From assembly GCF_965641715.1 (NCBI RefSeq), contig NZ_OZ282453.1: a DNA stretch of 64,000 bases. One strand, 5' to 3'. Source of the stretch: Escherichia coli (GTDB lineage: Bacteria > Pseudomonadota > Gammaproteobacteria > Enterobacterales > Enterobacteriaceae). The notes beneath the pieces are model-generated. The model was not told the origin of the DNA. It made no database searches and saw nothing but the letters and a program-made list of their open reading frames with translations. The position numbers were made by a program, and so were the translations under genes. The number at the start of each line of letters is the position of its first letter. The stretch's first letter is position 1. This document shows, piece by piece, positions 1 to 64,000 of this stretch.

Positions 1-1
1 C

Positions 2-508
2 GAAGACTGCTATTACAAAGATCAAAGCCATCTGTCGATGGAAGAACGCGTTAAGACCAACTACGACCATCCCAGCGCGATGGATCACAGCCTGCTGCTT
101 GAGCATTTACAAGCGTTGAAACGCGGCTCGGCAATTGACCTGCCGGTTTACAGCTATGTTGAACATACGCGTATGAAAGAAACGGTGACGGTTGAGCCGA
201 AGAAGGTCATCATTCTCGAAGGCATTTTGTTGCTGACGGATGCACGTTTGCGTGACGAACTTAACTTCTCCATTTTCGTTGATACCCCGCTGGATATCTG
301 CCTGATGCGCCGCATCAAGCGTGACGTTAACGAGCGTGGGCGTTCAATGGATTCCGTGATGGCGCAATATCAAAAAACCGTGCGCCCGATGTTCCTGCAA
401 TTCATTGAGCCTTCTAAACAATATGCGGACATTATCGTGCCGCGCGGCGGGAAAAACCGCATCGCGATCGATATATTGAAAGCGAAAATAAGTCAGTTCT
501 TTGAATAA
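2..508 (+). CDS. udk: Uridine kinase, C-terminal part (5-prime end lies outside the window)
   Basis: Open frame runs from the window edge with no stop; translation ...[30 protein letters not shown]...[11 protein letters not shown] matches the C-terminal two-thirds of enterobacterial Udk as I recall it. Confidence 0.9.
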
Positions 509-599
509 GCTTGATAAATTGTGTACCGTTCAGTGATAACCTGGTATGCCCTTGACGTAATTGGCGTTAAGGGAGTGATGCGCGAAAGGAGAAAATGCC

Positions 600-1181
600 A
601 TGCGTCTGTGTGACCGAGATATTGAAGCCTGGCTTGATGAAGGCCGTTTGTCGATCAACCCACGTCCGCCAGTGGAGCGTATTAACGGCGCGACGGTGGA
701 TGTACGCCTGGGCAATAAATTTCGTACCTTCCGTGGTCACACGGCAGCGTTTATCGATCTGAGCGGTCCCAAAGATGAAGTGAGCGCCGCGCTTGACCGC
801 GTGATGAGCGATGAGATCGTTCTCGACGAGGGCGAGGCGTTCTATCTTCACCCAGGAGAGCTGGCGCTGGCGGTGACGCTGGAGTCGGTGACGCTGCCAG
901 CCGATCTGGTGGGCTGGCTGGACGGGCGTTCCTCTTTGGCGCGTCTGGGGCTGATGGTGCACGTCACCGCGCACCGCATCGATCCGGGCTGGTCTGGCTG
1001 CATTGTGCTGGAGTTCTACAACTCCGGTAAGCTGCCGCTGGCGCTGCGTCCGGGCATGTTAATTGGTGCGCTGAGCTTTGAGCCGCTTTCCGGCCCGGCG
1101 GCGCGACCTTACAACCGCCGTGAAGATGCGAAGTATCGCAACCAGCAGGGCGCGGTAGCCAGCCGAATCGATAAAGACTAA
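600..1181 (+). CDS. dcd: dCTP deaminase
   Basis: 193-aa [20 protein letters not shown]..., length and sequence match Dcd; follows udk as in E. coli. Confidence 0.95.
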
Positions 1182-1202
1182 TTCAGGCCCATTGAGGATA
1201 CC

Positions 1203-3056
1203 ATGAGACGATTTCTGACGACGCTGATGATACTCCTGGTCGTGCTGGTGGCCGGGTTATCTGCGTTAGTGTTGCTGGTGAATCCGAATGATTTCCGCGA
1301 CTATATGGTCAAGCAAGTTGCTGCACGTAGCGGTTATCAATTGCAGCTCGACGGGCCACTGCGTTGGCACGTCTGGCCGCAGCTTAGTATCCTCTCCGGG
1401 CGAATGTCTCTCACCGCCCAGGGCGCAAGCCAGCCACTGGTTCGCGCCGACAACATGCGTCTGGACGTGGCGCTTTTACCACTACTGAGTCATCAACTGA
1501 GCGTTAAGCAGGTGATGCTAAAAGGGGCAGTGATCCAACTGACGCCGCAGACGGAAGCGGTGCGCAGTGAAGACGCTCCGGTTGCACCGCGCGACAATAC
1601 CTTGCCGGATCTGTCAGACGATCGCGGATGGTCGTTTGATATATCCAGTCTTAAGGTGGCGGACAGCGTTCTGGTGTTCCAGCATGAAGATGACGAGCAG
1701 GTGACAATCCGCAATATCCGCCTGCAAATGGAACAAGATCCCCAACATCGTGGCTCATTTGAGTTCTCCGGGCGGGTTAATCGCGATCAGCGCGATCTCA
1801 CGATATCCCTTAACGGTACGGTAGATGCTTCTGATTATCCGCATGATTTAACGGCGGCTATTGAACAAATTAACTGGCAGTTGCAGGGTGCCGATTTACC
1901 AAAACAAGGTATTCAGGGGCAGGGGAGTTTCCAGGCCCAGTGGCAGGAGTCACATAAACGCCTTTCATTTAACCAAATCAGCTTGACCGCCAATGACAGT
2001 ACGCTGAGCGGGCAAGCACAGGTTACGCTGACAGAGAAACCGGAATGGCAGCTGAGACTGCAATTCCCGCAACTGAATCTTGACAACCTCATCCCGCTTA
2101 ATGAAACCGCGAATGGTGAAAACGGTGCCGCGCAGCAGGGGCAGAGCCAATCAACGTTGCCGCGCCCGGTCATTTCTTCGCGTATTGATGAACCGGCCTA
2201 TCAGGGACTGCAAGGCTTTACGGCTGATATTTTGTTGCAGGCCAGTAACGTGCGCTGGCGCGGAATGAATTTTACAGATGTTGCCACGCAAATGACCAAC
2301 AAGTCGGGTCTGCTGGAAATTACTCAACTACAGGGCAAGCTTAACGGTGGACAGGTTTCACTGCCGGGCACGCTGGACGCGACATCAATAAATCCGCGGA
2401 TAAACTTCCAGCCACGGCTGGAAAACGTTGAGATTGGCACCATTCTGAAGGCGTTTAACTATCCGATTTCGTTGACCGGAAAGATGTCACTGGCTGGTGA
2501 TTTCTCCGGTGCTGACATAGATGCCGACGCATTCCGCCACAACTGGCAAGGACAGGCACATGTCGAAATGGCCGATACGCGCATGGAAGGGATGAACTTC
2601 CAGCAGATGATTCAGCAAGCGGTAGAACGTAATGGTGGTGATGTGAAGGCCGCTGAAAACTTCGATAACGTAACGCGTCTTGACCGCTTTACCACCGATT
2701 TGACGTTGAAGGATGGCGTCGTGACGTTAAACGACATGCAAGGTCAATCGCCTGTGCTGGCGTTGACAGGGGAAGGTATGTTGAATCTGGCAGATCAAAC
2801 CTGCGACACCCAGTTTGATATTCGGGTCGTGGGTGGTTGGAACGGGGAAAGCAAACTGATTGATTTCCTTAAAGAAACGCCAGTACCGCTGCGGGTTTAT
2901 GGCAACTGGCAGCAACTCAATTACAGTCTGCAAGTGGATCAGTTACTGCGCAAACATCTACAGGACGAAGCGAAACGTCGCCTGAATGACTGGGCCGAGC
3001 GGAATAAAGATTCCCGTAATGGCAAAGATGTGAAGAAGTTGCTGGAGAAGATGTAG
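1203..3056 (+). CDS. asmA: Outer membrane assembly protein AsmA
   Basis: 617-aa ORF with N-terminal hydrophobic anchor (LMILLVVLVAGLSALVLLV); length and synteny (dcd-asmA) match AsmA. Confidence 0.9.
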   Translation: MRRFLTTLMILLVVLVAGLSALVLLVNPNDFRDYMVKQVAARSGYQLQLDGPLRWHVWPQLSILSGRMSLTAQGASQPLVRADNMRLDVALLPLLSHQLSVKQVMLKGAVIQLTPQTEAVRSEDAPVAPRDNTLPDLSDDRGWSFDISSLKVADSVLVFQHEDDEQVTIRNIRLQMEQDPQHRGSFEFSGRVNRDQRDLTISLNGTVDASDYPHDLTAAIEQINWQLQGADLPKQGIQGQGSFQAQWQESHKRLSFNQISLTANDSTLSGQAQVTLTEKPEWQLRLQFPQLNLDNLIPLNETANGENGAAQQGQSQSTLPRPVISSRIDEPAYQGLQGFTADILLQASNVRWRGMNFTDVATQMTNKSGLLEITQLQGKLNGGQVSLPGTLDATSINPRINFQPRLENVEIGTILKAFNYPISLTGKMSLAGDFSGADIDADAFRHNWQGQAHVEMADTRMEGMNFQQMIQQAVERNGGDVKAAENFDNVTRLDRFTTDLTLKDGVVTLNDMQGQSPVLALTGEGMLNLADQTCDTQFDIRVVGGWNGESKLIDFLKETPVPLRVYGNWQQLNYSLQVDQLLRKHLQDEAKRRLNDWAERNKDSRNGKDVKKLLEKM

Positions 3057-3076
3057 GTTACCAGGTGACCTGTCCT

Positions 3077-3114
3077 GTAGGCCTGATAAGACGCGTAAAG
3101 CGTCGCATCAGGCG
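3077..3114. repeat. REP (repetitive extragenic palindromic) element
   Basis: gtaggcctgataagacgcg...cgtcgcatcaggcg, the canonical E. coli REP palindrome, directly after the asmA stop. Confidence 0.6.
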
Positions 3115-3507
3115 TTCGCGGCGGCACCATTATATTCTGAATATGTAAGATCGAAGGCTGTTCCGTTCACTTGATGTTCCTCACTACTATGGAACGCTCA
3201 AGCCGGTGAACGTGCCAGGGTGGCTCAATCGCCACCACCCTGGCAACCCGGGCTCCCGGCGGTAAATCGCCGCTGGCGCGGTTCCCTCATCTTATTCCTT
3301 TCGGCTATCGGGTACGGGCGCGAGGTAACATCCCTGTAAAACGCGCCCTCAGCCCACATCCGTGTGGGCTGCCCCGGCCTACAGGAAACGATTCGGCGAT
3401 TTACAGCCGGACCCACACCCCCGCTGTAATGTCCATGTACCATAGACAACGCTTCATTGCTGAAGTTATAAGGCGTTACGCAGCATCGGGTAAAATGACC
3501 GATACCA

Positions 3508-5091
3508 TCACACCTCGTACTCCATCTCGCCATCCTTACGCAGCGGTATAATCTGCACCTTCTGCACGCGATGGCTTTCTACCTGCAACGTTTTAAGCAA
3601 ATAATCCCCCACCTGAACTTCTTCGCCAGGTTTTGGAATACGCTGCAAATATTCCATCAATAGCCCGGCAATGGTGTGATATTCACGTTTTTCATCCAGC
3701 GGCAGCGGCACATATTGCACCAGATCTTCCAGCGGCATATGACCATTCGCCGTCCAGGAACCGTCCGCATTCTTCTGAATATCATGGCGGGCGTCGATCT
3801 CTTCCACTTCGTTCGGTAAGTTACCGGCAATGGTTTCAGTGACGTCACTTAATGTCACAATCCCTTCCACCGAGCCAAACTCATCCACCACAAAAGCAAA
3901 GTGCGTGCGGGCATTACGGAACTGCTCCAGGGCAGGTAACAACGGCAAGGTTTCCGGGAACACCAGCGGCTGGCGAATCAACACCCGCAGGTTGAGCGGT
4001 TCGCCGCGCAGAGACTGTTGTAGCAGGTCGATAACGTGAACAACACCGAGCAAATCTTCTGCGTCATCACCGTCGGTAACCACCAGCCGCGTATGCTGAT
4101 TTCGCTCCAGCAACTGGCGGATTTCTTCTTCCGGCGCGTTGAGATCGATATGCTCAATATCGTGGCGCGACGTCATAATGCTGCTGACGGTACGCTGGTT
4201 AAGATTAAGTACCCGCTCAATCATCCGCCGTTCCTGCGGATTAAAGATCTGCTGGTTACCATGATCCACCAGCATGGACGCGGTTTCGGCGTCCAGTTCC
4301 GCATCTTCTTTTTGCCCGCTAAGCAGGCGCATTACCGCTTCGGTAGTCCGCTGGCGTAGCGTCTGGTTAGCGGAAAGAAAACGTCGCCGGTTAAAGATAG
4401 CCAACTGATTGAGCGCCTCGATCATCACCGAGAAACCAATAGCAGCGTACAGGTAGCCTTTCGGAATGACGAAGCCGAAACCTTCTGCCACCAGGCTAAA
4501 GCCAATCATCAACAGGAAGCTTAAGCAGAGAATAACGATGGTCGGGTGACTGTTAACAAATTGCGTTAACGGCTTGCTGGCCATCAACATCAGGCTGATA
4601 GCGATAACCACGGCGGCCATCATGACCAGTAAATGGTCGACCATCCCGACGGCGGTAATCACTGAGTCGAGTGAGAAGATGGCGTCCAGTACCACAATTT
4701 GCGTCACCACGCCCCAGAACTTCGCACCTTTGCGTTGTGTGGGATTATTGCTGTCTTTCCCTTCCAGCCGTTCGTTCAGCTCCATCGTGGCTTTGAACAA
4801 CAGGAAGAAACCACCAAACAGCATGATTAAGTCGCGGGCGCTAAAGGTAAACGAGCGGAAGCTGAACAGCGGTTGAGTCAGGGTGACCAGCCAGGAGATT
4901 GACGCCAGCAGTAACAGGCGCATTAACATCGCCAGCAGCAGCCCGGTAACCCGTGCGCGGTCGCGCTGCTTCGGCGGTAGTTTTTCGGCGAGGATGGCAA
5001 TAAAGACCAGGTTATCAATGCCGAGGACCAGTTCGATCACAATCAGCGTGATTAACCCGGCCCAGATAGACGGATCGGCAATCCATTCCAT
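3508..5091 (-). CDS. yegH: TerC-family inner membrane protein with C-terminal CBS/CorC domains
   Basis: Long minus-strand ORF; N-terminal multi-TM region ([39 protein letters not shown]) and C-terminal CBS/transporter-associated region. Start placed at the internal ATG (527 aa) rather than the 549-aa ORF-track start. Confidence 0.85.
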
Positions 5092-5251
5092 AGTAAGTAC
5101 AAAACCTATTCGTTGTATGACAAATGTCACAATTCGATCATGGATAAATCGGGGCAAAAATGCAATGTTGCAGCACTATTTATCTCATATTATTTGAGGG
5201 TAATAACCTCACATTATCCCTGAATTAAAAGTGGTAATAATAAAACATTAT

Positions 5252-5266
5252 TTAAGAAATATCGCA
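5252..5266 (+). promoter_or_regulatory. Candidate RcsAB box of the colanic acid (cps) promoter
   Basis: ttaagaaatatcgca resembles the RcsAB box consensus TaAGaatatTCctA and sits about 490 bp upstream of the wza ATG in an AT-rich leader. Assigned by eye. Confidence 0.3.
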
Positions 5267-5532
5267 TGTGGAGACGCAATATTAAATATTGTCAACATAA
5301 AGAAACTCCTAAAAACCATATTGAATGACACTTAATATAATTCTTAAAAATAGCCAATTGCCGAATTGTTACCTTGCCTGCTATTCCGTTAGCTGTAACA
5401 CTTCCTCCTGCATTATTGGAGAGCCAATATTCAATTACCATAATGTCACCTTATATTCGGAAGTTAATTTCCGCAATAACCCTTTCTCATCAACGACTGT
5501 ATGTTGAGAGGGTTTTAAAAATTAAGCTAAAT

Positions 5533-5571
5533 CAGTGTATTGGTAGCTAAAAAGCCAGGGGCGGTAGCGTG
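5533..5571 (+). promoter_or_regulatory. JUMPStart element with ops site (RfaH-dependent antitermination) in the wza leader
   Basis: cagtgtattggtagctaaaaagccaggggcggtagcgtg contains the ops motif GGCGGTAGCGTG (5560-5571) on the coding strand, about 180 bp upstream of wza. Confidence 0.8.
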
Positions 5572-5749
5572 TCTGGATGCCTGAAAGACCAGTCTGAATT
5601 ATTCTGTCAATAGCCTGCGGATGAAATCAATTTTTTTAGGACTGATGCCAGTTAAATTTTTATTCAATTAACTGCAAGGTAAATGTGCATGGCGACATTG
5701 CTATTAATAGTGCACAGGATAATTACTCTGCCAAAGTGATAAATAAACA

Positions 5750-6889
5750 ATGATGAAATCCAAAATGAAATTGATGCCATTATTGGTGTCAGTAACCTTG
5801 ATAAGCGGTTGCACAGTACTTCCGGGCAGCAATATGTCGACGATGGGTAAAGACGTCATCAAACAGCAGGACGCTGATTTCGATCTCGACAAAATGGTGA
5901 ATGTTTATCCGTTGACCCCGCGCCTGATTGATCAATTACGTCCACGACCCAACGTAGCGCGCCCCAATATGACGCTGGAAAGTGAGATCGCGAATTACCA
6001 GTATCGCGTCGGGCCGGGGGACGTTCTGAATGTCACCGTCTGGGATCACCCGGAACTCACCACGCCAGCCGGTCAGTACCGCAGCTCCAGCGACACCGGC
6101 AACTGGGTACAGCCTGACGGCACTATGTTTTACCCGTATATCGGCAAGGTTCACGTAGTCGGGAAAACGCTCGCTGAAATCCGCAGTGATATTACCGGGC
6201 GCTTAGCGACGTACATCGCTGACCCGCAGGTGGACGTTAATATCGCCGCCTTCCGCTCGCAAAAAGCCTATATCTCCGGCCAGGTGAATAAATCCGGTCA
6301 ACAGGCGATCACCAACGTGCCACTGACCATTCTCGACGCCATCAACGCCGCAGGTGGCCTGACCGACACCGCTGACTGGCGCAACGTGGTGCTAACACAC
6401 AATGGTCGTGAAGAGCGTATTTCTTTGCAGGCGCTGATGCAAAACGGCGACCTCAACCAGAATCGACTGCTTTACCCCGGCGATATTCTCTACGTGCCGC
6501 GTAATGATGATCTGAAAGTATTTGTGATGGGTGAAGTGAAGAAACAGAGCACCCTGAAAATGGACTTTAGCGGCATGACCCTGACTGAAGCCCTGGGCAA
6601 TGCTGAAGGCATCGACATGACCACCTCCAACGCCAGCGGCATCTTTGTCATTCGTCCGCTGAAAGGCGAGGGCGGGCGTAACGGCAAGATTGCCAATATC
6701 TACCAGCTGGATATGTCCGATGCCACGTCGCTGGTGATGGCGACAGAATTCCGCCTGCAACCTTATGACGTGGTGTATGTCACCACCGCCCCGGTTTCCC
6801 GCTGGAACCGTCTGATCAATCAGTTGCTGCCAACTATTAGCGGTGTCCGTTACATGACGGATACAGCCAGCGACATTCATAACTGGTAA
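5750..6889 (+). CDS. wza: Colanic acid export outer-membrane lipoprotein Wza
   Basis: 379 aa; lipoprotein signal with lipobox LISGC; first gene of the wza-wzb-wzc unit. Confidence 0.95.
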
Positions 6890-6894
6890 TCGTC

Positions 6895-7338
6895 ATGTTT
6901 AACAACATCTTAGTTGTCTGTGTCGGCAATATTTGCCGTTCCCCGACGGCGGAACGCTTACTGCAACGTTATCACCCGGAGCTGAAAGTGGAGTCCGCTG
7001 GACTCGGCGCGCTGGTCGGTAAGGGCGCTGATCCTACCGCCATCAGCGTTGCCGCAGAGCATCAACTGTCTCTGGAAGGTCACTGTGCACGGCAAATCAG
7101 CCGCCGCCTGTGTCGCAACTATGACCTGATTTTGACCATGGAAAAGCGCCATATCGAACGCTTATGCGAGATGGCACCTGAGATGCGCGGCAAAGTGATG
7201 CTGTTTGGTCACTGGGATAACGAATGTGAAATCCCCGATCCGTATCGCAAAAGCCGGGAAACGTTTGCAGCGGTGTACACATTACTTGAACGGTCTGCCC
7301 GCCAGTGGGCGCAGGCATTGAACGCAGAGCAGGTATAA
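6895..7338 (+). CDS. wzb: Low-molecular-weight protein-tyrosine phosphatase Wzb
   Basis: 147 aa; N-terminal CX5R P-loop (VCVGNICRSP) typical of LMW-PTP. Confidence 0.95.
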   Translation: MFNNILVVCVGNICRSPTAERLLQRYHPELKVESAGLGALVGKGADPTAISVAAEHQLSLEGHCARQISRRLCRNYDLILTMEKRHIERLCEMAPEMRGKVMLFGHWDNECEIPDPYRKSRETFAAVYTLLERSARQWAQALNAEQV

Positions 7339-7340
7339 GA

Positions 7341-9503
7341 ATGACAGAAAAAGTAAAACAACATGCCGCTCCGGTAACGGGCAGTGATGAAATCGATATT
7401 GGTCGCCTGGTCGGCACCGTCATTGAAGCGCGCTGGTGGGTGATTGGCATCACCGCTGTATTTGCCGTCTGTGCCGTGGTTTACACCTTCTTCGCCACGC
7501 CGATTTATAGTGCCGACGCACTGGTACAAATCGAGCAAAACAGCGGCAATTCGTTAGTACAGGATATCGGCTCGGCATTAGCCAACAAACCGCCTGCATC
7601 GGACGCCGAGATCCAGTTGATTCGTTCGCGTCTGGTGCTTGGTAAAACGGTGGACGATCTCGACCTCGATATTGCGGTGAGCAAAAACACGTTCCCGATT
7701 TTCGGGGCGGGCTGGGATCGCCTGATGGGACGGCAGAACGAGACGGTGAAAGTGACTACCTTTAACCGCCCGAAAGAGATGGCGGATCAGGTGTTTACGC
7801 TTAATGTGCTGGACGATAAAAACTACACCCTGAGCAGTGATGGCGGCTTTAGCGCCCGTGGGCAAGCGGGCCAGATACTGAAAAAAGAAGGCGTCACGCT
7901 GATGGTTGAAGTCATTCACGCCAGCCCGGGCAGTGAGTTTACCATCACCAAATACTCCACGCTGGGGATGATCAACCAACTGCAAAACAGCCTGACGGTA
8001 ACGGAGAACGGCAAAGACGCAGGCGTACTGAGCCTGACTTATACCGGTGAAGATCGCGAACAGATCCGCGACATTCTTAACAGCATCGCCCGTAACTATC
8101 AGGAACAAAATATTGAGCGCAAATCGGCGGAAGCGTCGAAAAGCCTCGCTTTCCTCGCGCAACAGTTACCGGAAGTACGTAGCCGCCTTGATGTTGCCGA
8201 AAACAAACTGAATGCCTACCGTCAGGATAAAGATTCTGTTGATCTGCCGCTGGAAGCGAAAGCGGTGCTCGATTCGATGGTGAACATCGACGCGCAGTTG
8301 AACGAACTGACCTTTAAAGAAGCGGAAATCTCCAAGCTGTACACCAAAGTTCACCCGGCGTACCGCACGCTGCTGGAGAAACGGCAGGCGCTGGAAGACG
8401 AAAAAGCCAAACTTAATGGTCGCGTAACGGCGATGCCGAAAACCCAGCAGGAAATTGTGCGTCTGACCCGCGATGTCGAGTCTGGTCAGCAGGTCTATAT
8501 GCAACTGCTGAATAAAGAGCAGGAGCTGAAAATCACCGAGGCCAGCACCGTCGGCGATGTGCGCATTGTTGACCCGGCAATCACCCAGCCTGGCGTGCTA
8601 AAACCGAAGAAAGTGCTGATTATCCTTGGGGCGATTATCCTTGGTCTGATGCTCTCTATCGTGGGTGTGCTGCTGCGCTCGTTGTTTAATCGCGGTATCG
8701 AAAGCCCGCAAGTGCTGGAAGAACACGGTATCAGCGTCTATGCCAGCATCCCGCTGTCGGAATGGCAGAAAGCGCGCGATAGCGTCAAAACCATCAAAGG
8801 AGTTAAACGCTATAAACAGAGCCAGCTACTGGCGGTGGGGAATCCAACCGATCTGGCGATTGAAGCCATCCGCAGTCTGCGTACCAGTCTGCACTTCGCG
8901 ATGATGCAGGCGCAGAACAATGTGTTGATGATGACCGGGGTTAGCCCGTCAATCGGTAAAACCTTTGTCTGCGCCAACCTGGCGGCGGTGATCAGCCAGA
9001 CCAATAAACGGGTGTTGTTGATCGACTGCGATATGCGCAAAGGCTACACCCATGAGCTGTTGGGCACTAATAACGTCAATGGCCTGTCGGAAATTCTGAT
9101 TGGTCAGGGCGATATTACTACCGCTGCTAAACCGACCTCGATTGCCAAATTTGACCTGATCCCGCGCGGTCAGGTACCGCCAAATCCTTCTGAACTGTTG
9201 ATGAGCGAACGCTTTGCCGAACTGGTGAACTGGGCGAGTAAAAACTATGACCTGGTGTTGATTGATACGCCGCCGATTCTGGCAGTGACCGATGCGGCAA
9301 TTGTTGGTCGTCATGTCGGAACCACGTTAATGGTGGCTCGTTATGCGGTCAACACATTGAAAGAAGTGGAAACCAGTCTGAGCCGCTTTGAGCAAAACGG
9401 TATTCCGGTGAAAGGGGTGATTCTGAACTCCATCTTCCGCCGCGCCAGCGCGTATCAGGATTATGGCTATTACGAATACGAATATAAGTCGGATGCGAAA
9501 TAA
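7341..9503 (+). CDS. wzc: Tyrosine autokinase / polysaccharide co-polymerase Wzc
   Basis: 720 aa from MTEKVKQH; Walker A GVSPSIGKT; C-terminal tyrosine cluster YQDYGYYEYEYKSDAK; ORF-track start at 7305 overlaps wzb and is rejected. Confidence 0.95.
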   Translation: MTEKVKQHAAPVTGSDEIDIGRLVGTVIEARWWVIGITAVFAVCAVVYTFFATPIYSADALVQIEQNSGNSLVQDIGSALANKPPASDAEIQLIRSRLVLGKTVDDLDLDIAVSKNTFPIFGAGWDRLMGRQNETVKVTTFNRPKEMADQVFTLNVLDDKNYTLSSDGGFSARGQAGQILKKEGVTLMVEVIHASPGSEFTITKYSTLGMINQLQNSLTVTENGKDAGVLSLTYTGEDREQIRDILNSIARNYQEQNIERKSAEASKSLAFLAQQLPEVRSRLDVAENKLNAYRQDKDSVDLPLEAKAVLDSMVNIDAQLNELTFKEAEISKLYTKVHPAYRTLLEKRQALEDEKAKLNGRVTAMPKTQQEIVRLTRDVESGQQVYMQLLNKEQELKITEASTVGDVRIVDPAITQPGVLKPKKVLIILGAIILGLMLSIVGVLLRSLFNRGIESPQVLEEHGISVYASIPLSEWQKARDSVKTIKGVKRYKQSQLLAVGNPTDLAIEAIRSLRTSLHFAMMQAQNNVLMMTGVSPSIGKTFVCANLAAVISQTNKRVLLIDCDMRKGYTHELLGTNNVNGLSEILIGQGDITTAAKPTSIAKFDLIPRGQVPPNPSELLMSERFAELVNWASKNYDLVLIDTPPILAVTDAAIVGRHVGTTLMVARYAVNTLKEVETSLSRFEQNGIPVKGVILNSIFRRASAYQDYGYYEYEYKSDAK

Positions 9504-9504
9504 C

Positions 9505-9565
9505 GACGCCTGCATTCGCACCGCCCCGTAGGCCGGATAAGGCGCTCACGCCGCATCCGGCAAGC
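9505..9565. repeat. REP element(s) downstream of wzc
   Basis: gtaggccggataaggcgctcacgccgcatccggca palindromic REP consensus between wzc and wcaA. Confidence 0.55.
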
Positions 9566-9595
9566 AAACCAGCTCATAAGCCGGGAGTACAACCT

Positions 9596-10435
9596 ATGAA
9601 AGACAATCCGCTGATCTCAATCTATATGCCAACCTGGAACCGCCAACAACTGGCGATTCGGGCGATAAAATCGGTCCTGCGCCAGGACTACAGCAACTGG
9701 GAGATGATCATCGTGGATGATTGCTCCACCTCCTGGGAACAACTGCAACAGTACGTCAGCGCCCTCAACGATCCGCGTATCACCTACATTCACAACGACA
9801 TTAACAGCGGGGCGTGCGCGGTACGTAACCAGGCGATTATGCTGGCGCAAGGGGAATATATCACCGGGATTGATGACGATGACGAATGGACACCCAACCG
9901 TCTGAGCGTCTTCCTCGCCCATAAACAGCAACTGGTCACTCACGCCTTTTTGTACGCTAACGACTACGTATGCCAGGGAGAAGTTTATTCCCAACCGGCA
10001 AGCTTACCACTGTATCCCAAATCGCCGTACTCACGCCGCCTGTTCTATAAACGCAATATCATTGGCAATCAGGTCTTTACCTGGGCATGGCGTTTCAAAG
10101 AGTGTTTGTTCGATACCGAACTGAAAGCGGCACAGGATTACGACATCTTCCTGCGGATGGTGGTGGAGTATGGCGAACCGTGGAAAGTGGAAGAGGCGAC
10201 GCAGATCCTGCATATCAATCACGGCGAAATGCAGATCACCTCGTCACCGAAAAAATTCTCCGGATACTTCCACTTTTACCGCAAGCACAAAGACAAATTT
10301 GACCGCGCCAGCAAAAAATATCAGCTGTTTACCCTCTACCAGATCCGCAATAAACGCATGACCTGGCGCACTTTGCTGACGCTGCTGTCGGTGCGTAACG
10401 GCAAACGTCTGGCTGATGGTATTCGGGGGCGCTAA
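9596..10435 (+). CDS. wcaA: Colanic acid glycosyltransferase (GT2)
   Basis: 279 aa, position and length match WcaA; GT2 N-terminal motif (IYMPTWNR...DDCS). Confidence 0.9.
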   Translation: MKDNPLISIYMPTWNRQQLAIRAIKSVLRQDYSNWEMIIVDDCSTSWEQLQQYVSALNDPRITYIHNDINSGACAVRNQAIMLAQGEYITGIDDDDEWTPNRLSVFLAHKQQLVTHAFLYANDYVCQGEVYSQPASLPLYPKSPYSRRLFYKRNIIGNQVFTWAWRFKECLFDTELKAAQDYDIFLRMVVEYGEPWKVEEATQILHINHGEMQITSSPKKFSGYFHFYRKHKDKFDRASKKYQLFTLYQIRNKRMTWRTLLTLLSVRNGKRLADGIRGR

Positions 10436-10437
10436 AG

Positions 10438-10926
10438 ATGCTGGAAGATCTGCGCGCCAACAGCTGGAGTTTACGCCCGTGCTGCATGGTTCTTGCCTAT
10501 CGTGTTGCTCATTTTTGTTCGGTGTGGCGCAAAAAGAACGTCCTCAACAATCTGTGGGCGGCCCCGCTGCTGGTGCTGTATCGCATTATCACCGAATGCT
10601 TTTTCGGTTATGAAATCCAGGCAGCCGCAACCATTGGCCGCCGCTTTACTATCCATCACGGTTACGCCGTAGTGATCAATAAAAACGTGGTTGCGGGGGA
10701 TGATTTCACCATTCGCCACGGCGTCACTATCGGCAATCGGGGTGCCGATAACATGGCATGTCCACACATTGGCAACGGCGTCGAACTCGGTGCCAACGTC
10801 ATTATTCTTGGTGATATCACGCTTGGTAACAACGTCACCGTGGGCGCGGGCAGCGTGGTGCTCGACTCTGTCCCGGACAACGCGCTGGTGGTGGGAGAAA
10901 AAGCGCGAGTGAAGGTAATCAAATGA
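10438..10926 (+). CDS. wcaB: Colanic acid acetyltransferase (hexapeptide-repeat family)
   Basis: 162 aa, left-handed beta-helix hexapeptide repeats (IGNRGADN..IGNGVELGANVIILGDITLGNNVTVGAGSVV). Confidence 0.9.
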   Translation: MLEDLRANSWSLRPCCMVLAYRVAHFCSVWRKKNVLNNLWAAPLLVLYRIITECFFGYEIQAAATIGRRFTIHHGYAVVINKNVVAGDDFTIRHGVTIGNRGADNMACPHIGNGVELGANVIILGDITLGNNVTVGAGSVVLDSVPDNALVVGEKARVKVIK

Positions 10927-12140
10927 ATATTTTGCAATTTAATGTGCGACTGGCGGAAGGCGGGGCAGCAGGTGTGGCGTTAGATCTCCACCAGCGTGCG
11001 CTGCAACAGGGGCTGGCGTCACATTTTGTCTACGGCTACGGCAAAGGCGGCAAAGAGAGCGTCAGCCATCAAAACTATCCGCAGGTCATCAAACATACGC
11101 CGCGGATGACTGCGATGGCGAACATTGCCCTGTTTCGTCTGTTTAATCGCGATCTGTTCGGCAATTTCAATGAGTTATATCGCACCATTACTCGCACACC
11201 GGGTCCGGTGGTCCTGCATTTTCATGTGCTGCACAGCTACTGGTTGAATCTTAAGAGCGTGGTGCGCTTTTGCGAAAAAGTGAAAAACCACAAACCGGAT
11301 GTCACTCTGGTCTGGACGCTGCACGACCACTGGAGCGTTACCGGGCGCTGCGCCTTTACCGACGGTTGTGAAGGCTGGAAAACGGGCTGCCAGAAATGCC
11401 CGACCTTAAATAATTATCCGCCGGTGAAGATTGATCGGGCGCACCAGCTGGTGGCGGGCAAACGCCAGTTATTCCTTGAGATGCTGGTGCTGGGCTGTCA
11501 GTTTATTTCCCCCAGCCAGCATGTGGCTGACGCTTTCAATAGCCTGTACGGTCCAGGGCGTTGCCGGATCATCAATAATGGCATTGATATGGCAACCGAA
11601 GCGATTCTGGCGGATTTGCCTCCGGTGCGCGAAACTCAGGGCAAGCCGAAAATCGCGGTGGTAGCGCATGACCTGCGTTACGACGGCAAAACTAACCAGC
11701 ACCTGGTGCGCGAGATGATGGCGCTGGACGACAAAATCGAACTGCATACCTTCGGTAAGTTCTCGCCGTTCACCGCTGGCAACGTGGTCAATCACGGCTT
11801 TGAAACCGACAAACGTAAGCTGATGAGCGCGCTCAATCAGATGGATGCGCTGGTATTCAGTTCTCGCGTCGATAACTACCCGCTGATTTTGTGTGAGGCG
11901 TTATCAATTGGCGTGCCGGTGATTGCCACCCATAGCGACGCGGCGCGTGAAGTGTTGCAAAAATCCGGCGGTAAAACCGTCAGCGAAGAAGAGGTGCTGC
12001 AACTGGTCCAGTTAAGCAAACCGGAAATCGCGCAGGCGATATTTGGTACCACGCTGGCTGAGTTCAGCCAACGCAGCCGCGCCGCCTACAGTGGACAACA
12101 GATGCTGGAGGAGTATGTCAACTTCTATCAGAATCTGTAG
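10923..12140 (+). CDS. wcaC: Colanic acid glycosyltransferase (GT4)
   Basis: 405 aa; start overlaps the wcaB stop (ATGA); synteny. Confidence 0.9.
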   Translation: MNILQFNVRLAEGGAAGVALDLHQRALQQGLASHFVYGYGKGGKESVSHQNYPQVIKHTPRMTAMANIALFRLFNRDLFGNFNELYRTITRTPGPVVLHFHVLHSYWLNLKSVVRFCEKVKNHKPDVTLVWTLHDHWSVTGRCAFTDGCEGWKTGCQKCPTLNNYPPVKIDRAHQLVAGKRQLFLEMLVLGCQFISPSQHVADAFNSLYGPGRCRIINNGIDMATEAILADLPPVRETQGKPKIAVVAHDLRYDGKTNQHLVREMMALDDKIELHTFGKFSPFTAGNVVNHGFETDKRKLMSALNQMDALVFSSRVDNYPLILCEALSIGVPVIATHSDAAREVLQKSGGKTVSEEEVLQLVQLSKPEIAQAIFGTTLAEFSQRSRAAYSGQQMLEEYVNFYQNL

Positions 12141-13332
12141 CTACCTGCTGCTGCCGCTGATCTACCTGCTGGTTAACGTCAAAATCGCCCAGCTTGGCGA
12201 AAGTTTCCCCATCACCATCGTCACTTTTTTACCTGTCTTGTTACTGCTGTTTTTAGAACGCATCAGCGTTAAAAAATTGATGATTGCCTTAGGGATTGGC
12301 GCGGGACTCACGGCGTTTAACTACCTGTTTGGTCAGTCGTTGGATGCCAGTAAATACGTCACTTCAACCATGCTGTTTGTCTATATTGTGATCATTATTG
12401 GCATGGTGTGGAGTATTCGCTTTAAAACGATTTCGCCACACAACCATCGCAAGATATTACGTTTCTTTTATCTGGTGGTCGGACTGGTGGTGGCGCTGGC
12501 GGCGGTGGAGATGGCGCAAATTATCCTCACCGGTGGCAGTAGTATTATGGAGTCGATTTCGAAATATCTGATTTACAGCAACAGCTATGTGCTGAATTTC
12601 ATCAAATTCGGCGGCAAGCGCACGACAGCACTTTATTTCGAACCGGCATTTTTCGCTCTGGCATTAATCTCAATTTGGCTCAGCATCAAACAGTTTGGTA
12701 TCAAAACGCCTAAAACCGATGCTATGATTCTCGCAGGGATAATATTATCCGGATCGTTTTCAGGGGTTATGACCTTTATCCTGTTTTATTTGCTGGAGTG
12801 GGCATTTCAATATCTGAATAAAGAGGCGATTAAGAAAAAGTTACCGTTAGCATTGATTTCTCTGGCTGTATTCCTGGTTGGTGTGGTAATCGCGTTTCCT
12901 TATATTTCCACCCGTCTGGGCGATTTAGGTACGGAAGGATCGTCATCGTATTATCGTATTGTCGGTCCGCTGGTGATGGTCGGTTATTCTTTGACCCATA
13001 TTGACGGTGTAGTCAGATTTGGCTCACTTTATGAATATGTTGCATCATTCGGAATATTTAACGGTGCGGATGTCGGAAAAACCATAGACAATGGTTTGTA
13101 TCTGCTGATTATTTATTTTTCCTGGTTCGCGGTGTTTTTATCGCTGTGGTACATGGGGAAAGTGATAAAAATGATGATCAACGCTTTTGGTGATAACCGC
13201 AATTTTCGCGTGCAATTATATCTTTTTACTCCGGTATCGCTGTTTTTTACCGGTTCGATATTTAGCCCGGAATATGCATTTTTAATCGTCTGTCCGTTTA
13301 TTTTGCGAAAAGCGTTAAATATTACGAGGTAA
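12115..13332 (+). CDS. wcaD: Colanic acid polymerase (Wzy-like)
   Basis: 405 aa polytopic membrane protein from [14 protein letters not shown]; the ORF-track start at 12043 is inside wcaC and is rejected. Confidence 0.85.
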
Positions 13333-13342
13333 GAATAAGAAC

Positions 13343-14089
13343 ATGTTGCTTAGCATAATCACTGTCGCGTTTCGTAACCTCGAAGGGATAGTCAAAACAT
13401 ATGCCTCGCTGGCGCATCTGGCGCAGGCGGACGATATCAGCTTCGAATGGATTGTTGTCGATGGCGGTTCCAACGATGGCACCCGTGAGTATCTGGAAAA
13501 TCTCAATGGTATCTATAACCTACGCTTTGTCAGCGAGCCAGATAACGGTATCTACGACGCCATGAACAAAGGCATTGCGATGGCACAAGGCAAGTTCGCG
13601 TTGTTTCTCAACTCAGGTGATATTTTTCATCAGGATGCCGCAAATTTTGTCCGTAAGTTAAAAGTGCAAAAAGATAACGTGATGATCACCGGCGATGCGC
13701 TGCTGGATTTTGGCGACGGGCATAAAATTAAACGTAGCGCCAAACCGGGTTGGTATATTTATCACAGCCTGCCCGCCAGTCATCAGGCGATATTTTTCCC
13801 GGTATCCGGTTTGAAAAAATGGCGTTATGACCTGGAATATAAAGTTTCTTCTGATTACGCGCTGGCAGCCAAAATGTATAAAGCCGGTTATGCATTTAAA
13901 AAACTCAATGGTCTGGTGTCTGAATTTTCTATGGGTGGGGTATCAACCACCAATAATATGGAATTATGTGCTGACGCCAAAAAAGTCCAACGGCAAATAT
14001 TACATGTGCCTGGCTTCTGGGCAGAATTATCCTGGCATTTACGCCAGCGTACTACCTCAAAGACGAAAGCCTTATATAACAAAAGCTGA
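13343..14089 (+). CDS. wcaE: Colanic acid glycosyltransferase (GT2)
   Basis: 248 aa; synteny and length. Confidence 0.9.
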
Positions 14090-14104
14090 ATATAAGGGAA
14101 AACG

Positions 14105-14653
14105 ATGCAGGATTTAAGTGGATTCTCGGTGCCGAAAGGGTTCCGGGGGGGCAACGCTATTAAAGTGCAATTGTGGTGGGCAGTACAGGCAACATTATTT
14201 GCCTGGTCGCCACAAGTATTGTATCGCTGGCGGGCATTTTTATTACGTTTATTCGGCGCAAAAATAGGAAAAAACGTAGTTATTCGTCCGTCAGTAAAAA
14301 TTACCTATCCGTGGAAATTAACCTTAGGTGATTACGCGTGGGTCGGCGATGACGTCAATTTATATACCCTCGGTGAAATAACCATTGGCGCACATTCGGT
14401 GATATCGCAAAAAAGTTATTTATGCACCGGGAGCCACGACCATGCAAGTCAACATTTCACCATTAACGCCACGCCTATTGTGATTGGCGAGAAATGCTGG
14501 CTGGCAACCGATGTTTTTGTTGCCCCAGGCGTCACGATTGGCGACGGCACCGTCGTGGGTGCGCGAAGCAGTGTTTTTAAATCGCTTCCGGCAAATGTGG
14601 TTTGCCGGGGGAATCCCGCAGTGGTGATACGCAAACGCGTTGAAACTGAATAA
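14105..14653 (+). CDS. wcaF: Colanic acid acetyltransferase (hexapeptide-repeat family)
   Basis: 182 aa; hexapeptide repeats; synteny. Confidence 0.9.
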   Translation: MQDLSGFSVPKGFRGGNAIKVQLWWAVQATLFAWSPQVLYRWRAFLLRLFGAKIGKNVVIRPSVKITYPWKLTLGDYAWVGDDVNLYTLGEITIGAHSVISQKSYLCTGSHDHASQHFTINATPIVIGEKCWLATDVFVAPGVTIGDGTVVGARSSVFKSLPANVVCRGNPAVVIRKRVETE

Positions 14654-14679
14654 ATTCAAAAAATACAGAGGAATAAGAC

Positions 14680-15801
14680 ATGTCAAAAGTCGCTCTCATC
14701 ACCGGTGTAACCGGACAAGACGGTTCTTACCTGGCAGAGTTTCTGCTGGAAAAAGGTTACGAGGTACATGGTATTAAGCGTCGCGCATCGTCATTCAACA
14801 CCGAGCGCGTGGATCACATTTATCAGGATCCGCACACCTGCAACCCGAAATTCCATCTGCATTATGGCGACCTGAGTGATACCTCCAACCTGACGCGCAT
14901 TTTGCGTGAAGTGCAGCCGGATGAAGTGTACAACCTGGGCGCAATGAGCCACGTTGCGGTCTCTTTTGAGTCACCAGAATATACCGCTGACGTCGACGCG
15001 ATGGGTACGCTGCGCCTGCTCGAGGCGATCCGCTTCCTCGGTCTGGAAAAGAAAACCCGTTTCTATCAGGCTTCCACTTCTGAACTGTACGGTCTGGTGC
15101 AGGAAATTCCGCAGAAAGAAACCACGCCGTTCTATCCGCGATCTCCGTATGCGGTCGCCAAACTGTATGCCTACTGGATCACCGTTAACTACCGCGAATC
15201 CTACGGCATGTACGCCTGTAACGGTATTCTCTTCAACCATGAATCCCCGCGCCGCGGCGAAACCTTCGTTACCCGCAAAATCACCCGCGCAATCGCCAAT
15301 ATCGCCCAGGGGCTGGAGTCGTGCCTGTACCTCGGCAATATGGATTCCCTGCGTGACTGGGGCCACGCCAAAGACTACGTAAAAATGCAGTGGATGATGC
15401 TGCAACAGGAACAGCCAGAAGATTTCGTTATCGCGACCGGCGTTCAGTACTCCGTACGTCAGTTCGTGGAAATGGCGGCAGCACAGCTGGGCATCAAACT
15501 GCGCTTTGAAGGCACGGGTGTTGAAGAGAAGGGCATTGTGGTTTCCGTCACCGGGCATGACGCGCCGGGCGTTAAACCGGGCGATGTGATTATCGCTGTT
15601 GACCCGCGCTACTTCCGTCCGGCAGAAGTTGAAACGCTGCTCGGCGACCCGACCAAAGCGCACGAAAAACTGGGCTGGAAACCGGAAATCACCCTCAGAG
15701 AGATGGTGTCTGAAATGGTGGCTAATGACCTCGAAGCGGCGAAAAAACACTCTCTGCTGAAATCTCACGGCTACGACGTGGCGATCGCGCTGGAGTCATA
15801 A
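14680..15801 (+). CDS. gmd: GDP-mannose 4,6-dehydratase
   Basis: 373 aa; Rossmann motif [10 protein letters not shown]; highly conserved Gmd sequence. Confidence 0.95.
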
Positions 15802-15803
15802 GC

Positions 15804-16769
15804 ATGAGTAGACAACGCATTTTTATCGCTGGCCATCGCGGGATGGTCGGTTCTGCCATCAGGCGGCAGCTCGAACAGCGCGGTGATGTGGAACTGGTAT
15901 TACGCACCCGCGACGAGCTGAACCTGCTGGACAGCCGCGCCGTGCATGATTTCTTTGCCAGCGAACGTATTGACCAGGTCTATCTGGCGGCGGCGAAAGT
16001 GGGCGGCATTGTTGCCAACAACACCTATCCGGCGGATTTCATCTATCAGAACATGATAATTGAGAGCAACATCATTCACGCCGCGCATCAGAACGACGTG
16101 AACAAACTGCTGTTTCTCGGATCGTCCTGTATCTACCCGAAACTGGCAAAACAGCCGATGGCAGAAAGCGAGTTGTTGCAGGGCACGCTGGAGCCGACCA
16201 ACGAGCCTTACGCCATTGCCAAAATCGCCGGGATCAAACTGTGCGAATCTTACAACCGCCAGTATGGACGCGATTACCGCTCAGTCATGCCGACCAACCT
16301 GTATGGCCCGCATGACAACTTCCACCCGAGTAATTCGCATGTGATCCCTGCATTGCTGCGTCGCTTCCACGAGGCGACGGCACAGAATGCACCGGACGTG
16401 GTGGTGTGGGGCAGCGGTACACCGATGCGCGAATTTCTGCACGTCGATGATATGGCGGCGGCGAGCATTCATGTCATGGAGCTGGCGCATGAAGTCTGGC
16501 TGGAAAACACCCAGCCGATGCTGTCACACATTAACGTCGGCACGGGCGTTGACTGCACTATCCGCGAGCTGGCGCAAACCATCGCCAAAGTAGTGGGTTA
16601 CAAAGGTCGGGTGGTTTTTGATGCCAGCAAACCGGATGGTACGCCGCGCAAACTGCTGGATGTGACGCGCCTGCATCAGCTTGGCTGGTATCACGAAATC
16701 TCACTGGAAGCGGGGCTTGCCAGCACTTACCAGTGGTTCCTTGAGAATCAAGACCGCTTTCGGGGGTAA
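15804..16769 (+). CDS. fcl: GDP-L-fucose synthase (GDP-4-keto-6-deoxymannose 3,5-epimerase/4-reductase)
   Basis: 321 aa; [19 protein letters not shown]; follows gmd. Confidence 0.95.
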
Positions 16770-17251
16770 TGATGTTTTTACGTCAGGAAGACTTTGCCAC
16801 GGTAGTGCGCTCCACACCGCTTGTCTCTCTCGACTTTATTGTCGAGAACAGTCGCGGCGAGTTTCTGCTTGGCAAAAGAACCAACCGCCCGGCGCAGGGT
16901 TACTGGTTTGTGCCAGGAGGGCGCGTGCAGAAAGACGAAACGCTGGAAGCCGCATTTGAGCGGCTGACGATGGCGGAACTGGGGCTGCGTCTGCCGATAA
17001 CAGCAGGCCAGTTTTACGGTGTCTGGCAGCACTTTTATGACGATAACTTCTCTGGCACGGATTTCACCACGCACTATGTGGTGCTCGGTTTTCGCTTCAG
17101 AGTAGCGGAAGAAGAACTGTTACTGCCGGATGAGCAGCATGACGATTACCGCTGGCTGACGCCGGACGCACTGCTCGCCAGTGACAATGTTCACGCTAAC
17201 AGCCGCGCCTATTTTCTCGCTGAGAAGCGTGCCGGAGTACCCGGATTATGA
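16769..17251 (+). CDS. gmm: GDP-mannose mannosyl hydrolase (Nudix)
   Basis: 160 aa; Nudix-type fold region; synteny (wcaH). Confidence 0.9.
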
Positions 17252-18471
17252 AAATACTGGTCTACGGCATTAACTACTCGCCGGAGTTAACCGGCATCGG
17301 CAAATACACCGGCGAGATGGTGGAATGGCTGGCGGCACAAGGTCATGAGGTGCGGGTTATTACCGCACCGCCTTACTACCCGCAGTGGCAGGTGGGCGAG
17401 AACTATTCCGCCTGGCGCTACAAACGAGAAGAGGGGGCCGCCACGGTGTGGCGCTGCCCGCTGTACGTGCCAAAACAGCCGAGCACCCTGAAACGCTTGT
17501 TGCATCTCGGCAGTTTTGCCGTCAGCAGTTTTTTCCCGTTGATGGCGCAACGTCGCTGGAAGCCGGATCGTATTATCGGCGTGGTGCCAACGCTGTTTTG
17601 CACGCCAGGAATGCGCCTGCTGGCGAAGCTCTCTGGTGCGCGTATCGTGCTGCATATTCAGGATTACGAAGTGGACGCCATGCTGGGGCTGGGCCTTGCC
17701 GGAAAAGGCAAAGGCGGCAAAGTGGCACAGCTGGCAACGGCGTTCGAACGTAGCGGACTGCATAACGTCGATAACGTCTCCACGATTTCGCGTTCGATGA
17801 TGAATAAAGCCATCGAAAAAGGCGTGGCGGCGGAAAACGTCATCTTCTTCCCCAACTGGTCGGAAATCGCCCGTTTTCAGCATGTTGCAGATGCAGATGT
17901 TGATGCCCTTCGTAACCAGCTTGGCCTGCCGGATAACAAAAAAATCATTCTTTACTCCGGCAATATTGGTGAAAAGCAGGGGCTGGAAAACGTTATTGAA
18001 GCTGCCGATCGTCTGCGCGATGAACCGCTGATTTTTGCCATTGTCGGGCAGGGCGGCGGCAAAGCGCGGCTGGAAAAAATGGCGCAGCAGCGTGGACTGC
18101 GCAACATGCAATTTTTCCCGCTGCAATCGTATGACGCTTTACCCGCACTGCTGAAGATGGGCGATTGCCATCTGGTGGTGCAAAAACGCGGCGCGGCAGA
18201 TGCCGTATTGCCGTCGAAACTGACCAATATTCTGGCAGTAGGCGGTAACGCGGTGATTACTGCTGAAGCCTACACAGAACTGGGGCAGCTTTGCGAAACC
18301 TTTCCGGGCATTGCGGTTTGCGTTGAACCGGAATCGGTTGAGGCGCTGGTGGCGGGGATTCGTCAGGCGCTCCTGCTGCCCAAACACAACACGGTGGCAC
18401 GTGAATATGCCGAACGCACGCTCGATAAAGAGAACGTGTTACGTCAATTTATAAATGATATTCGGGGATAA
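17248..18471 (+). CDS. wcaI: Colanic acid glycosyltransferase (GT4)
   Basis: 407 aa; synteny. Confidence 0.9.
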
Positions 18472-18473
18472 TT

Positions 18474-19910
18474 ATGGCGCAGTCGAAACTCTATCCAGTT
18501 GTGATGGCAGGTGGCTCCGGTAGCCGCTTATGGCCGCTTTCCCGCGTACTTTACCCCAAGCAGTTTTTATGCCTGAAAGGCGATCTCACCATGCTGCAAA
18601 CCACCATCTGTCGCCTGAACGGCGTGGAGTGCGAAAGCCCGGTGGTGATTTGCAATGAGCAGCACCGCTTTATTGTCGCGGAACAGCTGCGTCAACTGAA
18701 CAAACTCACCGAGAACATTATTCTCGAACCGGCAGGGCGTAACACTGCACCTGCCATTGCACTGGCGGCGCTGGCGGCAAAACGTCATAGCCCGGAGAGC
18801 GACCCGTTAATGCTGGTATTGGCGGCGGATCATGTGATTGCCGATGAAGACGCGTTCCGTGCCGCCGTGCGTAATGCCATGCCGTATGCCGAAGCGGGCA
18901 AGCTGGTGACCTTTGGCATTGTGCCGGATCTACCAGAAACCGGTTATGGCTATATTCGTCGCGGTGAAGTGTCTGCGGGTGAGCAGGATACGGTGGCCTT
19001 TGAAGTGGCGCAGTTTGTCGAAAAACCGAATCTGGAAACCGCCCAGGCCTATGTGGCAAGCGGCGAATATTACTGGAACAGCGGCATGTTCCTGTTCCGC
19101 GCCGGACGCTATCTCGAAGAACTGAAAAAATATCGCCCGGATATTCTCGACGCCTGTGAAAAAGCGATGAGCGCCGTCGATCCGGATCTCGATTTTATTC
19201 GCGTGGATGAAGAAGCGTTTCTGGCCTGCCCGGAAGAGTCGGTGGATTACGCGGTCATGGAACGTACGGCAGATGCTGTTGTGGTGCCGATGGATGCGGG
19301 CTGGAGCGATGTCGGTTCCTGGTCTTCATTATGGGAGATTAGCGCCCACACCGCCGAGGGCAACGTTTGCCACGGCGATGTGATTAATCACAAAACTGAA
19401 AACAGCTATGTGTATGCCGAATCTGGCCTGGTCACCACCGTCGGGGTGAAAGATCTGGTAGTGGTGCAGACCAAAGATGCGGTGCTGATTGCCGACCGTA
19501 ACGCGGTGCAGGATGTGAAAAAAGTGGTCGAGCAGATCAAAGCCGATGGTCGCCATGAGCATCGGGTACATCGCGAAGTCTATCGCCCGTGGGGCAAATA
19601 TGACTCTATCGACGCGGGCGACCGCTACCAGGTGAAACGCATCACCGTGAAACCGGGCGAAGGCTTGTCGGTACAGATGCACCATCACCGCGCGGAACAC
19701 TGGGTGGTTGTCGCGGGAACGGCAAAAGTCACTATTGACGGTGATATCAAACTGCTTGGTGAAAACGAGTCGATTTATATTCCGCTGGGGGCGACGCACT
19801 GCCTGGAAAACCCGGGGAAAATTCCGCTCGATTTAATTGAAGTGCGCTCCGGCTCTTATCTCGAAGAGGATGATGTGGTGCGCTTCGCGGATCGCTACGG
19901 ACGGGTGTAA
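18474..19910 (+). CDS. cpsB: Mannose-1-phosphate guanylyltransferase (colanic acid copy)
   Basis: 478 aa; N-terminal nucleotidyltransferase motif [14 protein letters not shown] and C-terminal cupin/PMI-like domain; GC-rich. Confidence 0.95.
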
Positions 19911-20012
<102 letters not shown>

Positions 20013-20102
20013 AATGAATGCGAAACCGCGGTGTAAATAACGACAAAAACAAAATTGGCCGTTTCGGTCAGGGCCAACTATTGCCTGAAAAAGGGTAACG
20101 AT

Positions 20103-21473
20103 ATGAAAAAATTAACCTGCTTTAAAGCCTATGATATTCGCGGGAAATTAGGCGAAGAACTGAATGAAGATATTGCCTGGCGTATTGGTCGCGCCTATGG
20201 CGAATTTCTTAAACCGAAAACCATTGTTTTAGGCGGTGATGTCCGCCTCACCAGCGAAACCTTAAAACTGGCGCTGGCAAAAGGTTTACAGGATGCGGGC
20301 GTCGACGTGCTGGATATTGGCATGTCCGGCACCGAAGAGATCTATTTCGCCACGTTCCATCTCGGCGTGGATGGCGGCATTGAAGTTACCGCCAGCCATA
20401 ATCCGATGGATTACAACGGCATGAAGCTGGTGCGCGAAGGGGCTCGCCCAATCAGCGGTGATACCGGACTGCGCGATGTCCAGCGTCTGGCTGAAGCCAA
20501 CGACTTTCCTCCCGTCGATGAAACCAAACGCGGTCGCTATCAGCAAATCAGCCTGCGTGATGCATACGTTGATCACCTGTTTGGTTATATCAACGTCAAA
20601 AACCTCACGCCGCTCAAGCTGGTGATTAACTCCGGGAACGGCGCAGCGGGTCCGGTAGTGGACGCCATTGAAGCCCGCTTTAAAGCCCTCGGCGCACCTG
20701 TGGAATTGATCAAAGTGCACAACACGCCGGACGGTAATTTCCCCAACGGTATTCCTAACCCGCTACTGCCAGAATGCCGCGACGACACCCGCAATGCGGT
20801 CATCAAACACGGCGCGGATATGGGCATTGCCTTTGATGGCGATTTTGACCGCTGCTTCCTGTTTGACGAAAAAGGGCAGTTTATCGAAGGCTACTACATT
20901 GTCGGCCTGCTGGCAGAAGCGTTCCTCGAAAAAAATCCCGGCGCGAAGATCATCCACGATCCACGTCTCTCCTGGAACACTGTTGATGTGGTGACGGCCG
21001 CGGGCGGCACTCCGGTGATGTCGAAAACCGGACACGCCTTTATTAAAGAACGTATGCGCAAGGAAGACGCCGTCTACGGTGGCGAAATGAGCGCCCACCA
21101 TTACTTCCGTGATTTCGCTTACTGCGACAGCGGCATGATCCCGTGGCTGCTGGTCGCCGAACTGGTGTGCCTGAAAGGAAAAACGCTGGGAGAACTGGTG
21201 CGCGACCGGATGGCGGCATTCCCGGCAAGCGGTGAGATCAACAGCAAACTGGCGCAACCCGTTGAGGCGATTAACCGCGTGGAACAGCATTTTAGCCGTG
21301 AGGCGCTGGCGGTGGATCGCACCGATGGCATCAGCATGACCTTTGCCGACTGGCGCTTTAACCTGCGCACCTCCAACACCGAACCGGTGGTGCGGTTGAA
21401 TGTGGAATCACGCGGTGATGTGCCGCTGATGGAAGCGCGAACGCGAACTCTGCTGACGTTGCTGAACGAGTAA
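20103..21473 (+). CDS. cpsG: Phosphomannomutase (colanic acid copy)
   Basis: 456 aa from [20 protein letters not shown]; phosphohexomutase active-site region TASHNP; ORF-track start at 20055 rejected. Confidence 0.95.
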
Positions 21474-21527
21474 TGTCGGATCTTCCCTTACCCCATTGCG
21501 GGTAAGGGGCTAATAACAGGAACAACG

Positions 21528-22922
21528 ATGACAAATCTAAAAAAGCGCGAGCGAGCGAAAACCAATGCATCGTTAATCTCTATGGTGCAACGCTTTTCAG
21601 ATATCACCATCATGTTTGCCGGACTATGGCTGGTTTGCGAAGTCAGCGGACTGTCATTCCTCTACATGCACCTGTTGGTGGCGCTGATTACGCTGGTGGT
21701 GTTCCAGATGCTGGGCGGCATCACCGATTTTTATCGCTCATGGCGCGGTGTTCGGGCAGCGACAGAATTTGCCCTGCTGCTACAAAACTGGACCTTAAGC
21801 GTGATTTTCAGCGCCGGACTGGTGGCGTTCAACAATGATTTCGACACGCAACTGAAAATCTGGCTGGCGTGGTATGGGCTGACCAGTATCGGACTGGTGG
21901 TTTGCCGTTCATGTATTCGTATTGGGGCGGGCTGGCTGCGTAATCATGGCTATAACAAGCGCATGGTCGCCGTAGCGGGGGATTTAGCCGCCGGACAAAT
22001 GCTGATGGAGAGCTTCCGTAATCAGCCGTGGTTAGGGTTTGAAGTGGTGGGGGTTTACCACGACCCGAAACCGGGCGGCGTTTCTAACGACTGGGTGGGT
22101 AACCTGCAACAGCTGGTCGAGGATGCTAAAGCAGGCAAGATTCATAACGTCTATATCGCGATGCAAATGTGCGACGGCGCGCGAGTGAAAAAACTGGTCC
22201 ATCAATTGGCGGACACCACCTGTTCGGTGCTGCTGATCCCCGATGTCTTTACCTTCAATATTCTTCATTCCCGTATCGAAGAGATGAACGGCGTACCGGT
22301 GGTGCCGCTGTATGACACGCCGCTTTCCGGGGTAAACCGCCTGCTCAAACGTGCGGAAGATATTGTGCTGGCGACGCTTATTCTGCTGCTGATCTCCCCG
22401 GTGCTGTGCTGTATTGCGCTGGCGGTGAAACTCAGTTCACCAGGGCCGGTTATTTTCCGCCAGACTCGCTATGGCATGGATGGCAAGCCGATCAAAGTGT
22501 GGAAGTTCCGTTCCATGAAAGTGATGGAGAACGACAAAGTGGTGACTCAGGCGACGCAGAACGATCCGCGCGTCACCAAAGTGGGGAACTTTCTGCGCCG
22601 CACCTCGCTGGATGAATTGCCGCAGTTTATCAATGTGCTGACCGGGGGGATGTCGATTGTCGGTCCACGTCCGCACGCGGTGGCGCATAACGAACAGTAT
22701 CGACAGCTCATTGAAGGCTACATGCTGCGCCATAAGGTGAAACCGGGCATTACCGGCTGGGCGCAGATTAATGGCTGGCGCGGCGAAACTGACACGCTGG
22801 AGAAAATGGAAAAACGCGTCGAGTTCGACCTTGAGTACATCCGCGAATGGAGCGTCTGGTTCGATATCAAAATCGTTTTCCTGACGGTATTCAAAGGCTT
22901 CGTTAACAAAGCGGCATATTGA
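21528..22922 (+). CDS. wcaJ: Undecaprenyl-phosphate glucose-1-phosphate transferase (initiating transferase for colanic acid)
   Basis: 464 aa; N-terminal TM segments and C-terminal polyisoprenyl-phosphate hexose-1-P transferase domain (...DELPQFINVLTGGMSIVGPRP...). Confidence 0.9.
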   Translation: MTNLKKRERAKTNASLISMVQRFSDITIMFAGLWLVCEVSGLSFLYMHLLVALITLVVFQMLGGITDFYRSWRGVRAATEFALLLQNWTLSVIFSAGLVAFNNDFDTQLKIWLAWYGLTSIGLVVCRSCIRIGAGWLRNHGYNKRMVAVAGDLAAGQMLMESFRNQPWLGFEVVGVYHDPKPGGVSNDWVGNLQQLVEDAKAGKIHNVYIAMQMCDGARVKKLVHQLADTTCSVLLIPDVFTFNILHSRIEEMNGVPVVPLYDTPLSGVNRLLKRAEDIVLATLILLLISPVLCCIALAVKLSSPGPVIFRQTRYGMDGKPIKVWKFRSMKVMENDKVVTQATQNDPRVTKVGNFLRRTSLDELPQFINVLTGGMSIVGPRPHAVAHNEQYRQLIEGYMLRHKVKPGITGWAQINGWRGETDTLEKMEKRVEFDLEYIREWSVWFDIKIVFLTVFKGFVNKAAY

Positions 22923-22923
22923 T

Positions 22924-24402
22924 ATGAGCTTACGTGAAAAAACCATCAGCGGCGCGAAGTGGTCGGCGATTGCCACGGTGATCATCATCGGCCTCGGGCT
23001 GGTGCAGATGACCGTGCTGGCGCGGATTATCGACAACCACCAGTTCGGCCTGCTGACTGTGTCGCTGGTGATTATCGCGCTGGCAGATACGCTTTCTGAC
23101 TTTGGTATCGCTAACTCGATTATTCAGCGAAAAGAAATCAGCCACCTTGAACTCACCACGCTGTACTGGCTGAACGTCGGGCTGGGGCTTGTGGTGTGCG
23201 TGGCGGTGTTTTTGTTGAGTGATGCCATTGGCGACGTGCTGAATAACCCGGACCTGGCACCGTTGATTAAAACATTGTCGCTGGCGTTTGTGGTGATCCC
23301 CCACGGGCAACAGTTCCGCGCGTTGATGCAGAAGGAGCTGGAGTTCAACAAAATCGGCATGATCGAAACCAGCGCGGTGCTGGCGGGCTTCACTTTTACG
23401 GTGGTTAGCGCCCATTTCTGGCCGCTGGCGATGACCGCGATCCTCGGTTATCTGGTCAATAGTGCGGTAAGAACGCTGCTGTTTGGCTACTTTGGCCGCA
23501 AAATTTATCGCCCTGGTCTGCATTTCTCGCTGGCGTCTGTTGCACCGAACTTACGCTTTGGTGCCTGGCTGACGGCGGACAGCATCATCAACTATCTCAA
23601 TACCAACCTTTCGACGCTGGTGCTGGCGCGTATTCTCGGCGCGGGCGTGGCAGGGGGATACAACCTGGCGTACAACGTGGCCGTTGTGCCACCGATGAAG
23701 CTGAACCCAATCATCACCCGCGTGTTGTTTCCGGCATTCGCCAAAATTCAGGACGACACCGAAAAGCTGCGCGTTAACTTCTACAAGCTGCTGTCGGTAG
23801 TGGGGATTATCAACTTTCCGGCTCTGCTGGGGCTGATGGTGGTGTCGAATAACTTTGTACCGCTGGTCTTTGGTGAGAAGTGGAACAGCATTATTCCGGT
23901 GCTGCAATTGCTGTGTGTGGTGGGTCTGCTGCGTTCGGTGGGTAACCCGATTGGTTCGCTGCTGATGGCGAAAGCGCGGGTCGATATCAGCTTTAAATTC
24001 AACGTATTCAAAACATTTCTGTTTATTCCGGCGATTGTTATTGGTGGGCAGATGGCGGGCGCAATCGGCGTCACGCTCGGTTTCCTGCTGGTGCAGATTA
24101 TCAACACCATTCTCAGTTACTTCGTGATGATTAAACCGGTTCTTGGTTCCAGTTATCGCCAGTACATCCTGAGTTTATGGCTGCCGTTTTATCTCTCGCT
24201 GCCGACGCTGGTGGTCAGTTATGCACTGGGCATTGTGCTGAAAGGGCAACTGGCGCTGGGGATGCTGCTGGCGGTGCAAATAGCCGCAGGCGTGCTGGCG
24301 TTTGTGGTGATGATTGTGCTGTCGCGCCATCCGTTGGTGGTGGAAGTAAAGCGTCAGTTTTGTCGCAGCGAAAAAATGAAAATGCTTTTACGGGCGGGGT
24401 GA
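22924..24402 (+). CDS. wzxC: Colanic acid repeat-unit flippase (PST family)
   Basis: 492 aa polytopic membrane protein; synteny. Confidence 0.9.
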   Translation: MSLREKTISGAKWSAIATVIIIGLGLVQMTVLARIIDNHQFGLLTVSLVIIALADTLSDFGIANSIIQRKEISHLELTTLYWLNVGLGLVVCVAVFLLSDAIGDVLNNPDLAPLIKTLSLAFVVIPHGQQFRALMQKELEFNKIGMIETSAVLAGFTFTVVSAHFWPLAMTAILGYLVNSAVRTLLFGYFGRKIYRPGLHFSLASVAPNLRFGAWLTADSIINYLNTNLSTLVLARILGAGVAGGYNLAYNVAVVPPMKLNPIITRVLFPAFAKIQDDTEKLRVNFYKLLSVVGIINFPALLGLMVVSNNFVPLVFGEKWNSIIPVLQLLCVVGLLRSVGNPIGSLLMAKARVDISFKFNVFKTFLFIPAIVIGGQMAGAIGVTLGFLLVQIINTILSYFVMIKPVLGSSYRQYILSLWLPFYLSLPTLVVSYALGIVLKGQLALGMLLAVQIAAGVLAFVVMIVLSRHPLVVEVKRQFCRSEKMKMLLRAG

Positions 24403-24439
24403 GTTGTTGTTTTCGGTTCCGACAACGGTTGCCGGGTGC

Positions 24440-24711
<272 letters not shown>

Positions 24712-24773
24712 CAAAAAACGGCAACGAACACAACAAACACAGCCTCACCTGGCATCACATTTATGAGGAAAAA

Positions 24774-26054
24774 ATGAAATTACTTATTCTGGGCAACCAC
24801 ACTTGCGGCAATCGTGGCGACAGCGCCATCTTGCGCGGCTTACTTGATGCCATCAACATCCTCAATCCACACGCAGAAGTGGACGTGATGAGCCGCTATC
24901 CGGTCAGTTCTTCCTGGCTGCTCAACCGCCCGGTAATGGGTGATCCGCTGTTCCTTCAAATGAAACAACACAACAGCGCGGCGGGCGTTGTCGGGCGCGT
25001 TAAAAAAGTCCTCCGTCGCCGCTATCAACACCAGGTACTGCTCTCGCGCGTCACCGACACTGGCAAGCTGCGTAATATCGCCATCGCCCAGGGATTCACC
25101 GACTTCGTGCGCCTGCTGTCAGGTTACGACGCCATTATCCAGGTCGGCGGATCGTTTTTTGTCGATCTCTACGGCGTGCCGCAGTTTGAACATGCGCTTT
25201 GCACGTTTATGGCGAAAAAGCCGCTGTTTATGATTGGTCACAGCGTCGGTCCCTTCCAGGATGAGCAATTTAACCAACTGGCGAACTACGTTTTTGGTCA
25301 CTGCGACGCGCTGATCCTGCGCGAATCGGTCAGCCTTGATTTGATGAAACGCAGCAATATCACTACCGCAAAAGTGGAACATGGCGTCGATACCGCGTGG
25401 CTGGTCGATCACCACACAGAAGACTTCACCGCCAGCTATGCCGTCCAACACTGGCTGGACGTTGCCGCACAACAGAAAACGGTGGCAATTACCCTGCGCG
25501 AACTGGCACCGTTCGACAAACGTCTCGGCACCACTCAACAAGCGTATGAAAAAGCCTTTGCCGGGGTGGTCAATCGCATTCTCGACGAAGGCTATCAGGT
25601 CATTGCGCTCTCCACCTGTACGGGCATCGACAGCTATAACAAAGACGACCGCATGGTGGCGCTCAACCTGCGCCAGCATATCAGCGATCCTGCCCGTTAC
25701 CACGTAGTGATGGATGAACTTAACGATCTGGAAATGGGCAAAATTCTCGGTGCCTGTGAACTCACCGTTGGTACGCGTCTGCACTCCGCTATTATCTCAA
25801 TGAACTTTGCTACTCCGGCGATTGCCATCAACTATGAACATAAATCCGCTGGGATCATGCAGCAGCTGGGGCTGCCAGAGATGGCAATTGATATCCGTCA
25901 TTTATTAGACGGCAGCCTGCAAGCGATGGTTGCGGATACCTTAGGCCAACTTCCGGCGCTGAACGCGCGACTTAACGAAGCTGTCAGTCGCGAACGTCAG
26001 ACGGGAATGCAGATGGTGCAATCTGTGCTTGAACGCATCGGGGAGGTGAAATGA
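24774..26054 (+). CDS. wcaK: Colanic acid pyruvyl transferase
   Basis: 426 aa; synteny and length. Confidence 0.85.
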   Translation: MKLLILGNHTCGNRGDSAILRGLLDAINILNPHAEVDVMSRYPVSSSWLLNRPVMGDPLFLQMKQHNSAAGVVGRVKKVLRRRYQHQVLLSRVTDTGKLRNIAIAQGFTDFVRLLSGYDAIIQVGGSFFVDLYGVPQFEHALCTFMAKKPLFMIGHSVGPFQDEQFNQLANYVFGHCDALILRESVSLDLMKRSNITTAKVEHGVDTAWLVDHHTEDFTASYAVQHWLDVAAQQKTVAITLRELAPFDKRLGTTQQAYEKAFAGVVNRILDEGYQVIALSTCTGIDSYNKDDRMVALNLRQHISDPARYHVVMDELNDLEMGKILGACELTVGTRLHSAIISMNFATPAIAINYEHKSAGIMQQLGLPEMAIDIRHLLDGSLQAMVADTLGQLPALNARLNEAVSRERQTGMQMVQSVLERIGEVK

Positions 26055-27271
26055 AGGTCGGCTTCTTTTTACTGAAATTTCCGTTGTCGTCGGAAACCTT
26101 CGTTCTTAACCAAATCACTGCGTTTATTGATATGGGATTTGAGGTGGAGATTATCGCGCTGCAAAAAGGCGACACACAAAACACCCACGCGGCATGGACG
26201 AAATACAACCTTGCTGCCAGAACCCGCTGGTTACAGGACGAACCTACGGGCAAAGTGGCGAAACTGCGCCACCGCGCCAGCCAGACCTTACGCGGCATTC
26301 ATCGTAAAAATACCTGGCAGGCGCTCAACCTCAAACGCTATGGTGCTGAGTCGCGGAACCTGATTTTGTCTGCCATTTGCGGTCAGATCGCAACACCATT
26401 TCATGCCGATGTCTTTATCGCTCATTTTGGCCCTGCGGGGGTAACCGCAGCAAAACTACGCGAACTGGGTGTCATTCGCGGCAAAATTGCCACTATCTTT
26501 CACGGTATTGATATCTCCAGTCGGGAAGTGCTCAACCACTACACTCCCGAATATCAACAACTGTTTCGCCGTGGCGACCTGATGTTACCGATAAGCGATT
26601 TGTGGGCCGGAAGGCTGCAAAAAATGGGCTGCCCGAGGGAAAAAATCGCCGTATCGCGCATGGGCGTGGACATGACGCGCTTTAGCCCGCGTCCGGTGAA
26701 AGCGCCCGCAACGCCGCTGGAAATCATCTCCGTCGCACGCTTAACCGAAAAAAAAGGCCTGCATGTGGCGATCGAAGCCTGCCGTCAGTTGAAAGAGCAG
26801 GGCATGGCATTTCGCTATCGCATCCTCGGCATTGGCCCGTGGGAACGACGCCTGCGTACCCTCATCGAACAATATCAACTGGAAGATGTGGTAGACATGC
26901 CGGGCTTTAAACCGAGCCACGAAGTGAAAGCGATGCTCGACGACGCGGATGTCTTCCTGTTGCCATCGGTAACGGGCGCGGATGGCGATATGGAAGGTAT
27001 TCCGGTGGCGCTAATGGAAGCGATGGCGGTCGGCATTCCGGTGGTTTCTACTCTGCATAGCGGAATACCGGAATTGGTGGAGGCCGATAAATCCGGCTGG
27101 CTGGTGCCTGAGAACGATGCTCGCGCACTGGCACAACGTCTGGCGGCGTTTAGCCAACTGGACACCGACGAACTGGCTCCGGTCGTCAAACGTGCGCGCG
27201 AAAAAGTCGAACACGATTTTAACCAGCAGGTGATCAATCGAGAACTCGCCAGCTTGCTGCAAGCTTTATAG
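26051..27271 (+). CDS. wcaL: Colanic acid glycosyltransferase (GT4)
   Basis: 406 aa; GT4 EX7E region (...[19 protein letters not shown]...); start overlaps the wcaK stop. Confidence 0.9.
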
Positions 27272-27281
27272 AGGAGAACGC

Positions 27282-28676
27282 ATGCCATTTAAAACACTCT
27301 CCCGACGCACCTTCCTGACGGCAAGCTCGGCGCTTGCCTTCCTCCATACCCCTTTCGCTCGCGCACTTCCCGCCCGACAAAGCGTTAACATTAACGACTA
27401 CAACCCTCACGACTGGATCGCCTCATTTAAACAAGCCTTCAGCGAAGGGCAAACGGTCGTCGTGCCTGCTGGATTCGTTTGTGACAATATCAACACCGGC
27501 ATCTTCATCCCTCCCGGCAAAACGTTACACATCCTTGGAAGCCTGCGCGGCAACGGCAGAGGGCGATTTGTCTTACAGGACGGCAGCCAGGTGACAGGGG
27601 AGGAGGGCGGCAGTATGCATAACATCACCCTGGATGTGCGAGGCTCTGACTGCACCATCAAAGGGCTGGCGATGAGCGGCTTTGGTCCGGTAACGCAGAT
27701 TTATATCGGCGGCAAAAACAAACGGGTCATGCGCAACCTGACCATCGATAATCTCACCGTTAACCACGCTAATTACGCTATTTTGCGCCAGGGATTTCAT
27801 AACCAGATTATCGGTGCCAACATCACCAACTGTAAATTTAGTGATTTACAGGGCGACGCCATTGAATGGAACGTGGCGATTAACGACCGTGATATTTTGA
27901 TATCTGACCATGTCATCGAGCGCATCAACTGTACCAACGGCAAAATCAACTGGGGCATCGGCATAGGTCTTGCGGGAAGCACTTATGATAATAATTACCC
28001 GGAAGACCAGGCAGTGAAAAACTTTGTCGTGGCGAATATCACGGGAACGGATTGTCGGCAGTTGATCCATGTTGAAAATGGTAAACATTTTGTTATTCGT
28101 AATATCAAAGCCCGCAATATCACGCCGGATTTCAGTAAGAAAGCAGGTATTGATAACGCGACGGTCGCTATTTACGGTTGTGACAATTTCGCAATTGATA
28201 ATATTGAAATGATTAATAGCGCCGGGATGTTAATCGGCTATGGGGTAATTAAAGGCAAATATCTCTCGATACCGCAAAATTTCCGAGTGAATAATATTCA
28301 ACTGGATAACACCCATCTTGCTTATAAATTGCGCGGCATCCAAATCTCCGCTGGGAATGCCGTCTCCTTTGTGGCGCTGACTAACATTGAGATGAAGCGT
28401 GCGTCGCTGGAGTTACACAACAAACCGCAACACCTTTTTATGCGTAATATCAAGGTGATGCAGGAATCCTCAGTTGGACCCGCATTGAGCATGAACTTCG
28501 ACATGCGCAAAGACGTTCGCGGCGTCTTTATGGCGAAAAAAGAAACACTGCTGTCTCTTGCAAATGTTCATGCGGTGAATGAAAAAGGGCAAAGCTCCGT
28601 CGATATCGACAGAGTTAATCACCATATTGTTAATGTGGAAAAGATTAACTTTAGATTGCCGGAACGGAGGGAGTAG
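27282..28676 (+). CDS. wcaM: Colanic acid biosynthesis protein WcaM (predicted periplasmic, Tat-type signal)
   Basis: 464 aa; N-terminus [28 protein letters not shown] carries a twin-arginine motif; last gene of the operon. Confidence 0.85.
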
Positions 28677-28850
28677 ATTTGCGACCATTCCTGGAAAAAT
28701 GGAGCCATACTTAGGAACAATGCTACTGCAATCCACAACGAAGCGGCGTAACATCACAAGTAATTCAGTAATCAATTCAGGGTAATTGATGCTGGCGAAA
28801 AAAATCGAACAAGCTATAATTCAGCAACCATTTTACAGGTGGATGAAATA

Positions 28851-29744
28851 ATGACGAATTTAAAAGCAGTTATTCCTGTAGCGGGTCTTGGGATGCATAT
28901 GTTGCCTGCCACTAAGGCGATTCCCAAAGAGATGCTACCGATCGTCGACAAGCCAATGATTCAGTACATTGTTGACGAGATTGTGGCTGCAGGGATCAAA
29001 GAAATCCTCCTGGTAACTCACGCGTCCAAGAACGCGGTCGAAAACCACTTCGACACCTCTTATGAGTTAGAGTCTCTCCTTGAACAGCGCGTGAAGCGTC
29101 AGCTGCTGGCGGAAGTGCAGTCCATCTGTCCACCGGGCGTGACCATTATGAACGTGCGTCAGGGCGAACCTTTAGGTTTAGGCCACTCCATTTTGTGTGC
29201 ACGACCCGCCATTGGTGACAATCCATTTGTCGTGGTGCTGCCAGACGTTGTGATCGACGACGCCAGCGCCGACCCGCTGCGTTACAACCTTGCTGCCATG
29301 ATTGCACGTTTCAATGAAACGGGCCGCAGTCAGGTGCTGGCAAAACGTATGCCGGGTGACCTCTCTGAATACTCGGTCATCCAGACCAAAGAACCGCTGG
29401 ATCGCGAAGGTAAAGTCAGCCGCATCGTCGAATTTATCGAAAAACCGGATCAGCCGCAGACGCTGGACTCAGACATCATGGCCGTTGGTCGCTATGTGCT
29501 TTCTGCCGATATTTGGCCGGAACTGGAACGTACTCAGCCTGGTGCATGGGGGCGTATTCAGCTGACTGATGCCATCGCTGAACTGGCGAAAAAACAGTCC
29601 GTTGATGCCATGCTGATGACAGGTGACAGCTACGACTGCGGTAAAAAAATGGGCTATATGCAAGCGTTCGTGAAGTATGGGCTACGCAACCTCAAAGAAG
29701 GGGCGAAGTTCCGTAAAGGGATTGAGAAGCTGTTAAGCGAATAA
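28851..29744 (+). CDS. galF: UTP-glucose-1-phosphate uridylyltransferase-like protein GalF
   Basis: 297 aa from [30 protein letters not shown]; conserved 5-prime flank of O-antigen clusters. Confidence 0.95.
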
Positions 29745-30002
29745 TGAAAATCTGACCGGATGTAACGGTTGATAAGAAAATTATAACGGCAGTGAAGATT
29801 CGTGGCGAAAGTAATTTGTTGCGAATTTTCCTGCCGTTGTTTTATATAAACAATCAGAATAACAAGGAGTTAGCAATAGGATTTTAGTCAAAGTTTTCCA
29901 GGATTTTCCTTGTTTCCAGAGCGGATTGGTAAGACAATTAGCGTTTGAATTTTTCGGGTTTAGCGCGAGTGGGTAACGCTCGTCACATCGTAGGCATGCA
30001 TG

Positions 30003-30041
30003 CAGTGCTCTGGTAGCTGTAAAGCCAGGGGCGGTAGCGTG
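30003..30041 (+). promoter_or_regulatory. JUMPStart element with ops site upstream of the O-antigen cluster
   Basis: cagtgctctggtagctgtaaagccaggggcggtagcgtg; ops GGCGGTAGCGTG at 30030-30041, about 75 bp upstream of the rmlB start. Confidence 0.8.
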
Positions 30042-30115
30042 CATTAATACCTCTATTAATCAAACTAAGAGCCGCTTATTTCACAGCATGCTCTGAAGTA
30101 ATATGGAATAAAAGA

Positions 30116-31201
30116 GTGAAGATACTTGTTACTGGTGGCGCAGGATTTATTGGTTCTGCTGTAGTTCGTCACATTATAAATAATACGCAGGATAGTGTTG
30201 TTAATGTCGATAAATTAACGTACGCCGGAAACCTGGAATCACTTGCTGATGTTTCTGATTCTGAACGCTATATTTTTGAACATGCGGATATTTGCGATGC
30301 TGCTGCAATGGCACGGATTTTTGCTCAGCATCAGCCGGATGCAGTGATGCACTTGGCTGCTGAAAGCCATGTTGACCGTTCAATTACAGGTCCTGCGGCA
30401 TTTATTGAAACCAATATTGTTGGTACTTATGTCCTTTTGGAAGCCGCTCGCAATTACTGGTCTGCTCTTGATAGCGACAAGAAAAATAGCTTCCGTTTTC
30501 ATCATATTTCTACTGACGAAGTATATGGTGATTTGCCTCATCCTGACGAGGTAAATAATACAGAAGAATTACCCTTATTTACTGAGACAACAGCTTACGC
30601 GCCAAGCAGCCCTTATTCCGCATCCAAAGCATCCAGCGATCATTTAGTCCGCGCGTGGAAACGTACCTATGGTTTACCGACCATTGTGACTAATTGCTCT
30701 AACAATTATGGTCCTTATCATTTCCCGGAAAAATTGATTCCATTGGTTATTCTCAATGCTCTGGAAGGTAAAGCATTACCTATTTATGGTAAAGGGGATC
30801 AAATTCGCGACTGGCTGTATGTTGAAGATCATGCGCGTGCGTTATATACCGTCGTAACCGAAGGTAAAGCGGGTGAAACTTATAACATTGGTGGACACAA
30901 CGAAAAGAAAAACATCGATGTAGTGCTCACTATTTGTGATTTGTTAGATGAGATTGTCCCGAAAGAGAAATCTTACCGCGAGCAAATTACTTATGTTGCC
31001 GATCGTCCGGGACACGATCGCCGTTATGCGATTGATGCTGAGAACATTGGTCGCGAATTGGGATGGAAACCACAGGAAACGTTTGAGAGCGGGATTCGTA
31101 AAACGGTGGAATGGTACCTGTCCAATACAAAATGGGTTGATAATGTGAAAAGTGGTGCCTATCAATCGTGGATTGAACAGAACTATGAGGGCCGCCAGTA
31201 A
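30116..31201 (+). CDS. rmlB: dTDP-glucose 4,6-dehydratase
   Basis: 361 aa; GTG start; Rossmann motif TGGAGFIGS; conserved RmlB sequence. Confidence 0.95.
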
Positions 31202-32100
31202 TGAATATCCTCCTTTTTGGCAAAACAGGGCAGGTAGGTTGGGAACTACAGCGTGCTCTGGCACCTCTGGGTAATTTGATTGCTCTTGATGTTCACTCCA
31301 CTGATTACTGTGGTGATTTTAGTAATCCTGAAGGTGTAGCTGAAACCGTAAGAAGCATTCGGCCTGATATTATTGTCAACGCAGCCGCTCACACCGCAGT
31401 AGACAAAGCAGAATCAGAACCGAAGTTTGCACAATTACTTAACGCGACGAGTGTCGAAGCGATCGCGAAAGCAGCCAATGAAGTCGGCGCTTGGGTTATT
31501 CACTACTCTACTGACTACGTATTTCCGGGGACCGGTGAAATACCATGGCTGGAGACGGATGCAACCGCACCACTAAATGTTTACGGTGAAACCAAGTTAG
31601 CCGGAGAAAAGGCGTTACAGGAATATTGCGCGAAGCATCTTATTTTCCGGACCAGCTGGGTCTATGCAGGAAAAGGAAATAACTTCGCCAAAACGATGCT
31701 ACGTCTGGCAAAAGAGCGTGAAGAATTAGCGGTTATTAACGATCAGTTTGGTGCGCCAACAGGTGCTGAACTGCTGGCTGATTGTACAGCACATGCCATT
31801 CGTGTCGCACTGAATAAACCGGATGTCGCAGGCTTGTACCATTTGGTAGCCAGTGGTACCACAACCTGGTACGATTATGCTGCGCTGGTTTTTGAAGAGG
31901 CGCGCAAAGCAGGCATTCCCCTTGCACTCAACAAGCTCAACGCAGTACCAACAACTGCCTATCCTACACCAGCTCGTCGTCCACATAACTCTCGCCTTAA
32001 TACAGAAAAATTTCAGCAGAACTTTGCGCTTGTCTTGCCTGACTGGCAGGTTGGCGTGAAACGAATGCTTAACGAATTATTTACGACTACAGCAATTTAA
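31201..32100 (+). CDS. rmlD: dTDP-4-dehydrorhamnose reductase
   Basis: 299 aa; [20 protein letters not shown]; start overlaps the rmlB stop. Confidence 0.95.
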   Translation: MNILLFGKTGQVGWELQRALAPLGNLIALDVHSTDYCGDFSNPEGVAETVRSIRPDIIVNAAAHTAVDKAESEPKFAQLLNATSVEAIAKAANEVGAWVIHYSTDYVFPGTGEIPWLETDATAPLNVYGETKLAGEKALQEYCAKHLIFRTSWVYAGKGNNFAKTMLRLAKEREELAVINDQFGAPTGAELLADCTAHAIRVALNKPDVAGLYHLVASGTTTWYDYAALVFEEARKAGIPLALNKLNAVPTTAYPTPARRPHNSRLNTEKFQQNFALVLPDWQVGVKRMLNELFTTTAI

Positions 32101-32157
32101 TAGTTTTTGCATCTTGTTCGTGATGGTGGAGTAAGATGAATTAAAAGGAATGATGAA

Positions 32158-33036
32158 ATGAAAACGCGTAAAGGTATTATTTTAGCGGGTGGTTCTGGTA
32201 CTCGTCTTTATCCTGTGACTATGGCTGTCAGTAAACAGCTGTTACCGATTTATGATAAACCGATGATCTATTACCCGCTTTCTACACTGATGTTAGCGGG
32301 TATTCGCGATATTTTGATTATCAGTACGCCACAGGATACTCCTCGTTTTCAACAACTGCTGGGTGACGGGAGCCAGTGGGGGCTAAATCTTCAGTACAAA
32401 GTGCAACCGAGTCCAGATGGTCTTGCGCAGGCATTTATCATCGGTGAAGAGTTTATTGGTGGTGATGATTGTGCTTTGGTTCTTGGTGATAATATCTTCT
32501 ACGGCCACGATCTGCCGAAGTTAATGGACGTAGCTGTTAACAAAGAAAGTGGTGCAACAGTATTTGCTTATCACGTTAATGATCCTGAACGTTATGGTGT
32601 CGTTGAGTTTGATAAAAACGGTACGGCAATTAGTCTGGAAGAAAAACCGTTACAACCAAAAAGTAATTATGCGGTAACCGGGCTTTATTTCTATGATAAC
32701 GACGTTGTCGAAATGGCGAAAAACCTTAAGCCTTCTGCCCGTGGTGAACTGGAAATTACCGATATTAACCGTATCTATATGGAGCAGGGGCGTTTATCCG
32801 TTGCCATGATGGGGCGTGGTTATGCATGGCTGGATACGGGGACACATCAGAGTCTTATTGAAGCAAGCAACTTCATTGCCACCATTGAAGAGCGCCAGGG
32901 ACTAAAGGTTTCCTGCCCAGAAGAAATTGCTTACCGTAAAGGGTTTATTGATGCAGAGCAGGTAAAAGCATTAGCTGAGCCGCTGAAAAAAAATGCTTAT
33001 GGCCAGTATCTGCTGAAAATGATTAAAGGTTATTAA
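32158..33036 (+). CDS. rmlA: Glucose-1-phosphate thymidylyltransferase
   Basis: 292 aa; [15 protein letters not shown] nucleotidyltransferase motif. Confidence 0.95.
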
Positions 33037-33040
33037 TAAA

Positions 33041-33592
33041 ATGAACGTAATTAAAACAAAAATTCCAGATGTACTGATTTTTGAACCGAAAGTTTTTAGT
33101 GATGAGCGTGGTTTCTTTTTCGAGAGCTTTAACCAGAAGATTTTTGAGGAAGCTGTAGGCCGCAAAGTTGAATTTGTTCAGGATAACCATTCGAAGTCTA
33201 GTAAAGGTGTTTTACGCGGGCTGCATTATCAGTTGGAACCTTATGCACAAGGAAAATTGGTGCGCTGCGTTGTCGGTGAAGTTTTTGACGTAGCTGTTGA
33301 TATTCGTAAATCGTCATCTACTTTTGGCAAATGGGTTGGGGTGAATTTATCTTCTGAGAATAAGCGGCAATTGTGGATTCCTGAGGGATTTGCACATGGT
33401 TTTTTAGTGCTGAGTGAAACGGCGGAGTTTGTTTATAAAACAACAAATTTTTATTCGTATCCACATGAGCGTAGTATTATATGGAGTGATTCTAATATAA
33501 ATATAAGTTGGCCGCTCCCAAATAGTATGATAAATCTTTCTAAAAAAGATAAGATGGCACCAAATTTAAACATGGAAAATAAAATAAGTTGA
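33041..33592 (+). CDS. rmlC: dTDP-4-dehydrorhamnose 3,5-epimerase
   Basis: 183 aa; cupin-type RmlC sequence (FFESFN...RGLHYQ...). Confidence 0.95.
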   Translation: MNVIKTKIPDVLIFEPKVFSDERGFFFESFNQKIFEEAVGRKVEFVQDNHSKSSKGVLRGLHYQLEPYAQGKLVRCVVGEVFDVAVDIRKSSSTFGKWVGVNLSSENKRQLWIPEGFAHGFLVLSETAEFVYKTTNFYSYPHERSIIWSDSNINISWPLPNSMINLSKKDKMAPNLNMENKIS

Positions 33593-34827
33593 AAAATTCA
33601 ATATTAACAAACATTTTTTCAATGTTCAGCATACAAGGTGTTAATTACATCATTCCTTTGGTGACAATTCCATATCTTGTTAGGGTTTTAGGGTTAGAGG
33701 TTTATGGTAAATATAGTATTATTTTGTCTGTGTTACAATATTTAGTGATAATTACTGATTATGGATTTAATTTGTCTGGAAGTAGGCAGATAGCATTAAG
33801 TCTAAATGATAAGAAAAAAATTTCAAAGATATTTTGTGCGATAATAATATGTAAGGTTATTATTGCTGCAATTTCATTCTTTTCTGTTTTCTTATTTATG
33901 GAATATAATGGTTCTTATAGCGCTTATGTTGAGTTATTTATAAGCGGAATGGGAATTGTTATAGGTACATCATTTTTCCCAGTATGGTTGTTTCAAGGGT
34001 ATGAACGCATGTATTGGATTGCTATCAGTAATTTATTTGCAAAAATTACCGGAGGCATCCTGATTTTTTTACTTGTCCACAATAACAGCGATCTTAATAT
34101 TGCTATTATTATTCAGAGTTGTACTTGTCTCATTTCTGCTGGGATTGCATTAACGACAGCAAGAATAGGGAAGTTTGTTTATTTTCTATGGCCTCCACTA
34201 TCCGAAATAAAAAAACAACTTAAACTGGGTTGGAATATTTTTTTATCGACATTTTTTAGTAGTATGTACACAACAAGCATACCATTGATACTTGGAGTTA
34301 ACGCCGGAGCGGAAGCAGTAGGCGTTTATAATTCCGCAGATAAACTCAAGCAAGCTCTGCAAGGAATAATAGGTCCTGTATCTCAAGCTATTTACCCGCG
34401 CTCAAGCCGTTTATTTTCGCACTCAATTAAGGATGGACTTTCCTTTGTAACAAAAGTCTCGATTTTCTTATGTTCATTTATGTTTCTATGCAGTGCAGTA
34501 GGTTTTTTTCTATCAGAATACATCGTTAATTTAGCCTTTGGTGCAGGACATGAGTCATCTGTTTCAGTATTAAAAATTATAATTTGGATACCATCAGTTG
34601 TTGCTGTTGCGAATATGTTAGGTGTTCAAATAATCTTACCTATGGGATTAACCAAAATCTTTGGCATGACTTATGTAGTTTTGGGAGGAATAGGATTAAT
34701 AATTATGTATGCCGCTTCATATTATGAGTCTTTCATTGGGGTGTCATATGCAGCGATATTAATAGAGATTATTATTACAGTAATCTTTTTGGCAGTTATT
34801 AAGAAGCGCATTAGAGGGAAAGAATGA
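33589..34827 (+). CDS. wzx: O-antigen flippase Wzx (PST family), serotype-specific
   Basis: About 400-aa AT-rich ORF encoding a polytopic membrane protein directly after rmlC. Start is ambiguous: TTG at 33589 (overlapping the rmlC stop) or ATG at 33622. Confidence 0.75.
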   Translation: MKNSILTNIFSMFSIQGVNYIIPLVTIPYLVRVLGLEVYGKYSIILSVLQYLVIITDYGFNLSGSRQIALSLNDKKKISKIFCAIIICKVIIAAISFFSVFLFMEYNGSYSAYVELFISGMGIVIGTSFFPVWLFQGYERMYWIAISNLFAKITGGILIFLLVHNNSDLNIAIIIQSCTCLISAGIALTTARIGKFVYFLWPPLSEIKKQLKLGWNIFLSTFFSSMYTTSIPLILGVNAGAEAVGVYNSADKLKQALQGIIGPVSQAIYPRSSRLFSHSIKDGLSFVTKVSIFLCSFMFLCSAVGFFLSEYIVNLAFGAGHESSVSVLKIIIWIPSVVAVANMLGVQIILPMGLTKIFGMTYVVLGGIGLIIMYAASYYESFIGVSYAAILIEIIITVIFLAVIKKRIRGKE

Positions 34828-35741
34828 TTTATATATCTGTATGTATACCGACAAAAAATAGGCTTGACTATTTGACAAAAACAGTTGAGTCTATTATCAA
34901 TGATAACGTTGATGTTCATGCATATGAAATAGTTATTGCAGATAATTCTGACGATGATTTAACAGAAAAGTATGCAAGAGAATTAATGGATAGTGGGTAT
35001 AATATCAAATATTATAAAAATCCACAAACTGGGTTTTACAACTCTATTCAAGCACTTCAGTTAGGTGATGGTGCATTTCTTAAGTTACATAATGATTACA
35101 CCAGCTTCAATAAAGGAGGTTTTAAAAAACTATTCGATCATGTAGTAAAAAATTATGACTCTCGAAATATGCTTTTCTTCACTAATGGAGCATTGGGGGC
35201 CGTATCGACAAAATATGAATGTACTTCATTTGATAAGTTTGTATTTAATGCAAGTTATTTGATTACTTGGAGTTCGTCATTTTCTATTTGGAAGGATGAC
35301 TTTATTGAATTGGAAACAAAACCTGATGATCTCAATGAGATGTTCCCTCACACCAGCCTTATTTTACAATCAAATAATAAAATATTCTCAATAGTAGATG
35401 AATCTATTTTTAAAAATATTAGTGTATCAAGAAAAGGGGGGTATAATATATTTTATAATTTTTGTGTGTTATTTTTGGATATGCTTGATATTGAAAAAAA
35501 GAAAGGCTTGTTGTCAGAAAAAACAATAAAAAAGGTAAAAAGAGATATGTATTATAAGTTTGTAATGGTTTGGTACTATCGGACAATTCAGAACAATAAA
35601 AGAAGATATACCTTTGATAACGAAAATGCGTATGAGAATATTAAAAAAGCATATGGATTTATAGGTTTTTCTGGTGTGTTTTTAGTAGCTAAAGCCAAAT
35701 ATTTCTTTGATAAAATATTTGGCTTTTTCGTTAAAAGTTAG
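34824..35741 (+). CDS. Glycosyltransferase family 2 (O-antigen)
   Basis: 305 aa; N-terminal GT2 signature ISVCIPTKNR...IVIADNSDDD; AT-rich; sugar specificity unknown. Confidence 0.75.
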   Translation: MIYISVCIPTKNRLDYLTKTVESIINDNVDVHAYEIVIADNSDDDLTEKYARELMDSGYNIKYYKNPQTGFYNSIQALQLGDGAFLKLHNDYTSFNKGGFKKLFDHVVKNYDSRNMLFFTNGALGAVSTKYECTSFDKFVFNASYLITWSSSFSIWKDDFIELETKPDDLNEMFPHTSLILQSNNKIFSIVDESIFKNISVSRKGGYNIFYNFCVLFLDMLDIEKKKGLLSEKTIKKVKRDMYYKFVMVWYYRTIQNNKRRYTFDNENAYENIKKAYGFIGFSGVFLVAKAKYFFDKIFGFFVKS

Positions 35742-35747
35742 TATGGA

Positions 35748-37064
35748 TTGAGCATGATTATGCAGTTAAGAACAAATATTTCTGGGAGGGTGGGGCTTTG
35801 GTTGATTTTATTTACCATTTTTGGGGGAGCTTATAAGACTGCATTTGGAACTATTAGTACATCATATATATCATTTGTCTGGGGTGGCTGGATTTTAATT
35901 ATATATATATATCATTCATATTATGTAAGACTTAATTTCTTATATAGGATTAGCAGAAGTTATTATCTATATGCATTTTTTATATCTGTGTTGTTAATAG
36001 TATCTCTTATACAATTCTCATTTTTCGGTATAGGTGATATGCTGAATATTGACTTACAACTAAAAAGAGTAATGCAGGCAATAGTATCATTTACATTTTT
36101 TGCTATAACTGCTGATTATATTATTAACAAATTGACTGTTAGGGATTTATTCTTAGGAATCATATATTTTCTGTTATTTATAACGTTGTTGTGTGTTATA
36201 CAATTATCAAATGATTCATTTAGAATATGGTATTTGAATCTTACTGCAATTGATGGATACTGGTATGAGTGGGCCCAGAAAAGTAATCGAGCGATTGGAT
36301 TAAAGGCTATGTCTATTTGGGATACATCAGTATCCTATTCATTCCTGTTATTTATAGCATTTGCTGCATACTTTCAATTAAAAAATAAAAATATTCTTCT
36401 ATATTTATTTGTAGCATTGGTTTTTCTATTGATTGTTATGAGTGGCAGGACTGGATTATTATTTTTTATTGTATTTTCCTGCCTTCTATCAATCAGGTAT
36501 AAAATTTATGGATTCATGTTTACATATGCAATAACTTCGGTTATCTGCATTTTTTTTATTATGCTTGTGAGTGAAAGTGAGACTGTTTTACGTGTAATAA
36601 ATTTTGCTTTTGAATTAATTATGAATATTATAAATGGGAAAATTGAAACAAACTCAACAGATGATCTTATTAATAATCACTTATTTATACCTCATTTAGA
36701 TAACATATTTTGGGGTGATAATATTTATATTGGTGATGGTGATGAAGTAATTTCAAAAATTGGCCGTTCATCTGACTCCGCATTTGTTATTAACTATGTT
36801 TCTAATGGAGTGATTGGTTTTTTCATAACATCTATTCTGGCCATCATTAATGGGAAAATGATATTTAGTTATTTTAATATTCACAATAAAAGTGTTTTTT
36901 ATTTTTTTGTTTTGCTTGTTTGTTTTTTTCTGTCATTTGGTTTGTATATAAAGGTATTGGTATATGTTAGTGCTACTTTGTTGAAAGCAATGATATTTAC
37001 AACTATATGTTTAAATCATATTTTTAAAAATAAAATAATAGTTCGGAAAACTTATGAGAAATGA
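35748..37064 (+). CDS. wzy: O-antigen polymerase Wzy (candidate)
   Basis: 438 aa, extremely hydrophobic with 10 or more predicted TM segments, rich in I/F/L/Y, no recognisable soluble domain; position between wzx and the transferases. Family call from membrane topology only. Confidence 0.65.
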   Translation: MSMIMQLRTNISGRVGLWLILFTIFGGAYKTAFGTISTSYISFVWGGWILIIYIYHSYYVRLNFLYRISRSYYLYAFFISVLLIVSLIQFSFFGIGDMLNIDLQLKRVMQAIVSFTFFAITADYIINKLTVRDLFLGIIYFLLFITLLCVIQLSNDSFRIWYLNLTAIDGYWYEWAQKSNRAIGLKAMSIWDTSVSYSFLLFIAFAAYFQLKNKNILLYLFVALVFLLIVMSGRTGLLFFIVFSCLLSIRYKIYGFMFTYAITSVICIFFIMLVSESETVLRVINFAFELIMNIINGKIETNSTDDLINNHLFIPHLDNIFWGDNIYIGDGDEVISKIGRSSDSAFVINYVSNGVIGFFITSILAIINGKMIFSYFNIHNKSVFYFFVLLVCFFLSFGLYIKVLVYVSATLLKAMIFTTICLNHIFKNKIIVRKTYEK

Positions 37065-37614
37065 GAAATTAATTATTTTAATTTTACGTGGTGGACCATC
37101 ATTCTATCGCAGACTCAGAAGTCGAATATATGCAATGATTTTCAATACTGAAAAGTTGACAATTGGTAGAAATGTTTCTCTGTCAGGCACGAACAATATT
37201 TACTTTGGACGTAACGTATTGGTTGGAAATCAATCATGGTTGGCGGCGATAAACTCGGGGAAAATAATTATTGGAGATAATGTATCATTAAGTCAAAATG
37301 TGCATATAGCTGCTAATCAATGCGTTAGAATAGGAAATGGTTGTTTGATAGGAAGCGATGTTTTAATAACAGATCACAATCATGGTTATGGCAGAGAACT
37401 AATATATGTTCCACCTAAAGAACGTAAGTTAATTATTAAAGGAAGCACTGAAATTGGTGAAAATTGTTGGTTGGGTGATAATGTGAAAATATTAAGTGGA
37501 GTTGTTTTAGGGAGCAATGTAGTTGTTGGTGCAAATTCTGTTGTAACACGGAGTTTTCCAGCTAACTGTATTATAGGTGGTATACCAGCAAAACTAATAA
37601 AAAAAATACAATGA
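37054..37614 (+). CDS. O-acetyltransferase, hexapeptide-repeat (maltose/galactoside acetyltransferase-like) family
   Basis: 186 aa; hexapeptide repeats and HNHGYG-like motif (IGDNVSLSQNVHIAANQ...ITDHNHGYG...IGENCWLGDNVKILSGVVLGSNVVVGANSVV); overlaps the wzy 3-prime end by 11 nt. Confidence 0.75.
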   Translation: MRNEKLIILILRGGPSFYRRLRSRIYAMIFNTEKLTIGRNVSLSGTNNIYFGRNVLVGNQSWLAAINSGKIIIGDNVSLSQNVHIAANQCVRIGNGCLIGSDVLITDHNHGYGRELIYVPPKERKLIIKGSTEIGENCWLGDNVKILSGVVLGSNVVVGANSVVTRSFPANCIIGGIPAKLIKKIQ

Positions 37615-37632
37615 TATAAGGGTAGTGTTTTT

Positions 37633-38562
37633 ATGACGGTAGATATTATTATAGCAACATATAATGGCGAAAAATACATAAGGGAACAAGTGGAGTCTAT
37701 ACTCAATCAAACATATAAGAATTTTCATTTATATATACGTGATGATGGTTCTACTGATAAGACAAAAGATATTATTTATGACTTGAAATGTTTAGACGAT
37801 AGAATTATTTTGATTGAAGATGATATTATTAATAATGGTGTTGGAGAAAACTTTAAAATACTATTAAAACATTGCTCCGCTGATTATGTTTTTATTGCGG
37901 ATCAGGATGATGTATGGGAAAAAAGTAAGATAGAAGAGCTGCTCTCTTTTGCTATAAAAAATTTACCTACAAACTCGCCAGGTATTGCATATGCCCCAGG
38001 ATATGTTGTTGATGAACATTTGTATTCATCAAAGTTAAAAATGACAAATACAGACAATAAAGTTAAAAGTCTTGGTGATATGATCTTAATGAATGGCGGA
38101 GTGCAAGGATGTGCAATGGTTATTAATCGATGTCTATATCAGATGGTTCTCCGTACCAATTTTTATTGGTATATGCATGATCAAGTATTAAGTCTTTATG
38201 CTATTTGTTTTGGTTATATATTGTTTTTACCTAAACCATTATTTAGATACCGGCAGCACTCTAATAATGTATTAGGATATAATTCAGGAGGGGTGAAGTT
38301 ATGGTTCAAAAAATATATCCGCTCCAGAAGGAATACTTTTTTAATTAACAAACATACAGATAAGTTGTTTTGTGATTTTTTTTCTAGTGAGTCGTTTAGA
38401 ATGAGAAAAAATCAACATGATTTTTTCTTTTCATATATGGGCTCCAGAAAAAATAAAGTTAAGTTTTTGTATTACATTATAACCAATAAAATATTTCTAC
38501 GTGGGAAGCTAACTAACGCTATTATTAAAACGTTGTTAGTTAAAGATATTGTTGAACGATGA
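37633..38562 (+). CDS. Glycosyltransferase family 2 (O-antigen)
   Basis: 309 aa; N-terminal IIIATYNGEKYI...YIRDDGSTD GT2 signature. Confidence 0.75.
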   Translation: MTVDIIIATYNGEKYIREQVESILNQTYKNFHLYIRDDGSTDKTKDIIYDLKCLDDRIILIEDDIINNGVGENFKILLKHCSADYVFIADQDDVWEKSKIEELLSFAIKNLPTNSPGIAYAPGYVVDEHLYSSKLKMTNTDNKVKSLGDMILMNGGVQGCAMVINRCLYQMVLRTNFYWYMHDQVLSLYAICFGYILFLPKPLFRYRQHSNNVLGYNSGGVKLWFKKYIRSRRNTFLINKHTDKLFCDFFSSESFRMRKNQHDFFFSYMGSRKNKVKFLYYIITNKIFLRGKLTNAIIKTLLVKDIVER

Positions 38563-38592
38563 GTTATTTATAATAAAATGGATGGTTGAATA

Positions 38593-39699
38593 ATGAATGT
38601 TGTTTTTTCGGCAAATACATCATGGTATTTATATAATTTTAGGCAAAATACCATAAGAAGGTGTATCAAAAAAGGGCACAGTGTTTATATCATTGCCCCT
38701 GAAGATGAATACACTGAAAAACTAGTAAGTCTTGGTGTTAAGAAATATAATCTATTTTTAAATGGAAGTTCACTAAATCCATTTGTTGATATTGTTAGTG
38801 TATTCCATTTGTTTTTACTTTATTTTTTTATTAAACCTGATGTTGTCTGTAATTTTACCCCGAAGTTAAATGTTTATAGCTCTCTCGTCTCATTTTTTTA
38901 TCCAAAGATTAAAGTCATAAATAACATATCGGGTTTAGGTTCTGCTTTTGTATCGAATAATATAAAGAAAAGTATGCTTCATATATTATACAAAATAACA
39001 CAGAGAAGAGCTGATATTATTTTTTTTCAAAATAATGATGATTTGTCTTATTTTTTAGAACATCGACTGGTTCAGGAAATAAAAACAAGATGCGTTATAG
39101 GTTCGGGAGTTGATATTAACAAATTTAAAGTAACAAAAATAGACAGAGAAAAATGTATAAAGTTTATACTTGTTGCTCGTCTGATTGAGCATAAAGGAAT
39201 TCGATTGTATGTTGAGGCTGCCAGACTTATAAAAAGTAAATATCCCTTTACACATTTTGCATTGCTGGGGCCTAGCATTGATTCACATCCATCATCAATT
39301 AATTTAGATGAGGTTCATAGATGGACTGAGTTGGGGTATATTGATTATCTTGGTCATTCAGATGATGTTGCAAATGTTATTGCTGATTTCGATTGTGTTG
39401 TACTACCTTCCTATTATCGTGAAGGTGTTCCCAAATCATTACTTGAGGCAGCTGCATCGGGTAAAATAATAATTACTACAAACACAGTAGGTTGTAGAGA
39501 CTCTGTCATTGAAAATGTTACTGGGTTTCTTTGTGAACCTCGCTCGTTAGAAAGCTTAATCGGAGCCTTGGAAAGAGTATTACAACTTAATGAGAATGAG
39601 TTTATTAATATGAAAATATCAGCAAGACATCTGGCTGAAGAAAAGTTTGATGAGAATATCAACATAAAAAAATATATTGATTCTATTGAAAACAAGTAG
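38593..39699 (+). CDS. Glycosyltransferase family 4 (O-antigen)
   Basis: 368 aa; C-terminal GT4 region REGVPKSLLEAAASGKIIITTNTVGCRDSV. Confidence 0.75.
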   Translation: MNVVFSANTSWYLYNFRQNTIRRCIKKGHSVYIIAPEDEYTEKLVSLGVKKYNLFLNGSSLNPFVDIVSVFHLFLLYFFIKPDVVCNFTPKLNVYSSLVSFFYPKIKVINNISGLGSAFVSNNIKKSMLHILYKITQRRADIIFFQNNDDLSYFLEHRLVQEIKTRCVIGSGVDINKFKVTKIDREKCIKFILVARLIEHKGIRLYVEAARLIKSKYPFTHFALLGPSIDSHPSSINLDEVHRWTELGYIDYLGHSDDVANVIADFDCVVLPSYYREGVPKSLLEAAASGKIIITTNTVGCRDSVIENVTGFLCEPRSLESLIGALERVLQLNENEFINMKISARHLAEEKFDENINIKKYIDSIENK

Positions 39700-39724
39700 T
39701 ATTTAATTCGATATAGGTTTATAC

Positions 39725-40783
39725 ATGAAGATATTTCTTTGCTCTCTCTATTATGAGTCAAAAAGAGTTACAGGTGCAAATAAACGGTTTGATTATTTTG
39801 GGAAATATCTTGCTAGAAATGAAGAAGTTTCGTTGACGGTTATTGTTCGTGATGGGGAGATACCGTCATGGGCAACTGATGCTATTGTTTTACCAAAATA
39901 TCAGTACTTGCCACCTTTATTTCGCAGAATTCTATATTGGTTGCATTTGTCAAAAATATTTTTTAAATGTGACAATATAATAATTAGTGATTTTATGCCG
40001 ATTCCGTTTATTCCTTTTAAAGGTAATGATAATTATTACCAGTTAGTTCATGACATCCGCAATTTTACCGATTACAATAGAGCTTTTTTTAAAAAAATGG
40101 CAAGTGTATTTCAAGGATATCAATGGCGCAAAACACAAAATATTCTCACAGTGAGTAATTTTACTAAATGGCAATTGATTAGATATTGTAATGTTAATGA
40201 GAATAAAATAAAAGTATCCTATAATGGAATTGAGCTTATTGAAAGGAACAAACTTGTAAGAGATATTGATTTTTTATATATAGCTACATTTGAAAAAAGA
40301 AAAAATCATGATAATTTAATAAAGGCTTTTTATTATTATGTTAATGAAATAAACACCAATGCGAAATTATATCTAATTGGTAGGGATTTAGGATATAAAA
40401 AGAGTATTTTAGAGCTTGTATCGTCGCTTCAGTTATCACAATCAGTGATTTTTATTGATTCTGTTAGCGAAAATGAGTTGAGTAGAATTTATGAAAGAAC
40501 TCATTGCTTTATCAGTCCTTCTCTCTATGAAGGATTTGGTATGCCGATTATTGAAGCGATGTACCATGGTTGTAATGTGGCTTGTAGTAACATTGATGTT
40601 TTCCGTGAAATAGCTCAGAATCATGCTTCGTACTTTGAACCGGATAATATTCATAGTATTATAGATGCAATGTGCCTTGCACGAGAGTATGAAAATAACA
40701 ATCCCGAAACTCTTCATTATGTAAATGTTAATTTTTCTTGGGATTCTATAACTGCTAAATTTTTAGAGGACGTTAGATATTAA
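39725..40783 (+). CDS. Glycosyltransferase family 4 (O-antigen; possibly a mannosyltransferase)
   Basis: 352 aa; GT4 EX7E region EGFGMPIIEAMYHGCNVACSNIDVFREI; lies immediately upstream of manC-manB. Confidence 0.7.
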   Translation: MKIFLCSLYYESKRVTGANKRFDYFGKYLARNEEVSLTVIVRDGEIPSWATDAIVLPKYQYLPPLFRRILYWLHLSKIFFKCDNIIISDFMPIPFIPFKGNDNYYQLVHDIRNFTDYNRAFFKKMASVFQGYQWRKTQNILTVSNFTKWQLIRYCNVNENKIKVSYNGIELIERNKLVRDIDFLYIATFEKRKNHDNLIKAFYYYVNEINTNAKLYLIGRDLGYKKSILELVSSLQLSQSVIFIDSVSENELSRIYERTHCFISPSLYEGFGMPIIEAMYHGCNVACSNIDVFREIAQNHASYFEPDNIHSIIDAMCLAREYENNNPETLHYVNVNFSWDSITAKFLEDVRY

Positions 40784-40784
40784 C

Positions 40785-42185
40785 ATGATTCAACCTGTAA
40801 TTATTGCTGGGGGCGTTGGTTCTAGATTATGGCCGCTTTCTAGGGAACAGTACCCAAAACAATTTCTTACATTATTAAATGATAAGAGTTTACTTCAAAA
40901 TACATTATTACGACTCAAAGATCTGCATCATTTACCTCCCATAATCGTATGCAACCATGAGCATAGATTTTTAGTCGCTGAACAATTAAGGATGGAATCT
41001 ATTAATGTTGGTGGAATTATTTTAGAACCTAAAGGAAAAAATACAGCTCCAGCTGTTGCCCTTTCAGCCTTTTTTGTAAATAGATGTGAGATAAACTTAG
41101 AGAAGGATCCTGTCTTATTAGTGTTAGCTGCGGATCATGTTATTGATGATACGGATGGATTTTTAGCTGCAATAAATAGTGCTTTACCTCTTGCGCAGAA
41201 CGGTATGTTAGTGACTTTTGGTGTTGTTCCTACTCATCCTGAAACAGGATATGGATATATCCAGACTGGCAAGAAAATAATAGATAATTCATTTGAAATT
41301 ATTGATTTTAAAGAAAAGCCATCATTAGAAAAAGCGCAGGAATATTTAGATAGTAAAAACTATTTATGGAATAGTGGTATGTTTATGTTTCGTGCGTCTA
41401 CTTATTTAAATGAGTTGAAAAAATTCAGATCTGATATTTATGATGCTTGCTTTGATGCCATGAATTCCTCAAGTTTTGATTTTGATTTTGTTCATGTAAA
41501 TAAAGAAAATTTTTCATTGTGCTTATCTGAATCAATCGATTATGCTGTCATGGAGCAAACAGATAAAGGTGTTGTTGTCCCCATTGATATAGGATGGAGT
41601 GACATTGGTTCGTGGTCAGCTCTTTGGGATGTTTGTAGTAAAGATACTAATAATAATGTTATTAAAGGGGATGTCATAGATCATGATTCTCATAATTGTT
41701 TTATCATCGCTGAGACATCCTTAGTTACTACTATTGGTCTTAATAATCTTATTATTATTCAAAGCAATGATTCACTACTTATTGCTGACCGTCATTCTTC
41801 CCAAATGGTGAAGAATATAGTTGACGAACTCAAGGAAAAAGAACGTCATGAATATTATTTCCATTCGGAGGGATATCGGCCTTGGGGAAAATATAAAACA
41901 ATTGATACCGGGGAAAACTATCAAGTAAAACGAATTACTGTGAGGCCTGGAGGGAAACTATCAATGCAAATACATTATCATCGTGCTGAACATTGGGTTA
42001 TTGTCTCTGGTACAGCAAGAGTTATAGTTGATGGCAATACCAAATTGCTTAGAGAGAATGAATCTATATACATTCCTCAGGGATGTATTCATAGTTTAGA
42101 AAATCCAGGAGAAACTCCTCTCGATATAATAGAGGTTCGCTCAGGTGTTTATCTTGAAGACGATGATGTTGTGCGCTTTCAATAG
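40785..42185 (+). CDS. manC: Mannose-1-phosphate guanylyltransferase (O-antigen copy)
   Basis: 466 aa; same domain order as cpsB ([14 protein letters not shown]...cupin) but AT-rich and divergent at DNA level. Confidence 0.9.
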
Positions 42186-42232
42186 TAGCTCTATTTTTTT
42201 TACAACAAACGTTTTGTTATAAAAATTATCAT

Positions 42233-43603
42233 ATGAAACAATTAACCTGCTTTAAAGCCTATGATATTCGCGGGAAATTAGGCGAAGAACTGAATGAAGA
42301 TATCGCCTGGCGTATTGGGCGCGCCTATGGCGAATTTCTCAAACCGAAAACCATTGTGTTAGGCGGTGATGTCCGCCTTACCAGCGAAACCTTAAAACTG
42401 GCGCTGGCGAAAGGTTTACAGGATGCGGGAGTCGACGTGCTGGATATTGGTATGTCCGGCACTGAAGAGATCTATTTCGCCACGTTCCATCTCGGCGTGG
42501 ATGGCGGCATTGAAGTTACCGCCAGCCATAATCCGATGGATTATAACGGCATGAAGCTGGTGCGCGAGGGGGCTCGCCCGATCAGCGGTGATACCGGACT
42601 GCGCGACGTCCAGCGTCTGGCAGAAGCCAACGACTTTCCTCCCGTCGATGAAACCAAACGCGGTCGCTATCAGCAAATCAATCTGCGTGACGCTTACGTT
42701 GATCACCTGTTCGGTTATATCAATGTCAAAAACCTCACGCCGCTCAAGCTGGTGATCAACTCCGGGAACGGCGCAGCGGGTCCGGTGGTGGACGCCATCG
42801 AAGCCCGCTTTAAAGCCCTCGGCGCACCTGTGGAATTAATCAAAGTACACAACATGCCGGATGGCAATTTCCCCAACGGTATTCCTAACCCGCTACTGCC
42901 GGAATGTCGCGACGATACTCGTAATGCGGTCATCAAACACGGCGCGGATATGGGCATTGCCTTTGATGGCGATTTTGACCGCTGCTTCCTGTTTGACGAA
43001 AAAGGGCAGTTTATTGAGGGCTACTACATTGTCGGCCTGTTGGCAGAAGCATTCCTCGAAAAAAATTCCGGCGCGAAGATCATCCACGATCCACGTCTCT
43101 CCTGGAACACCGTTGATGTGGTGACTGCCGCAGGCGGCACCCCGGTAATGTCGAAAACCGGACACGCCTTTATTAAAGAACGTATGCGCAAGGAAGACGC
43201 CATCTACGGTGGCGAAATGAGCGCCCACCATTACTTCCGTGATTTCGCTTACTGCGACAGCGGCATGATCCCGTGGCTGCTGGTCGCCGAACTGGTGTGC
43301 CTGAAAGGGAAAACGCTGGGCGAACTGGTACGCGACCGGATGGCAGCATTTCCGGCAAGCGGTGAGATCAACAGCAAACTGGCGGACCCCGTTGAGGCGA
43401 TTAACCGCGTGGAACAGCATTTTAGCCGTGAGGCTCTGGCGGTGGATCGCACCGATGGCATCAGCATGACCTTTGCCGACTGGCGCTTTAACCTGCGCAC
43501 CTCCAACACCGAACCGGTGGTGCGCCTGAATGTGGAATCGCGCGGTGATGTGCCGCTGATGGAAGAAAAAACAAAACTTATTCTTGAGTTACTGAGTAAG
43601 TAA
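42233..43603 (+). CDS. manB: Phosphomannomutase (O-antigen copy; mosaic with cpsG)
   Basis: 456 aa; codons 3 to about 444 are near-identical in DNA to cpsG (20109-21434), while the first two codons and the last 13 codons ([14 protein letters not shown]) are AT-rich and different. Confidence 0.95.
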
Positions 43604-43766
43604 TTCAGTAATTTCATATAAATGGGTTTTAAAAAACGGAAAAGATGAGATATCCGGTGTGGTATAGCCAAGGTAATGCTATTCAGTATCTCTATGAGTG
43701 AGTTAACATCTATACCACATTTAAGCCGCACACTTGGCGGTGACCACCCCCTGACAGGAGTAAACA

Positions 43767-45173
43767 ATGTCAAAGCAACAGATCGGCGTCGTCGGTATGG
43801 CAGTGATGGGGCGCAACCTTGCGCTCAACATCGAAAGCCGTGGTTATACCGTCTCTATTTTCAACCGTTCCCGTGAAAAGACGGAAGAAGTGATTGCCGA
43901 AAATCCAGGCAAGAAACTGGTTCCTTACTATACGGTGAAAGAGTTTGTTGAATCTCTGGAAACGCCTCGTCGCATCCTGTTAATGGTGAAAGCAGGTGCA
44001 GGCACGGATGCTGCTATTGATTCCCTCAAACCATATCTCGATAAAGGCGACATCATCATTGATGGTGGTAACACCTTCTTCCAGGACACCATTCGTCGTA
44101 ACCGTGAGCTTTCTGCTGAAGGCTTTAACTTCATTGGTACCGGTGTCTCCGGTGGAGAAGAAGGCGCGCTGAAAGGTCCTTCCATTATGCCTGGTGGGCA
44201 GAAAGAAGCCTATGAACTGGTTGCGCCGATCCTGACCAAAATCGCCGCAGTGGCTGAAGACGGTGAGCCATGCGTTACCTATATTGGTGCCGATGGTGCA
44301 GGTCACTATGTGAAGATGGTTCACAACGGTATCGAATACGGTGATATGCAACTGATTGCTGAAGCCTATTCTCTGCTTAAAGGTGGCCTGAACCTCACCA
44401 ACGAAGAACTGGCGCAGACCTTTACCGAATGGAATAACGGTGAACTGAGCAGCTACCTGATCGACATCACCAAAGATATCTTCACCAAAAAAGATGAAGA
44501 CGGTAACTACCTGGTTGATGTGATTCTGGATGAAGCAGCAAACAAAGGTACGGGTAAATGGACCAGCCAGAGTGCGCTGGATCTCGGTGAACCACTGTCG
44601 CTTATTACCGAGTCTGTGTTTGCACGTTATATCTCTTCTCTAAAAGATCAGCGCGTTGCCGCATCTAAAGTTCTCTCTGGTCCGCAAGCGCAGCCAGCTG
44701 GCGACAAGGCTGAGTTCATCGAAAAAGTTCGTCGTGCGCTGTATCTGGGCAAAATCGTTTCTTACGCCCAAGGCTTCTCTCAGCTGCGTGCTGCGTCTGA
44801 AGAGTACAACTGGGATCTGAACTACGGCGAAATCGCGAAGATTTTCCGTGCTGGCTGCATCATCCGTGCGCAGTTCCTGCAGAAAATCACTGATGCATAT
44901 GCCGAAAATCCGCAGATCGCTAACCTGCTGCTGGCTCCGTACTTTAAACAAATTGCCGATGATTACCAGCAGGCGCTGCGTGATGTCGTTGCTTATGCAG
45001 TACAGAACGGTATCCCGGTTCCGACCTTCGCCGCTGCGGTTGCCTATTATGACAGCTACCGCGCCGCTGTTCTGCCTGCGAACCTGATCCAGGCACAGCG
45101 TGACTATTTCGGTGCGCATACTTATAAGCGCATTGATAAGGAAGGTGTGTTCCATACTGAATGGCTGGATTAA
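43767..45173 (+). CDS. gnd: 6-phosphogluconate dehydrogenase, decarboxylating
   Basis: 468 aa; [21 protein letters not shown]; highly conserved Gnd. Confidence 0.95.
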
Positions 45174-45202
45174 TCTGATTTAAATCAATTAACCAACACA
45201 AG

Positions 45203-45230
45203 GCCCGGAGAAACCCTCCGGGCTTTTTTA
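45203..45230 (+). terminator. Rho-independent terminator downstream of gnd
   Basis: gcccggagaaaccctccgggc hairpin followed by tttttt. Confidence 0.7.
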
Positions 45231-45421
45231 TTATACAAAGCGGCAGGTTATGGCCTTTTTTTATAATTTATGATTAAAAAAGCGATATAATACAGAGCCG
45301 CACAGCAGGATCGCTGCCTTGACAGTTCATATACATCAGCGTTAAAAATCCCGCAGTAGATGAAGTTGTGGTGGTGGATTAATGACCACTCTAAATGTTT
45401 AACCGGAAGAAGTCAGAGCTA

Positions 45422-46588
45422 ATGAAAATAACAATTTCAGGAACAGGTTATGTTGGTCTTTCAAATGGTATTCTGATTGCGCAAAACCACGAAGTGGTTG
45501 CACTGGATATCGTTCAGGCCAAAGTGGACATGCTTAACAAGAAGCAGTCACCGATTGTTGATAAGGAGATTGAAGAGTATCTGGCGACTAAAGATCTCAA
45601 TTTCCGCGCTACGACAGATAAGTATGACGCGTATAAAAATGCCGATTACGTTATTATTGCCACACCTACCGATTATGATCCGAAAACGAATTATTTTAAT
45701 ACCTCAAGCGTGGAAGCGGTCATTCGCGATGTGACAGAAATTAATCCCAACGCGGTAATGATTATAAAATCAACTATCCCTGTTGGTTTTACAGAGTCCA
45801 TTAAAGAACGTTTTGGTATTGAAAATGTGATCTTTTCGCCTGAGTTTTTGCGTGAAGGTAAAGCACTTTATGATAACTTACACCCATCACGCATTGTGAT
45901 TGGCGAGCAGTCTGAACGCGCTGAACGTTTTGCTGCGTTATTACAGGAAGGCGCCATTAAGCAAGACATACCAACATTGTTTACTGACTCAACCGAAGCT
46001 GAGGCGATTAAACTTTTTGCCAACACTTATCTGGCTATGCGTGTAGCGTATTTCAATGAACTTGATAGTTATGCTGAAAGCCTGGGGCTTAATTCACGCC
46101 AGATTATTGAGGGCGTATGCCTTGATCCGCGTATCGGTAATCACTACAACAACCCGTCATTCGGTTATGGCGGTTATTGTCTGCCGAAAGATACCAAGCA
46201 GTTACTGGCAAATTACCAGTCTGTGCCGAATAACCTGATCTCGGCAATTGTTGACGCCAACCGCACGCGCAAAGATTTTATTGCCGATTCTATCCTTGCA
46301 CGTAAACCGAAAGTTGTTGGCGTCTATCGTCTGATTATGAAGAGTGGTTCGGACAATTTCCGTGCTTCCTCGATTCAGGGTATTATGAAGCGAATCAAGG
46401 CGAAAGGTGTGCCAGTAATCGTTTATGAGCCAGCGATGAAAGAGGACGATTTTTTCCGTTCGCGCGTGGTACGTGATCTGGATGCGTTCAAACAAGAAGC
46501 TGATGTTATTATTTCTAACCGTATGTCTGCCGATCTGGCTGATGTAGCAGATAAGGTTTATACGCGCGACTTGTTTGGCAATGATTAA
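45422..46588 (+). CDS. ugd: UDP-glucose 6-dehydrogenase
   Basis: 388 aa from [16 protein letters not shown]; the ORF-track start at 45395 is rejected; the C-terminal 30 codons differ from the K-12-like duplicate at 47836-47937. Confidence 0.95.
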
Positions 46589-46608
46589 TTATTTTGTTTC
46601 ATACTAAG

Positions 46609-46638
46609 AAAAGGCCCTAATAAATTAGGGCCTTTTCT
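46609..46638. terminator. Bidirectional rho-independent terminator between convergent ugd and gla
   Basis: aaaaggccctaataaattagggcctttt: perfect stem flanked by an A-run and a T-run. Confidence 0.7.
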
Positions 46639-46653
46639 TATGGTTTTATAAAA

Positions 46654-47658
46654 TCAAACTTTATAGAAGTTACGATACCATTCTACAAAGTTCTTTACCC
46701 CCTCTTTAACTGACGTTTCAGGTTTGAATCCTATTACGTCATACAGTGCTTTTGTATCAGCACTGGTTTCCAGTACATCACCGGGTTGGAGAGGCATCAT
46801 ATTTTTGTTGGCTTCAATACCCAGAGCCTCTTCTAAGGCATTGATATAGTCCATCAACTCCACAGGCGAACTATTACCAATGTTATAGACACGATATGGT
46901 GCTGAACTTGTTGCAGGAGAGCCTGTTTCAACAGCCCACTGTGGATCTTTTTCTGGAATAACATCCTGTAAGCGAATAATAGCTTCGGCAATATCATCAA
47001 TATAAGTAAAGTCACGCTTCATTTTGCCGAAGTTGTAAACATCAATGCTTTTACCTCCCAACATGGCTTTAGTGAATTTAAATAATGCCATATCCGGACG
47101 TCCCCATGGACCATAAACCGTAAAGAAACGCAGCCCTGTGGTCGGTAAGCCATACAAATGAGAATACGTATGGGCCATGAGTTCATTCGCTTTTTTAGTT
47201 GCTGCATAAAGCGAAACAGGATGATCTACAGAGTCATCTGTGGAGAAAGGCATCTTGCGGTTCATGCCATAAACAGAACTGGAGGAAGCGTAAAGTAGAT
47301 GCTGAACACTATTATGGCGACATCCTTCCAGTATGTTCAGGAATCCAATCAGGTTTGCATCTGCATATGCATTGGGATTTTCAAGGGAGTAACGTACACC
47401 GGCTTGCGCAGCGAGGTTTATTACGCGTTCGAACTGCTCGTCTGCAAACAGTGCCGCCATTTTCTCACGATCAGCCAGGTCAATTTTATAAAAACTGAAG
47501 TTGTCGTGCTTGAGTAAATCAAGTCGTGCTTGTTTGAGGTTGACATCGTAATAATCATTTAAGTTGTCAATGCCTACAACCTGATGACCAGCTGCAAGAA
47601 GCCGTTTACTTACATAGAAACCGATAAAGCCAGCAGCTCCCGTAACCAGAAATTTCAT
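46654..47658 (-). CDS. gla: UDP-glucuronate 4-epimerase (NAD-dependent SDR; Gla/WbnF/CapI-like)
   Basis: 334 aa; MKFLVTGAAGFIGFYVSKRLL...YASSSSVYG...YAATKK; closely resembles UDP-GlcA 4-epimerases from memory; minus strand, opposite to flanking ugd and wzz. Confidence 0.8.
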   Translation of the reverse strand: MKFLVTGAAGFIGFYVSKRLLAAGHQVVGIDNLNDYYDVNLKQARLDLLKHDNFSFYKIDLADREKMAALFADEQFERVINLAAQAGVRYSLENPNAYADANLIGFLNILEGCRHNSVQHLLYASSSSVYGMNRKMPFSTDDSVDHPVSLYAATKKANELMAHTYSHLYGLPTTGLRFFTVYGPWGRPDMALFKFTKAMLGGKSIDVYNFGKMKRDFTYIDDIAEAIIRLQDVIPEKDPQWAVETGSPATSSAPYRVYNIGNSSPVELMDYINALEEALGIEANKNMMPLQPGDVLETSADTKALYDVIGFKPETSVKEGVKNFVEWYRNFYKV

Positions 47659-47829
47659 TTATAATCCTCGCTCAGGCTAGAATATAGCCAATCTTCATCT
47701 GGCATAACTGAAAGTTAAATCATACCGTTAGACAAGAAAAAAAGATAATCGGTATCAGTTCTAAACCTGGCTGTTTTTTCTGGTAACGTGCTCATTTTAC
47801 GATCAAAGCTGTTCTAAGCTGACTATTAG

Positions 47830-47937
<108 letters not shown>

Positions 47938-48083
47938 CATCCTGTTATCAGGGCGATTTTCGCCCTGATTCTCTTATGTTCCATTTGTAATAATTCATTA
48001 TTTTTATCATTTATCCTATAGCATTCATGGCGATTATCGCTAAACTATGGCGACTTAAAATTATTTCGTCCGTTAGGGTAATG

Positions 48084-49064
48084 ATGAGAGTAGAAAATAA
48101 TAATGTTTCTGGGCAAAACCATGACCCGGAACAGATTGATTTGATTGATTTACTGGTGCAGTTGTGGCGTGGCAAGATGACAATTATCATCTCTGTCATT
48201 GTTGCTATTGCCCTGGCTATAGGGTATCTGGCCGTTGCCAAAGAAAAGTGGACTTCCACTGCTATCGTTACTCAACCTGATGTGGGGCAAATCGCTGGTT
48301 ATACCAACGCGATGAATGTGATTTACGGTCCGGCTGTACCGAAAGTCTCCGACATTCAGGCTTCACTTATCGGACGTTACAGCACTGCATTCTCAGCATT
48401 AGCGGAAACGCTGGATAACCAGGAAGAAGCAGAAAAGCTGACCATTGAGCCTACCGTTAAAAATCAGTCATTACCTTTAGCGGTGTCTTATGTTGGTGAA
48501 ACACCTGAAGGTGCTCAGAAGCAGCTGGCGAAGTATATCCAGCAAGTTGACGACCAGGTAAACGTAGAGCTGGAAAAAGACTTGAAAGACAACATCGCGC
48601 TGCGTATGAAAAACTTGCAGGACTCTTTAAGAACTCAGGAAGTAGTCGCGCAAGAGCAGAAAGATCTGCGTATCCGTCAGATTCAGGAAGCGTTGCAGTA
48701 TGCGAATCAGGCGCAGGTGACAAAACCGCAAATTCAACAGACTGGCGAAGATATCACGCAAGATACGTTGTTCCTTTTGGGGAGCGAAGCGCTGGAGTCG
48801 ATGATTAAGCACGAGGCGACCCGTCCGTTGGTGTTCTCACCAAACTACTATCAGACACGTCAAAACCTGCTGGATATCGAAAGCTTAAAAGTTGATGATC
48901 TTGATATTCATGCTTACCGCTATGTAATGAAACCGACGTTACCTATTCGTCGCGATAGCCCGAAAAAGGCAATTACCTTGATTCTGGCGGTGCTGCTGGG
49001 CGGCATGGTTGGCGCGGGGATTGTGCTGGGGCGTAATGCTCTGCGTAATTACAACGCGAAGTAA
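48084..49064 (+). CDS. wzzB: O-antigen chain-length determinant (polysaccharide co-polymerase 1)
   Basis: 326 aa from MRVENNNVSGQNHDPEQIDLIDLLVQLWRGK; TM1 near the N-terminus and TM2 near the C-terminus (ITLILAVLLGGMVGAGIVLG). Confidence 0.9.
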   Translation: MRVENNNVSGQNHDPEQIDLIDLLVQLWRGKMTIIISVIVAIALAIGYLAVAKEKWTSTAIVTQPDVGQIAGYTNAMNVIYGPAVPKVSDIQASLIGRYSTAFSALAETLDNQEEAEKLTIEPTVKNQSLPLAVSYVGETPEGAQKQLAKYIQQVDDQVNVELEKDLKDNIALRMKNLQDSLRTQEVVAQEQKDLRIRQIQEALQYANQAQVTKPQIQQTGEDITQDTLFLLGSEALESMIKHEATRPLVFSPNYYQTRQNLLDIESLKVDDLDIHAYRYVMKPTLPIRRDSPKKAITLILAVLLGGMVGAGIVLGRNALRNYNAK

Positions 49065-49084
49065 TCTTTTCGGTTTTAAAGAAA

Positions 49085-49120
49085 AAGGGCAGGGTGGTGA
49101 CACCTTGCCCGTTTTTTTTG
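49085..49120. terminator. Bidirectional terminator between convergent wzzB and hisI
   Basis: gggcagggtggtgacaccttgccc hairpin followed by tttttttt on plus strand and preceded by an A-rich run; a second hairpin cggatgcgacaacaacatcgcatccg at 49121-49148. Confidence 0.65.
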
Positions 49121-49160
49121 CCGGATGCGACAACAACATCGCATCCGTTTACCCCGCAAC

Positions 49161-49765
49161 TCACTGATGCCGTTTACGCAGGTTCTCAATCACCGTCGTT
49201 AAATCCAGATCCTGATCCTGCAACAACACCAGCAGGTGATACATCAAATCAGATGCCTCGTTGGTCAGTTCAAAGCGGTCATGTACCGTCGCTGCCAGTG
49301 CGGTTTCCACGCCTTCTTCGCCCACTTTCTGCGCAATGCGTTTGGTGCCGCTGGCATACAGTTTGGCGGTGTAGGAGGTTTCCGGGTCGGCAGATTTACG
49401 TTCGGCGAGCAGTTGTTCCAGTTGATAAAGGAACAGCCACTGGTGAGCGGTGTCGCCGAAGCAGCTGCTGGTGCCTTTGTGGCAGGTTGGGCCGATGGGA
49501 TTCGCCAGTACCAGTAACGTGTCGTTGTCGCAGTCCGGGGCAATACTCACCACATTGAGGAAATTGCCCGACGTTTCGCCTTTGGTCCACAGTCGCTGTT
49601 TAGTGCGGGAGAAAAAGGTGACTTTGCCGCTTTCGATGGTTTTGTCCAGAGCTTCCGGGTTCATATAGCCCAGCATTAACACTTCACCGGATACCGCGTG
49701 TTGCACAATCACCGGCATCAGTCCGTCGGTTTTTTCCCAGTCCAGTTCGCGGCGTTGTTGTTCTG

Positions 49766-49772
<7 letters not shown>
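49161..49772 (-). CDS. hisI: Bifunctional phosphoribosyl-AMP cyclohydrolase / phosphoribosyl-ATP pyrophosphatase
   Basis: 203 aa; conserved HisIE sequence; last gene of the his operon. Confidence 0.95.
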
Positions 49773-55289
<5,517 letters not shown>

Positions 55290-55294
55290 GGCGA

Positions 55295-56194
55295 TCACTC
55301 CATCATCTTCTCAATCGGCAGGACCAGGATTGAACTGGCACCCAGCGCTTTCAGTTTTTCCATCGTTTCCCAGAACAGGGTTTCGCTGCTGACCATGTGC
55401 ATCGCTACGCGTTGTTGATCACCCGCCAGCGGCAGAATGGTTGGGCGTTCGGCACCTGGCAGCAGGGCGATGACTTCATCCAGACGTTCGGTCGGTGCGT
55501 GCATCATGATGTATTTTGATTCGCGCGCCTGGATCACACCCTGAATACGGGTCAGCAGTTTGTCGATCAGTTGCTGTTTGGATTCTTCCATTTCGCCATC
55601 GCGTTGTATCAGGCAGGCTTTCGAGCGATAGATAACTTCGACTTCGCGCAGGCCGTTTGCTTCCAGCGTGGCACCGGTGGAAACCAGATCGCAAATCGCA
55701 TCCGCCAGTCCGGCACGCGGGGCGACTTCAACAGAACCGTTCAGTAAGCAGGATTTAAAAGAGATGCCTTTCTGGTCGAGATAACGCTTGAGCAGGTGAG
55801 GATAAGAGGTGGCGATACGTTTACCGTTTAAGGAGAGTGGGCCATCCCAGGCTTCATCAACCGGCGTTGCCAGCGAAAGACGGCAGCCGCCGAAATCCAG
55901 ACGACGCAGGGTAAAGTAGCGTGGATCTTCACCCTGGGCGCGGCGGTTAAGCAGCTCTTCTTCCAGCACGTTTTCGCCGATAATCCCAAGATCTACCACG
56001 CCGTCCATTACCAGACCGGGAATGTCGTCGTCACGCACGCGCAGAATATCAATCGGCATGTTTTCTGCCATCGCGATCAGGCGCTGGGTGTGAAGATTGA
56101 TTTTAATGCCACAGCGCGCCAGCAATTCACGTGAGTCATCACTTAAACGGCCGGATTTCTGCATAGCTATGCGTAAACGAGTGTTGTCTGTCAT
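55295..56194 (-). CDS. hisG: ATP phosphoribosyltransferase
   Basis: 299 aa from [21 protein letters not shown]; the ORF-track start at 56233 would run into the attenuator terminator. Confidence 0.95.
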
Positions 56195-56233
56195 TTTCTT
56201 ATTCCTCTTTAAACCTGTCTGAACCGTTATCAA

Positions 56234-56339
56234 TCGCGCAATAAAAAAGCCCCCGGAAGGTGATCTTCCGGGGGCTTTCTCATGCGTTCATGCACCACTG
56301 GAAGATCTGAATGTCTTCCAGCACACATCGCCTGAAAGA
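56234..56339 (-). promoter_or_regulatory. his operon attenuator including rho-independent terminator
   Basis: On the minus strand: GC-rich hairpin gcccccggaagatcaccttccgggggc followed by a T-run (plus-strand 56243-56275), located between hisL and hisG. Confidence 0.85.
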
Positions 56340-56390
56340 CTAGTCAGGATGATGGTGATGATGGTGGTGTTTAAATTGAACGCGTGTCAT
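56340..56390 (-). CDS. hisL: his operon leader peptide (MTRVQFKHHHHHHHPD)
   Basis: Reverse complement of 56340-56390 reads atgacacgcgttcaatttaaacaccaccatcatcaccatcatcctgactag: 16 codons with seven consecutive His codons. Confidence 0.95.
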   Translation of the reverse strand: MTRVQFKHHHHHHHPD

Positions 56391-56615
56391 AAAAGTCTCT
56401 GTGAATGTTTATTCAACTGATGTCTTTTAACCTAAACCACTTTCACGTTAGAAAGCAAGGGCTTTTTTATATATTTTATGGCAATGGATTTGTTTAATGA
56501 ATGAGCGGGGAAAGGTGGGGGCCTGGAGTGACTACGTTAGAAAAGTAATCGTGAAAATATGTCTTTAAAACCCTCAAGAACATTGTGTTCTGTAACTAAA
56601 GTGGGCTTTGTTCCT

Positions 56616-56711
56616 GCCGGATGCGGCGTGAATGCCTTATCTGGTCTACAAATGTTGCCTAAATTCAATATATTGATGTTTTGTAGGACTGATAAGCGGA
56701 GCGCATCAGGC
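56616..56711. repeat. Degenerate REP pair (BIME-like) upstream of the his promoter region
   Basis: gccggatgcggcgtgaatgccttatctggtctac ... gtaggactgataagcggagcgcatcaggc. Confidence 0.5.
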
Positions 56712-56815
56712 AATGGTATATTTGCTAACAGTTTCGATTTCATTCATAGAATGAATTGTCAGTTTTGATACGCTAGCGTAGCCTTATAGATCTAAGGTGT
56801 ATCAGGAGATAACGG

Positions 56816-57640
56816 ATGAAAAAGGTCGCAATTGTCGGGTTAGGGTGGTTAGGCATGCCGCTGGCGATGTCACTTTCAGCGCGAGGCTGGCAAGTCACCG
56901 GGAGTAAAACCACACAAGATGGTGTCGAAGCGGCCCGAATGAGTGGCATTGATAGCTATCTGCTTCGCATGGAGCCTGAGTTAGTTTGCGATTCTGACGA
57001 TCTGGATGCCCTGATGGATGCCGACGCGCTGGTCATTACGCTTCCGGCACGTCGTAGCGGCCCCGGCGATGAGTTCTATTTACAAGCGGTACAAGAGTTA
57101 GTAGATAGCGCGCTGGCCCATCGTATTCCCCGCATTATTTTCACCAGCTCAACATCTGTCTATGGCGACGCGCAAGGCACGGTGAAAGAAACTACCCCGC
57201 GTAATCCGGTAACCAACAGTGGACGAGTATTAGAAGAACTCGAAGACTGGCTGCACAATTTACCCGGTACTTCGGTCGATATTCTGCGTCTTGCGGGCCT
57301 GGTCGGACCGGGGCGTCATCCCGGACGCTTCTTTGCCGGAAAAACTGCGCCTGATGGTGAACATGGTGTTAATTTAGTCCATTTAGAAGATGTTATTGGC
57401 GCTATCACTCTGTTGTTACAGGCACCTAAAGGCGGACACATCTATAATATATGTGCGCCAGCTCACCCTGCGCGTAATGTTTTCTATCCGCAGATGGCCC
57501 GTTTACTGGGGCTGGAACCTCCGCAGTTCAGAAATAGTCTGGACAGCGGCAAAGGTAAGATTATTGATGGCAGTCGGATTTGTAATGAACTGGGGTTTGA
57601 ATACCAGTATCCCGATCCGCTGGTAATGCCGCTGGAGTAA
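56816..57640 (+). CDS. yeeZ: NAD(P)-binding epimerase/dehydratase-family protein
   Basis: 274 aa; MKKVAIVGLGWLGMPLA Rossmann N-terminus; synteny with the his operon and yeeY. Confidence 0.85.
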   Translation: MKKVAIVGLGWLGMPLAMSLSARGWQVTGSKTTQDGVEAARMSGIDSYLLRMEPELVCDSDDLDALMDADALVITLPARRSGPGDEFYLQAVQELVDSALAHRIPRIIFTSSTSVYGDAQGTVKETTPRNPVTNSGRVLEELEDWLHNLPGTSVDILRLAGLVGPGRHPGRFFAGKTAPDGEHGVNLVHLEDVIGAITLLLQAPKGGHIYNICAPAHPARNVFYPQMARLLGLEPPQFRNSLDSGKGKIIDGSRICNELGFEYQYPDPLVMPLE

Positions 57641-57685
57641 ACGATCACGCCAGCAGGACGCCGCATGCACTGCAAGGGGGCGTGT

Positions 57686-58615
57686 ATGAAACCACTGCTG
57701 GATGTGTTGATGATCCTCGATGCCTTAGAAAAAGAAGGCAGTTTTGCGGCGGCGTCGGCCAAACTCTACAAGACGCCGTCCGCTCTGAGTTACACCGTTC
57801 ACAAGCTGGAAAGCGACCTTAATATTCAATTGCTTGATCGTAGCGGTCACCGCGCTAAATTCACCCGTACCGGAAAAATGTTATTAGAGAAGGGGCGGGA
57901 AGTTCTGCATACCGTGCGAGAACTGGAAAAGCAGGCGATCAAACTGCATGAAGGCTGGGAAAACGAGCTGGTGATTGGCGTGGACGACACGTTTCCTTTT
58001 TCTCTGCTTGCGCCACTGATTGAAGCTTTTTATCAACATCATAGCGTGACGCGCCTGAAGTTTATCAATGGCGTACTCGGTGGTTCCTGGGATGCCCTGA
58101 CTCAGGGGCGAGCGGATATTATTGTTGGCGCGATGCATGAGCCACCATCTTCCAGTGAGTTTGGTTTCTCGCGGTTGGGCGATCTGGAACAAGTCTTTGC
58201 GGTCGCGCCTCATCATCCGTTAGCCCAGGAAGAAGAGCCGTTAAACCGTCGTATCATTAAGCGATATCGGGCGATTGTGGTGGGGGACACTGCGCAGGCA
58301 GGCGCTTCTACGGCCTCACAACTTCTCGACGAACAAGAAGCCATTACCGTTTTCGATTTTAAAACCAAGCTGGAGCTGCAAATTAGCGGCCTCGGCTGCG
58401 GCTATTTACCCCGTTATCTGGCGCAACGTTTTCTCGATAGTGGCGCGTTAATCGAGAAGAAAGTGGTCGCCCAAACTCTCTTTGAACCCGTCTGGATTGG
58501 CTGGAACGAACAGACCGCAGGGCTTGCCAGCGGCTGGTGGCGGGATGAAATTTTAGCAAATAGTGCGATCGCCGGTGTTTATGCAAAATCTGATGACGGA
58601 AAATCAGCCATTTAA
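57686..58615 (+). CDS. yeeY: LysR-family transcriptional regulator
   Basis: 309 aa from MKPLLDVLMILDALEKEGSFAAASAKLYKTPSALSYTVHKLE (LysR HTH), C-terminal substrate-binding domain. Confidence 0.85.
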   Translation: MKPLLDVLMILDALEKEGSFAAASAKLYKTPSALSYTVHKLESDLNIQLLDRSGHRAKFTRTGKMLLEKGREVLHTVRELEKQAIKLHEGWENELVIGVDDTFPFSLLAPLIEAFYQHHSVTRLKFINGVLGGSWDALTQGRADIIVGAMHEPPSSSEFGFSRLGDLEQVFAVAPHHPLAQEEEPLNRRIIKRYRAIVVGDTAQAGASTASQLLDEQEAITVFDFKTKLELQISGLGCGYLPRYLAQRFLDSGALIEKKVVAQTLFEPVWIGWNEQTAGLASGWWRDEILANSAIAGVYAKSDDGKSAI

Positions 58616-58881
58616 AGAAAAATTATTATGACAAGCCTCTCATTCTCTTGTCATTTCCCCCCCATTTAGGCACAATGCGCCGCTGTCAAAAAATGACTAA
58701 AAACCGACGTTTCATCAGCGTCGGTTATTTTTTGCTTCAAACCAATCATTCATACCAAGAGGCCGGGCTTCGTACCGGATAGATATTTACTAAAAATCGA
58801 CAGTTGTTGTCGCTGAGGAATCCAAAAAAATGGGGCAATTTTTTGCTTACGCGACGGTTATCACCGTAAAGGAGAATGACC

Positions 58882-60240
58882 ATGTCGCATAACGTTACTC
58901 CAAACACCTCTCGCGTGGAATTGCGTAAAACGCTTACGTTAGTTCCGGTTGTAATGATGGGTCTTGCCTATATGCAGCCGATGACGCTGTTTGATACTTT
59001 TGGTATCGTTTCAGGCCTCACGGATGGTCATGTGCCGACAGCCTATGCGTTCGCATTGATTGCGATCCTGTTTACGGCTCTGAGCTACGGGAAGCTGGTT
59101 CGCCGCTATCCTTCTGCTGGCTCTGCATACACTTACGCCCAGAAATCCATTAGCCCGACTGTCGGCTTTATGGTGGGTTGGTCTTCTCTGCTCGACTATC
59201 TGTTCGCGCCGATGATCAACATTCTGCTGGCGAAAATCTATTTTGAAGCTCTGGTGCCTTCCATCCCATCGTGGATGTTTGTGGTGGCGCTGGTGGCCTT
59301 TATGACCGCCTTTAACCTGCGTAGTCTGAAATCCGTAGCGAACTTCAACACTGTAATCGTCGTGTTGCAGGTAGTGCTGATCGCGGTGATTCTGGGCATG
59401 GTTGTTTATGGCGTATTTGAAGGTGAAGGCGCTGGTACGCTGGCGAGCACTCGTCCATTCTGGTCTGGCGATGCGCATGTTATCCCGATGATTACCGGGG
59501 CGACAATCCTGTGCTTCTCCTTTACCGGCTTTGACGGCATCAGCAATCTGTCGGAAGAAACCAAAGATGCAGAGCGCGTGATCCCGCGTGCGATTTTCCT
59601 GACCGCGCTGATCGGCGGCATGATCTTCATCTTTGCAACTTACTTCCTGCAGCTGTACTTCCCGGATATCTCTCGCTTTAAAGATCCGGATGCGTCACAG
59701 CCTGAAATCATGCTGTACGTTGCGGGTAAAGCGTTCCAGGTTGGCGCGCTGATCTTCTCCACCATTACCGTACTGGCGTCCGGTATGGCGGCGCATGCAG
59801 GCGTAGCGCGTCTGATGTACGTAATGGGTCGTGACGGCGTATTCCCGAAAAGCTTCTTCGGTTATGTACACCCGAAATGGCGTACTCCGGCGATGAACAT
59901 CATCCTGGTTGGCGCGATTGCCCTGCTGGCAATCAACTTCGACCTGGTAATGGCTACAGCGCTGATTAACTTTGGTGCGTTGGTGGCGTTCACCTTCGTT
60001 AACCTGTCGGTCATCTCGCAGTTCTGGATCCGTGAGAAGCGTAATAAGACGCTGAAAGATCACTTCCAGTATCTGTTCCTGCCGATGTGTGGTGCGCTGA
60101 CTGTTGGTGCGCTGTGGGTTAACCTGGAAGAAAGCTCAATGGTTCTGGGTCTGATCTGGGCTGCTATCGGTCTGATTTACCTGGCTTGCGTCACCAAGAG
60201 CTTCCGTAACCCGGTTCCGCAGTACGAAGACGTAGCATAA
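58882..60240 (+). CDS. plaP: Putrescine / amino acid-polyamine permease (APC family)
   Basis: 452 aa from [16 protein letters not shown]; 12-TM APC-type transporter; ATG at 58882 has SD aggaga at proper spacing. Confidence 0.85.
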
Positions 60241-60418
60241 TCATCTTTTCTAATAATCAACCGGAGTCGAATGAACATTGGGCTCCGGTTTTTTTATTCT
60301 TTTTTATCGAAATCCTCATTAATAACCATTTGTTCTAATTTAGAGAATTTGGTTATTGGTCTGCATTCCACCAGTCATGAATAATTTCCCCATTAACATT
60401 CATCTGGTTAATTAATTT

Positions 60419-61477
60419 ATGTTTTCAATGATATTAAGCGGGCTAATTTGTGGTGCTCTGCTGGGATTTGTCATGCAGCGTGGGCGTTTTTGCCTGACAG
60501 GTGGTTTTCGCGATATGTATATCGCGAAAAATAATCGCATGTTTTACGCCCTGCTGATTGCAATTTCGGTACAAAGCGTGGGGGTTTTTGCGTTAATTCA
60601 GGCGGGCCTACTGACTTACGAAGCCGGGGCGTTCCCGTGGCTTGGTACTGTTATAGGTGGGTATATCTTCGGGCTGGGAATTGTTCTGGCGGGTGGATGT
60701 GCCACCGGGACCTGGTATCGCGCGGGTGAGGGATTGATCGGCAGTTGGATCGCGCTTTTCACTTATATGGTGATGAGTGCGGTGATGCGTTCTCCACATG
60801 CCAGTGGTTTAAATCAAACCTTGCAGCACTACAGTACTGAACATAACTCTATTGCTGAGACTTTTAATTTGTCTGTGTGGCCGTTGGTTGCCGTTTTGCT
60901 GGTGATAACGCTCTGGGTGGTGATGAAAGAGTTGAAGAAGCCAAAACTCAAAGTCGCGACCTTACCGCCGCGCCGAACCGGGATCGCTCATATTCTATTT
61001 GAAAAACGCTGGCATCCCTTTGTCACTGCTGTACTCATCGGTTTGATTGCGCTTTTAGCCTGGCCCCTGAGTGAAGCAACCGGACGCATGTTTGGGTTAG
61101 GAATCACTTCCCCAACGGCCAATATTCTGCAATTTCTGGTCGCAGGTGACGTGAAATACATTAACTGGGGCGTTTTCCTGGTGTTAGGGATCTTCGTGGG
61201 GTCATTTATTGCAGCCAAAGCGAGCCGTGAGTTCCGCGTTCGCGCAGCTGATGCACAAACAACATTACGTAGCGGGTTAGGTGGTGTACTGATGGGCTTC
61301 GGTGCCAGTATTGCAGGTGGTTGCTCTATCGGTAATGGACTGGTTATGACTGCAATGATGACCTGGCAGGGCTGGGTTGGCCTTGTATTTATGATTCTCG
61401 GAGTCTGGACTGCGTCCTGGCTTGTGTATGTTCGACCGCAGCGTAAGGCGCGACTGGCAACTGCTGCGGCAAATTAA
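60419..61477 (+). CDS. yeeE: YeeE/YedE-family inner membrane transporter (thiosulfate uptake, TsuA-like)
   Basis: 352 aa; conserved Cys-containing motifs (QRGRFCLTGG, IAGGCSIGNG); followed by yeeD. Confidence 0.85.
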   Translation: MFSMILSGLICGALLGFVMQRGRFCLTGGFRDMYIAKNNRMFYALLIAISVQSVGVFALIQAGLLTYEAGAFPWLGTVIGGYIFGLGIVLAGGCATGTWYRAGEGLIGSWIALFTYMVMSAVMRSPHASGLNQTLQHYSTEHNSIAETFNLSVWPLVAVLLVITLWVVMKELKKPKLKVATLPPRRTGIAHILFEKRWHPFVTAVLIGLIALLAWPLSEATGRMFGLGITSPTANILQFLVAGDVKYINWGVFLVLGIFVGSFIAAKASREFRVRAADAQTTLRSGLGGVLMGFGASIAGGCSIGNGLVMTAMMTWQGWVGLVFMILGVWTASWLVYVRPQRKARLATAAAN

Positions 61478-61490
61478 GTAAGGTGTAAAG

Positions 61491-61718
61491 ATGGCGATTA
61501 AAAAGCTGGATGTGGTGACGCAGGTCTGTCCGTTTCCCCTCATAGAAGCAAAAGCAGCACTGGCAGAAATGGCCAGCGGCGATAAGTTGGTAATTGAGTT
61601 TGATTGCACCCAGGCAACTGAAGCAATCCCACAATGGGCGGCAGAAGAAGGACATGCCATCACCGATTATCAGCAGATTGGCGATGCTGCGTGGAGCATC
61701 ACCGTTCAAAAAGCCTGA
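61491..61718 (+). CDS. yeeD: TusA-like sulfurtransferase
   Basis: 75 aa; conserved CPxP motif (VTQVCPFPLIEAK). Confidence 0.85.
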   Translation: MAIKKLDVVTQVCPFPLIEAKAALAEMASGDKLVIEFDCTQATEAIPQWAAEEGHAITDYQQIGDAAWSITVQKA

Positions 61719-61760
61719 CTCAACATTGTCCTCCGCTGTACCAGCGGCGGAGGCTTCAAA

Positions 61761-63188
61761 TTAGACAATCTCTTCCGCGTACTGCCAAAGCGCTTTTAAC
61801 AGCGCCACTTTTTCTTTATCGTCGGCATACTGCTGCGCCAGCATCTGAATCTCTTCTGCATAGCCTTGTAAAAACTCGGGTGTGAATACCTGGCGGCGGT
61901 GCTCCAGCCAGCGTTGCTGCTCGGCATAATCCAGCGTCCCCGGGAAGTTGCGTGCCCGATAATTGAACAACAGCTTTTCAATCCGTTTATCAACAAAAGT
62001 GATATCCAGTGCCGGTAAATTACGCGGCTCGGTTTCCAGCACAATTTTCATTGCTGCACGATCGGCGTCACTGAAAAAGCCGTTATAAAGCTGTGCATCC
62101 ACGTTATCTGAAGGCGTAAACGGTTCGGCTTCCGCGAATATCGCCACCACTTTTTCGCGCACTTGCGGATTTTCACGCAGAATTTTCAGGTTATCGAGGC
62201 AATGCTGACGATTAATTCCCAGTCGGTCGGCATCTTCCGGGCGTAGCGTATTCGCCTGGGCCAGCACCGGACATTTATTGATATGCACCAGCTTAACCGG
62301 AACGGCGGCGTTATCGCCAAGATCGGCTTTTGCGGTATATAAACGCTCGCGCAATGTGTCGCTATCCAGTTCCAGTAATGGCGAAATGTCTCCTGCCAAA
62401 TCCACCATAATTACGGCATTGCGATTTTCAGGATGCCACGCCAGCGGTGCCACCCAGCTGGTATTGCCGCGCCATGCCCCAAACATTCCGGAAACGTGAA
62501 CCAGGGGTTTCATCTGCGGAACATCAATCAACGCCATCAGTTTGTGTTTATTGCGATGGGTAAAGAGATAATCAAACAGACGTGGCTGACGCGTTTTTAC
62601 CAGCTTTGCCATCGCAATAGTGGCGTACACATCAGCCATCGCATCGTGGGCGTTGCTATGTTCAATACCATTCGCTTTGGTTAAATGCTCAAGGCGAAAG
62701 CTCGGTAGACCGTCATCATTTTCAGGCCAGTTTATTCCTTCCGGGCGCAGGGCATAACAGGCACGCATAACATCCAGTAAATCCCAGCGCGAGTTATCAT
62801 GCTGCCAGCTCCAGGCGTAAGGATCGTAGAAATTACGATAAAAAATGTTGCGTGTGACTTCGTCGTCGAAACGCACATTGTTGTAGCCCAGAATACAGGT
62901 CTTCGGTACGGTAAAAAGCGAGTGAATACGGGCGGCAAACGCGGCTTCGTTTTCTCCTTTCGCCCGTGCTTCCTGCGGGGTAATACCGGTAATTAATACT
63001 GCTCCTGGCTGGGGTAAATAGTCATCAGCGGGCTTGCAGTAAAAGACTTCGGGTTCGCCGATGACATTGAATTCGCTATCGGTGCGAATGGCTGCGAACT
63101 GTGCAGGGCGATCTAACGCGGGGTGCGTGCCAAAGGTTTCGTAATCGTGAAACAAAAAGGTAGATTGTTGCTTACCGTCATTCATCAT
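61761..63188 (-). CDS. sbcB: Exodeoxyribonuclease I
   Basis: 475 aa from MMNDGKQQSTFLFHDYETFGTHPALDRPAQFAAIRTD (DEDDh exonuclease motif); the ORF-track N-terminal extension is rejected. Confidence 0.95.
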   Translation of the reverse strand: MMNDGKQQSTFLFHDYETFGTHPALDRPAQFAAIRTDSEFNVIGEPEVFYCKPADDYLPQPGAVLITGITPQEARAKGENEAAFAARIHSLFTVPKTCILGYNNVRFDDEVTRNIFYRNFYDPYAWSWQHDNSRWDLLDVMRACYALRPEGINWPENDDGLPSFRLEHLTKANGIEHSNAHDAMADVYATIAMAKLVKTRQPRLFDYLFTHRNKHKLMALIDVPQMKPLVHVSGMFGAWRGNTSWVAPLAWHPENRNAVIMVDLAGDISPLLELDSDTLRERLYTAKADLGDNAAVPVKLVHINKCPVLAQANTLRPEDADRLGINRQHCLDNLKILRENPQVREKVVAIFAEAEPFTPSDNVDAQLYNGFFSDADRAAMKIVLETEPRNLPALDITFVDKRIEKLLFNYRARNFPGTLDYAEQQRWLEHRRQVFTPEFLQGYAEEIQMLAQQYADDKEKVALLKALWQYAEEIV

Positions 63189-63396
63189 TAGGTTAAATCC
63201 GTTATTTCTGCTGTCTGCCAGAGTATCAAATATCACCGTGCTAATCAGCTTTAGCGCGATAATTTGACAGCGAGTGGCAACAGATCATGTCAGATAAAAA
63301 TGAGAGGGTAGTCACATTTTCTTGCACTTTATTCCAGCCAGTTCATAAGTATTTCCGTAAAAAGAACAGCTATTTGAAACTCCTGAGGGTTTGCTG

Positions 63397-64000
63397 TTGA
63401 AACGCCGTCTTATTATTGCTGCTTCTTTGTTCGTTTTTAACTTATCGTCTGGTTTTGCGGCGGAAAACATTCCTTTTTCACCTCAGCCTCCAGAGATTCA
63501 TGCCGGGTCCTGGGTACTGATGGATTACACCACCGGACAGATCCTCACCGCGGGTAATGAGCATCAACAGCGCAATCCCGCCAGCCTGACAAAGCTGATG
63601 ACGGGTTATGTCGTGGATCGCGCTATCGATAGTCATCGCATTACGCCAGACGATATTGTCACCGTGGGGCGCGATGCGTGGGCGAAAGATAATCCGGTGT
63701 TTGTCGGTTCTTCACTGATGTTTTTGAAAGAGGGCGATCGCGTATCGGTACGTGATTTAAGCCGTGGTTTAATTGTTGATTCCGGAAATGACGCTTGTGT
63801 TGCTCTGGCTGACTATATTGCCGGTGGGCAACGGCAGTTTGTTGAAATGATGAACAACTATGCCGAGAAGCTGCATCTCAAGGATACGCATTTTGAAACA
63901 GTGCATGGCCTGGATGCGCCAGGTCAGCATAGCTCGGCTTATGATTTAGCTGTGCTTTCTCGTGCTATCATCCACGGCGAGCCCGAGTTTTATCATATGT
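63397..64000 (+). CDS. dacD: D-alanyl-D-alanine carboxypeptidase (PBP6b), N-terminal part; 3-prime end outside the window
   Basis: TTG-initiated frame reading MKRRLIIAASLFVFNLSSGFAAENIPFSPQPPEIH... with active-site SLTKLM; not in the ORF track because it lacks a stop inside the window. Confidence 0.85.
   Translation, partial: MKRRLIIAASLFVFNLSSGFAAENIPFSPQPPEIHAGSWVLMDYTTGQILTAGNEHQQRNPASLTKLMTGYVVDRAIDSHRITPDDIVTVGRDAWAKDNPVFVGSSLMFLKEGDRVSVRDLSRGLIVDSGNDACVALADYIAGGQRQFVEMMNNYAEKLHLKDTHFETVHGLDAPGQHSSAYDLAVLSRAIIHGEPEFYHM

Follow-up and report, generated by a model that had tools for sequence, protein, structure and literature searches.

In Escherichia coli, translational coupling has been shown for four of five tested overlapping gene pairs (Huber et al. 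2019, PMC6728339), and removal of the Shine-Dalgarno (SD) sequence usually lowered reinitiation in overlapping pairs by 60-90% (PMC6728339). Coupled pairs of the "ATGA, -4" class (Huber et al. 2019, PMC6728339) are co-directional genes with a 4-nt stop/start overlap, as are genes of the O-antigen cassette described here, and their SD is typically located within the upstream gene, which is likewise the arrangement at the wzx/GT2 junction of the cassette. The rmlC/wzx junction differs from this class (PMC6728339), since it is TTGA and has no SD. An experimentally shown case of an SD-less start directly beside an upstream stop, to which coupling supplies the ribosomes, would be like wzx in mechanism only, without homology.

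For the flippase itself, the closest described counterparts are the Wzx proteins of the PF01943 PST family in galF-gnd O-antigen clusters. The wzx gene of the window (the whole stretch of 64,000 nucleotides that was analysed) resembles these in its strong Pfam match (183 bits), its position directly after rmlBDAC, its low G+C content and the ops element upstream. The subfamily studied here differs from them in that its start codon is often near-cognate, being TTG or GTG in 7 of 12 loci (the window included) and ATG in 5 of 12. Several named genera are represented among the loci with TTG or GTG.

The O-antigen cluster and its overlapping junctions

The cluster lies between galF and gnd and contains sugar-nucleotide genes, glycosyltransferases, wzx and a putative wzy, which is the Wzx/Wzy-dependent layout, and an ops/JUMPstart element is present upstream of the first gene. 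The relevant features are the following.

30030..30037, + strand: ops element of the JUMPstart region, GGCGGTAG, 79 nt before the rmlB start GTG 30116
30116..31201, + strand: rmlB (rfbB), GTG start; identical start codon in the NCBI annotation
33041..33592, + strand: rmlC (rfbC), dTDP-4-dehydrorhamnose 3,5-epimerase, stop TGA 33590-33592; PF00908, 252.7 bits
33589..33592, + strand: TTGA shared by the wzx start and the rmlC stop; not conserved in related loci
33589..34827, + strand: wzx, predicted O-antigen flippase, 412 aa, very probable TTG start; PF01943, homologue alignment, NCBI annotation WP_024194557.1 (identical start)
33622..33624, + strand: internal ATG (Met12), rejected alternative start that leads to the 401-aa database version; Leu in 104 of 120 homologues, no SD
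34824..34827, + strand: ATGA overlap of wzx (ends 34827) and GT2 (starts 34824); GAGGG at 34814-34818 is a good SD (-6.3 kcal/mol)
34824..35741, + strand: glycosyltransferase with N-terminal GT2 domain; PF00535, residues 5-76
35754..37064, + strand: putative Wzy polymerase, by position and a hydrophobic 436-aa product; UniProt names a 434-aa form Wzy
37054..37064, + strand: 11-nt overlap ATGAGAAATGA of wzy (ends 37064) and the acetyltransferase (starts 37054)
37054..37614, + strand: hexapeptide-repeat O-acetyltransferase, WbbJ-like; NF007240, 134 bits, below the cut-off of 243
63397..63399, + strand: dacD TTG start, matching the NCBI start; a second in-frame TTG is at 63391

Following established knowledge of O-antigen operons, we take the ops element to mark one RfaH-type operon transcript. 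The G+C content is 0.28-0.34 in 33000-42000, versus about 0.50-0.53 in the flanks, and this low value (28-34%) agrees with a foreign origin of the central region of the cluster. The gene identities given in an earlier, sequence-only reading of this DNA all hold (rmlC, Wzx flippase with PF01943 at 183 bits, GT2, putative Wzy and hexapeptide acetyltransferase). The coordinates are likewise correct for TTG 33589, with its 4-nt overlap of the rmlC stop, for the in-frame ATG 33622, and for the overlaps of 4 nt (wzx/GT2) and 11 nt (wzy/acetyltransferase); the non-ATG starts listed for rmlB (GTG 30116) and dacD (TTG 63397) both agree with the NCBI starts. In the homologous stretch of NZ_CP149565.1, non-ATG starts occur in exactly 3 of 58 annotated CDS (rfbB, the flippase and dacD). 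The putative Wzy has no Pfam or NCBIfam match, and its in-frame start candidates are TTG 35748, ATG 35754 (the NCBI annotation) and ATG 35760, the last of which fits the related loci better than the annotated ATG.

Stop/start overlaps occur at three junctions of the cassette (-4 nt for rmlC/wzx, -4 nt for wzx/GT2 and -11 nt for wzy/acetyltransferase). Five related cassettes were compared, three of them from named genera (Lelliottia, Edwardsiella and Proteus), and in all five the wzx/GT2 overlap is kept as ATGA or GTGA, and the 11-nt wzy/acetyltransferase overlap is present with the pattern ATGnnAnATGA. Inside the upstream gene, GT2 is preceded by a good SD (-6.3 kcal/mol) and the acetyltransferase by a weak one (-3.5), and for wzx the SD, at -3.3, is counted as absent. 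The sequence-only reading had regarded such overlaps as typical of horizontally acquired cassettes, and this claim did not survive comparison with other operons: the his operon of a near-identical strain, as annotated by NCBI, has 6 overlapping junctions and its colanic-acid cluster 4 (-4, -26, -4 and -4), versus 4 in the O-antigen cluster. Because the his and colanic-acid operons are just as rich in overlaps, such junctions are not a mark of horizontal acquisition, and we rejected them as evidence of horizontal transfer. Within the cassette family the 4- and 11-nt overlaps are old and conserved, and they are ordinary operon architecture. For GT2, which combines a good SD with the ATGA overlap, and for the acetyltransferase, which starts 11 nt inside wzy, the overlaps probably link the translation of the neighbouring genes; translational coupling in the cassette is plausible and a reasonable reading of the literature (PMC6728339).

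The start codon of wzx

The wzx reading frame opens at 33583, after TAA 33580-82, which leaves TTG 33589 as the one canonical start ahead of ATG 33622. The TTG (33589-33591) and the rmlC stop (TGA 33590-33592) overlap in the 4-nt sequence TTGA, and the ATG (33622-33624) is in frame with the TTG. As the sequence-only reading had noted, neither candidate has a clear SD: within the 20 nt upstream, the best anti-SD duplex is -3.3 kcal/mol for TTG 33589, where the 3' end of GGA lies 12 nt before the start, and +2.0 kcal/mol for ATG 33622. The baseline for these values is a median of -2.0 over all 20-nt windows in 33000-42000, 34% of which reach -3 or lower. Both codons lie in A/U-rich, unstructured mRNA, and a search for RNA structure masking the wzx start found none (z = -0.22).

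Comparison with homologues argues strongly that wzx starts at TTG 33589 and that its predicted product is a PST-type Wzx flippase of 412 residues. On this reading, ATG 33622 is the codon of Met12, within the first transmembrane segment. The start had earlier been called ambiguous, with orthologue alignment named as a check. Both candidates are real, and the databases hold 412-aa and 401-aa forms, but the ambiguity itself does not stand, the homologue alignment deciding for TTG 33589, one of the two codons originally proposed. Of the 11 related loci that were read, 8 begin wzx exactly at the position aligned to TTG 33589: the codon there is TTG in L004, L006, L007 and L008 (Edwardsiella tarda; NCBI annotation 412 aa for L008), GTG in L009 (Proteus) and L012 (Providencia), and ATG in L003 (Lelliottia) and L016. 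Locus L014 has ATG at the aligned position, plus another in-frame TTG five codons upstream, and L013 and L015 carry TTA at this position and begin at an ATG one codon further upstream.

The segment between the two candidates is conserved at the protein level. In ten loci, the sequence x-x-x-[IL]-[ILF]-[KT]-N-I-[FL]-[SA] is encoded before Met/Leu12. Over codons 2-11, the numbers of columns (out of 10) that vary at codon positions 1, 2 and 3 are 6, 3 and 10, and the distribution is alike in the 30 codons that follow (17, 7 and 28 of 30). The synonymous share of differing codon pairs is 40% in the wzx frame, versus 3% and 1% in the other two frames. Judged from these substitutions, the ten codons upstream of Met12 vary as coding DNA does. 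Of 120 homologues, 112 extend past the Met12 column on its upstream side by 6 residues or more; Asn8 is invariant (112 of 112), Ser11 is found in 104, and the Met12 column itself is Leu in 104 of the 120.

The PF01943 profile match (E = 1e-53, 183 bits, cut-off 28.2) aligns residues 6-275 with profile positions 2-273. By this profile the wzx product is a member of the Wzx / PST-family flippases, with flipping of the undecaprenyl-pyrophosphate-linked O unit over the inner membrane as its predicted function. The conserved N-terminal segment N-I-F-S-[LM]-x-x-x-Q-G-x-N-Y is contained in the product only if translation starts at TTG 33589. Among solved structures, the sole match is a teichoic-acid flippase fusion, which is aligned from query residue 9 and is therefore silent on the wzx N-terminus.

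Initiation at wzx and rival readings

TTG 33589 would make a weak start, being a UUG without an SD in A/U-rich, unstructured mRNA that shares UUGA with the rmlC stop, and Wzx may consequently be produced at a low level. The wzx start of L016 has a strong AAGGAGG, and 5 of 12 loci start with ATG, so not every member of the subfamily has a weak start. Poor ribosome-binding sites and low expression have reportedly long been associated with wzx-type genes, as Macpherson et al. are said to have described in 1995 for Shigella flexneri rfbX. Very low basal expression is a known trait of Wzy genes (PMC12004945). Initiation could follow either of two routes: ribosomes that have just translated rmlC may reinitiate in place (termination-reinitiation), or SD-less initiation may take place on the open, A-rich leader. 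Published E. coli tests, in which UUG without an SD was a poor reinitiation site, count against reinitiation at wzx. In all 10 related loci for which the rmlC end was read, a gap of 3 to 110 nt separates the rmlC stop from the wzx start; since the rmlC/wzx overlap is thus absent from every related locus read, reinitiation at the overlap cannot be a conserved mechanism.

It is quite possible, though at somewhat less than an even chance, that the start at TTG 33589 is independent of rmlC, with new ribosomes binding directly to the open, A-rich leader and with an incidental 4-nt overlap. The related loci keep the start position without the overlap, the C-terminal tail of RmlC is variable in length and sequence, and no structure masks the wzx start, all of which would fit this reading; however, gaps as short as these still permit coupling according to two reports (PMC10666635, PMC12548453), and an SD-less UUG serves fresh initiation poorly in E. 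coli. This alternative differs from the best explanation only in the mode of initiation, and the gene start is the same in both.

With respect to reinitiation from rmlC, the near-cognate and mostly SD-less start of this Wzx subfamily may have been selected as a throttle on the flippase level, the rmlC-proximal position supplying the ribosomes, but we regard this as rather unlikely.

Use of both starts, which would yield full-length Wzx and an N-terminally shortened form, is very improbable. The shortened protein would be without the invariant Asn8 and the N-terminal Lys, and the internal Met has no SD and is not conserved, even though the mRNA at both codons is A/U-rich and unstructured, a setting in which SD-independent initiation can occur; because the internal Met is Leu in 104 of 120 homologues, a second Wzx isoform cannot be a family feature. 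The weakest reading, in which wzx begins at ATG 33622 (401 aa) and the 33 nt upstream are an untranslated spacer that is open by chance, has in its favour that ATG is the preferred start codon and is used here by Prodigal-type gene callers and database entries (P0001, P0122 (401 aa, 248 contigs); UniProt A0A510B230_SHIDY), but it is extremely unlikely and was rejected in view of the protein-level conservation, with synonymous changes, of the 10 upstream codons in six or more named genera, of the invariant Asn8 and of Leu at the Met12 column, and the ATG is also without any SD (+2.0 kcal/mol) and the Pfam profile covers residues 6-11. In L015, the caller picked an internal Met despite an upstream ATG, which points to a systematic gene-caller artefact.

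Reference annotation and practical meaning

The RefSeq cassette of E. coli 1504D004 (NZ_CP149565.1; flippase WP_024194557.1) is 100% identical in DNA over 33000-38600, and NZ_CP149565.1 has the same starts for wzx (TTG), GT2, the acetyltransferase, rfbB (GTG) and dacD (TTG). The window is collinear with NZ_CP149565.1 only from ~24.7 to 47.7 kb, and dacD was therefore mapped by sequence. The NCBI annotation pipeline and RefSeq already use the TTG 33589 start and annotate the overlaps alike. As to the serogroup, no serogroup-specific NCBIfam model matched, and literature look-ups gave no name. The only names found for cluster members in UniProt are "Shigella dysenteriae" and "Wzy", and the cluster is common to a Shigella dysenteriae type; the serogroup might be S. 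dysenteriae type 5 / O58.

The wzx start and the overlaps show nothing beyond normal bacterial operons and are an ordinary annotation detail. The result raises no new biological question, and its value is practical. It provides an example of a systematic gene-caller error, in which an internal ATG is preferred over an SD-less TTG start. Two versions of the flippase are present in public databases, one of 412 aa and an N-terminally truncated one of 401 aa without the invariant Asn, and the evidence favours the 412-aa version; the correct version matters for cloning, expression and wzx-based molecular O-typing.

The O-antigen cluster and its surroundings

The window is a piece of E. coli chromosome whose genes run udk-asmA, colanic-acid (wca) cluster, galF, O-antigen cluster, gnd, ugd, wzzB, his operon, sbcB and dacD. 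The O-antigen cluster matches a standard Wzx/Wzy-dependent O-antigen operon in every respect examined and, going by UniProt names, is common to a Shigella dysenteriae type. Its genes, and the ops elements, are:

5560-5567, + strand, ops element GGCGGTAG ahead of the colanic-acid (wza) operon
30030-30037, + strand, ops element GGCGGTAG ahead of the O-antigen (rmlB) operon
30116-31201, rmlB
31201-32100, rmlD
32158-33036, rmlA
33041-33592, rmlC (stop 33590-33592)
33589-34827, wzx
34824-35741, GT2-domain protein
ending at 37064, putative wzy
37054-37614, hexapeptide acetyltransferase
downstream of the acetyltransferase, a second GT2, two GT4 glycosyltransferases, manC and manB

The ops sequence has four matches in the window, versus 1.4 expected by chance, and G+C drops to 0.28-0.34 across 33000-42000. 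Over 33000-38600 the window matches E. coli 1504D004 (NZ_CP149565.1) with 100% identity; of 5426 complete E. coli genomes, just 6 carry this segment with at least 80% coverage. Collinearity with NZ_CP149565.1 is limited to about 24.7-47.7 kb, and the first 24 kb find their best match (98.6% identical) in a different strain; the same O-antigen cassette therefore occurs in more than one chromosomal background (from pig and human isolates).

In the manC/manB region (40785-43603), G+C changes from about 0.34 to 0.49, with the junction near 42000-42230; manB, annotated as cpsG by NCBI, reaches 1044 bits against the CpsG model. It resembles a high-G+C copy of the colanic-acid type fused to a low-G+C manC, which would make this a recombination junction at the cassette edge. 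Between ugd and wzzB, on the opposite strand (46654-47658, - strand), lies a gene for an NAD-dependent sugar epimerase similar to GalE and TviC, which scores below all equivalog cut-offs and may provide this O antigen with an extra sugar, e.g., a uronic acid epimer. In a second E. coli copy of the whole cassette (strain ES5, NZ_CP133871.1; 99.6% identical), NCBI annotates the flippase with an internal stop, manC with a frameshift, and GT2, wzy and the acetyltransferase with shortened coding sequences; the probable cause is homopolymer error in the sequencing of AT-rich DNA, not true pseudogene formation.

Start codons of wzx and other genes

The sequence-only reading left wzx with two possible starts, and all of its coordinates are correct: TTG 33589-33591 shares TTGA with the rmlC stop, and ATG 33622-33624 is in frame. 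Because the frame is closed just upstream by TAA 33580-33582, the TTG is the sole canonical start ahead of the ATG. Calculated over the 20 nt preceding each start, the duplex with the 16S rRNA 3' tail is worth -3.3 kcal/mol for the TTG (just a GGA, ending 12 nt ahead of it) and +2.0 kcal/mol for the ATG, against a local background with a median of -2.0 and 34% of windows at -3 or lower; a clear Shine-Dalgarno sequence is thus missing from both candidates, as had been proposed.

Alignment of orthologues, which that reading had named as a check, places the start at TTG 33589. A search of a large protein collection found 1450 homologues, and among the best 120 of these (aligned with MAFFT), 112 have at least six residues upstream of the column of Met12, the residue encoded by ATG 33622 in numbering from the TTG. 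Leu occupies this column in 104 homologues and Met in just 15, while Asn8 is invariant in the 112 homologues covering its column and Ser11 is found in 104. The cluster representative 100% identical to Wzx has 401 aa, the length given by the ATG, and homologues at 57-67% identity have 412 aa, the length given by the TTG, with the N-terminus M-[ED]-[KR]-x-[IL]-[LI]-K-N-I-F-S-M-F-S-I-Q-G.

At the DNA level, eleven related loci were compared. At the position of TTG 33589, L004, L006, L007 and L008 (Edwardsiella tarda) also have TTG, L009 (Proteus mirabilis) and L012 (Providencia) have GTG, and L003 (Lelliottia aquatilis), L014 (Aeromonas) and L016 have ATG; L013 (Pantoea) and L015 have TTA there and start at an ATG one codon 5' of it. 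For L004, L006 and L007 the gene caller picked the internal ATG, but the conserved peptide is nonetheless encoded upstream after the TTG, and the frame is shut 1 to 3 codons above it. Variation across codons 2-11 (6, 3 and 10 of 10 columns variable at codon positions 1, 2 and 3) has the same coding signature as in the following 30 codons (17, 7 and 28 of 30), and of the codon pairs that differ, 40% are synonymous in the wzx frame, versus 3% and 1% in the other two. The Pfam PF01943 alignment begins at residue 6. Together, the starts of related loci, the homologue N-termini, the coding-type variation and the Pfam match argue that wzx starts at TTG 33589.

Databases hold both versions of the protein, with 412 aa on 214 contigs and 401 aa on 248, the latter including UniProt A0A510B230_SHIDY. 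In L015 (621-657) the caller took an internal Met despite an upstream in-frame ATG encoding the conserved MLDKKLFKNIFS peptide, which suggests that N-terminal truncation in this Wzx subfamily is a recurrent caller artefact, and more than a TTG problem.

The non-ATG starts reported for rmlB (GTG 30116) and dacD (TTG 63397, the NCBI start mapped onto the window) also hold, and exactly three of the 58 annotated coding sequences in the homologous NZ_CP149565.1 stretch have such starts (rfbB, flippase and dacD). Two codons 5' of this dacD start, at 63391, is another in-frame TTG; GAGG 63385-63388 lies 8 nt from TTG 63397 and 2 nt from TTG 63391, a spacing that favours the former. The wzy start is ambiguous too, with three in-frame candidates within 12 nt (35748-35762):

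TTG 35748
ATG 35754, NCBI annotation, 436 aa
ATG 35760, 434-aa form, UniProt A0A510B225_SHIDY

ATG 35760 is the candidate matched in alignment by the "MQ..." starts of the relatives in Lelliottia and L004, and 12 nt 5' of it there is a conserved TTGAGC.

Gene overlaps

The wzx/GT2 overlap is indeed 4 nt (ATGA, 34824-34827) and that of wzy and the acetyltransferase 11 nt (37054-37064). The GT2 start has, besides the overlap, GAGGG five nt ahead of its ATG (-6.3 kcal/mol), and the acetyltransferase start just an upstream GGA (-3.5). The five related cassettes for which the data are complete all keep the first overlap, as ATGA or GTGA, and likewise the second, as ATGnnAnATGA; in the second, the TGA that ends wzy is made from the codons for Asn and Glu in M-[RK]-[NH]-E, the conserved N-terminus of the acetyltransferase. 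Both overlaps thus appear ancestral to the cassette family and not a by-product of arrival in E. coli, and the 11-nt overlap appears constrained in both reading frames. A 7-nt tandem duplication, ATGAGAA ATGAGAA (37054-37067), forms this overlap.

That such overlaps are typical of horizontally acquired cassettes was not borne out. They match the usual overlapping gene pairs of bacterial operons, and in the NCBI annotation of the near-identical strain there are six in the his operon (-7, -19, -1, -1, -1, -4), four in the colanic-acid cluster (-4, -26, -4, -4), one at yoeI/plaP (-11) and four in the O-antigen cluster (-1, -4, -4, -11); we therefore reject them as a marker of foreign DNA.

Probable initiation and expression of wzx

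The wzx start is weak: a UUG, without a Shine-Dalgarno sequence, in A/U-rich mRNA, where significant RNA structure was looked for and not found (z = -0.22). Ribosomes that finish rmlC would be the likeliest source of initiation, since the rmlC stop and the wzx start have UUGA in common. Published experiments found coupling in four of five overlapping E. coli gene pairs; on removal of the Shine-Dalgarno sequence, three pairs lost 60-90% of their reinitiation and one lost all of it (PMC6728339). Given such losses, wzx output should be low. Shigella rfbX has very low expression, with which a low output would fit. It would also fit the very low expression described for neighbouring polymerase genes (PMC12004945).

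This reinitiation reading is limited by the related loci. Where the rmlC end was read, its stop lies 3 to 110 nt upstream of the wzx start, with overlap in 0 of 10, so that the overlap seems to be a local accident of a variable RmlC tail; and ATG is used in 5 of 12 loci (window included), with AAGGAGG in L016, so that a weak wzx start is common, not universal. Initiation independent of rmlC, on the open A-rich leader, is a serious rival as regards mechanism but leaves the start position unchanged.

The correct wzx start is already carried by RefSeq (TTG 33589, WP_024194557.1). Near-cognate starts are frequent in this Wzx subfamily and may reflect selection for low flippase levels, a reading that the 12 related loci do not distinguish from plain inheritance.

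Follow-up and report, generated by a model that had tools for sequence, protein, structure and literature searches.

We found that the manB gene of the O-antigen cluster in a 64,000-nucleotide stretch of Escherichia coli DNA (contig NZ_OZ282453.1; 'the window' below means this whole stretch) is very probably a mosaic, with a body converted to the sequence type of cpsG, the phosphomannomutase gene of the colanic acid cluster, and a native 3′ tail, and that manB and cpsG thereby form direct repeats that are a substrate for deletion. We put the probability of this explanation, taken as a whole, at about 0.9. In it, the body of an ancestral low-GC manB would have been replaced with cpsG sequence by homologous recombination (gene conversion); the part from the start codon to codon 444 would be of cpsG type, and the last 12 codons, together with the spacer to gnd, would be native low-GC DNA of the O-antigen cluster. 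The conversion tract probably extended, on either side, as far as the last blocks in which pairing between the two genes was still possible. A single RecA-type crossover between the two copies would then excise 22,130 bp carrying wcaJ, wzxC, wcaK, wcaL, wcaM, galF, rmlBDAC, wzx, wzy, the glycosyltransferase genes and manC, and would leave behind an in-frame cpsG/manB hybrid adjoining gnd; the strain is then expected to be rough and to lack colanic acid. The mosaic and the repeat pair as such are already known, being routine, widespread and published in E. coli O-antigen clusters that use GDP-mannose. What we add is a nucleotide-level description for a rare O-unit with a mosaic class common to REL606, at least three replacement classes that appear to share the same homology limit, and a small census of natural deletion derivatives.

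The window contains, in this order, the wza–wcaM colanic acid cluster, galF, the O-antigen cluster (rmlBDAC, wzx, wzy, an acetyltransferase gene, four glycosyltransferase genes, manC and manB), gnd, ugd, wzzB and the his operon; all genes from cpsB to gnd, as well as both repeat copies, lie on the plus strand. cpsB, the manC of the colanic acid cluster (18474-19910; NCBIfam NF012004, 1115.6 bits, above the cutoff), is the left unique flank of the first repeat and would be kept after a deletion. It is followed by cpsG (20103-21473; NF011943, 1054.9 bits). Inside the deletable interval lie wcaJ, wzxC, wcaK, wcaL, wcaM and galF (21528-29744; NCBIfam equivalogs above the cutoff, annotated alike in strains 40EC and YSP8-1), rmlB, rmlD, rmlA and rmlC for dTDP-rhamnose (30116-33592; RefSeq annotation of near-identical genomes), the low-GC O-unit (33589-40783; NCBIfam) with wzx, a glycosyltransferase gene, a putative wzy (35754-37064), the acetyltransferase gene and three more glycosyltransferase genes, and manC (40785-42185; TIGR01479, 702 bits), which is of low GC (0.30-0.37) and unlike cpsB. 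manB (42233-43603; NF011943, 1044.3 bits) is located between galF (28851-29744) and gnd (43767-45173; NF006765, 774 bits), and the RefSeq genomes are alike in this. The RefSeq label of this manB is cpsG, which is an annotation matter. The spacer between manB and gnd (43604-43766) is the right unique flank of the second repeat; allele comparison showed it to be conserved, together with the manB tail, across serogroups, and the tail plus spacer is present in 273 complete E. coli genomes.

The O-unit of the window (33500-42232) is rare. It was found in 6 of 5,426 complete E. coli genomes, with 99.6-100% identity; the isolates are porcine or human and come from Canada, China, Singapore and the UK, except for the human isolate DETEC-S565, which has no country listed. 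The RefSeq annotation gives no serogroup name for its wzx and wzy, and an exact-sequence look-up placed both in 90%-identity clusters that include an O-antigen transporter and a Wzy deposited from Shigella dysenteriae. In strain ES5 (locus L009, NZ_CP133871.1, 4070-12605) the annotation of this O-unit contains many frameshifts and internal stops as well as truncated genes (manC, wzx, wzy, acetyltransferase), for which sequencing or assembly errors are a more likely cause than real decay.

When the window was compared with itself by blastn, positions 20101-21435 (cpsG) and 42231-43565 (manB) aligned without gaps over 1,335 bp, with 56 mismatches (95.8% identity, E=0). This is the sole long internal match of the window; the two copies are on the same strand, that is, direct, and are offset by 22,130 bp. 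The sequence-only reading had estimated roughly 95% identity by eye and direct repeats 22 kb apart that bracket wcaJ through manC, and both estimates hold. Column-by-column comparison of the two genes in register gave sharp edges. Upstream, identity stays at chance level until 2 bp before the ATG; within the repeat there are 26-30 matches per 30 nt, up to ...CCGCTGATGGAAG, 38 nt before the stop codon; past this point manB and cpsG drop out of identity, and further downstream they are unrelated again, so that the flanks of manB are foreign to cpsG, as had been proposed. The earlier claim that the first two codons of manB are also unrelated to cpsG was wrong: ATG AAA is the same in both genes, and codon 3 is one base off (CAA versus AAA). 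Since the 5′ difference amounts to this single base, the window manB has no demonstrably foreign 5′ coding segment. The divergent AT-rich 3′ end is real, with a GC content of 0.24, but comprises 12 codons (445-456) rather than the 13 first counted. Runs of more than 100 identical bases, which had also been pointed out, do exist (the longest is 106 nt), but they are no longer than 56 randomly placed mismatches give (null mean 105, P=0.42). The longest run thus fits random placement of mismatches and indicates no sub-mosaic in the manB core, and we rejected a patchwork of sub-tracts.

The body of manB has the composition of cpsG and not that of its neighbours. Its core (42231-43565) has a GC content of 0.548 and a GC3 of 0.626, equal to cpsG, with windowed values of 0.50-0.57, in a cluster where the O-unit genes upstream (33.5-42.2 kb) have a GC content of 0.25-0.38; cpsG-like GC covers 97% of the gene. 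The differences between the two cores are mostly silent: 48 of the 56 are at third codon positions, and there are only 6 amino-acid changes. Both genes are intact 456-codon ORFs that score above 1,040 bits on NF011943 (cutoff 801 bits), and the manB product is accordingly a predicted phosphomannomutase. The remaining tail of manB, codons 445-456 plus the stop (43566-43603), shares only 17 of 35 nt with cpsG and has a GC content of 0.24 versus 0.55, and yet it still aligns with the C-terminus of CpsG in frame and without gaps, with Arg-to-Lys changes of the kind typical of AT-rich DNA. manB therefore combines a position between galF and gnd, a host-GC body that is at least about 95% cpsG-like, and an in-frame residual low-GC end. 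The adjacent mannose genes were left out of this process, as the sequence-only reading had it: CpsB and the O-unit ManC are only 57% identical in amino acids, and no nucleotide match between cpsB and manC appeared in the self-blast of the window.

We analysed how manB and cpsG alleles are related in the species. A megablast survey of the 5,426 complete E. coli genomes with the manB query gave 5,703 cpsG-like places in 4,670 genomes, which means that about 1,000 genomes have two copies. The other 756 genomes had no megablast match to the manB/cpsG query and apparently lack a cpsG of the colanic acid type, for which other capsule types or larger deletions may be the cause. Both copies were then taken from genomes with the window O-unit and from O6 (E. 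coli Nissle, EcN), O43, O68, O125 and O7 (REL606). A neighbour-joining tree built from the 1,321-nt cores mixes the alleles of the two genes, and the manB core falls inside the diversity of E. coli cpsG. The 6 manB and 8 cpsG alleles compared have 67 polymorphisms in common and no fixed difference between the loci; the mean pairwise differences are 41 between manB alleles, 47 between cpsG alleles and 45 between the loci. Together with the cpsG-like GC and GC3 (0.55 and 0.63), the lack of fixed differences supports the earlier proposal of gene conversion between the colanic acid and O-antigen phosphomannomutase genes; at the population level, it shows that manB and cpsG alleles kept exchanging within a species-wide pool.

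The DNA for this exchange need not have come from the same chromosome. Strain 40EC (locus L007, 26507-27877) has the same O-unit as the window, and its manB differs from the window manB at 26 sites, 24 of which are within gene positions 438-975. manB divergence is thus 1.9%, against 0.2% in the other 8.7 kb of the O-unit (99.8% identical). In this tract neither the 40EC nor the window version matches its own resident cpsG, and several of the alleles are lineage-unique, which points to a putative import of about 540 bp of manB from an unsampled allele. Since the tract is unmatched by resident cpsG, import from other strains probably contributes. It is also possible that the mixing of manB and cpsG came mainly from DNA of other strains, by transduction or conjugation at the O-antigen/gnd hotspot, and not from exchange within one chromosome, and the finding of Iguchi et al. 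2011 (PMC3158064) that flanking segments are reshuffled independently of phylogroup would agree with that; we nevertheless regard this as the minority view. The mixing of two loci would still require ectopic recombination at some point. Moreover, the two copies of EcN (O6; locus L012, NZ_CP172017.1, a Nissle derivative, 12295-13665 and 31963-33333) differ at just 3 of 1,321 core sites, far below any other pair examined, which indicates that conversion took place recently in the Nissle lineage and, along with the deletions described below, proves that cpsG and manB do pair within one chromosome.

Comparison of the junctions between serogroups argues for replacement of manB in place. All manB genes of O6, O43, O68, O125 and O7/REL606 have the same 3′ junction as the window, a near-identical AT-rich tail and the same manB–gnd spacer. 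The 5′ junctions, all within the first ~15 nt of manB, are serogroup-specific: ATGAAACAA in the window O-unit, ATGAAAAAA in O43 and O125, ATGTCGAGT in O6 and GTGAATGAT in O68; in REL606 the start is displaced by two codons. In the window serogroup, O43 and O125 the cpsG-like tract begins at the start codon. This start, and the cpsG-like GC of nearly all of the gene, would be expected if a copy of cpsG had been inserted as a unit when the O-antigen cluster was assembled, with no conversion of a manB at all. However, a gene captured whole would carry the ends of cpsG itself, whereas 3-5 foreign codons are kept at the 5′ end of manB in O6, O68 and REL606, and different native tails are found in O157 and O75. 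Because the AT-rich tail of manB, aligning in frame and gapless with CpsG, is still a recognizable phosphomannomutase C-terminus, we favour replacement in place, and consider capture of a whole gene very improbable.

The manB classes of O157 and O75 have different AT-rich tails, and their junction is at about position 1319 versus 1333 in the window. These differences in tails and junctions indicate that the body of a low-GC manB was replaced several times. Each replacement stops just after the last conserved block, and its 5′ end is just before the first one; based on three tail classes, we infer that at least three independent classes of manB replacement share one homology limit. The replacement seen in the window is not specific to one strain but old: it took place long ago in a class of O-antigen clusters where manB abuts gnd, and this class now extends over many serogroups.

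For the window strain itself, a conversion in the recent past with the resident cpsG as the donor is scarcely credible, although EcN provides a precedent for such an event. Of 1,321 core sites, 55 separate the two genes of the window, a number like that of unrelated manB–cpsG pairs (mean 45, range 3-62) and equal to that of the REL606 pair. The mismatches are evenly spread, with no long converted patch (the run-length test above), and a distance matrix rejects the resident cpsG as recent donor, because the window manB is 35-61 differences away from non-resident cpsG alleles and 55 from the resident one. At 55 core differences, no recent manB/cpsG exchange is visible in the window strain, and the alleles give no detectable sign that its resident cpsG was the donor. 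Another alternative is that purifying selection kept two paralogous enzymes alike and that no recombination took place; in its favour, both phosphomannomutase genes are intact, and their cores differ by only 6 amino acids. It is refuted by the ~96% identity of synonymous sites, by the step in composition (GC3 of 0.63 amid a cluster of 0.25-0.38 GC), by the abrupt end of identity at both gene ends and by the low identity of CpsB and ManC.

The two genes have what is needed for deletion by homologous recombination: same-strand copies of ~1.3 kb with ~96% identity, and products of single crossovers in related genomes. The window pair has 17 uninterrupted runs of identity that are 25 nt or longer and add up to 880 nt; 7 of them reach at least 50 nt. 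RecA-dependent recombination in E. coli needs a segment of roughly 25 nt as a minimum, a length that the runs of the window comfortably exceed. Any crossover in this pair gives an in-frame cpsG/manB hybrid. No deletion derivative of the window O-unit was found, all 6 complete genomes with this O-unit keeping both copies.

We looked for the predicted deletion in the 5,426 complete genomes, using as a query the end of cpsB, the gene and the start of gnd. The deletion exists in at least 8 of them, in four or more O-antigen backgrounds, with assembly collapse being possible for each individual genome; 7 of these genomes were inspected, and CEC13002 is counted by search match only. In HG994851, TUM14697, LR536431 and FDAARGOS_1249 the order is wcaI-cpsB-(one cpsG-like gene)-gnd; everything from wcaJ to manC is missing, and the single gene has a cpsG-type upstream flank and a manB-type tail and spacer. 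SCU-176 and JNEC-KY173 have the deletion in an O75 background and keep the O75 wzx, which there lies downstream of manB. The set is completed by the O157:H7 genome 7.1_Anguil, which was inspected, and by CEC13002, which matches the search profile. The statement of the sequence-only reading that recombination could delete the 22-kb interval is thus confirmed in at least 8 related genomes, as well as by published deletions in REL606; for the window strain, the deletion is inferred from these cases.

The clearest product is that of the bovine strain 7.1_Anguil (locus L015, NZ_CP076232.1, 6202-7572), in which the wcaJ–manC interval is absent, including the O157 wzy, wzx and rfbE. In comparison with its sister strain Rafaela_II, the hybrid gene has 37 informative sites of the cpsG type followed by 25 of the manB type. 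There is one switch, at gene positions 876-1123, in the longest stretch of identity, and there are no private differences; the flanks have 0 mismatches in 2 kb on each side, and the deletion is 21,433 bp long. The single switch, the absence of private differences and the clean flanks are what a single homologous crossover between the direct repeats gives, and we explain 7.1_Anguil in this way. It may be a real variant, a laboratory derivative or a collapse of the repeats in assembly; the papers on the strain that were searched do not mention the loss of wcaJ–manC. In LR536431 (locus L004, NZ_LR536431.1) we noted an internal stop in wcaE (442-1188) and an IS3 element splitting ugd (10391-12818), so that this deletion genome has also suffered other losses among its surface-polysaccharide genes.

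The same deletion has been observed experimentally in E. coli B REL606. For the lines of the long-term evolution experiment, the study of Raeside et al. 2014, mBio (PMC4173774) reported manB and cpsG to be 96% identical, and found 7 rearrangements via manB x cpsG recombination. In 10 of 12 populations the stretch between the two genes was gone, and with it 12 O-antigen and 6 colanic-acid genes, and the same study lists a 23,293-bp 'RRE-manB-cpsG' deletion (region Delta4). The start-to-start spacing of the two genes in REL606 is exactly 23,293 bp, the published deletion size, and the core identity is 95.8%. REL606 is like the window in its gene order, cpsB-cpsG-wcaJ...galF-rmlBDAC-O-unit-manC-manB-gnd in the same orientation, and the two agree in core identity (95.8%), in an identical 3′ junction and in a near-identical tail and spacer. 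They differ in the spacing (23,293 versus 22,130 bp), in the O-unit (O7, disrupted by IS1, in REL606, and a rare unnamed one in the window) and in the 5′ junction, which in REL606 is a few codons inside manB and in the window is at the start codon. That a deletion known from the laboratory also appears in natural genomes is a modest addition.

O157 provides a second known case. Iguchi et al. 2011 (PMC3158064) cite Samuel et al. 2004 for the finding that the colanic-acid equivalent took the place of the original manB in O157, and they consider the variation of manB within O157 attributable to gene conversion with cpsG. As in the window, the O157 manB is more than 95% identical to cpsG and varies more than any other gene of its O-antigen cluster, the rest of which is conserved. 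However, it has another AT-rich tail, its junction is ~14 nt further upstream, and the sequence after it consists of an ISAs1 remnant and perB, where the window manB has gnd. These differences in tail, junction and downstream genes indicate that the O157 manB is the result of an independent replacement event.

A colanic-acid-like manC was seen in O75 only, among the E. coli examined. Colanic-acid-like or mosaic manB and manC genes (rfbK and rfbM) were reportedly described in Salmonella enterica O-antigen clusters by Stevenson and colleagues in 1991 and by Jensen and Reeves in 2001, the situation of Salmonella rfbK and cpsG being analogous. The likeness to the window would be that the mannose genes of the O-antigen cluster are wholly or partly replaced by colanic-acid copies, reportedly seen as high-GC segments in low-GC clusters. 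In several Salmonella groups manC is said to be colanic-acid-like too, which the window manC is not.

A further, tentative reading, which we consider rather unlikely, is that the repeat pair is a recurrent natural one-step route to rough, colanic-acid-negative variants. Deletion derivatives are known in several unrelated backgrounds, the deposited O157:H7 genome of 7.1_Anguil among them, and the homology limit common to the independent manB replacements suggests that repeated conversion acts as a ratchet that regenerates the substrate. Rough variants would in that reading possibly be selected by phage, by the immune system or through a growth cost. The 22,130-bp deletion is relevant to phage or serum sensitivity, to serotyping failures and to O-genotyping from assemblies, where collapse of the repeats and real deletion have to be told apart.

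Outside the repeat pair, the window carries an extra gene for a 334-aa NAD-dependent epimerase (46654-47658, minus strand) between ugd and wzzB. This spacer is gene-free in 7 of 9 other genomes whose region covered both genes. The epimerase had no NCBIfam match at E<=1e-60 and is annotated in 1504D004 as 'NAD-dependent epimerase' only; as a guess, it may have a role in the O-antigen pathway, where it could be, for instance, a UDP-glucuronate 4-epimerase. A perfect 17-nt hairpin at 46605-46640, between ugd and the epimerase gene, resembles a shared terminator.

REP-type repeats are present in the spacer between wzxC and wcaK as three tandem 96-nt REP/BIME-type units (24446-24733). The listed ORFs that overlie this array, 24404-24766 (plus strand) and 24388-24714 (minus strand), are probably not genes. 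Related copies, recognized by their self-blast matches to the array, are at 3072-3113, 9526-9566 and 19912-20021, the last of these in the cpsB–cpsG spacer. Iguchi et al. 2011 (PMC3158064) reported variable REP copies in exactly these two spacers, wzxC–wcaK and cpsB–cpsG, and the cpsB–cpsG spacer is shorter in YSP8-1 and FDAARGOS_1249.

Follow-up and report, generated by a model that had tools for sequence, protein, structure and literature searches.

The window analysed here is a stretch of 64,000 nucleotides of Escherichia coli DNA, and the region considered is the interval between gnd and wzzB, in which a divergent ugd is followed by a convergent gla and by the orphan end of a second ugd. 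The features of this interval, numbered from the first letter of the window, are the following:

43767 to 45173, plus strand: gnd (6-phosphogluconate dehydrogenase), ordinary E. coli allele (NF006765, 774 bits)
45184 to 45421, plus strand: window-type gnd-ugd intergenic region, left end of the alternative haplotype (drop in identity to K-12 from about 0.95 to 0.4-0.6)
45200 to 45232, plus strand: predicted intrinsic terminator of gnd (stem 45200-45226 with 11 pairs, 7 of them G-C; T-run to 45232)
45422 to 46588, plus strand: ugd, divergent allele family (ugd*), intact, 388 aa (NF011631 equivalog)
45819 to 45827, plus strand: breakpoint common to chimeric ugd alleles (ugd nucleotides 398-406), with a window-type 5' part and a K-12-type 3' part
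46605 to 46640, strand not assigned: predicted bidirectional intrinsic terminator common to ugd and gla (perfect 16-bp stem, 4-nt loop)
46654 to 47658, minus strand: gla (uge-like), predicted UDP-glucuronate 4-epimerase, 334 aa (homology to PDB 5u4q and 6zl6)
47659 to 47830, minus strand: gla upstream region, its end being the right boundary of the putatively imported block
47831 to 47937, plus strand: orphan 3' stub (107 nt) of an apparently formerly resident K-12-type ugd, comprising the last 34 codons and the stop
47947 to 47969, plus strand: K-12-type ugd terminator hairpin kept behind the stub, aligning with the K-12 sequence
48084 to 49064, plus strand: wzzB, right-hand flank (NF012015, 600 bits, from residue 20 of the open reading frame)

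The ugd product matches its equivalog model along its entire length (residues 1-388 of 388; 798.3 bits against a cutoff of 757) and, from this match, is assigned as a UDP-glucose 6-dehydrogenase, predicted to convert UDP-glucose (UDP-Glc) into UDP-glucuronate (UDP-GlcA). The reading frame is intact, with a single terminal stop, and within the haplotype a mean dN of 0.002 against a mean dS of 0.107 indicates purifying selection. The gene shares 75% nucleotide and 84% amino acid identity with its K-12 counterpart; synonymous sites between the two are saturated (pS 0.78) and dN reaches 0.106, a value larger than those separating the window Ugd from Citrobacter (0.048-0.055). Over the E. coli collection ugd was found in 5403 of 5426 genomes, and among 5443 records the identity to the window ugd is 60-80% in 4499, 80-90% in 667 and at least 90% in 277, about 83% of the ugd-bearing records carrying a gene approximately 75% identical to it at the nucleotide level.

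An earlier reading, made from the sequence only, had described ugd as compositionally intermediate and more AT-rich than gnd, and this description is accurate: ugd has 43.0% GC and gnd 50.1%, while the O-unit genes lie at 26-35% and the his genes at 52-54%. Far from being uniform along the gnd-ugd interval, GC drops at the boundary between the two genes, from about 50% to about 43%. Composition was also used there as an argument for a recombining flank, and in this respect it is non-diagnostic. In fact, the ugd of K-12 is equally low in GC (43.8%), so that low GC is a trait of ugd generally rather than of the window allele and is ruled out as a sign of a foreign gene; the GC3 of the window ugd is likewise similar to that of K-12, and ugd spans 42% to 51% GC over alleles and genera.

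On the left, gnd is 95.6% identical to K-12 with a dN of 0.001, and belongs to the common class of E. coli gnd (95-99% identity in 3964 of 5422 records, with 815 records in the 80-90% class). Its terminator, which the earlier reading had placed essentially correctly at 45203-45230, has a folding energy of -20.4 kcal/mol (z = -3.8; none of 200 shuffles as stable) and shares with the K-12 terminator the stem core GCCCGG/CCGGGC and the T-run, the loop being different. Between positions 42000 and 50000 there are 17 terminator-like sites against 8.6 +/- 3.7 in shuffled sequences; the gnd terminator is the top entry among them, and the longest stem is that of the hairpin between ugd and gla. The latter had been reported as a perfect bidirectional hairpin at 46609-46638 shared with a convergent gla-like gene, as was confirmed, with slightly wider limits (46605-46640). 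It folds with -26.1 kcal/mol on the plus strand (z = -6.5) and -26.9 kcal/mol on the minus strand (z = -6.0), and since both arms end in TTTTCTT it reads as a terminator on either strand. A hairpin made of an A-run, a GC stem and a T-run, with differing sequence, also lies between ugd and gla in each of O111, two Citrobacter, two Enterobacter and Kluyvera. The gnd and ugd/gla hairpins thus both have the make-up of intrinsic terminators and would be expected to terminate transcription in vivo.

On its left side the haplotype begins about 10 nt past the gnd stop codon, with a sharp loss of identity to K-12 at 45167-45215. The spacer after gnd has the same length as in K-12 (248 nt), as has ugd itself, and its window-type version is also present in gla-positive genomes and in genomes with chimeric ugd. 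A putative ugd promoter, suggested by short motifs, consists of TTGACA at 45319-45324, conserved with K-12, and of a weak -10-like TAAAAAT at 45343-45349; a sigma-70 consensus scan gave no match above threshold in the gnd-ugd spacer or in that upstream of gla. The segment 45235-45380 folds no better than its shuffles (z = -0.27), so no structured leader is indicated, and an Rfam scan of 43500-49300 (E <= 1) returned sub-threshold chance matches only, with no known RNA element in the spacers. The ugd intergenic regions of K-12, O157 and HeN100 type contain a perfect PmrA box (CTTAAT-N5-CTTAAT) 160 nt upstream of ugd, and no PmrA/BasR box was found in the window-type region when up to two mismatches were allowed. 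A PmrA box upstream of ugd recalls the Salmonella ugd (pmrE) promoter, described as being under PmrA, PhoP and RcsB control (Mouslim and Groisman, 2003, cited in PMC2919465). The window-type region differs from it in this respect and resembles manC-manB-ugd of Klebsiella, upstream of which a PmrA box was not found (PMC2919465).

The convergent gene encodes a protein 80.8% identical to PDB 5u4q across the full 334 aa (E = 6e-190), an entry deposited under a generic name, which we take to be from Klebsiella pneumoniae, so that this match alone does not establish family membership. Among verified members of the family, the closest is the UDP-GlcA 4-epimerase (UGAepi) of Bacillus cereus (6zl6, E = 1e-42), in which Thr178 and Arg185 hold the substrate carboxylate. 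Gla keeps the equivalents of these two residues, of Lys153 and of Tyr149, which is catalytic in the B. cereus enzyme (PMC7984243), with Thr126 replaced by Ser. No NCBIfam model scored at or above its cutoff (GalE, 145 bits against 262). Gla is accordingly predicted to be a UDP-glucuronate 4-epimerase of the extended SDR family, converting UDP-GlcA into UDP-galacturonate (UDP-GalA). Upstream of gla, the block ATCATACCG..AGAC..AAAAAAG.TAAT is conserved with Citrobacter and Kluyvera. The window allele of gla is found in 278 E. coli records, corresponding to about 5% of genomes, with other alleles in a further 5% or so; O111 has its own ugd-gla haplotype, in which gla is a pseudogene.

Beyond the upstream region of gla lies the stub, whose translation gives the last 34 residues of K-12 Ugd. 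It is 92-99% identical to the 3' ends of K-type ugd (K-12 91.6%, O157 94.4%, B379 99.1%) and only 73.8% identical to the 3' end of the window's own ugd, which bears out the earlier observation that this end is unlike an orphan K-12-like copy downstream. The stub was present, with the junction at the same place, in all 10 gla-positive loci examined, where PGAP annotates it as a partial pseudogene. Variants of the junction comprise a 17-bp deletion and a divergent stretch of 60 bp to the left of the stub. It was not found in the gla-wzz spacers of Citrobacter, Enterobacter and Kluyvera, and is therefore specific to E. coli. The hairpin behind it is stable (-19.5 kcal/mol, z = -5.3), and wzzB is itself polymorphic, with 87.7% identity to K-12 and 98.7% to an O139 strain.

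The divergence of ugd is not shared by its neighbours. Between the window and K-12 or O157, identity is 96% for gnd and 97% for hisIE-B (95-98% over gnd and his) and 75% for ugd, while the window ugd shares 80% with Citrobacter and lies beside it in the ugd tree. The phylogenetic comparison proposed beforehand gave a ugd tree grossly at odds with those of gnd and his, the trees being neighbour-joining reconstructions of about 19 sequences, chosen by hand, whose synonymous sites are saturated. Of 5426 E. coli genomes, 276 have the complete ugd-gla-stub block, and 5102 of the 5105 matching places in the search for the ugd-gla block are chromosomal. Sampled carriers include O113, O139, O158, O167, the LL004 type, which contains galacturonic acid (GalA), the window type and other clusters, and the his alleles of these carriers share 96-97% identity. 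Within 11 carriers, all with intact copies, the mean dS of ugd is 0.107 and that of gla 0.062, values similar to those of the his genes (0.06-0.19). GalA is presumably a component of the O113, O139, O158 and O167 O-antigens, and its association with gla concerns a handful of serogroups. The LL004 O-unit contains D-GalA (PMC8657804), and the strains ECC-1470 and 2014C-4587 have WP_000856120 and WP_001285383 in common with the LL004 table.

Moreover, mosaic alleles are present. In the ugd of B379 and EC93, 128 and 125 of the 138 informative sites to the left of the breakpoint, respectively, are window-type, and 121 and 125 of the 157 to its right are K-12-type. About 12% more genomes (667 records) fall in the identity band of chimeric ugd, of which these two inspected members have the same breakpoint, and the window-type intergenic region together with the 5' part of ugd is found at 95% identity or more in 944 records. 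Excess divergence, incongruence, mosaic alleles and the recurrence of the same haplotype over several O-clusters and backgrounds, together with the stub, strongly support the view, already put forward in the sequence-only reading, that ugd is part of the recombining flank of the O-antigen locus rather than of the stable core. The exchanged unit is not ugd alone but the block 45184-47830, comprising ugd and gla, the bidirectional terminator between them, the intergenic region before ugd and the region upstream of gla.

In our preferred interpretation, which we regard as very probable, the window carries a swapped-in ugd-gla cassette on the stump of a K-12-type ugd, moved by recombination together with O-antigen clusters. 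Between gnd and wzz, the block would represent an alternative haplotype: a cassette of two genes that has a promoter region of its own and one bidirectional terminator for both, in which ugd would make UDP-glucuronate and the convergent gla would turn it into UDP-galacturonate. In the order of events and by the recombination mechanism that we infer, the cassette would have been placed into a chromosome bearing an ordinary K-12-type ugd, through a left join that was homologous, at the conserved 3' end of gnd, and a right join within the resident ugd, some 105 nt short of its stop codon, where homology is not visible. What would remain of the earlier arrangement beyond the right join is the 107-nt stub, together with the terminator that served the old ugd and the former wzzB upstream region. 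Since all the carriers examined have the same stub, this placement was probably a single event. The haplotype may later have spread among E. coli lineages by homologous recombination along with O-antigen clusters, above all clusters that specify a repeat unit with galacturonic acid, and crossovers within ugd would have given the chimeric alleles, window-type up to nucleotide 398 and K-12-type after nucleotide 406.

When Gla was searched against the contigs of 100,044 species representatives, the best matches outside E. coli reached 76-80% (ugd) and 73-78% (gla) nucleotide identity, and none was closer than 87% in amino acids (78% in nucleotides), so that what looks like an import may really be an old polymorphism. 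A recent horizontal acquisition from another genus (Klebsiella, Citrobacter or Enterobacter), like the known intergeneric transfers of gnd, has parallels within the species: O111 is 90-91% identical to C. werkmanii from gnd through hisB, O100 shares 87% identity with Enterobacter in ugd and 91% in gnd, and ST167 has a different gnd-rml-ugd-gla arrangement, taken as Klebsiella-derived from gene order only. For the window-type cassette, however, we consider such an origin quite improbable, because its identity to any species representative does not exceed 80% (ugd) or 78% (gla), and an internal dS of about 0.06-0.11 (up to 0.24), with occurrence in at least six O-types and differing his backgrounds, implies long residence in E. 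coli. This same internal diversity, as large as that of the E. coli his genes, would also suit a scenario in which the ugd-gla order is the ancestral state of Escherichia, preserved or regained in the window, and the K-12-type ugd without gla is a later replacement that rose to majority. Five other genomes (Citrobacter, Enterobacter, Kluyvera) have the order gnd-ugd, convergent gla, wzz and hisIE as their native one, K. pneumoniae has ugd followed by glaKP/uge on the opposite strand (PMC3101168), the K-12-type ugd is an outlier with 71-75% nucleotide identity to every other genus, and the window Ugd is closer to other genera than to K-12. What makes this scenario unlikely is the right-hand junction, where a K-type stub (92-99%) is followed by a K-type terminator and wzzB leader, which implies that the window arrangement was assembled on a chromosome already provided with K-type ugd; moreover, no stub-free copy of the window allele was seen among the 10 carriers examined.

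An orphan gene fragment at one edge might also be expected of a transposon or island inserted into ugd, and a different gla allele in an O100 strain is indeed flanked by IS4, IS600 and IS30. In the window, the left edge falls where a conserved gene ends, as homologous exchange predicts, and 45100-48100 contains neither a transposase or integrase nor terminal inverted repeats or a target duplication; the only long direct repeat there is that between the ugd 3' end and the stub (76%). A mobile element is therefore very improbable and was rejected. Finally, the GC, the length and the spacer that ugd has in common with K-12, and its presence in nearly all genomes, would suit an ordinary, vertically inherited core gene whose lower GC and flanking terminators are incidental. 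The probability of this reading is negligible: it is refuted by the 75% nucleotide and 84% amino acid identity to the majority allele beside flanking genes at 96-97%, by the discrete allele classes, by the chimeric alleles and by the orphan stub.

The swap of a cassette thus remains the preferred explanation, and it has some consequences. In E. coli, ugd has been treated as a housekeeping anchor of the O-antigen locus (e.g., Iguchi 2015, PMC4379981), a status that the window contradicts; primers, MLST-like schemes and locus-extraction tools assuming a conserved ugd would mis-handle about 17% of genomes. The cassette, given the predicted activity of Gla, would account for the source of UDP-GalA in GalA-containing E. 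coli O-antigens. In the LL004 paper the same 334-aa epimerase is labelled gne, and gla is said to map elsewhere (PMC8657804); the gne label is probably wrong. Furthermore, the new promoter region, devoid of a PmrA/BasR box, could conjecturally alter inducible polymyxin tolerance, because ugd also feeds the aminoarabinose modification of lipid A. Extending this conjecture, the ugd locus of E. coli might be a long-lived polymorphism between two ancient versions that differ in function: the majority K-12 type, with the PmrA/BasR box, providing UDP-GlcA on demand for lipid A aminoarabinose and colanic acid, and a minority type without the box, whose promoter and 5' part occur in about 17% of genomes (with gla in 5%), steadily providing UDP-GlcA and UDP-GalA for GalA-containing O-antigens. 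We advance this idea as a doubtful one; if true, recombinational switching of the O-antigen would silently change how a precursor pathway of polymyxin resistance is regulated.

Among known systems, galF, gnd and ugd have been called locus-jumping genes, which cross from one locus family to another more easily than from one species to another (Holt et al., 2020, PMC7305143). The ugd haplotype, spread over several O-types, behaves likewise, but that survey does not include the E. coli ugd allele dimorphism, the linkage to gla, the stub or the chimeric allele; in a search of openly accessible papers, no description of the allele split, the stub or the chimeric allele was found. A ugd/glaKP (uge) pair also ends the cps locus of K. 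pneumoniae (Regue 2004; Frirdich and Whitfield 2005, as cited in PMC3101168), with the same epimerase gene on the opposite strand and the same pathway from UDP-Glc through UDP-GlcA to UDP-GalA. While glaKP serves the LPS core and is present in every Klebsiella strain, the window gla allele occurs in about 5% of E. coli genomes, adjoins a ugd stub and seems to go with particular O-antigens. A further known system is the intergeneric transfer and mosaicism of gnd beside rfb in E. coli and Salmonella, reportedly described by Nelson and Selander in 1994 and by Bisercic, Feutrier and Reeves in 1991. The neighbourhood and the signature are the same, namely a divergence far above that of the core, incongruent trees and mosaic alleles hitch-hiking on O-antigen switching. 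Here, by contrast, the gene affected is ugd, with 75% nucleotide identity and saturated dS against 96% identity for the window gnd, the exchange unit brings an additional gla, and one of the two junctions is non-homologous, with a gene stub left behind. The ugd-gla swap is therefore a specific case, clear but unsurprising, of the well-known recombination and import around rfb-gnd.

The exchanged unit in this colanic acid/O-antigen/his region of E. coli is a cassette that extends beyond ugd alone. The cassette covers 45184-47830, comprises a divergent ugd with its own gnd-ugd spacer and a convergent gla, and ends on a stub, the orphan 3' end of another ugd. The features of the region are:

40785-42185, + strand, manC
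42233-43603, + strand, manB
43767-45173, + strand, gnd
45422-46588, + strand, ugd
46654-47658, - strand, gla, encoding a 334-aa SDR epimerase
47947-47969, predicted terminator of K-12-type ugd, behind the stub and ahead of the wzzB leader
48084-49064, + strand, wzzB
49161-49772, - strand, hisIE

The sequence-only reading had placed ugd in a recombining O-antigen flank because of its intermediate, AT-rich composition and of a 3' end unlike that of the orphan copy. The composition itself was confirmed (ugd 43.0% GC, gnd 50.1%, O-unit genes 26-35%, his genes 52-54%), but as an argument it fails: K-12 ugd has 43.8% GC with the same 248-nt spacer ahead, so that low GC was rejected as the mark of an unusual copy and is a general property of ugd. 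The conclusion is carried instead by divergence and by trees. When the window genes were compared with 5,426 complete E. coli genomes, ugd identity was 60-80% in 4499 of 5443 records (a class that takes in K-12, B and O157), 80-90% in 667 and at least 90% in 277, while gnd identity was 95-99% in 3964 of 5422 records. Relative to K-12, ugd is 75.2% identical, gnd 95.6% and the his genes 95.6-98.3%, the last being 95-98% identical to the sampled K-12, O157 and gla-carrying strains; in a sliding comparison, identity stays at about 0.95 up to the end of gnd and lies at 0.4-0.6 from about 10 nt past its stop codon. At the protein level, Gnd is 99.8% identical to that of K-12 and Ugd only 84%, with a dN of 0.106 and saturated synonymous sites (pS 0.78); the dN of Ugd to Citrobacter or Enterobacter is lower (0.048-0.059). 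Neighbour-joining of gnd and of hisIE-B places the window tightly among other E. coli, while the ugd tree puts it next to Citrobacter, apart from K-12 and O157. Since ugd is incongruent with its neighbours and GC is not uniform across gnd and ugd, the recombining-flank conclusion stands on a better rationale and with a redefined exchange unit.

The flank reaches through wzzB, which is strongly polymorphic (87.7% nucleotide identity to K-12, dS 0.59, 92.9% at the amino acid level; 98.7% to an O139 carrier). On the other side, GC steps sharply between manC (34.6%, GC3 23%) and the adjoining manB (53.9%, GC3 62%) within 40785-43603, and manB scores as colanic-acid-type CpsG (NF011943, 1044 bits), which together suggest a recombination junction of an O-cluster manC against a cpsG-like manB.

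The stub (47831-47937, 107 nt) shares 92-99% identity with the 3' ends of K-12-type ugd genes but just 74% with that of the window ugd, as the earlier distinction between the two copies had implied, and it encodes the C-terminal 34 residues of K-12 Ugd without a difference. It shows only that the arrangement was assembled on a chromosome of the K-12 type. The complete ugd-gla-stub block is present in 276 of the 5,426 genomes, and the gla allele in 278 records. The stub position was identical in all ten carrier loci read, with minor variation at the junction: the O167 and O158 strains have a 17-bp deletion there, and in YSP8-1 and GF47 the 60 bp to its left are divergent. The left boundary is the conserved gnd end and the right one lies inside the former resident ugd; a repeat and gene check found no mobility genes or element ends at the cassette. 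The most economical history that we infer would comprise a single homologous crossover, within gnd or at its end, and a single non-homologous join within the resident ugd, after which the haplotype would have spread by ordinary homologous recombination.

The two terminators proposed earlier were both recovered as predictions. Behind gnd, an 11-pair stem (45200-45226) is followed by a T-run (-20.4 kcal/mol, z = -3.8), and a perfect 16-bp hairpin at 46605-46640, common to ugd and gla, has T-rich 3' arms both ways (about -26 kcal/mol on each strand, z about -6). The ugd/gla spacers of the Enterobacter, Citrobacter and Kluyvera loci each fold into their own bidirectional terminator-like hairpin, which backs this reading.

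Exchange has also occurred inside the gene. Two strains of the 80-90% class, B379 and EC93, carry a ugd without gla that follows the window type over nt 1-398 (at 128/138 and 125/138 informative sites, respectively) and the K-12 type over nt 406-1167 (at 121/157 and 125/157), with a common breakpoint at window 45819-45827. The chimeric protein WP_000704798.1 is present in two unrelated strains (loci L091 and L092, ugd at 10001-11167 of each). The chimeras are direct evidence for recombination within ugd. A total of 944 records, about 17% of genomes, have the window-type spacer and 5' part of ugd at 95% identity or more; this agrees with 277 complete carriers and some 667 chimeras, the latter being the size of the identity band, of which two members were inspected.

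As for gla, its product is 80.8% identical over the full length to PDB 5u4q, which we take to be a Klebsiella pneumoniae protein. It matches the biochemically characterised UDP-glucuronate 4-epimerase 6zl6 of Bacillus cereus (E = 1e-42), and the alignment retains the catalytic Tyr and Lys and the equivalents of Thr178 and Arg185, presumably carboxylate ligands. Tyr149 has a catalytic role in the B. cereus enzyme (PMC7984243), and in K. pneumoniae glaKP/uge, for UDP-galacturonate synthesis, lies on the opposite strand after ugd (PMC3101168). Several lines point to the 334-aa epimerase being a UDP-glucuronate 4-epimerase (Gla/Uge). The order gnd, ugd, convergent gla, wzz, hisIE also occurs in Enterobacter cloacae, E. 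asburiae, Citrobacter sp., C. werkmanii and Kluyvera, the last with no wzz match, among 100,044 species representatives scanned; the window is 76-80% (ugd) and 73-78% (gla) nucleotide-identical to these five genomes, none of which has the stub.

O113, O139, O158 and two O167 strains are among the sampled carriers. The O113 and O167 O-antigens contain GalA; that of O167 has an alanine amide, and its cluster an ATP-grasp amidoligase. The ugd-gla haplotype of O111 is a different one, resembling Citrobacter, and its gla is broken by an internal stop. In carriers ECC-1470 and 2014C-4587 the O-cluster proteins match the table of strain LL004. D-GalA was established in the LL004 O-unit by chemical analysis, in a paper that names the same 334-aa gene gne (Table 3, orf11) and says of gla that it "always maps elsewhere" (PMC8657804). 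Homology to ugd-adjacent gla/uge and to the characterised epimerase suggests that LL004 orf11 (the equivalent of window 46654-47658) is gla, not gne, which would account for GalA in this O-antigen. The cassette is best read as a putative UDP-GalA supply module for GalA-containing O-antigens.

The spacer carried with ugd may have consequences of its own. In gnd-ugd spacers of the K-12, O157 and HeN100 types, a PmrA/BasR box with a perfect match to CTTAAT-N5-CTTAAT (half-site from PMC3973317) lies 160 nt ahead of the ugd start codon. No box within two mismatches was found in the window-type spacer (45174-45421; compare 9753-10000 of locus L002), and none in the O111, O100, C. werkmanii and both Enterobacter spacers; those of Citrobacter sp. 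FP75 and Kluyvera have two-mismatch matches only. As ugd feeds lipid A aminoarabinose modification, roughly 17% of strains may, through the box-free spacer, differ in BasRS control of UDP-GlcA supply and in how polymyxin tolerance is regulated.

Across 11 carriers, ugd has a mean dS of 0.107 and gla one of 0.062, comparable in size to the his genes (0.06-0.19), all copies being intact, and no closer donor was found among the 100,044 species representatives; the haplotype thus appears to be long established in the E. coli gene pool, not a recent import. Other haplotypes were seen at this locus. In O111:H8 (L088, 7171-17277), the stretch from gnd to hisC reaches just 82-88% identity to other E. 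coli, against 91% (gnd) and 90% (hisIE-B) to C. werkmanii, with a gla pseudogene and without a stub; this suggests a large import from another genus. The O100 strain 23CRST004 (L089, 5716-13700) has Enterobacter-like gnd and ugd (91% and 87% to E. cloacae), a gla that lies between IS4 and remnants of IS600/IS30, and foreign hisIE and hisF (81-85%), hisH to hisD being ordinary. ST167 (L090, 9828-12343) and W170 (L093, 10001-12367) have gnd-rmlBADC-ugd-gla with gla co-directional with ugd, taken from gene order to be Klebsiella-like, and an IS1-disrupted O8 wzt after it; PGAP annotates a separate partial ugd after gla in ST167, a second, independent ugd stump in E. coli, and none in W170. YSP8-1 (L001, 12661-21167) and GF47 (L087, 11429-21160) combine the gnd-ugd-gla-stub block with a complete O-antigen cluster of the O8-family ABC-transporter type, located between wzzB and his, and YSP8-1 also has the same galF-gnd O-unit cluster as the window; the product of the galF-gnd cluster in these strains may be a second polysaccharide (a K antigen) instead of the O-antigen. 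HeN100 (L095, 6784-11829) represents another deep haplotype (gnd 79%, ugd 73% to the window), with gtrA and a GT2 gene between gnd and ugd and without wzzB, ugd directly abutting hisIE.

An earlier description of the ugd dimorphism, gla linkage, stub or shared chimeric breakpoint was not found in the searchable literature. The area around rfb-gnd has reportedly been known since the 1990s, from Nelson and Selander and from Reeves and colleagues, for recombination hot-spots, hitch-hiking and import from other genera. In a survey of the Enterobacterales, galF, gnd and ugd were noted to jump from one locus family to another (PMC7305143). The window cassette is a well-resolved specific instance of the same phenomenon.

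Follow-up and report, generated by a model that had tools for sequence, protein, structure and literature searches.

Almost beyond doubt, the minus strand from 56390 to 56241 carries the hisL leader peptide gene and the his attenuator of Escherichia coli, an element that is already known and is present here in its wild-type sequence. With the same near-certainty, it serves as the control region of the hisLGDCBHAFI operon and works as a ribosome-mediated transcription attenuator. From about 1980 onwards, the his attenuator has counted as a textbook case of transcription attenuation. The window, that is, the whole stretch of E. coli DNA analysed, is 64,000 nucleotides long, and a sequence-only reading of it had marked 56234-56390 as an intact his leader peptide and attenuator. 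The coordinates proved accurate, one end being the hisL ATG and the other lying 7 nt beyond the end of the terminator stem. From about 56520 to 56235, a span that takes in promoter, leader, and terminator, the sequence is identical to that of E. coli K-12 MG1655, and RefSeq labels agree, which bears out the description of the element as intact. The features of the element and the genes around it are as follows.

56467-56462, minus strand: A-tract AAAAAG, preceding the -35 hexamer and invariant
56453-56458, minus strand: TTGCTT, presumed -35 hexamer of the his promoter (hisLp), 18 nt from the -10 hexamer
56429-56434, minus strand: -10 hexamer TAGGTT, a weak consensus match, followed by an A/T-rich discriminator, AAAAGAC
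56421, minus strand: A, the putative +1, placed by published numbering
56402-56415, minus strand, +7 to +20: palindrome TGAATAAACATTCA, a candidate 5-bp RNA 5' hairpin or ARG-box-like DNA site
56340-56390, minus strand: hisL, with ATG at 56390-56388 and stop codon TAG at 56342-56340, translated directly
56349-56369, minus strand: seven regulatory His codons, CAC CAC CAT CAT CAC CAT CAT, part of segment A
56331-56348, minus strand: his pause hairpin CCUGA-N8-UCAGG, the inner part of A:B, spanning the Pro-Asp-stop codons
56320, minus strand: presumed pause position U102, which fits G-10 Y-1 G+1; nt 102 is a U if +1 is 56421
56322-56340, minus strand: segment B, pairing with A (56335-56322) or, shifted, with C (56340-56332)
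56313-56321, minus strand: segment C, CUGGAAGAC, pairing with D or B
56298-56307, minus strand: segment D, GAUCUUCCAG, pairing with C or E
56241-56283, minus strand: the attenuator, intrinsic terminator E:F, with E at 56283-56265, the loop at 56264-56260, and F at 56259-56241
55295-56194, minus strand: hisG, 299 aa, TIGR00070 at 193 bits against a cutoff of 75.75
49161-55289, minus strand: the his genes after hisG (D-C-B-H-A-F-IE), above NCBIfam cutoffs
56816-57640, plus strand: yeeZ, the divergent upstream neighbour

The leader peptide gene can be read straight from the DNA. The minus-strand open reading frame 56390..56340 encodes MTRVQFKHHHHHHHPD followed by a stop, with 16 sense codons running ATG ACA CGC GTT CAA TTT AAA CAC CAC CAT CAT CAC CAT CAT CCT GAC TAG, and is annotated as WP_001364200.1 on identical DNA. 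The 16-codon leader with seven consecutive His codons (56369-56349) that the sequence-only reading had described on this strand is therefore present as stated. A sevenfold CAY run occurs only once in the 64-kb window, both strands included, and in none of 100 dinucleotide-preserving shuffles.

Between the leader reading frame and hisG, ending 47 nt upstream of the hisG ATG (56194), sits an intrinsic terminator with the sequence AUGAGAAAGCCCCCGGAAG-AUCAC-CUUCCGGGGGCUUUUUUAU (56283-56241, minus strand). Its E:F hairpin has a perfect 19-bp stem (56283-56265 with 56259-56241) of -32.2 kcal/mol (z = -6.9), and none of 200 shuffles was equally stable. Within this stem, a G+C-rich 14-bp core (56278-56265 with 56259-56246) closes a 5-nt AUCAC loop, and the 3' arm runs into six consecutive U residues at 56248-56243, in agreement with the GC-rich hairpin and U-run first noticed behind the leader from the letters alone. 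The K-12 attenuator is described as a 14-bp stem with a 5-nt loop and a U-run (PMC10989985). Taken as a whole, the 187-nt leader folds at -70.4 kcal/mol (z = -6.4). A simple scan for consensus promoters and terminators missed both the his promoter and the attenuator, the former because each hexamer matches the sigma-70 consensus at only three of six positions, and the latter because A-U and G-U pairs extend the stem through the U-run and leave too few T.

Family assignment comes from a covariance-model scan of 54000-58500 with Rfam 15, in which His_leader (RF00514), whose gathering score is 49, was matched over the full length of its model, 1-126 of 126, by 56364-56241 of the minus strand, with 131.6 bits and E = 9.6e-23. 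All other Rfam matches in 54000-58500 were far under threshold. A plus-strand His_leader match at 56136-56283 (32.8 bits, below 49) is an artefact of the near-palindromic terminator read backwards and does not represent a second leader; likewise, sub-threshold RcsR1, NsiR1, MIR8001, and ctRNA matches on the terminator are hairpin look-alikes.

Identity with K-12 begins about 130 bp upstream of the hisL ATG, or about 100 bp upstream of +1. From promoter to hisG, alignment to K-12 reveals only two differences, both of which fall outside the functional stems.

56234: A for G, at +188, 7 nt beyond the end of the terminator stem
56198: G for C, 4 nt before the hisG ATG

Both variants recur elsewhere in E. 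coli, and strain 600468 matches the 276-nt query 56195-56470 at 100%. At least 80% of this query is present in 5422 of 5426 complete E. coli genomes, and a megablast search with 56150-56850 found matches in 5,423 of 5,426. The RefSeq labels lying under these matches read 'hisL: his operon leader peptide', 'His leader region', 'hisG', and 'yeeZ'. The window is accordingly E. coli chromosome. Experimental results obtained in K-12 carry over directly to this element, since the two share the same sequence.

The promoter had been placed, as a candidate, at about 56395-56470 on the minus strand, and this range indeed holds the TTGCTT and TAGGTT hexamers, both conserved, as well as the A at 56421. 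Comparison of 54 Enterobacteriaceae sequences shows the A-tract and the TTGCT of the -35 element to be invariant and the -10 hexamer to be at least 90% conserved or invariant at all six positions, with a variable spacer between them. TTGCTT is taken here to be the his -35 hexamer on the basis of its 18-nt spacing and of the Salmonella and E. coli his promoter literature. The transcription start was deduced from the mutation names (U49G; G127A-U128C-G129A) and box positions given in PMC10989985; the A at 56421 is the only start that fits U49, G127-U128-G129, and the DnaA boxes at 46-56 and 126-134 of that study, and from this fit we infer that it is +1. With +1 at 56421, nt 180 lies at the end of the U-run, in line with the reported 180-nt leader. 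The -10 hexamer and discriminator are the ppGpp target at the his promoter, which is ppGpp-stimulated (PMC10989985), and the weak -10 hexamer and A/T-rich discriminator of the window fit such a promoter.

Downstream of the His codons, the pause hairpin (56348-56331) is followed by GCGAUGUGUGCU, which places a U at 56320, a G at position -10 (56329), and a G at position +1 (56319) of the pause. The exact pause nucleotide is presumably this U, U102. The hairpin and its context are identical to those of K-12 and invariant in all 56 leaders of the alignment described below. Pausing at hisL is hairpin-dependent and NusA-enhanced and follows a G-10 Y-1 G+1 consensus (PMC9291695). By transfer from experiments in K-12 and Salmonella, the polymerase of this strain would be expected to pause as well.

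The K-12 element has been described as a 180-nt leader that encodes a 16-residue peptide with seven contiguous His codons and alternates between AB/CD/EF and BC/DE pairings (PMC10989985), and both sets of pairings can be traced in the window. The minimum-energy fold of the free leader contains A:B (56357-56344 with 56335-56322), C:D (56321-56314 with 56305-56298), and E:F. In the alternative arrangement, B:C joins GUCUUUCAG (56340-56332) to CUGGAAGAC (56321-56313), and the antiterminator D:E joins GAUCUUCC (56307-56300) to GGAAGAUC (56269-56262). The latter helix ties up the loop-proximal bases of the terminator 5' arm (56269-56265) together with the adjoining loop bases 56264-56262.

These pairings suggest how the switch would operate. 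RNA polymerase would start at about 56421 and make a leader of about 180 nt, pausing at U102 (56320) behind the small hairpin until a ribosome begins to translate hisL. With His-tRNA(His) in plentiful supply, the ribosome would pass the seven His codons to reach the stop codon and cover A and B, allowing C:D to pair and leaving E free for F, such that E:F and the U-run would terminate transcription before hisG. At scarce charged tRNA(His), the ribosome would instead stall on the His codons and cover A only, permitting B:C and D:E to form; E would then be unable to make the terminator, and the polymerase would read through into hisG. If no ribosome is loaded, A:B, C:D, and E:F would all form, and transcription would terminate. 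The histidine response of this strain in vivo can be predicted by transfer from K-12 and Salmonella experiments, as can a rise in readthrough at limiting charged tRNA(His), which would follow from K-12 and Salmonella work on identical sequence (PMC10989985, PMC9291695).

RNA folding reproduces this scheme under defined assumptions. Folding of the complete leader to equilibrium was rejected as a test of the switch, since the terminator was kept (P = 1.00) under every ribosome mask; its persistence is explained by the 19-bp G+C-rich stem and reflects the kinetic nature of the decision. It was replaced by folding of the nascent RNA before F exists, extended to 56262 so that segment E is in and F absent, with an assumed ribosome mask of -15 to +12 from the A-site codon. 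In the nascent RNA, absence of a ribosome gives P(A:B) = 1.00, P(C:D) = 1.00, and P(D:E) = 0.00. Placing the A site on His codons 8-13 gives P(B:C) = 0.88-0.98 and P(D:E) = 0.91-0.98, and a ribosome at the stop codon gives P(C:D) = 0.98 and P(D:E) = 0.02. The switch is seen only in RNA folded before F exists and depends on the classical kinetic assumption and the assumed footprint; within this model, stalling on the His codons is the only state predicted to prevent termination, which is the three-state logic of the his attenuator. The alternative pairings that the sequence-only reading had proposed to recover by folding the leader were obtained from nascent RNA under the ribosome mask.

The conservation of the element was examined with a DNA-pattern scan for (CAY)7-CCN-GAY over 100,044 species genomes, which returned 120 loci. 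About 70 of these are enterobacterial his leaders with 87-100% identity. The other loci, about 50 in number (Frankia, Thermoplasmata, Pseudomonas, Tolumonas, and others), were discarded, since they lack the leader architecture and show no resemblance outside the His run. An alignment of 56 leaders was built from the window and 55 distinct leaders, a sample limited to Enterobacteriaceae by the HHHHHHHPD pattern. In this alignment, pairing amounts to 99.7% for the terminated structure and 99.5% for the antiterminated one, as compared to 40-53% when the partners are slid by 1-3 columns, a control that is biased because the structure was derived from one of the aligned sequences. Segments B and D and the pause region are 100% invariant, and C, E, and F are 97-99% identical, against 75-76% for the two hairpin loops and 65% for the stretch past the terminator. 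The helix stems are invariant or vary only by wobble changes, and across the 56 leaders no helix has any two-sided compensatory change, every shuffle equalling the observed value. Covariation consequently lends no independent statistical support, as the stems do not vary. The only variable base in segment C is A to G in 17 of the 56 leaders, opposite a U in both B:C and C:D, and both alternative helices are thereby preserved.

Constraint is also evident within the hisL reading frame. Of 56 distinct enterobacterial leaders, 42 share the same order of CAC and CAT codons through the His run, and the bases of the VQFK codons hardly change across the 56-leader alignment, with residues 2 and 3 varying (T/S/N/K/C and R/S, respectively). 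These strongly constrained synonymous positions suggest that the RNA or DNA, and not the peptide, is under selection. In one species the run is lengthened from seven His codons to ten.

Among related systems, the closest is the his attenuator of Salmonella enterica, which has the same leader peptide, MTRVQFKHHHHHHHPD, and the same segments A-F. Work on the Salmonella his operon gave rise to the A-F alternative-pairing model and to the description of the his pause. The leader of S. enterica subsp. arizonae is 93.9% identical over 181 nt, and Salmonella differs from the window in the 5' UTR, in the loops of the hairpins, past the terminator, and at one base of segment C (A to G, a wobble in both pairings). 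The trpL, thrL, leuL, pheL, and ilvL leaders share the mechanism, with a short leader reading frame, tandem regulatory codons, a pause hairpin, mutually exclusive pairings, and a U-run, but their regulatory codons and sequences are unlike those of hisL, and the Thr_leader model reached only 22.8 bits here, against a gathering score of 55. The his leader is built from three segment pairs (A-F), as compared to the four segments of trp.

Additional layers of control have been considered on the same element. According to one proposal, the leader acts as a DnaA-dependent riboswitch: DnaA would bind boxes in the leader RNA, blocking the ribosome before the His codons as well as D:E, and so favour termination. 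DnaA would then be an added layer on the attenuator, and attenuation would not be purely ribosome-driven. The boxes concerned are as follows.

+46 to +56: RNA DnaA boxes 1/2, AUUUAAACACC, unchanged in the window
+126 to +134: RNA DnaA box 3, GGUGCAUGA, unchanged in the window

In a dnaA A345S mutant, his transcription is raised about 4-fold, an effect that requires the hisL stem-loop region, and mutations in box 1/2 and box 3 are reported to have effects (PMC10989985). Besides being unchanged in the window, these box positions are conserved in Enterobacteriaceae, although their conservation is explained equally well by hisL coding, by pairing of 56383-56377 with 56290-56284, and by D-E spacing. 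Each box has two mismatches to the DnaA consensus, and the A at 56234 gives box 4 a third mismatch in the window, though box 4 was reported to be dispensable (PMC10989985). The authors of the proposal themselves call it only a 'possible' example, DnaA activity being without in vitro verification (PMC10989985). Such a role for DnaA appears possible but rather improbable, and ribosome-mediated attenuation is retained as the reading of the element.

Two further elements, neither of them part of the classical A-F model, hardly vary among Enterobacteriaceae. The first is the palindrome TGAATAAACATTCA in the 5' UTR, which is 98.2% paired in 56 Enterobacteriaceae, with four of five pairs invariant, and is surrounded by 5' UTR sequence that varies. 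One mismatch separates it from the ARG-box core TGAAT-W4-ATTCA; two ARG-box-like sites occur in the window against 0.35 expected, the match alone not being significant. The his enzymes are ArgR targets according to RegulonDB, as cited in PMC6345581. An alternative 5' pairing, 56418-56411 with 56381-56374, was rejected, being only 83% paired with two poorly conserved pairs. The second element is a predicted 7-bp long-range helix between GCGUUCA (56383-56377, hisL codons 3-5) and UGAACGC (56290-56284, in the D-E spacer), inside which A:B and C:D lie when the leader is untranslated. Pairing of this helix stands at 99.2% across the 56 leaders, with three positions that vary, all wobble-compatible, and no two-sided changes. 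A tRNA(His)-like fold of the leader was reportedly proposed in 1983, and a closing stem may already be implicit in it. The 7-bp helix may be what closes the tRNA(His)-like fold that PMC10989985 cites. Judged by conservation and motif match, the palindrome could conceivably be an ArgR operator just past the start, with the 7-bp helix acting as a 'lock' on the terminated fold when no ribosome is present, but this combined interpretation is doubtful and, if true, would at best refine a known system.

Still less probable is a function of the terminated 180-nt leader in trans, either as a small regulatory RNA or as a mimic of tRNA(His) that titrates tRNA-binding proteins. The terminated leader is an abundant, stable, and highly structured RNA (z = -6.4) whose A:B and C:D hairpins are closed into a multi-branched fold by the helix of 56383-56377 with 56290-56284, and a proposal that the leader resembles tRNA(His) is cited in PMC10989985. 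Against this, no Rfam small RNA family reaches threshold (RcsR1, 25.6 bits against 60; NsiR1, 21.9 against 39), a role in trans has no known target, and the cis-acting mechanism fully accounts for the conservation, making the idea very unlikely. Finally, the notion that the His-codon run and the hairpin are unrelated, with chance or a His-rich coding fragment beside an ordinary terminator producing the arrangement, is excluded: (CAY)7-CCNGAY does arise by chance or in unrelated genes of other phyla (about 50 of 120 genome matches), but such a juxtaposition is opposed by the full-length covariance-model match, the exact agreement with the K-12 element that has been characterised, the location immediately before an intact hisG, and the 0/100 shuffles.

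The attenuator is followed by a complete operon. The hisG ATG at 56194 lies 145 nt past the hisL stop, the same spacing as in K-12, which also has the same operon, and opens a series of eight intact genes, hisG-D-C-B-H-A-F-IE, each with a product that scores over the curated NCBIfam equivalog cutoff and a reading frame as long as that annotated in strain ET350. The orientation and 5' boundary assigned to the his operon from the leader thus stand, with hisG at 56194, his genes down to 49161 on the minus strand, and yeeZ divergent. The divergence of yeeZ means that there is no upstream reading into the leader. In K-12, the yefM-yoeB toxin-antitoxin pair occupies the interval between yeeZ and hisL, upstream of about -105. 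The window is without this pair and has, between yeeZ and the his promoter, an unannotated 212-bp segment (56527-56738) bearing a REP-like inverted repeat (56636-56652 / 56680-56696); K-12 homology resumes about 70 bp upstream of the -35 hexamer. About 1,196 of the 5,426 complete E. coli genomes carry the yefM-yoeB-less allele, among them O157:H7 and a BL21(DE3) derivative. Absence of the pair is a common E. coli allele and the only local peculiarity.

Beyond the his operon, positions 1-49100 look like the standard E. coli dcd-asmA/colanic acid (wza...wcaM)/galF/O-antigen (rmlBDAC...)/gnd/ugd/wzzB region that precedes his, as judged from the sizes and order of open reading frames, with family checks covering gnd, ugd, and wzzB. 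The last two bracket a 334-aa open reading frame of the NAD-dependent sugar epimerase/dehydratase family.

45395-46588: ugd, checked against NCBIfam
46654-47658, minus strand: the 334-aa open reading frame
48027-49064: wzzB, checked against NCBIfam

The best NCBIfam matches of the 334-aa frame are GalE and dTDP-glucose dehydratase, both well under cutoff, and strain ET350 has no gene at its position. It is probably part of the O-antigen serotype equipment of the strain.

The leader and attenuator raise no new biological question, and their value is as an annotation anchor only, one that fixes the strand, the region of transcription start, and the 5' boundary of the his operon in the window. 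They also show the main regulatory switch of the operon to be intact and wild type.

Follow-up and report, generated by a model that had tools for sequence, protein, structure and literature searches.

Toxin-antitoxin (TA) modules are accessory genes in Escherichia coli, and no type II TA system is conserved among the strains MG1655, W, EDL933 and UTI89 (Fraikin et al., PMC7167474). Their uneven distribution and horizontal transfer are credited in PMC7167474 to Fiedoruk 2015 and Ramisetty & Santhosh 2016. The TA systems of E. coli sit in intergenic regions between core genes, the smallest unit transferred comprising a promoter/operator and the ORFs without a terminator, and the arrangement hisL-282 bp-yefM yoeB-82 bp-yeeZ is listed as "likely cotranscribed" (Ramisetty et al., PMC5120126). 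The yefM-yoeB pair occupies a conserved context in K-12 and HS (phylogroup A) and in CFT073 and NRG857c (B2) (PMC7232551). A second described system that bears on the present locus is BIME-1, a single-copy pair of z1 and y REP sequences with a long, well-conserved L linker and frequently an IHF site (Ton-Hoang et al., PMC3333891).

Within the window (the whole stretch of E. coli DNA that we analyzed, 64,000 nucleotides in length) hisL ends at position 56390 and yeeZ begins at 56816, leaving a gap of 425 bp (56391-56815, GC 0.38), as a preliminary description of the sequence had given it. The leader peptide gene hisL (MTRVQFKHHHHHHHPD) lies on the minus strand at 56340-56390, and was identified from its sequence and translation together with the hisL annotation in matching genomes. 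The his operon leader/attenuator RNA (56241-56364, minus strand) scores 131.6 bits against Rfam RF00514 (E=2e-23), above the gathering score of 49, and so belongs to that family; it adjoins the variable segment described below without being part of it, and is the same in both alleles. On the right flank, yeeZ (56816-57640, plus strand) encodes an SDR-family oxidoreductase/epimerase, an assignment made from the ORF and from the yeeZ annotation in matching genomes.

The spacer directly upstream of hisL (56392-56471, minus strand) can be aligned from Escherichia to Salmonella, Citrobacter, Lelliottia and Enterobacter. We take it to be the core his promoter, presumably with a -35-like TTGCTT (the reverse complement of AAGCAA at 56453-56458) and a -10-like TAGGTT (the reverse complement of AACCTA at 56429-56434); a consensus promoter scan made no call for this putative promoter in 56392-56471. 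Toward the other end of the interval there is a perfect dyad, TTCATTC-ATA-GAATGAA (TTCATTCATAGAATGAA, 56739-56755), recognized in the sequence and by its conservation in alignments. It forms an arm of the inverted repeat I2 and is located ~60 bp before the start of yeeZ; Salmonella and Citrobacter share it in part with Escherichia. The dyad is a candidate operator for yeeZ, for which the regulator could possibly be the adjacent LysR-type YeeY. The ORFs of the interval, of 20-69 aa, are spurious, and those of 68-69 aa run across the REP sequences. Elsewhere in the window, a low-GC (0.29-0.38) O-antigen cluster occupies 33000-42000 between rfb-like genes and gnd, and an extra ORF of 334 aa that K-12 does not have lies on the minus strand at 46654-47658, between ugd-like and wzz-like ORFs.

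The interval contains no yefM-yoeB. The K-12 YefM and YoeB proteins gave nothing significant by TBLASTN against all 64 kb and zero matches inside 56391-56815; the best YoeB match was a 15-aa fragment (E=0.013) near 22.0 kb, and the best E-value for YefM was 1.1. Within the interval we find neither an ORF for a Phd/YefM-family antitoxin nor an overlapping downstream ORF for a YoeB/Txe toxin of the RelE fold. The autoregulated promoter with TGTACA palindromes upstream of yefM is missing from it as well, this operator hexamer occurring twice in the K-12 interval and nowhere in that of the window. The preliminary description had seen no YefM/YoeB ORF here and had proposed the TBLASTN comparison, and its reading is borne out by that search, by the ORFs and by the operator hexamer. 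It had also placed yefM-yoeB at this position on the K-12 map, and correctly so: MG1655 carries yoeB and yefM (yefM-yoeB, b2017/b4539) between yeeZ and hisL, in an interval of 867 bp.

Alignment of the interval with K-12, likewise proposed at that stage, reveals sharp junctions enclosing alternative segments. Positions 56100-56522 and 56739-57044 are ~99% identical to K-12 by blastn and junction alignments, and between them a 216-bp allele-specific segment (56523-56738, GC 0.40) stands in place of a 658-bp cassette in K-12 (NC_000913 2089206-2089863). The cassette comprises 150 bp of promoter/operator, yefM and yoeB, and ends 5 bp past the yoeB stop. Junction mapping reproduces the K-12 anatomy given in PMC5120126, and we found no terminator-like site when we looked for one on the yoeB-yeeZ strand of K-12. 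At the left junction GCTAAGAG is read in K-12, E. albertii and Escherichia sp. MOD1-EC7003, and GCCTGGAG in the window. Because E. albertii and MOD1-EC7003 read GCTAAGAG like K-12, the left breakpoint is shifted ~8 bp to the right, which gives a replaced stretch of ~56531-56735.

The 216-bp segment shows no detectable homology with the K-12 cassette: local alignment of the two gives a score of 20, the average for shuffled sequences is 20.0, and 157 of 300 shuffles equal or exceed the observed score. The polymorphism is a replacement, 216 bp by 658 bp, and not a pure insertion or deletion. The site had been described as one of strain-variable presence or absence; it does vary among strains, both alleles being found among 5426 genomes, and what varies is which of two segments is present rather than whether the module is simply there. 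We also considered the REP allele as a decayed form of the cassette, an idea prompted by short common strings such as TTGTGTTCTG and by the genome HH97 discussed below, and rejected it on the shuffle-level alignment.

The degenerate REP pair that the preliminary description had noticed at 56616-56711 is real, and matches the y and z1 consensus sequences. Its left arm is a y-type REP (an iREP ending CTAC; 56616-56649, plus strand) with 3 mismatches to the y consensus, which gave 0 matches in 100 shuffles. Four other copies in the window fit the y consensus with 0-2 mismatches. These four lie in the colanic-acid region, at 9528-9561, 19932-19965, 24528-24561 and 24624-24657; the last two point the same way at a distance of 96 bp, and are flanked by one ORF that ends at 24402 and another that starts at 24774. 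The right arm is a z1-type REP (56683-56711, minus strand) with 2 mismatches to the z1 consensus and a GTAG start on the plus strand, and the inverted-repeat arms I1 and I3 pair it with the left REP. The feet of the two REPs are CTAC at 56646-56649 and GTAG at 56683-56686. Between them lies a 33-nt long 'L' linker (56650-56682), with a match to the IHF core, ATCAATATATTG, on the minus strand at 56666-56677 (pattern ATCAANNNNTTR). The core of the linker, AATTCAAT.TATTG, is common to the window element and to one between the convergent genes cmoB and torZ, and the entire unit aligns to this paralogous element, linker core included. Folded as single-stranded DNA, the unit has an energy of -17.5 kcal/mol (z = -2.9).

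The REP labels rest on the consensus matches and on the paralogous BIME. There is one y REP and one inverted z1 REP with GTAG/CTAC feet, joined by an L linker, in a single copy with no tandem array. As judged from its sequence, the REP pair in the window is a bona fide BIME-1, made up of a y REP, a 33-nt linker with a predicted IHF core and an inverted z1 REP. We may speculate that it has a role at the locus, for example in binding IHF or as a barrier to supercoiling. Outside its REPs the segment has an 88-bp part that 1198 genomes contain in a single copy and that the remaining genomes lack, and the segment as a whole is rejected as a dispersed mobile element on the strength of this strict single-copy state. 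An Rfam scan of the variable segment returned only sub-threshold REP-related matches (naRNA4 and ES036), which support no sRNA.

The distribution of the two alleles was examined in 5426 complete E. coli genomes, in 5423 of which the flanks were found. The arrangement of the window is matched contiguously in 1193 of the 5426, with an identity of 98.2-99.6% among the matches listed. The 216-bp segment is present in 1196 (~22%), 97-99.5% identical to the window, and the 658-bp cassette in 4212 (~78%) at a coverage of at least 80% and an identity of 95.4-100%. Together these make 5408, leaving ~18 genomes with neither, and the REP and cassette alleles are essentially mutually exclusive. A K-12-like yefM-yoeB elsewhere in genomes with the REP allele must therefore be rare, if it occurs at all. 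The REP-allele genomes include many O157:H7 strains. Over the 8 kb of window positions 56000-64000 the identity to every complete E. coli genome in the collection is at most 99.2%.

Two genomes are exceptional at this locus. E. coli HH97 (L003, NZ_CP116409.1; 2325-2973) has a hisL-yeeZ interval of 649 bp, near the mean of 425 and 867 bp, in which motifs of the REP allele are mixed with fragments of the yefM operator and coding sequence, out of order and with no annotated gene; this is seen in one of the 5426 genomes. We have rejected HH97 as an evolutionary intermediate, since a singleton of scrambled motif order and middling length is probably a consensus artifact of mixed reads. E. coli MEI4BO-21 (L002, NZ_CM149565.1; 2728-5305) has upstream of hisL a yeeZ-like SDR gene, no yeeY, and plaP, and over 2578 bp the region has an identity of 96.2% to Kluyvera georgiana (L038) and of only ~85% to Escherichia. 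This suggests either an intergeneric import beside the O-antigen/his region or an assembly that is mislabelled or chimeric. Seven genomes share with MEI4BO-21 a band of 80-90% identity at hisL-yeeZ.

A scan of species-representative genomes with an exact hisL pattern yielded 43 loci (those of E. fergusonii and of the E. coli species representative were not recovered), for which gap sizes and the presence of YefM/YoeB were determined by TBLASTN, alongside a multiple alignment. In some 35 enterobacterial loci outside Escherichia (Salmonella, Citrobacter, Enterobacter, Lelliottia, Kluyvera, Leclercia, Silvania, Kosakonia, Raoultella and others) the hisL-yeeZ gap is 160-178 bp and holds no YefM/YoeB. 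YefM/YoeB are equally absent from E. albertii, E. coli E69, Escherichia sp. MOD1-EC7003 and Escherichia sp. E1V33, where the gap is 424-426 bp. These four carry the segment with its BIME-1, at identities to the window of 88.9%, 98.1%, 93.5% and 97.2%, respectively. Gap sizes and multiple alignment together delimit an Escherichia-specific block of ~265 bp (56472-56738) that is absent from other Enterobacteriaceae. The left ~50 bp of the block (56472-56522) are kept in both E. coli alleles, and its right edge coincides with the right junction of the cassette, both being directly 5' of the dyad at 56739-56755.

Since four other Escherichia lineages share the REP allele and other genera have a bare spacer, we infer that the REP allele is probably the ancestral Escherichia state and that the cassette would be derived and specific to E. 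coli. That the window 'lacks' yefM-yoeB is accordingly not to be taken to mean that the genes were 'lost', given that the same allele is carried by four other Escherichia lineages, E. albertii among them. In principle, the REP allele could have been transferred between species by recombination around the nearby O-antigen hotspot.

The most divergent cassette, in the UTI strain M45, shows 95.4% identity and has the same junctions as in K-12, with no gaps. Between M45 and K-12, yefM is 98.4% and yoeB 96.9% identical and the flanks a similar 97.5% and 98.9%, and the 150 bp upstream of yefM (K-12, L001 4715-4864; M45, L047 1501-1650) are only 88.7% identical. Such a pattern fits one old insertion, followed by divergence or by spread via the flanks. 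The hairpin CTAAGAGGAC-TGT-CCTCTTAG at the left junction of K-12 is degenerate in M45. Relatives of yefM-yoeB on plasmids of Salmonella, Citrobacter and E. marmotae are 82-86% identical in nucleotide sequence and span the promoter/operator and both genes (cassette positions 87-654), which supports a probable horizontal origin of the cassette. Three PLSDB records with a K-12-type cassette, NZ_OL790696.1, CP061244.1 and CP088875.1, are 4.8 Mb, 1.4 Mb and 0.39 Mb in length and look like chromosome filed as plasmid.

Given the anatomy, junctions, allele frequencies and outgroup states that we observe, it is very probable that the window carries the ancestral Escherichia spacer allele and that K-12-type strains gained the cassette by replacement. 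The likely order of events begins with an Escherichia ancestor, which would have gained the ~265-bp block with its single BIME-1 between the divergent his and yeeZ promoters. In E. coli a minimal, horizontally acquired cassette without a terminator would afterwards have replaced ~205-216 bp of the block, including the BIME-1, to generate the K-12-type allele now found in ~78% of genomes. The lineage of the window, like O157:H7 and ~22% of E. coli, would either never have received the cassette or have regained the old allele by homologous recombination via the conserved flanks. The window strain has no YoeB/YefM at the site, and in their place a REP pair with a predicted IHF site between divergent promoters.

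The latter of these two routes can be taken further: the cassette would have reached fixation early in E. coli, and the ~22% of strains with the REP allele, possibly including that of the window, would have re-imported this allele via the his/yeeZ flanks by homologous recombination with REP-allele Escherichia. The cassette allele is found in phylogroup A as well as in B2, and therefore retention and re-acquisition of the ancestral allele are inseparable for any given E. coli lineage. The locus moreover adjoins the O-antigen/his recombination hotspot, and imports of the whole region occur here, as in MEI4BO-21 with its Kluyvera-like his-yeeZ-plaP region at 96.2% identity. The flanks of the window (98.6% and 99.0% identical to K-12) are no more divergent than those of M45. 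Against these points, the 97-99.5% identity of REP-allele segments to the window is in the typical within-species range and is no sign of recent import from a distant species. We regard a general reversion of this kind as unlikely, with a chance of being correct that is nevertheless appreciable.

A history of secondary loss, in which yefM-yoeB was once present in the window lineage and was deleted, with the REP pair arriving afterwards, fares far worse. It would be in keeping with the majority status of the cassette allele (78%) and with the decay and loss of TA modules in E. coli, for which PMC7167474 cites the study of ccdO157 decay. It is contradicted by the outgroups, because a REP pair newly inserted after a deletion could not restore the segment they share: the 216 bp, unique 88-bp part included, occur in E. 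albertii and three further Escherichia lineages at 89-98% identity. Nor does the window retain any residual homology to the cassette, and we consider such a loss highly improbable. That the short interval results from a collapse or error in assembly, of which the apparently artifactual chimeric interval of HH97 might serve as a precedent, is scarcely credible when 1193 independent complete genomes match it end to end, as do four other Escherichia.

In Kosakonia oryziphila (L028) the first 450 bp upstream of hisL contain an unrelated insert of ~270 bp at the same spot between the his and yeeZ promoters. It has an ERIC-like core, with 6 mismatches in 44 to the ERIC1R/ERIC2 core, and the sister species K. 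pseudosacchari (L040) has a bare gap of 175 bp. The Kosakonia insert suggests that the his-yeeZ spot tolerates small insertions. Three unrelated inserts, namely the Escherichia BIME-1 block, the E. coli yefM-yoeB cassette and the Kosakonia ERIC-like element, end just 5' of the dyad TTCATTCATAGAATGAA. One could imagine that the spot captures inserts recurrently, up to a fixed right boundary 5' of the dyad, with the BIME-1 perhaps the entry point of the cassette and with the polymorphism being an old one maintained across phylogroups rather than a product of neutral drift; we give this combined proposal only a small chance. As an entry point for a TA module, the BIME-1 may have acted through REP-directed cleavage or recombination, or through IHF bending.

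The replacement could have consequences for the two flanking transcription units. Every allele, and other genera too, retain the core his promoter region, and the difference between the alleles is unlikely to affect it. In the window strain yeeZ would have to use its own promoter within the conserved ~77 bp, and would receive no transcripts reading through from the yefM promoter. A consensus scan identified a promoter-like site facing yeeZ, CTAACA-16-TAGAAT (56725-56752, plus strand, 9 of 12 matches), that spans the right junction, such that its -35 is allele-specific and its -10 lies in the common sequence. The three promoter-like sites found by the scan are inside the shuffle range and are no evidence of function. 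For annotation, yefM-yoeB is not to be expected in the window strain, and the TA complement of K-12 is no template for the species. What the analysis adds is modest, and consists in the direction of change, from an ancestral REP/BIME-1 allele to a TA cassette. The locus provides a cleanly bounded natural example of a minimal TA cassette landing between core promoters, and the ~22/78 split over 5426 genomes might be used as a natural isogenic comparison in studying the regulation of yeeZ or his.

Among the closest described systems is the K-12 yefM-yoeB locus. The site is the same, and both the hisL/his promoter side and the yeeZ-proximal 77 bp with the dyad are also present in the window; the difference is that the window is without both genes, the TGTACA hexamers and the 150-bp region upstream of yefM, and has 216 bp with a BIME-1 instead. 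Within those 216 bp the resemblance is to BIME-1 (RIP/RIB) elements such as that at cmoB-torZ, with a y REP, an IHF-type linker and an inverted z1 REP, CTAC/GTAG ends and a single copy at the locus. It departs from them in that both window REPs are slightly degenerate (3 and 2 mismatches), and in that the cmoB-torZ BIME lies downstream of convergent genes, whereas the window BIME-1 lies between the divergent hisL and yeeZ. The ERIC/IRU insertion polymorphisms offer a parallel of position, since the ERIC-like insert of Kosakonia sits where the Escherichia block does, yet the window element is a REP/BIME-1, and even where it fits the ERIC core best it differs at 24 of 44 positions.

The replacing segment, finally, behaves like other horizontally acquired chromosomal TA cassettes, which are strain-variable, occupy a fixed intergenic site, have no terminator and probably leave the downstream gene co-transcribed (PMC5120126, PMC7167474). 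From known cassette sites such as that of ccdO157 at folA-apaH (Mine et al. 2009) the present site differs in nothing essential, the window representing the unoccupied state. The variation at this locus is of an ordinary and already-understood kind, TA modules as horizontally acquired intergenic cassettes being documented in E. coli.
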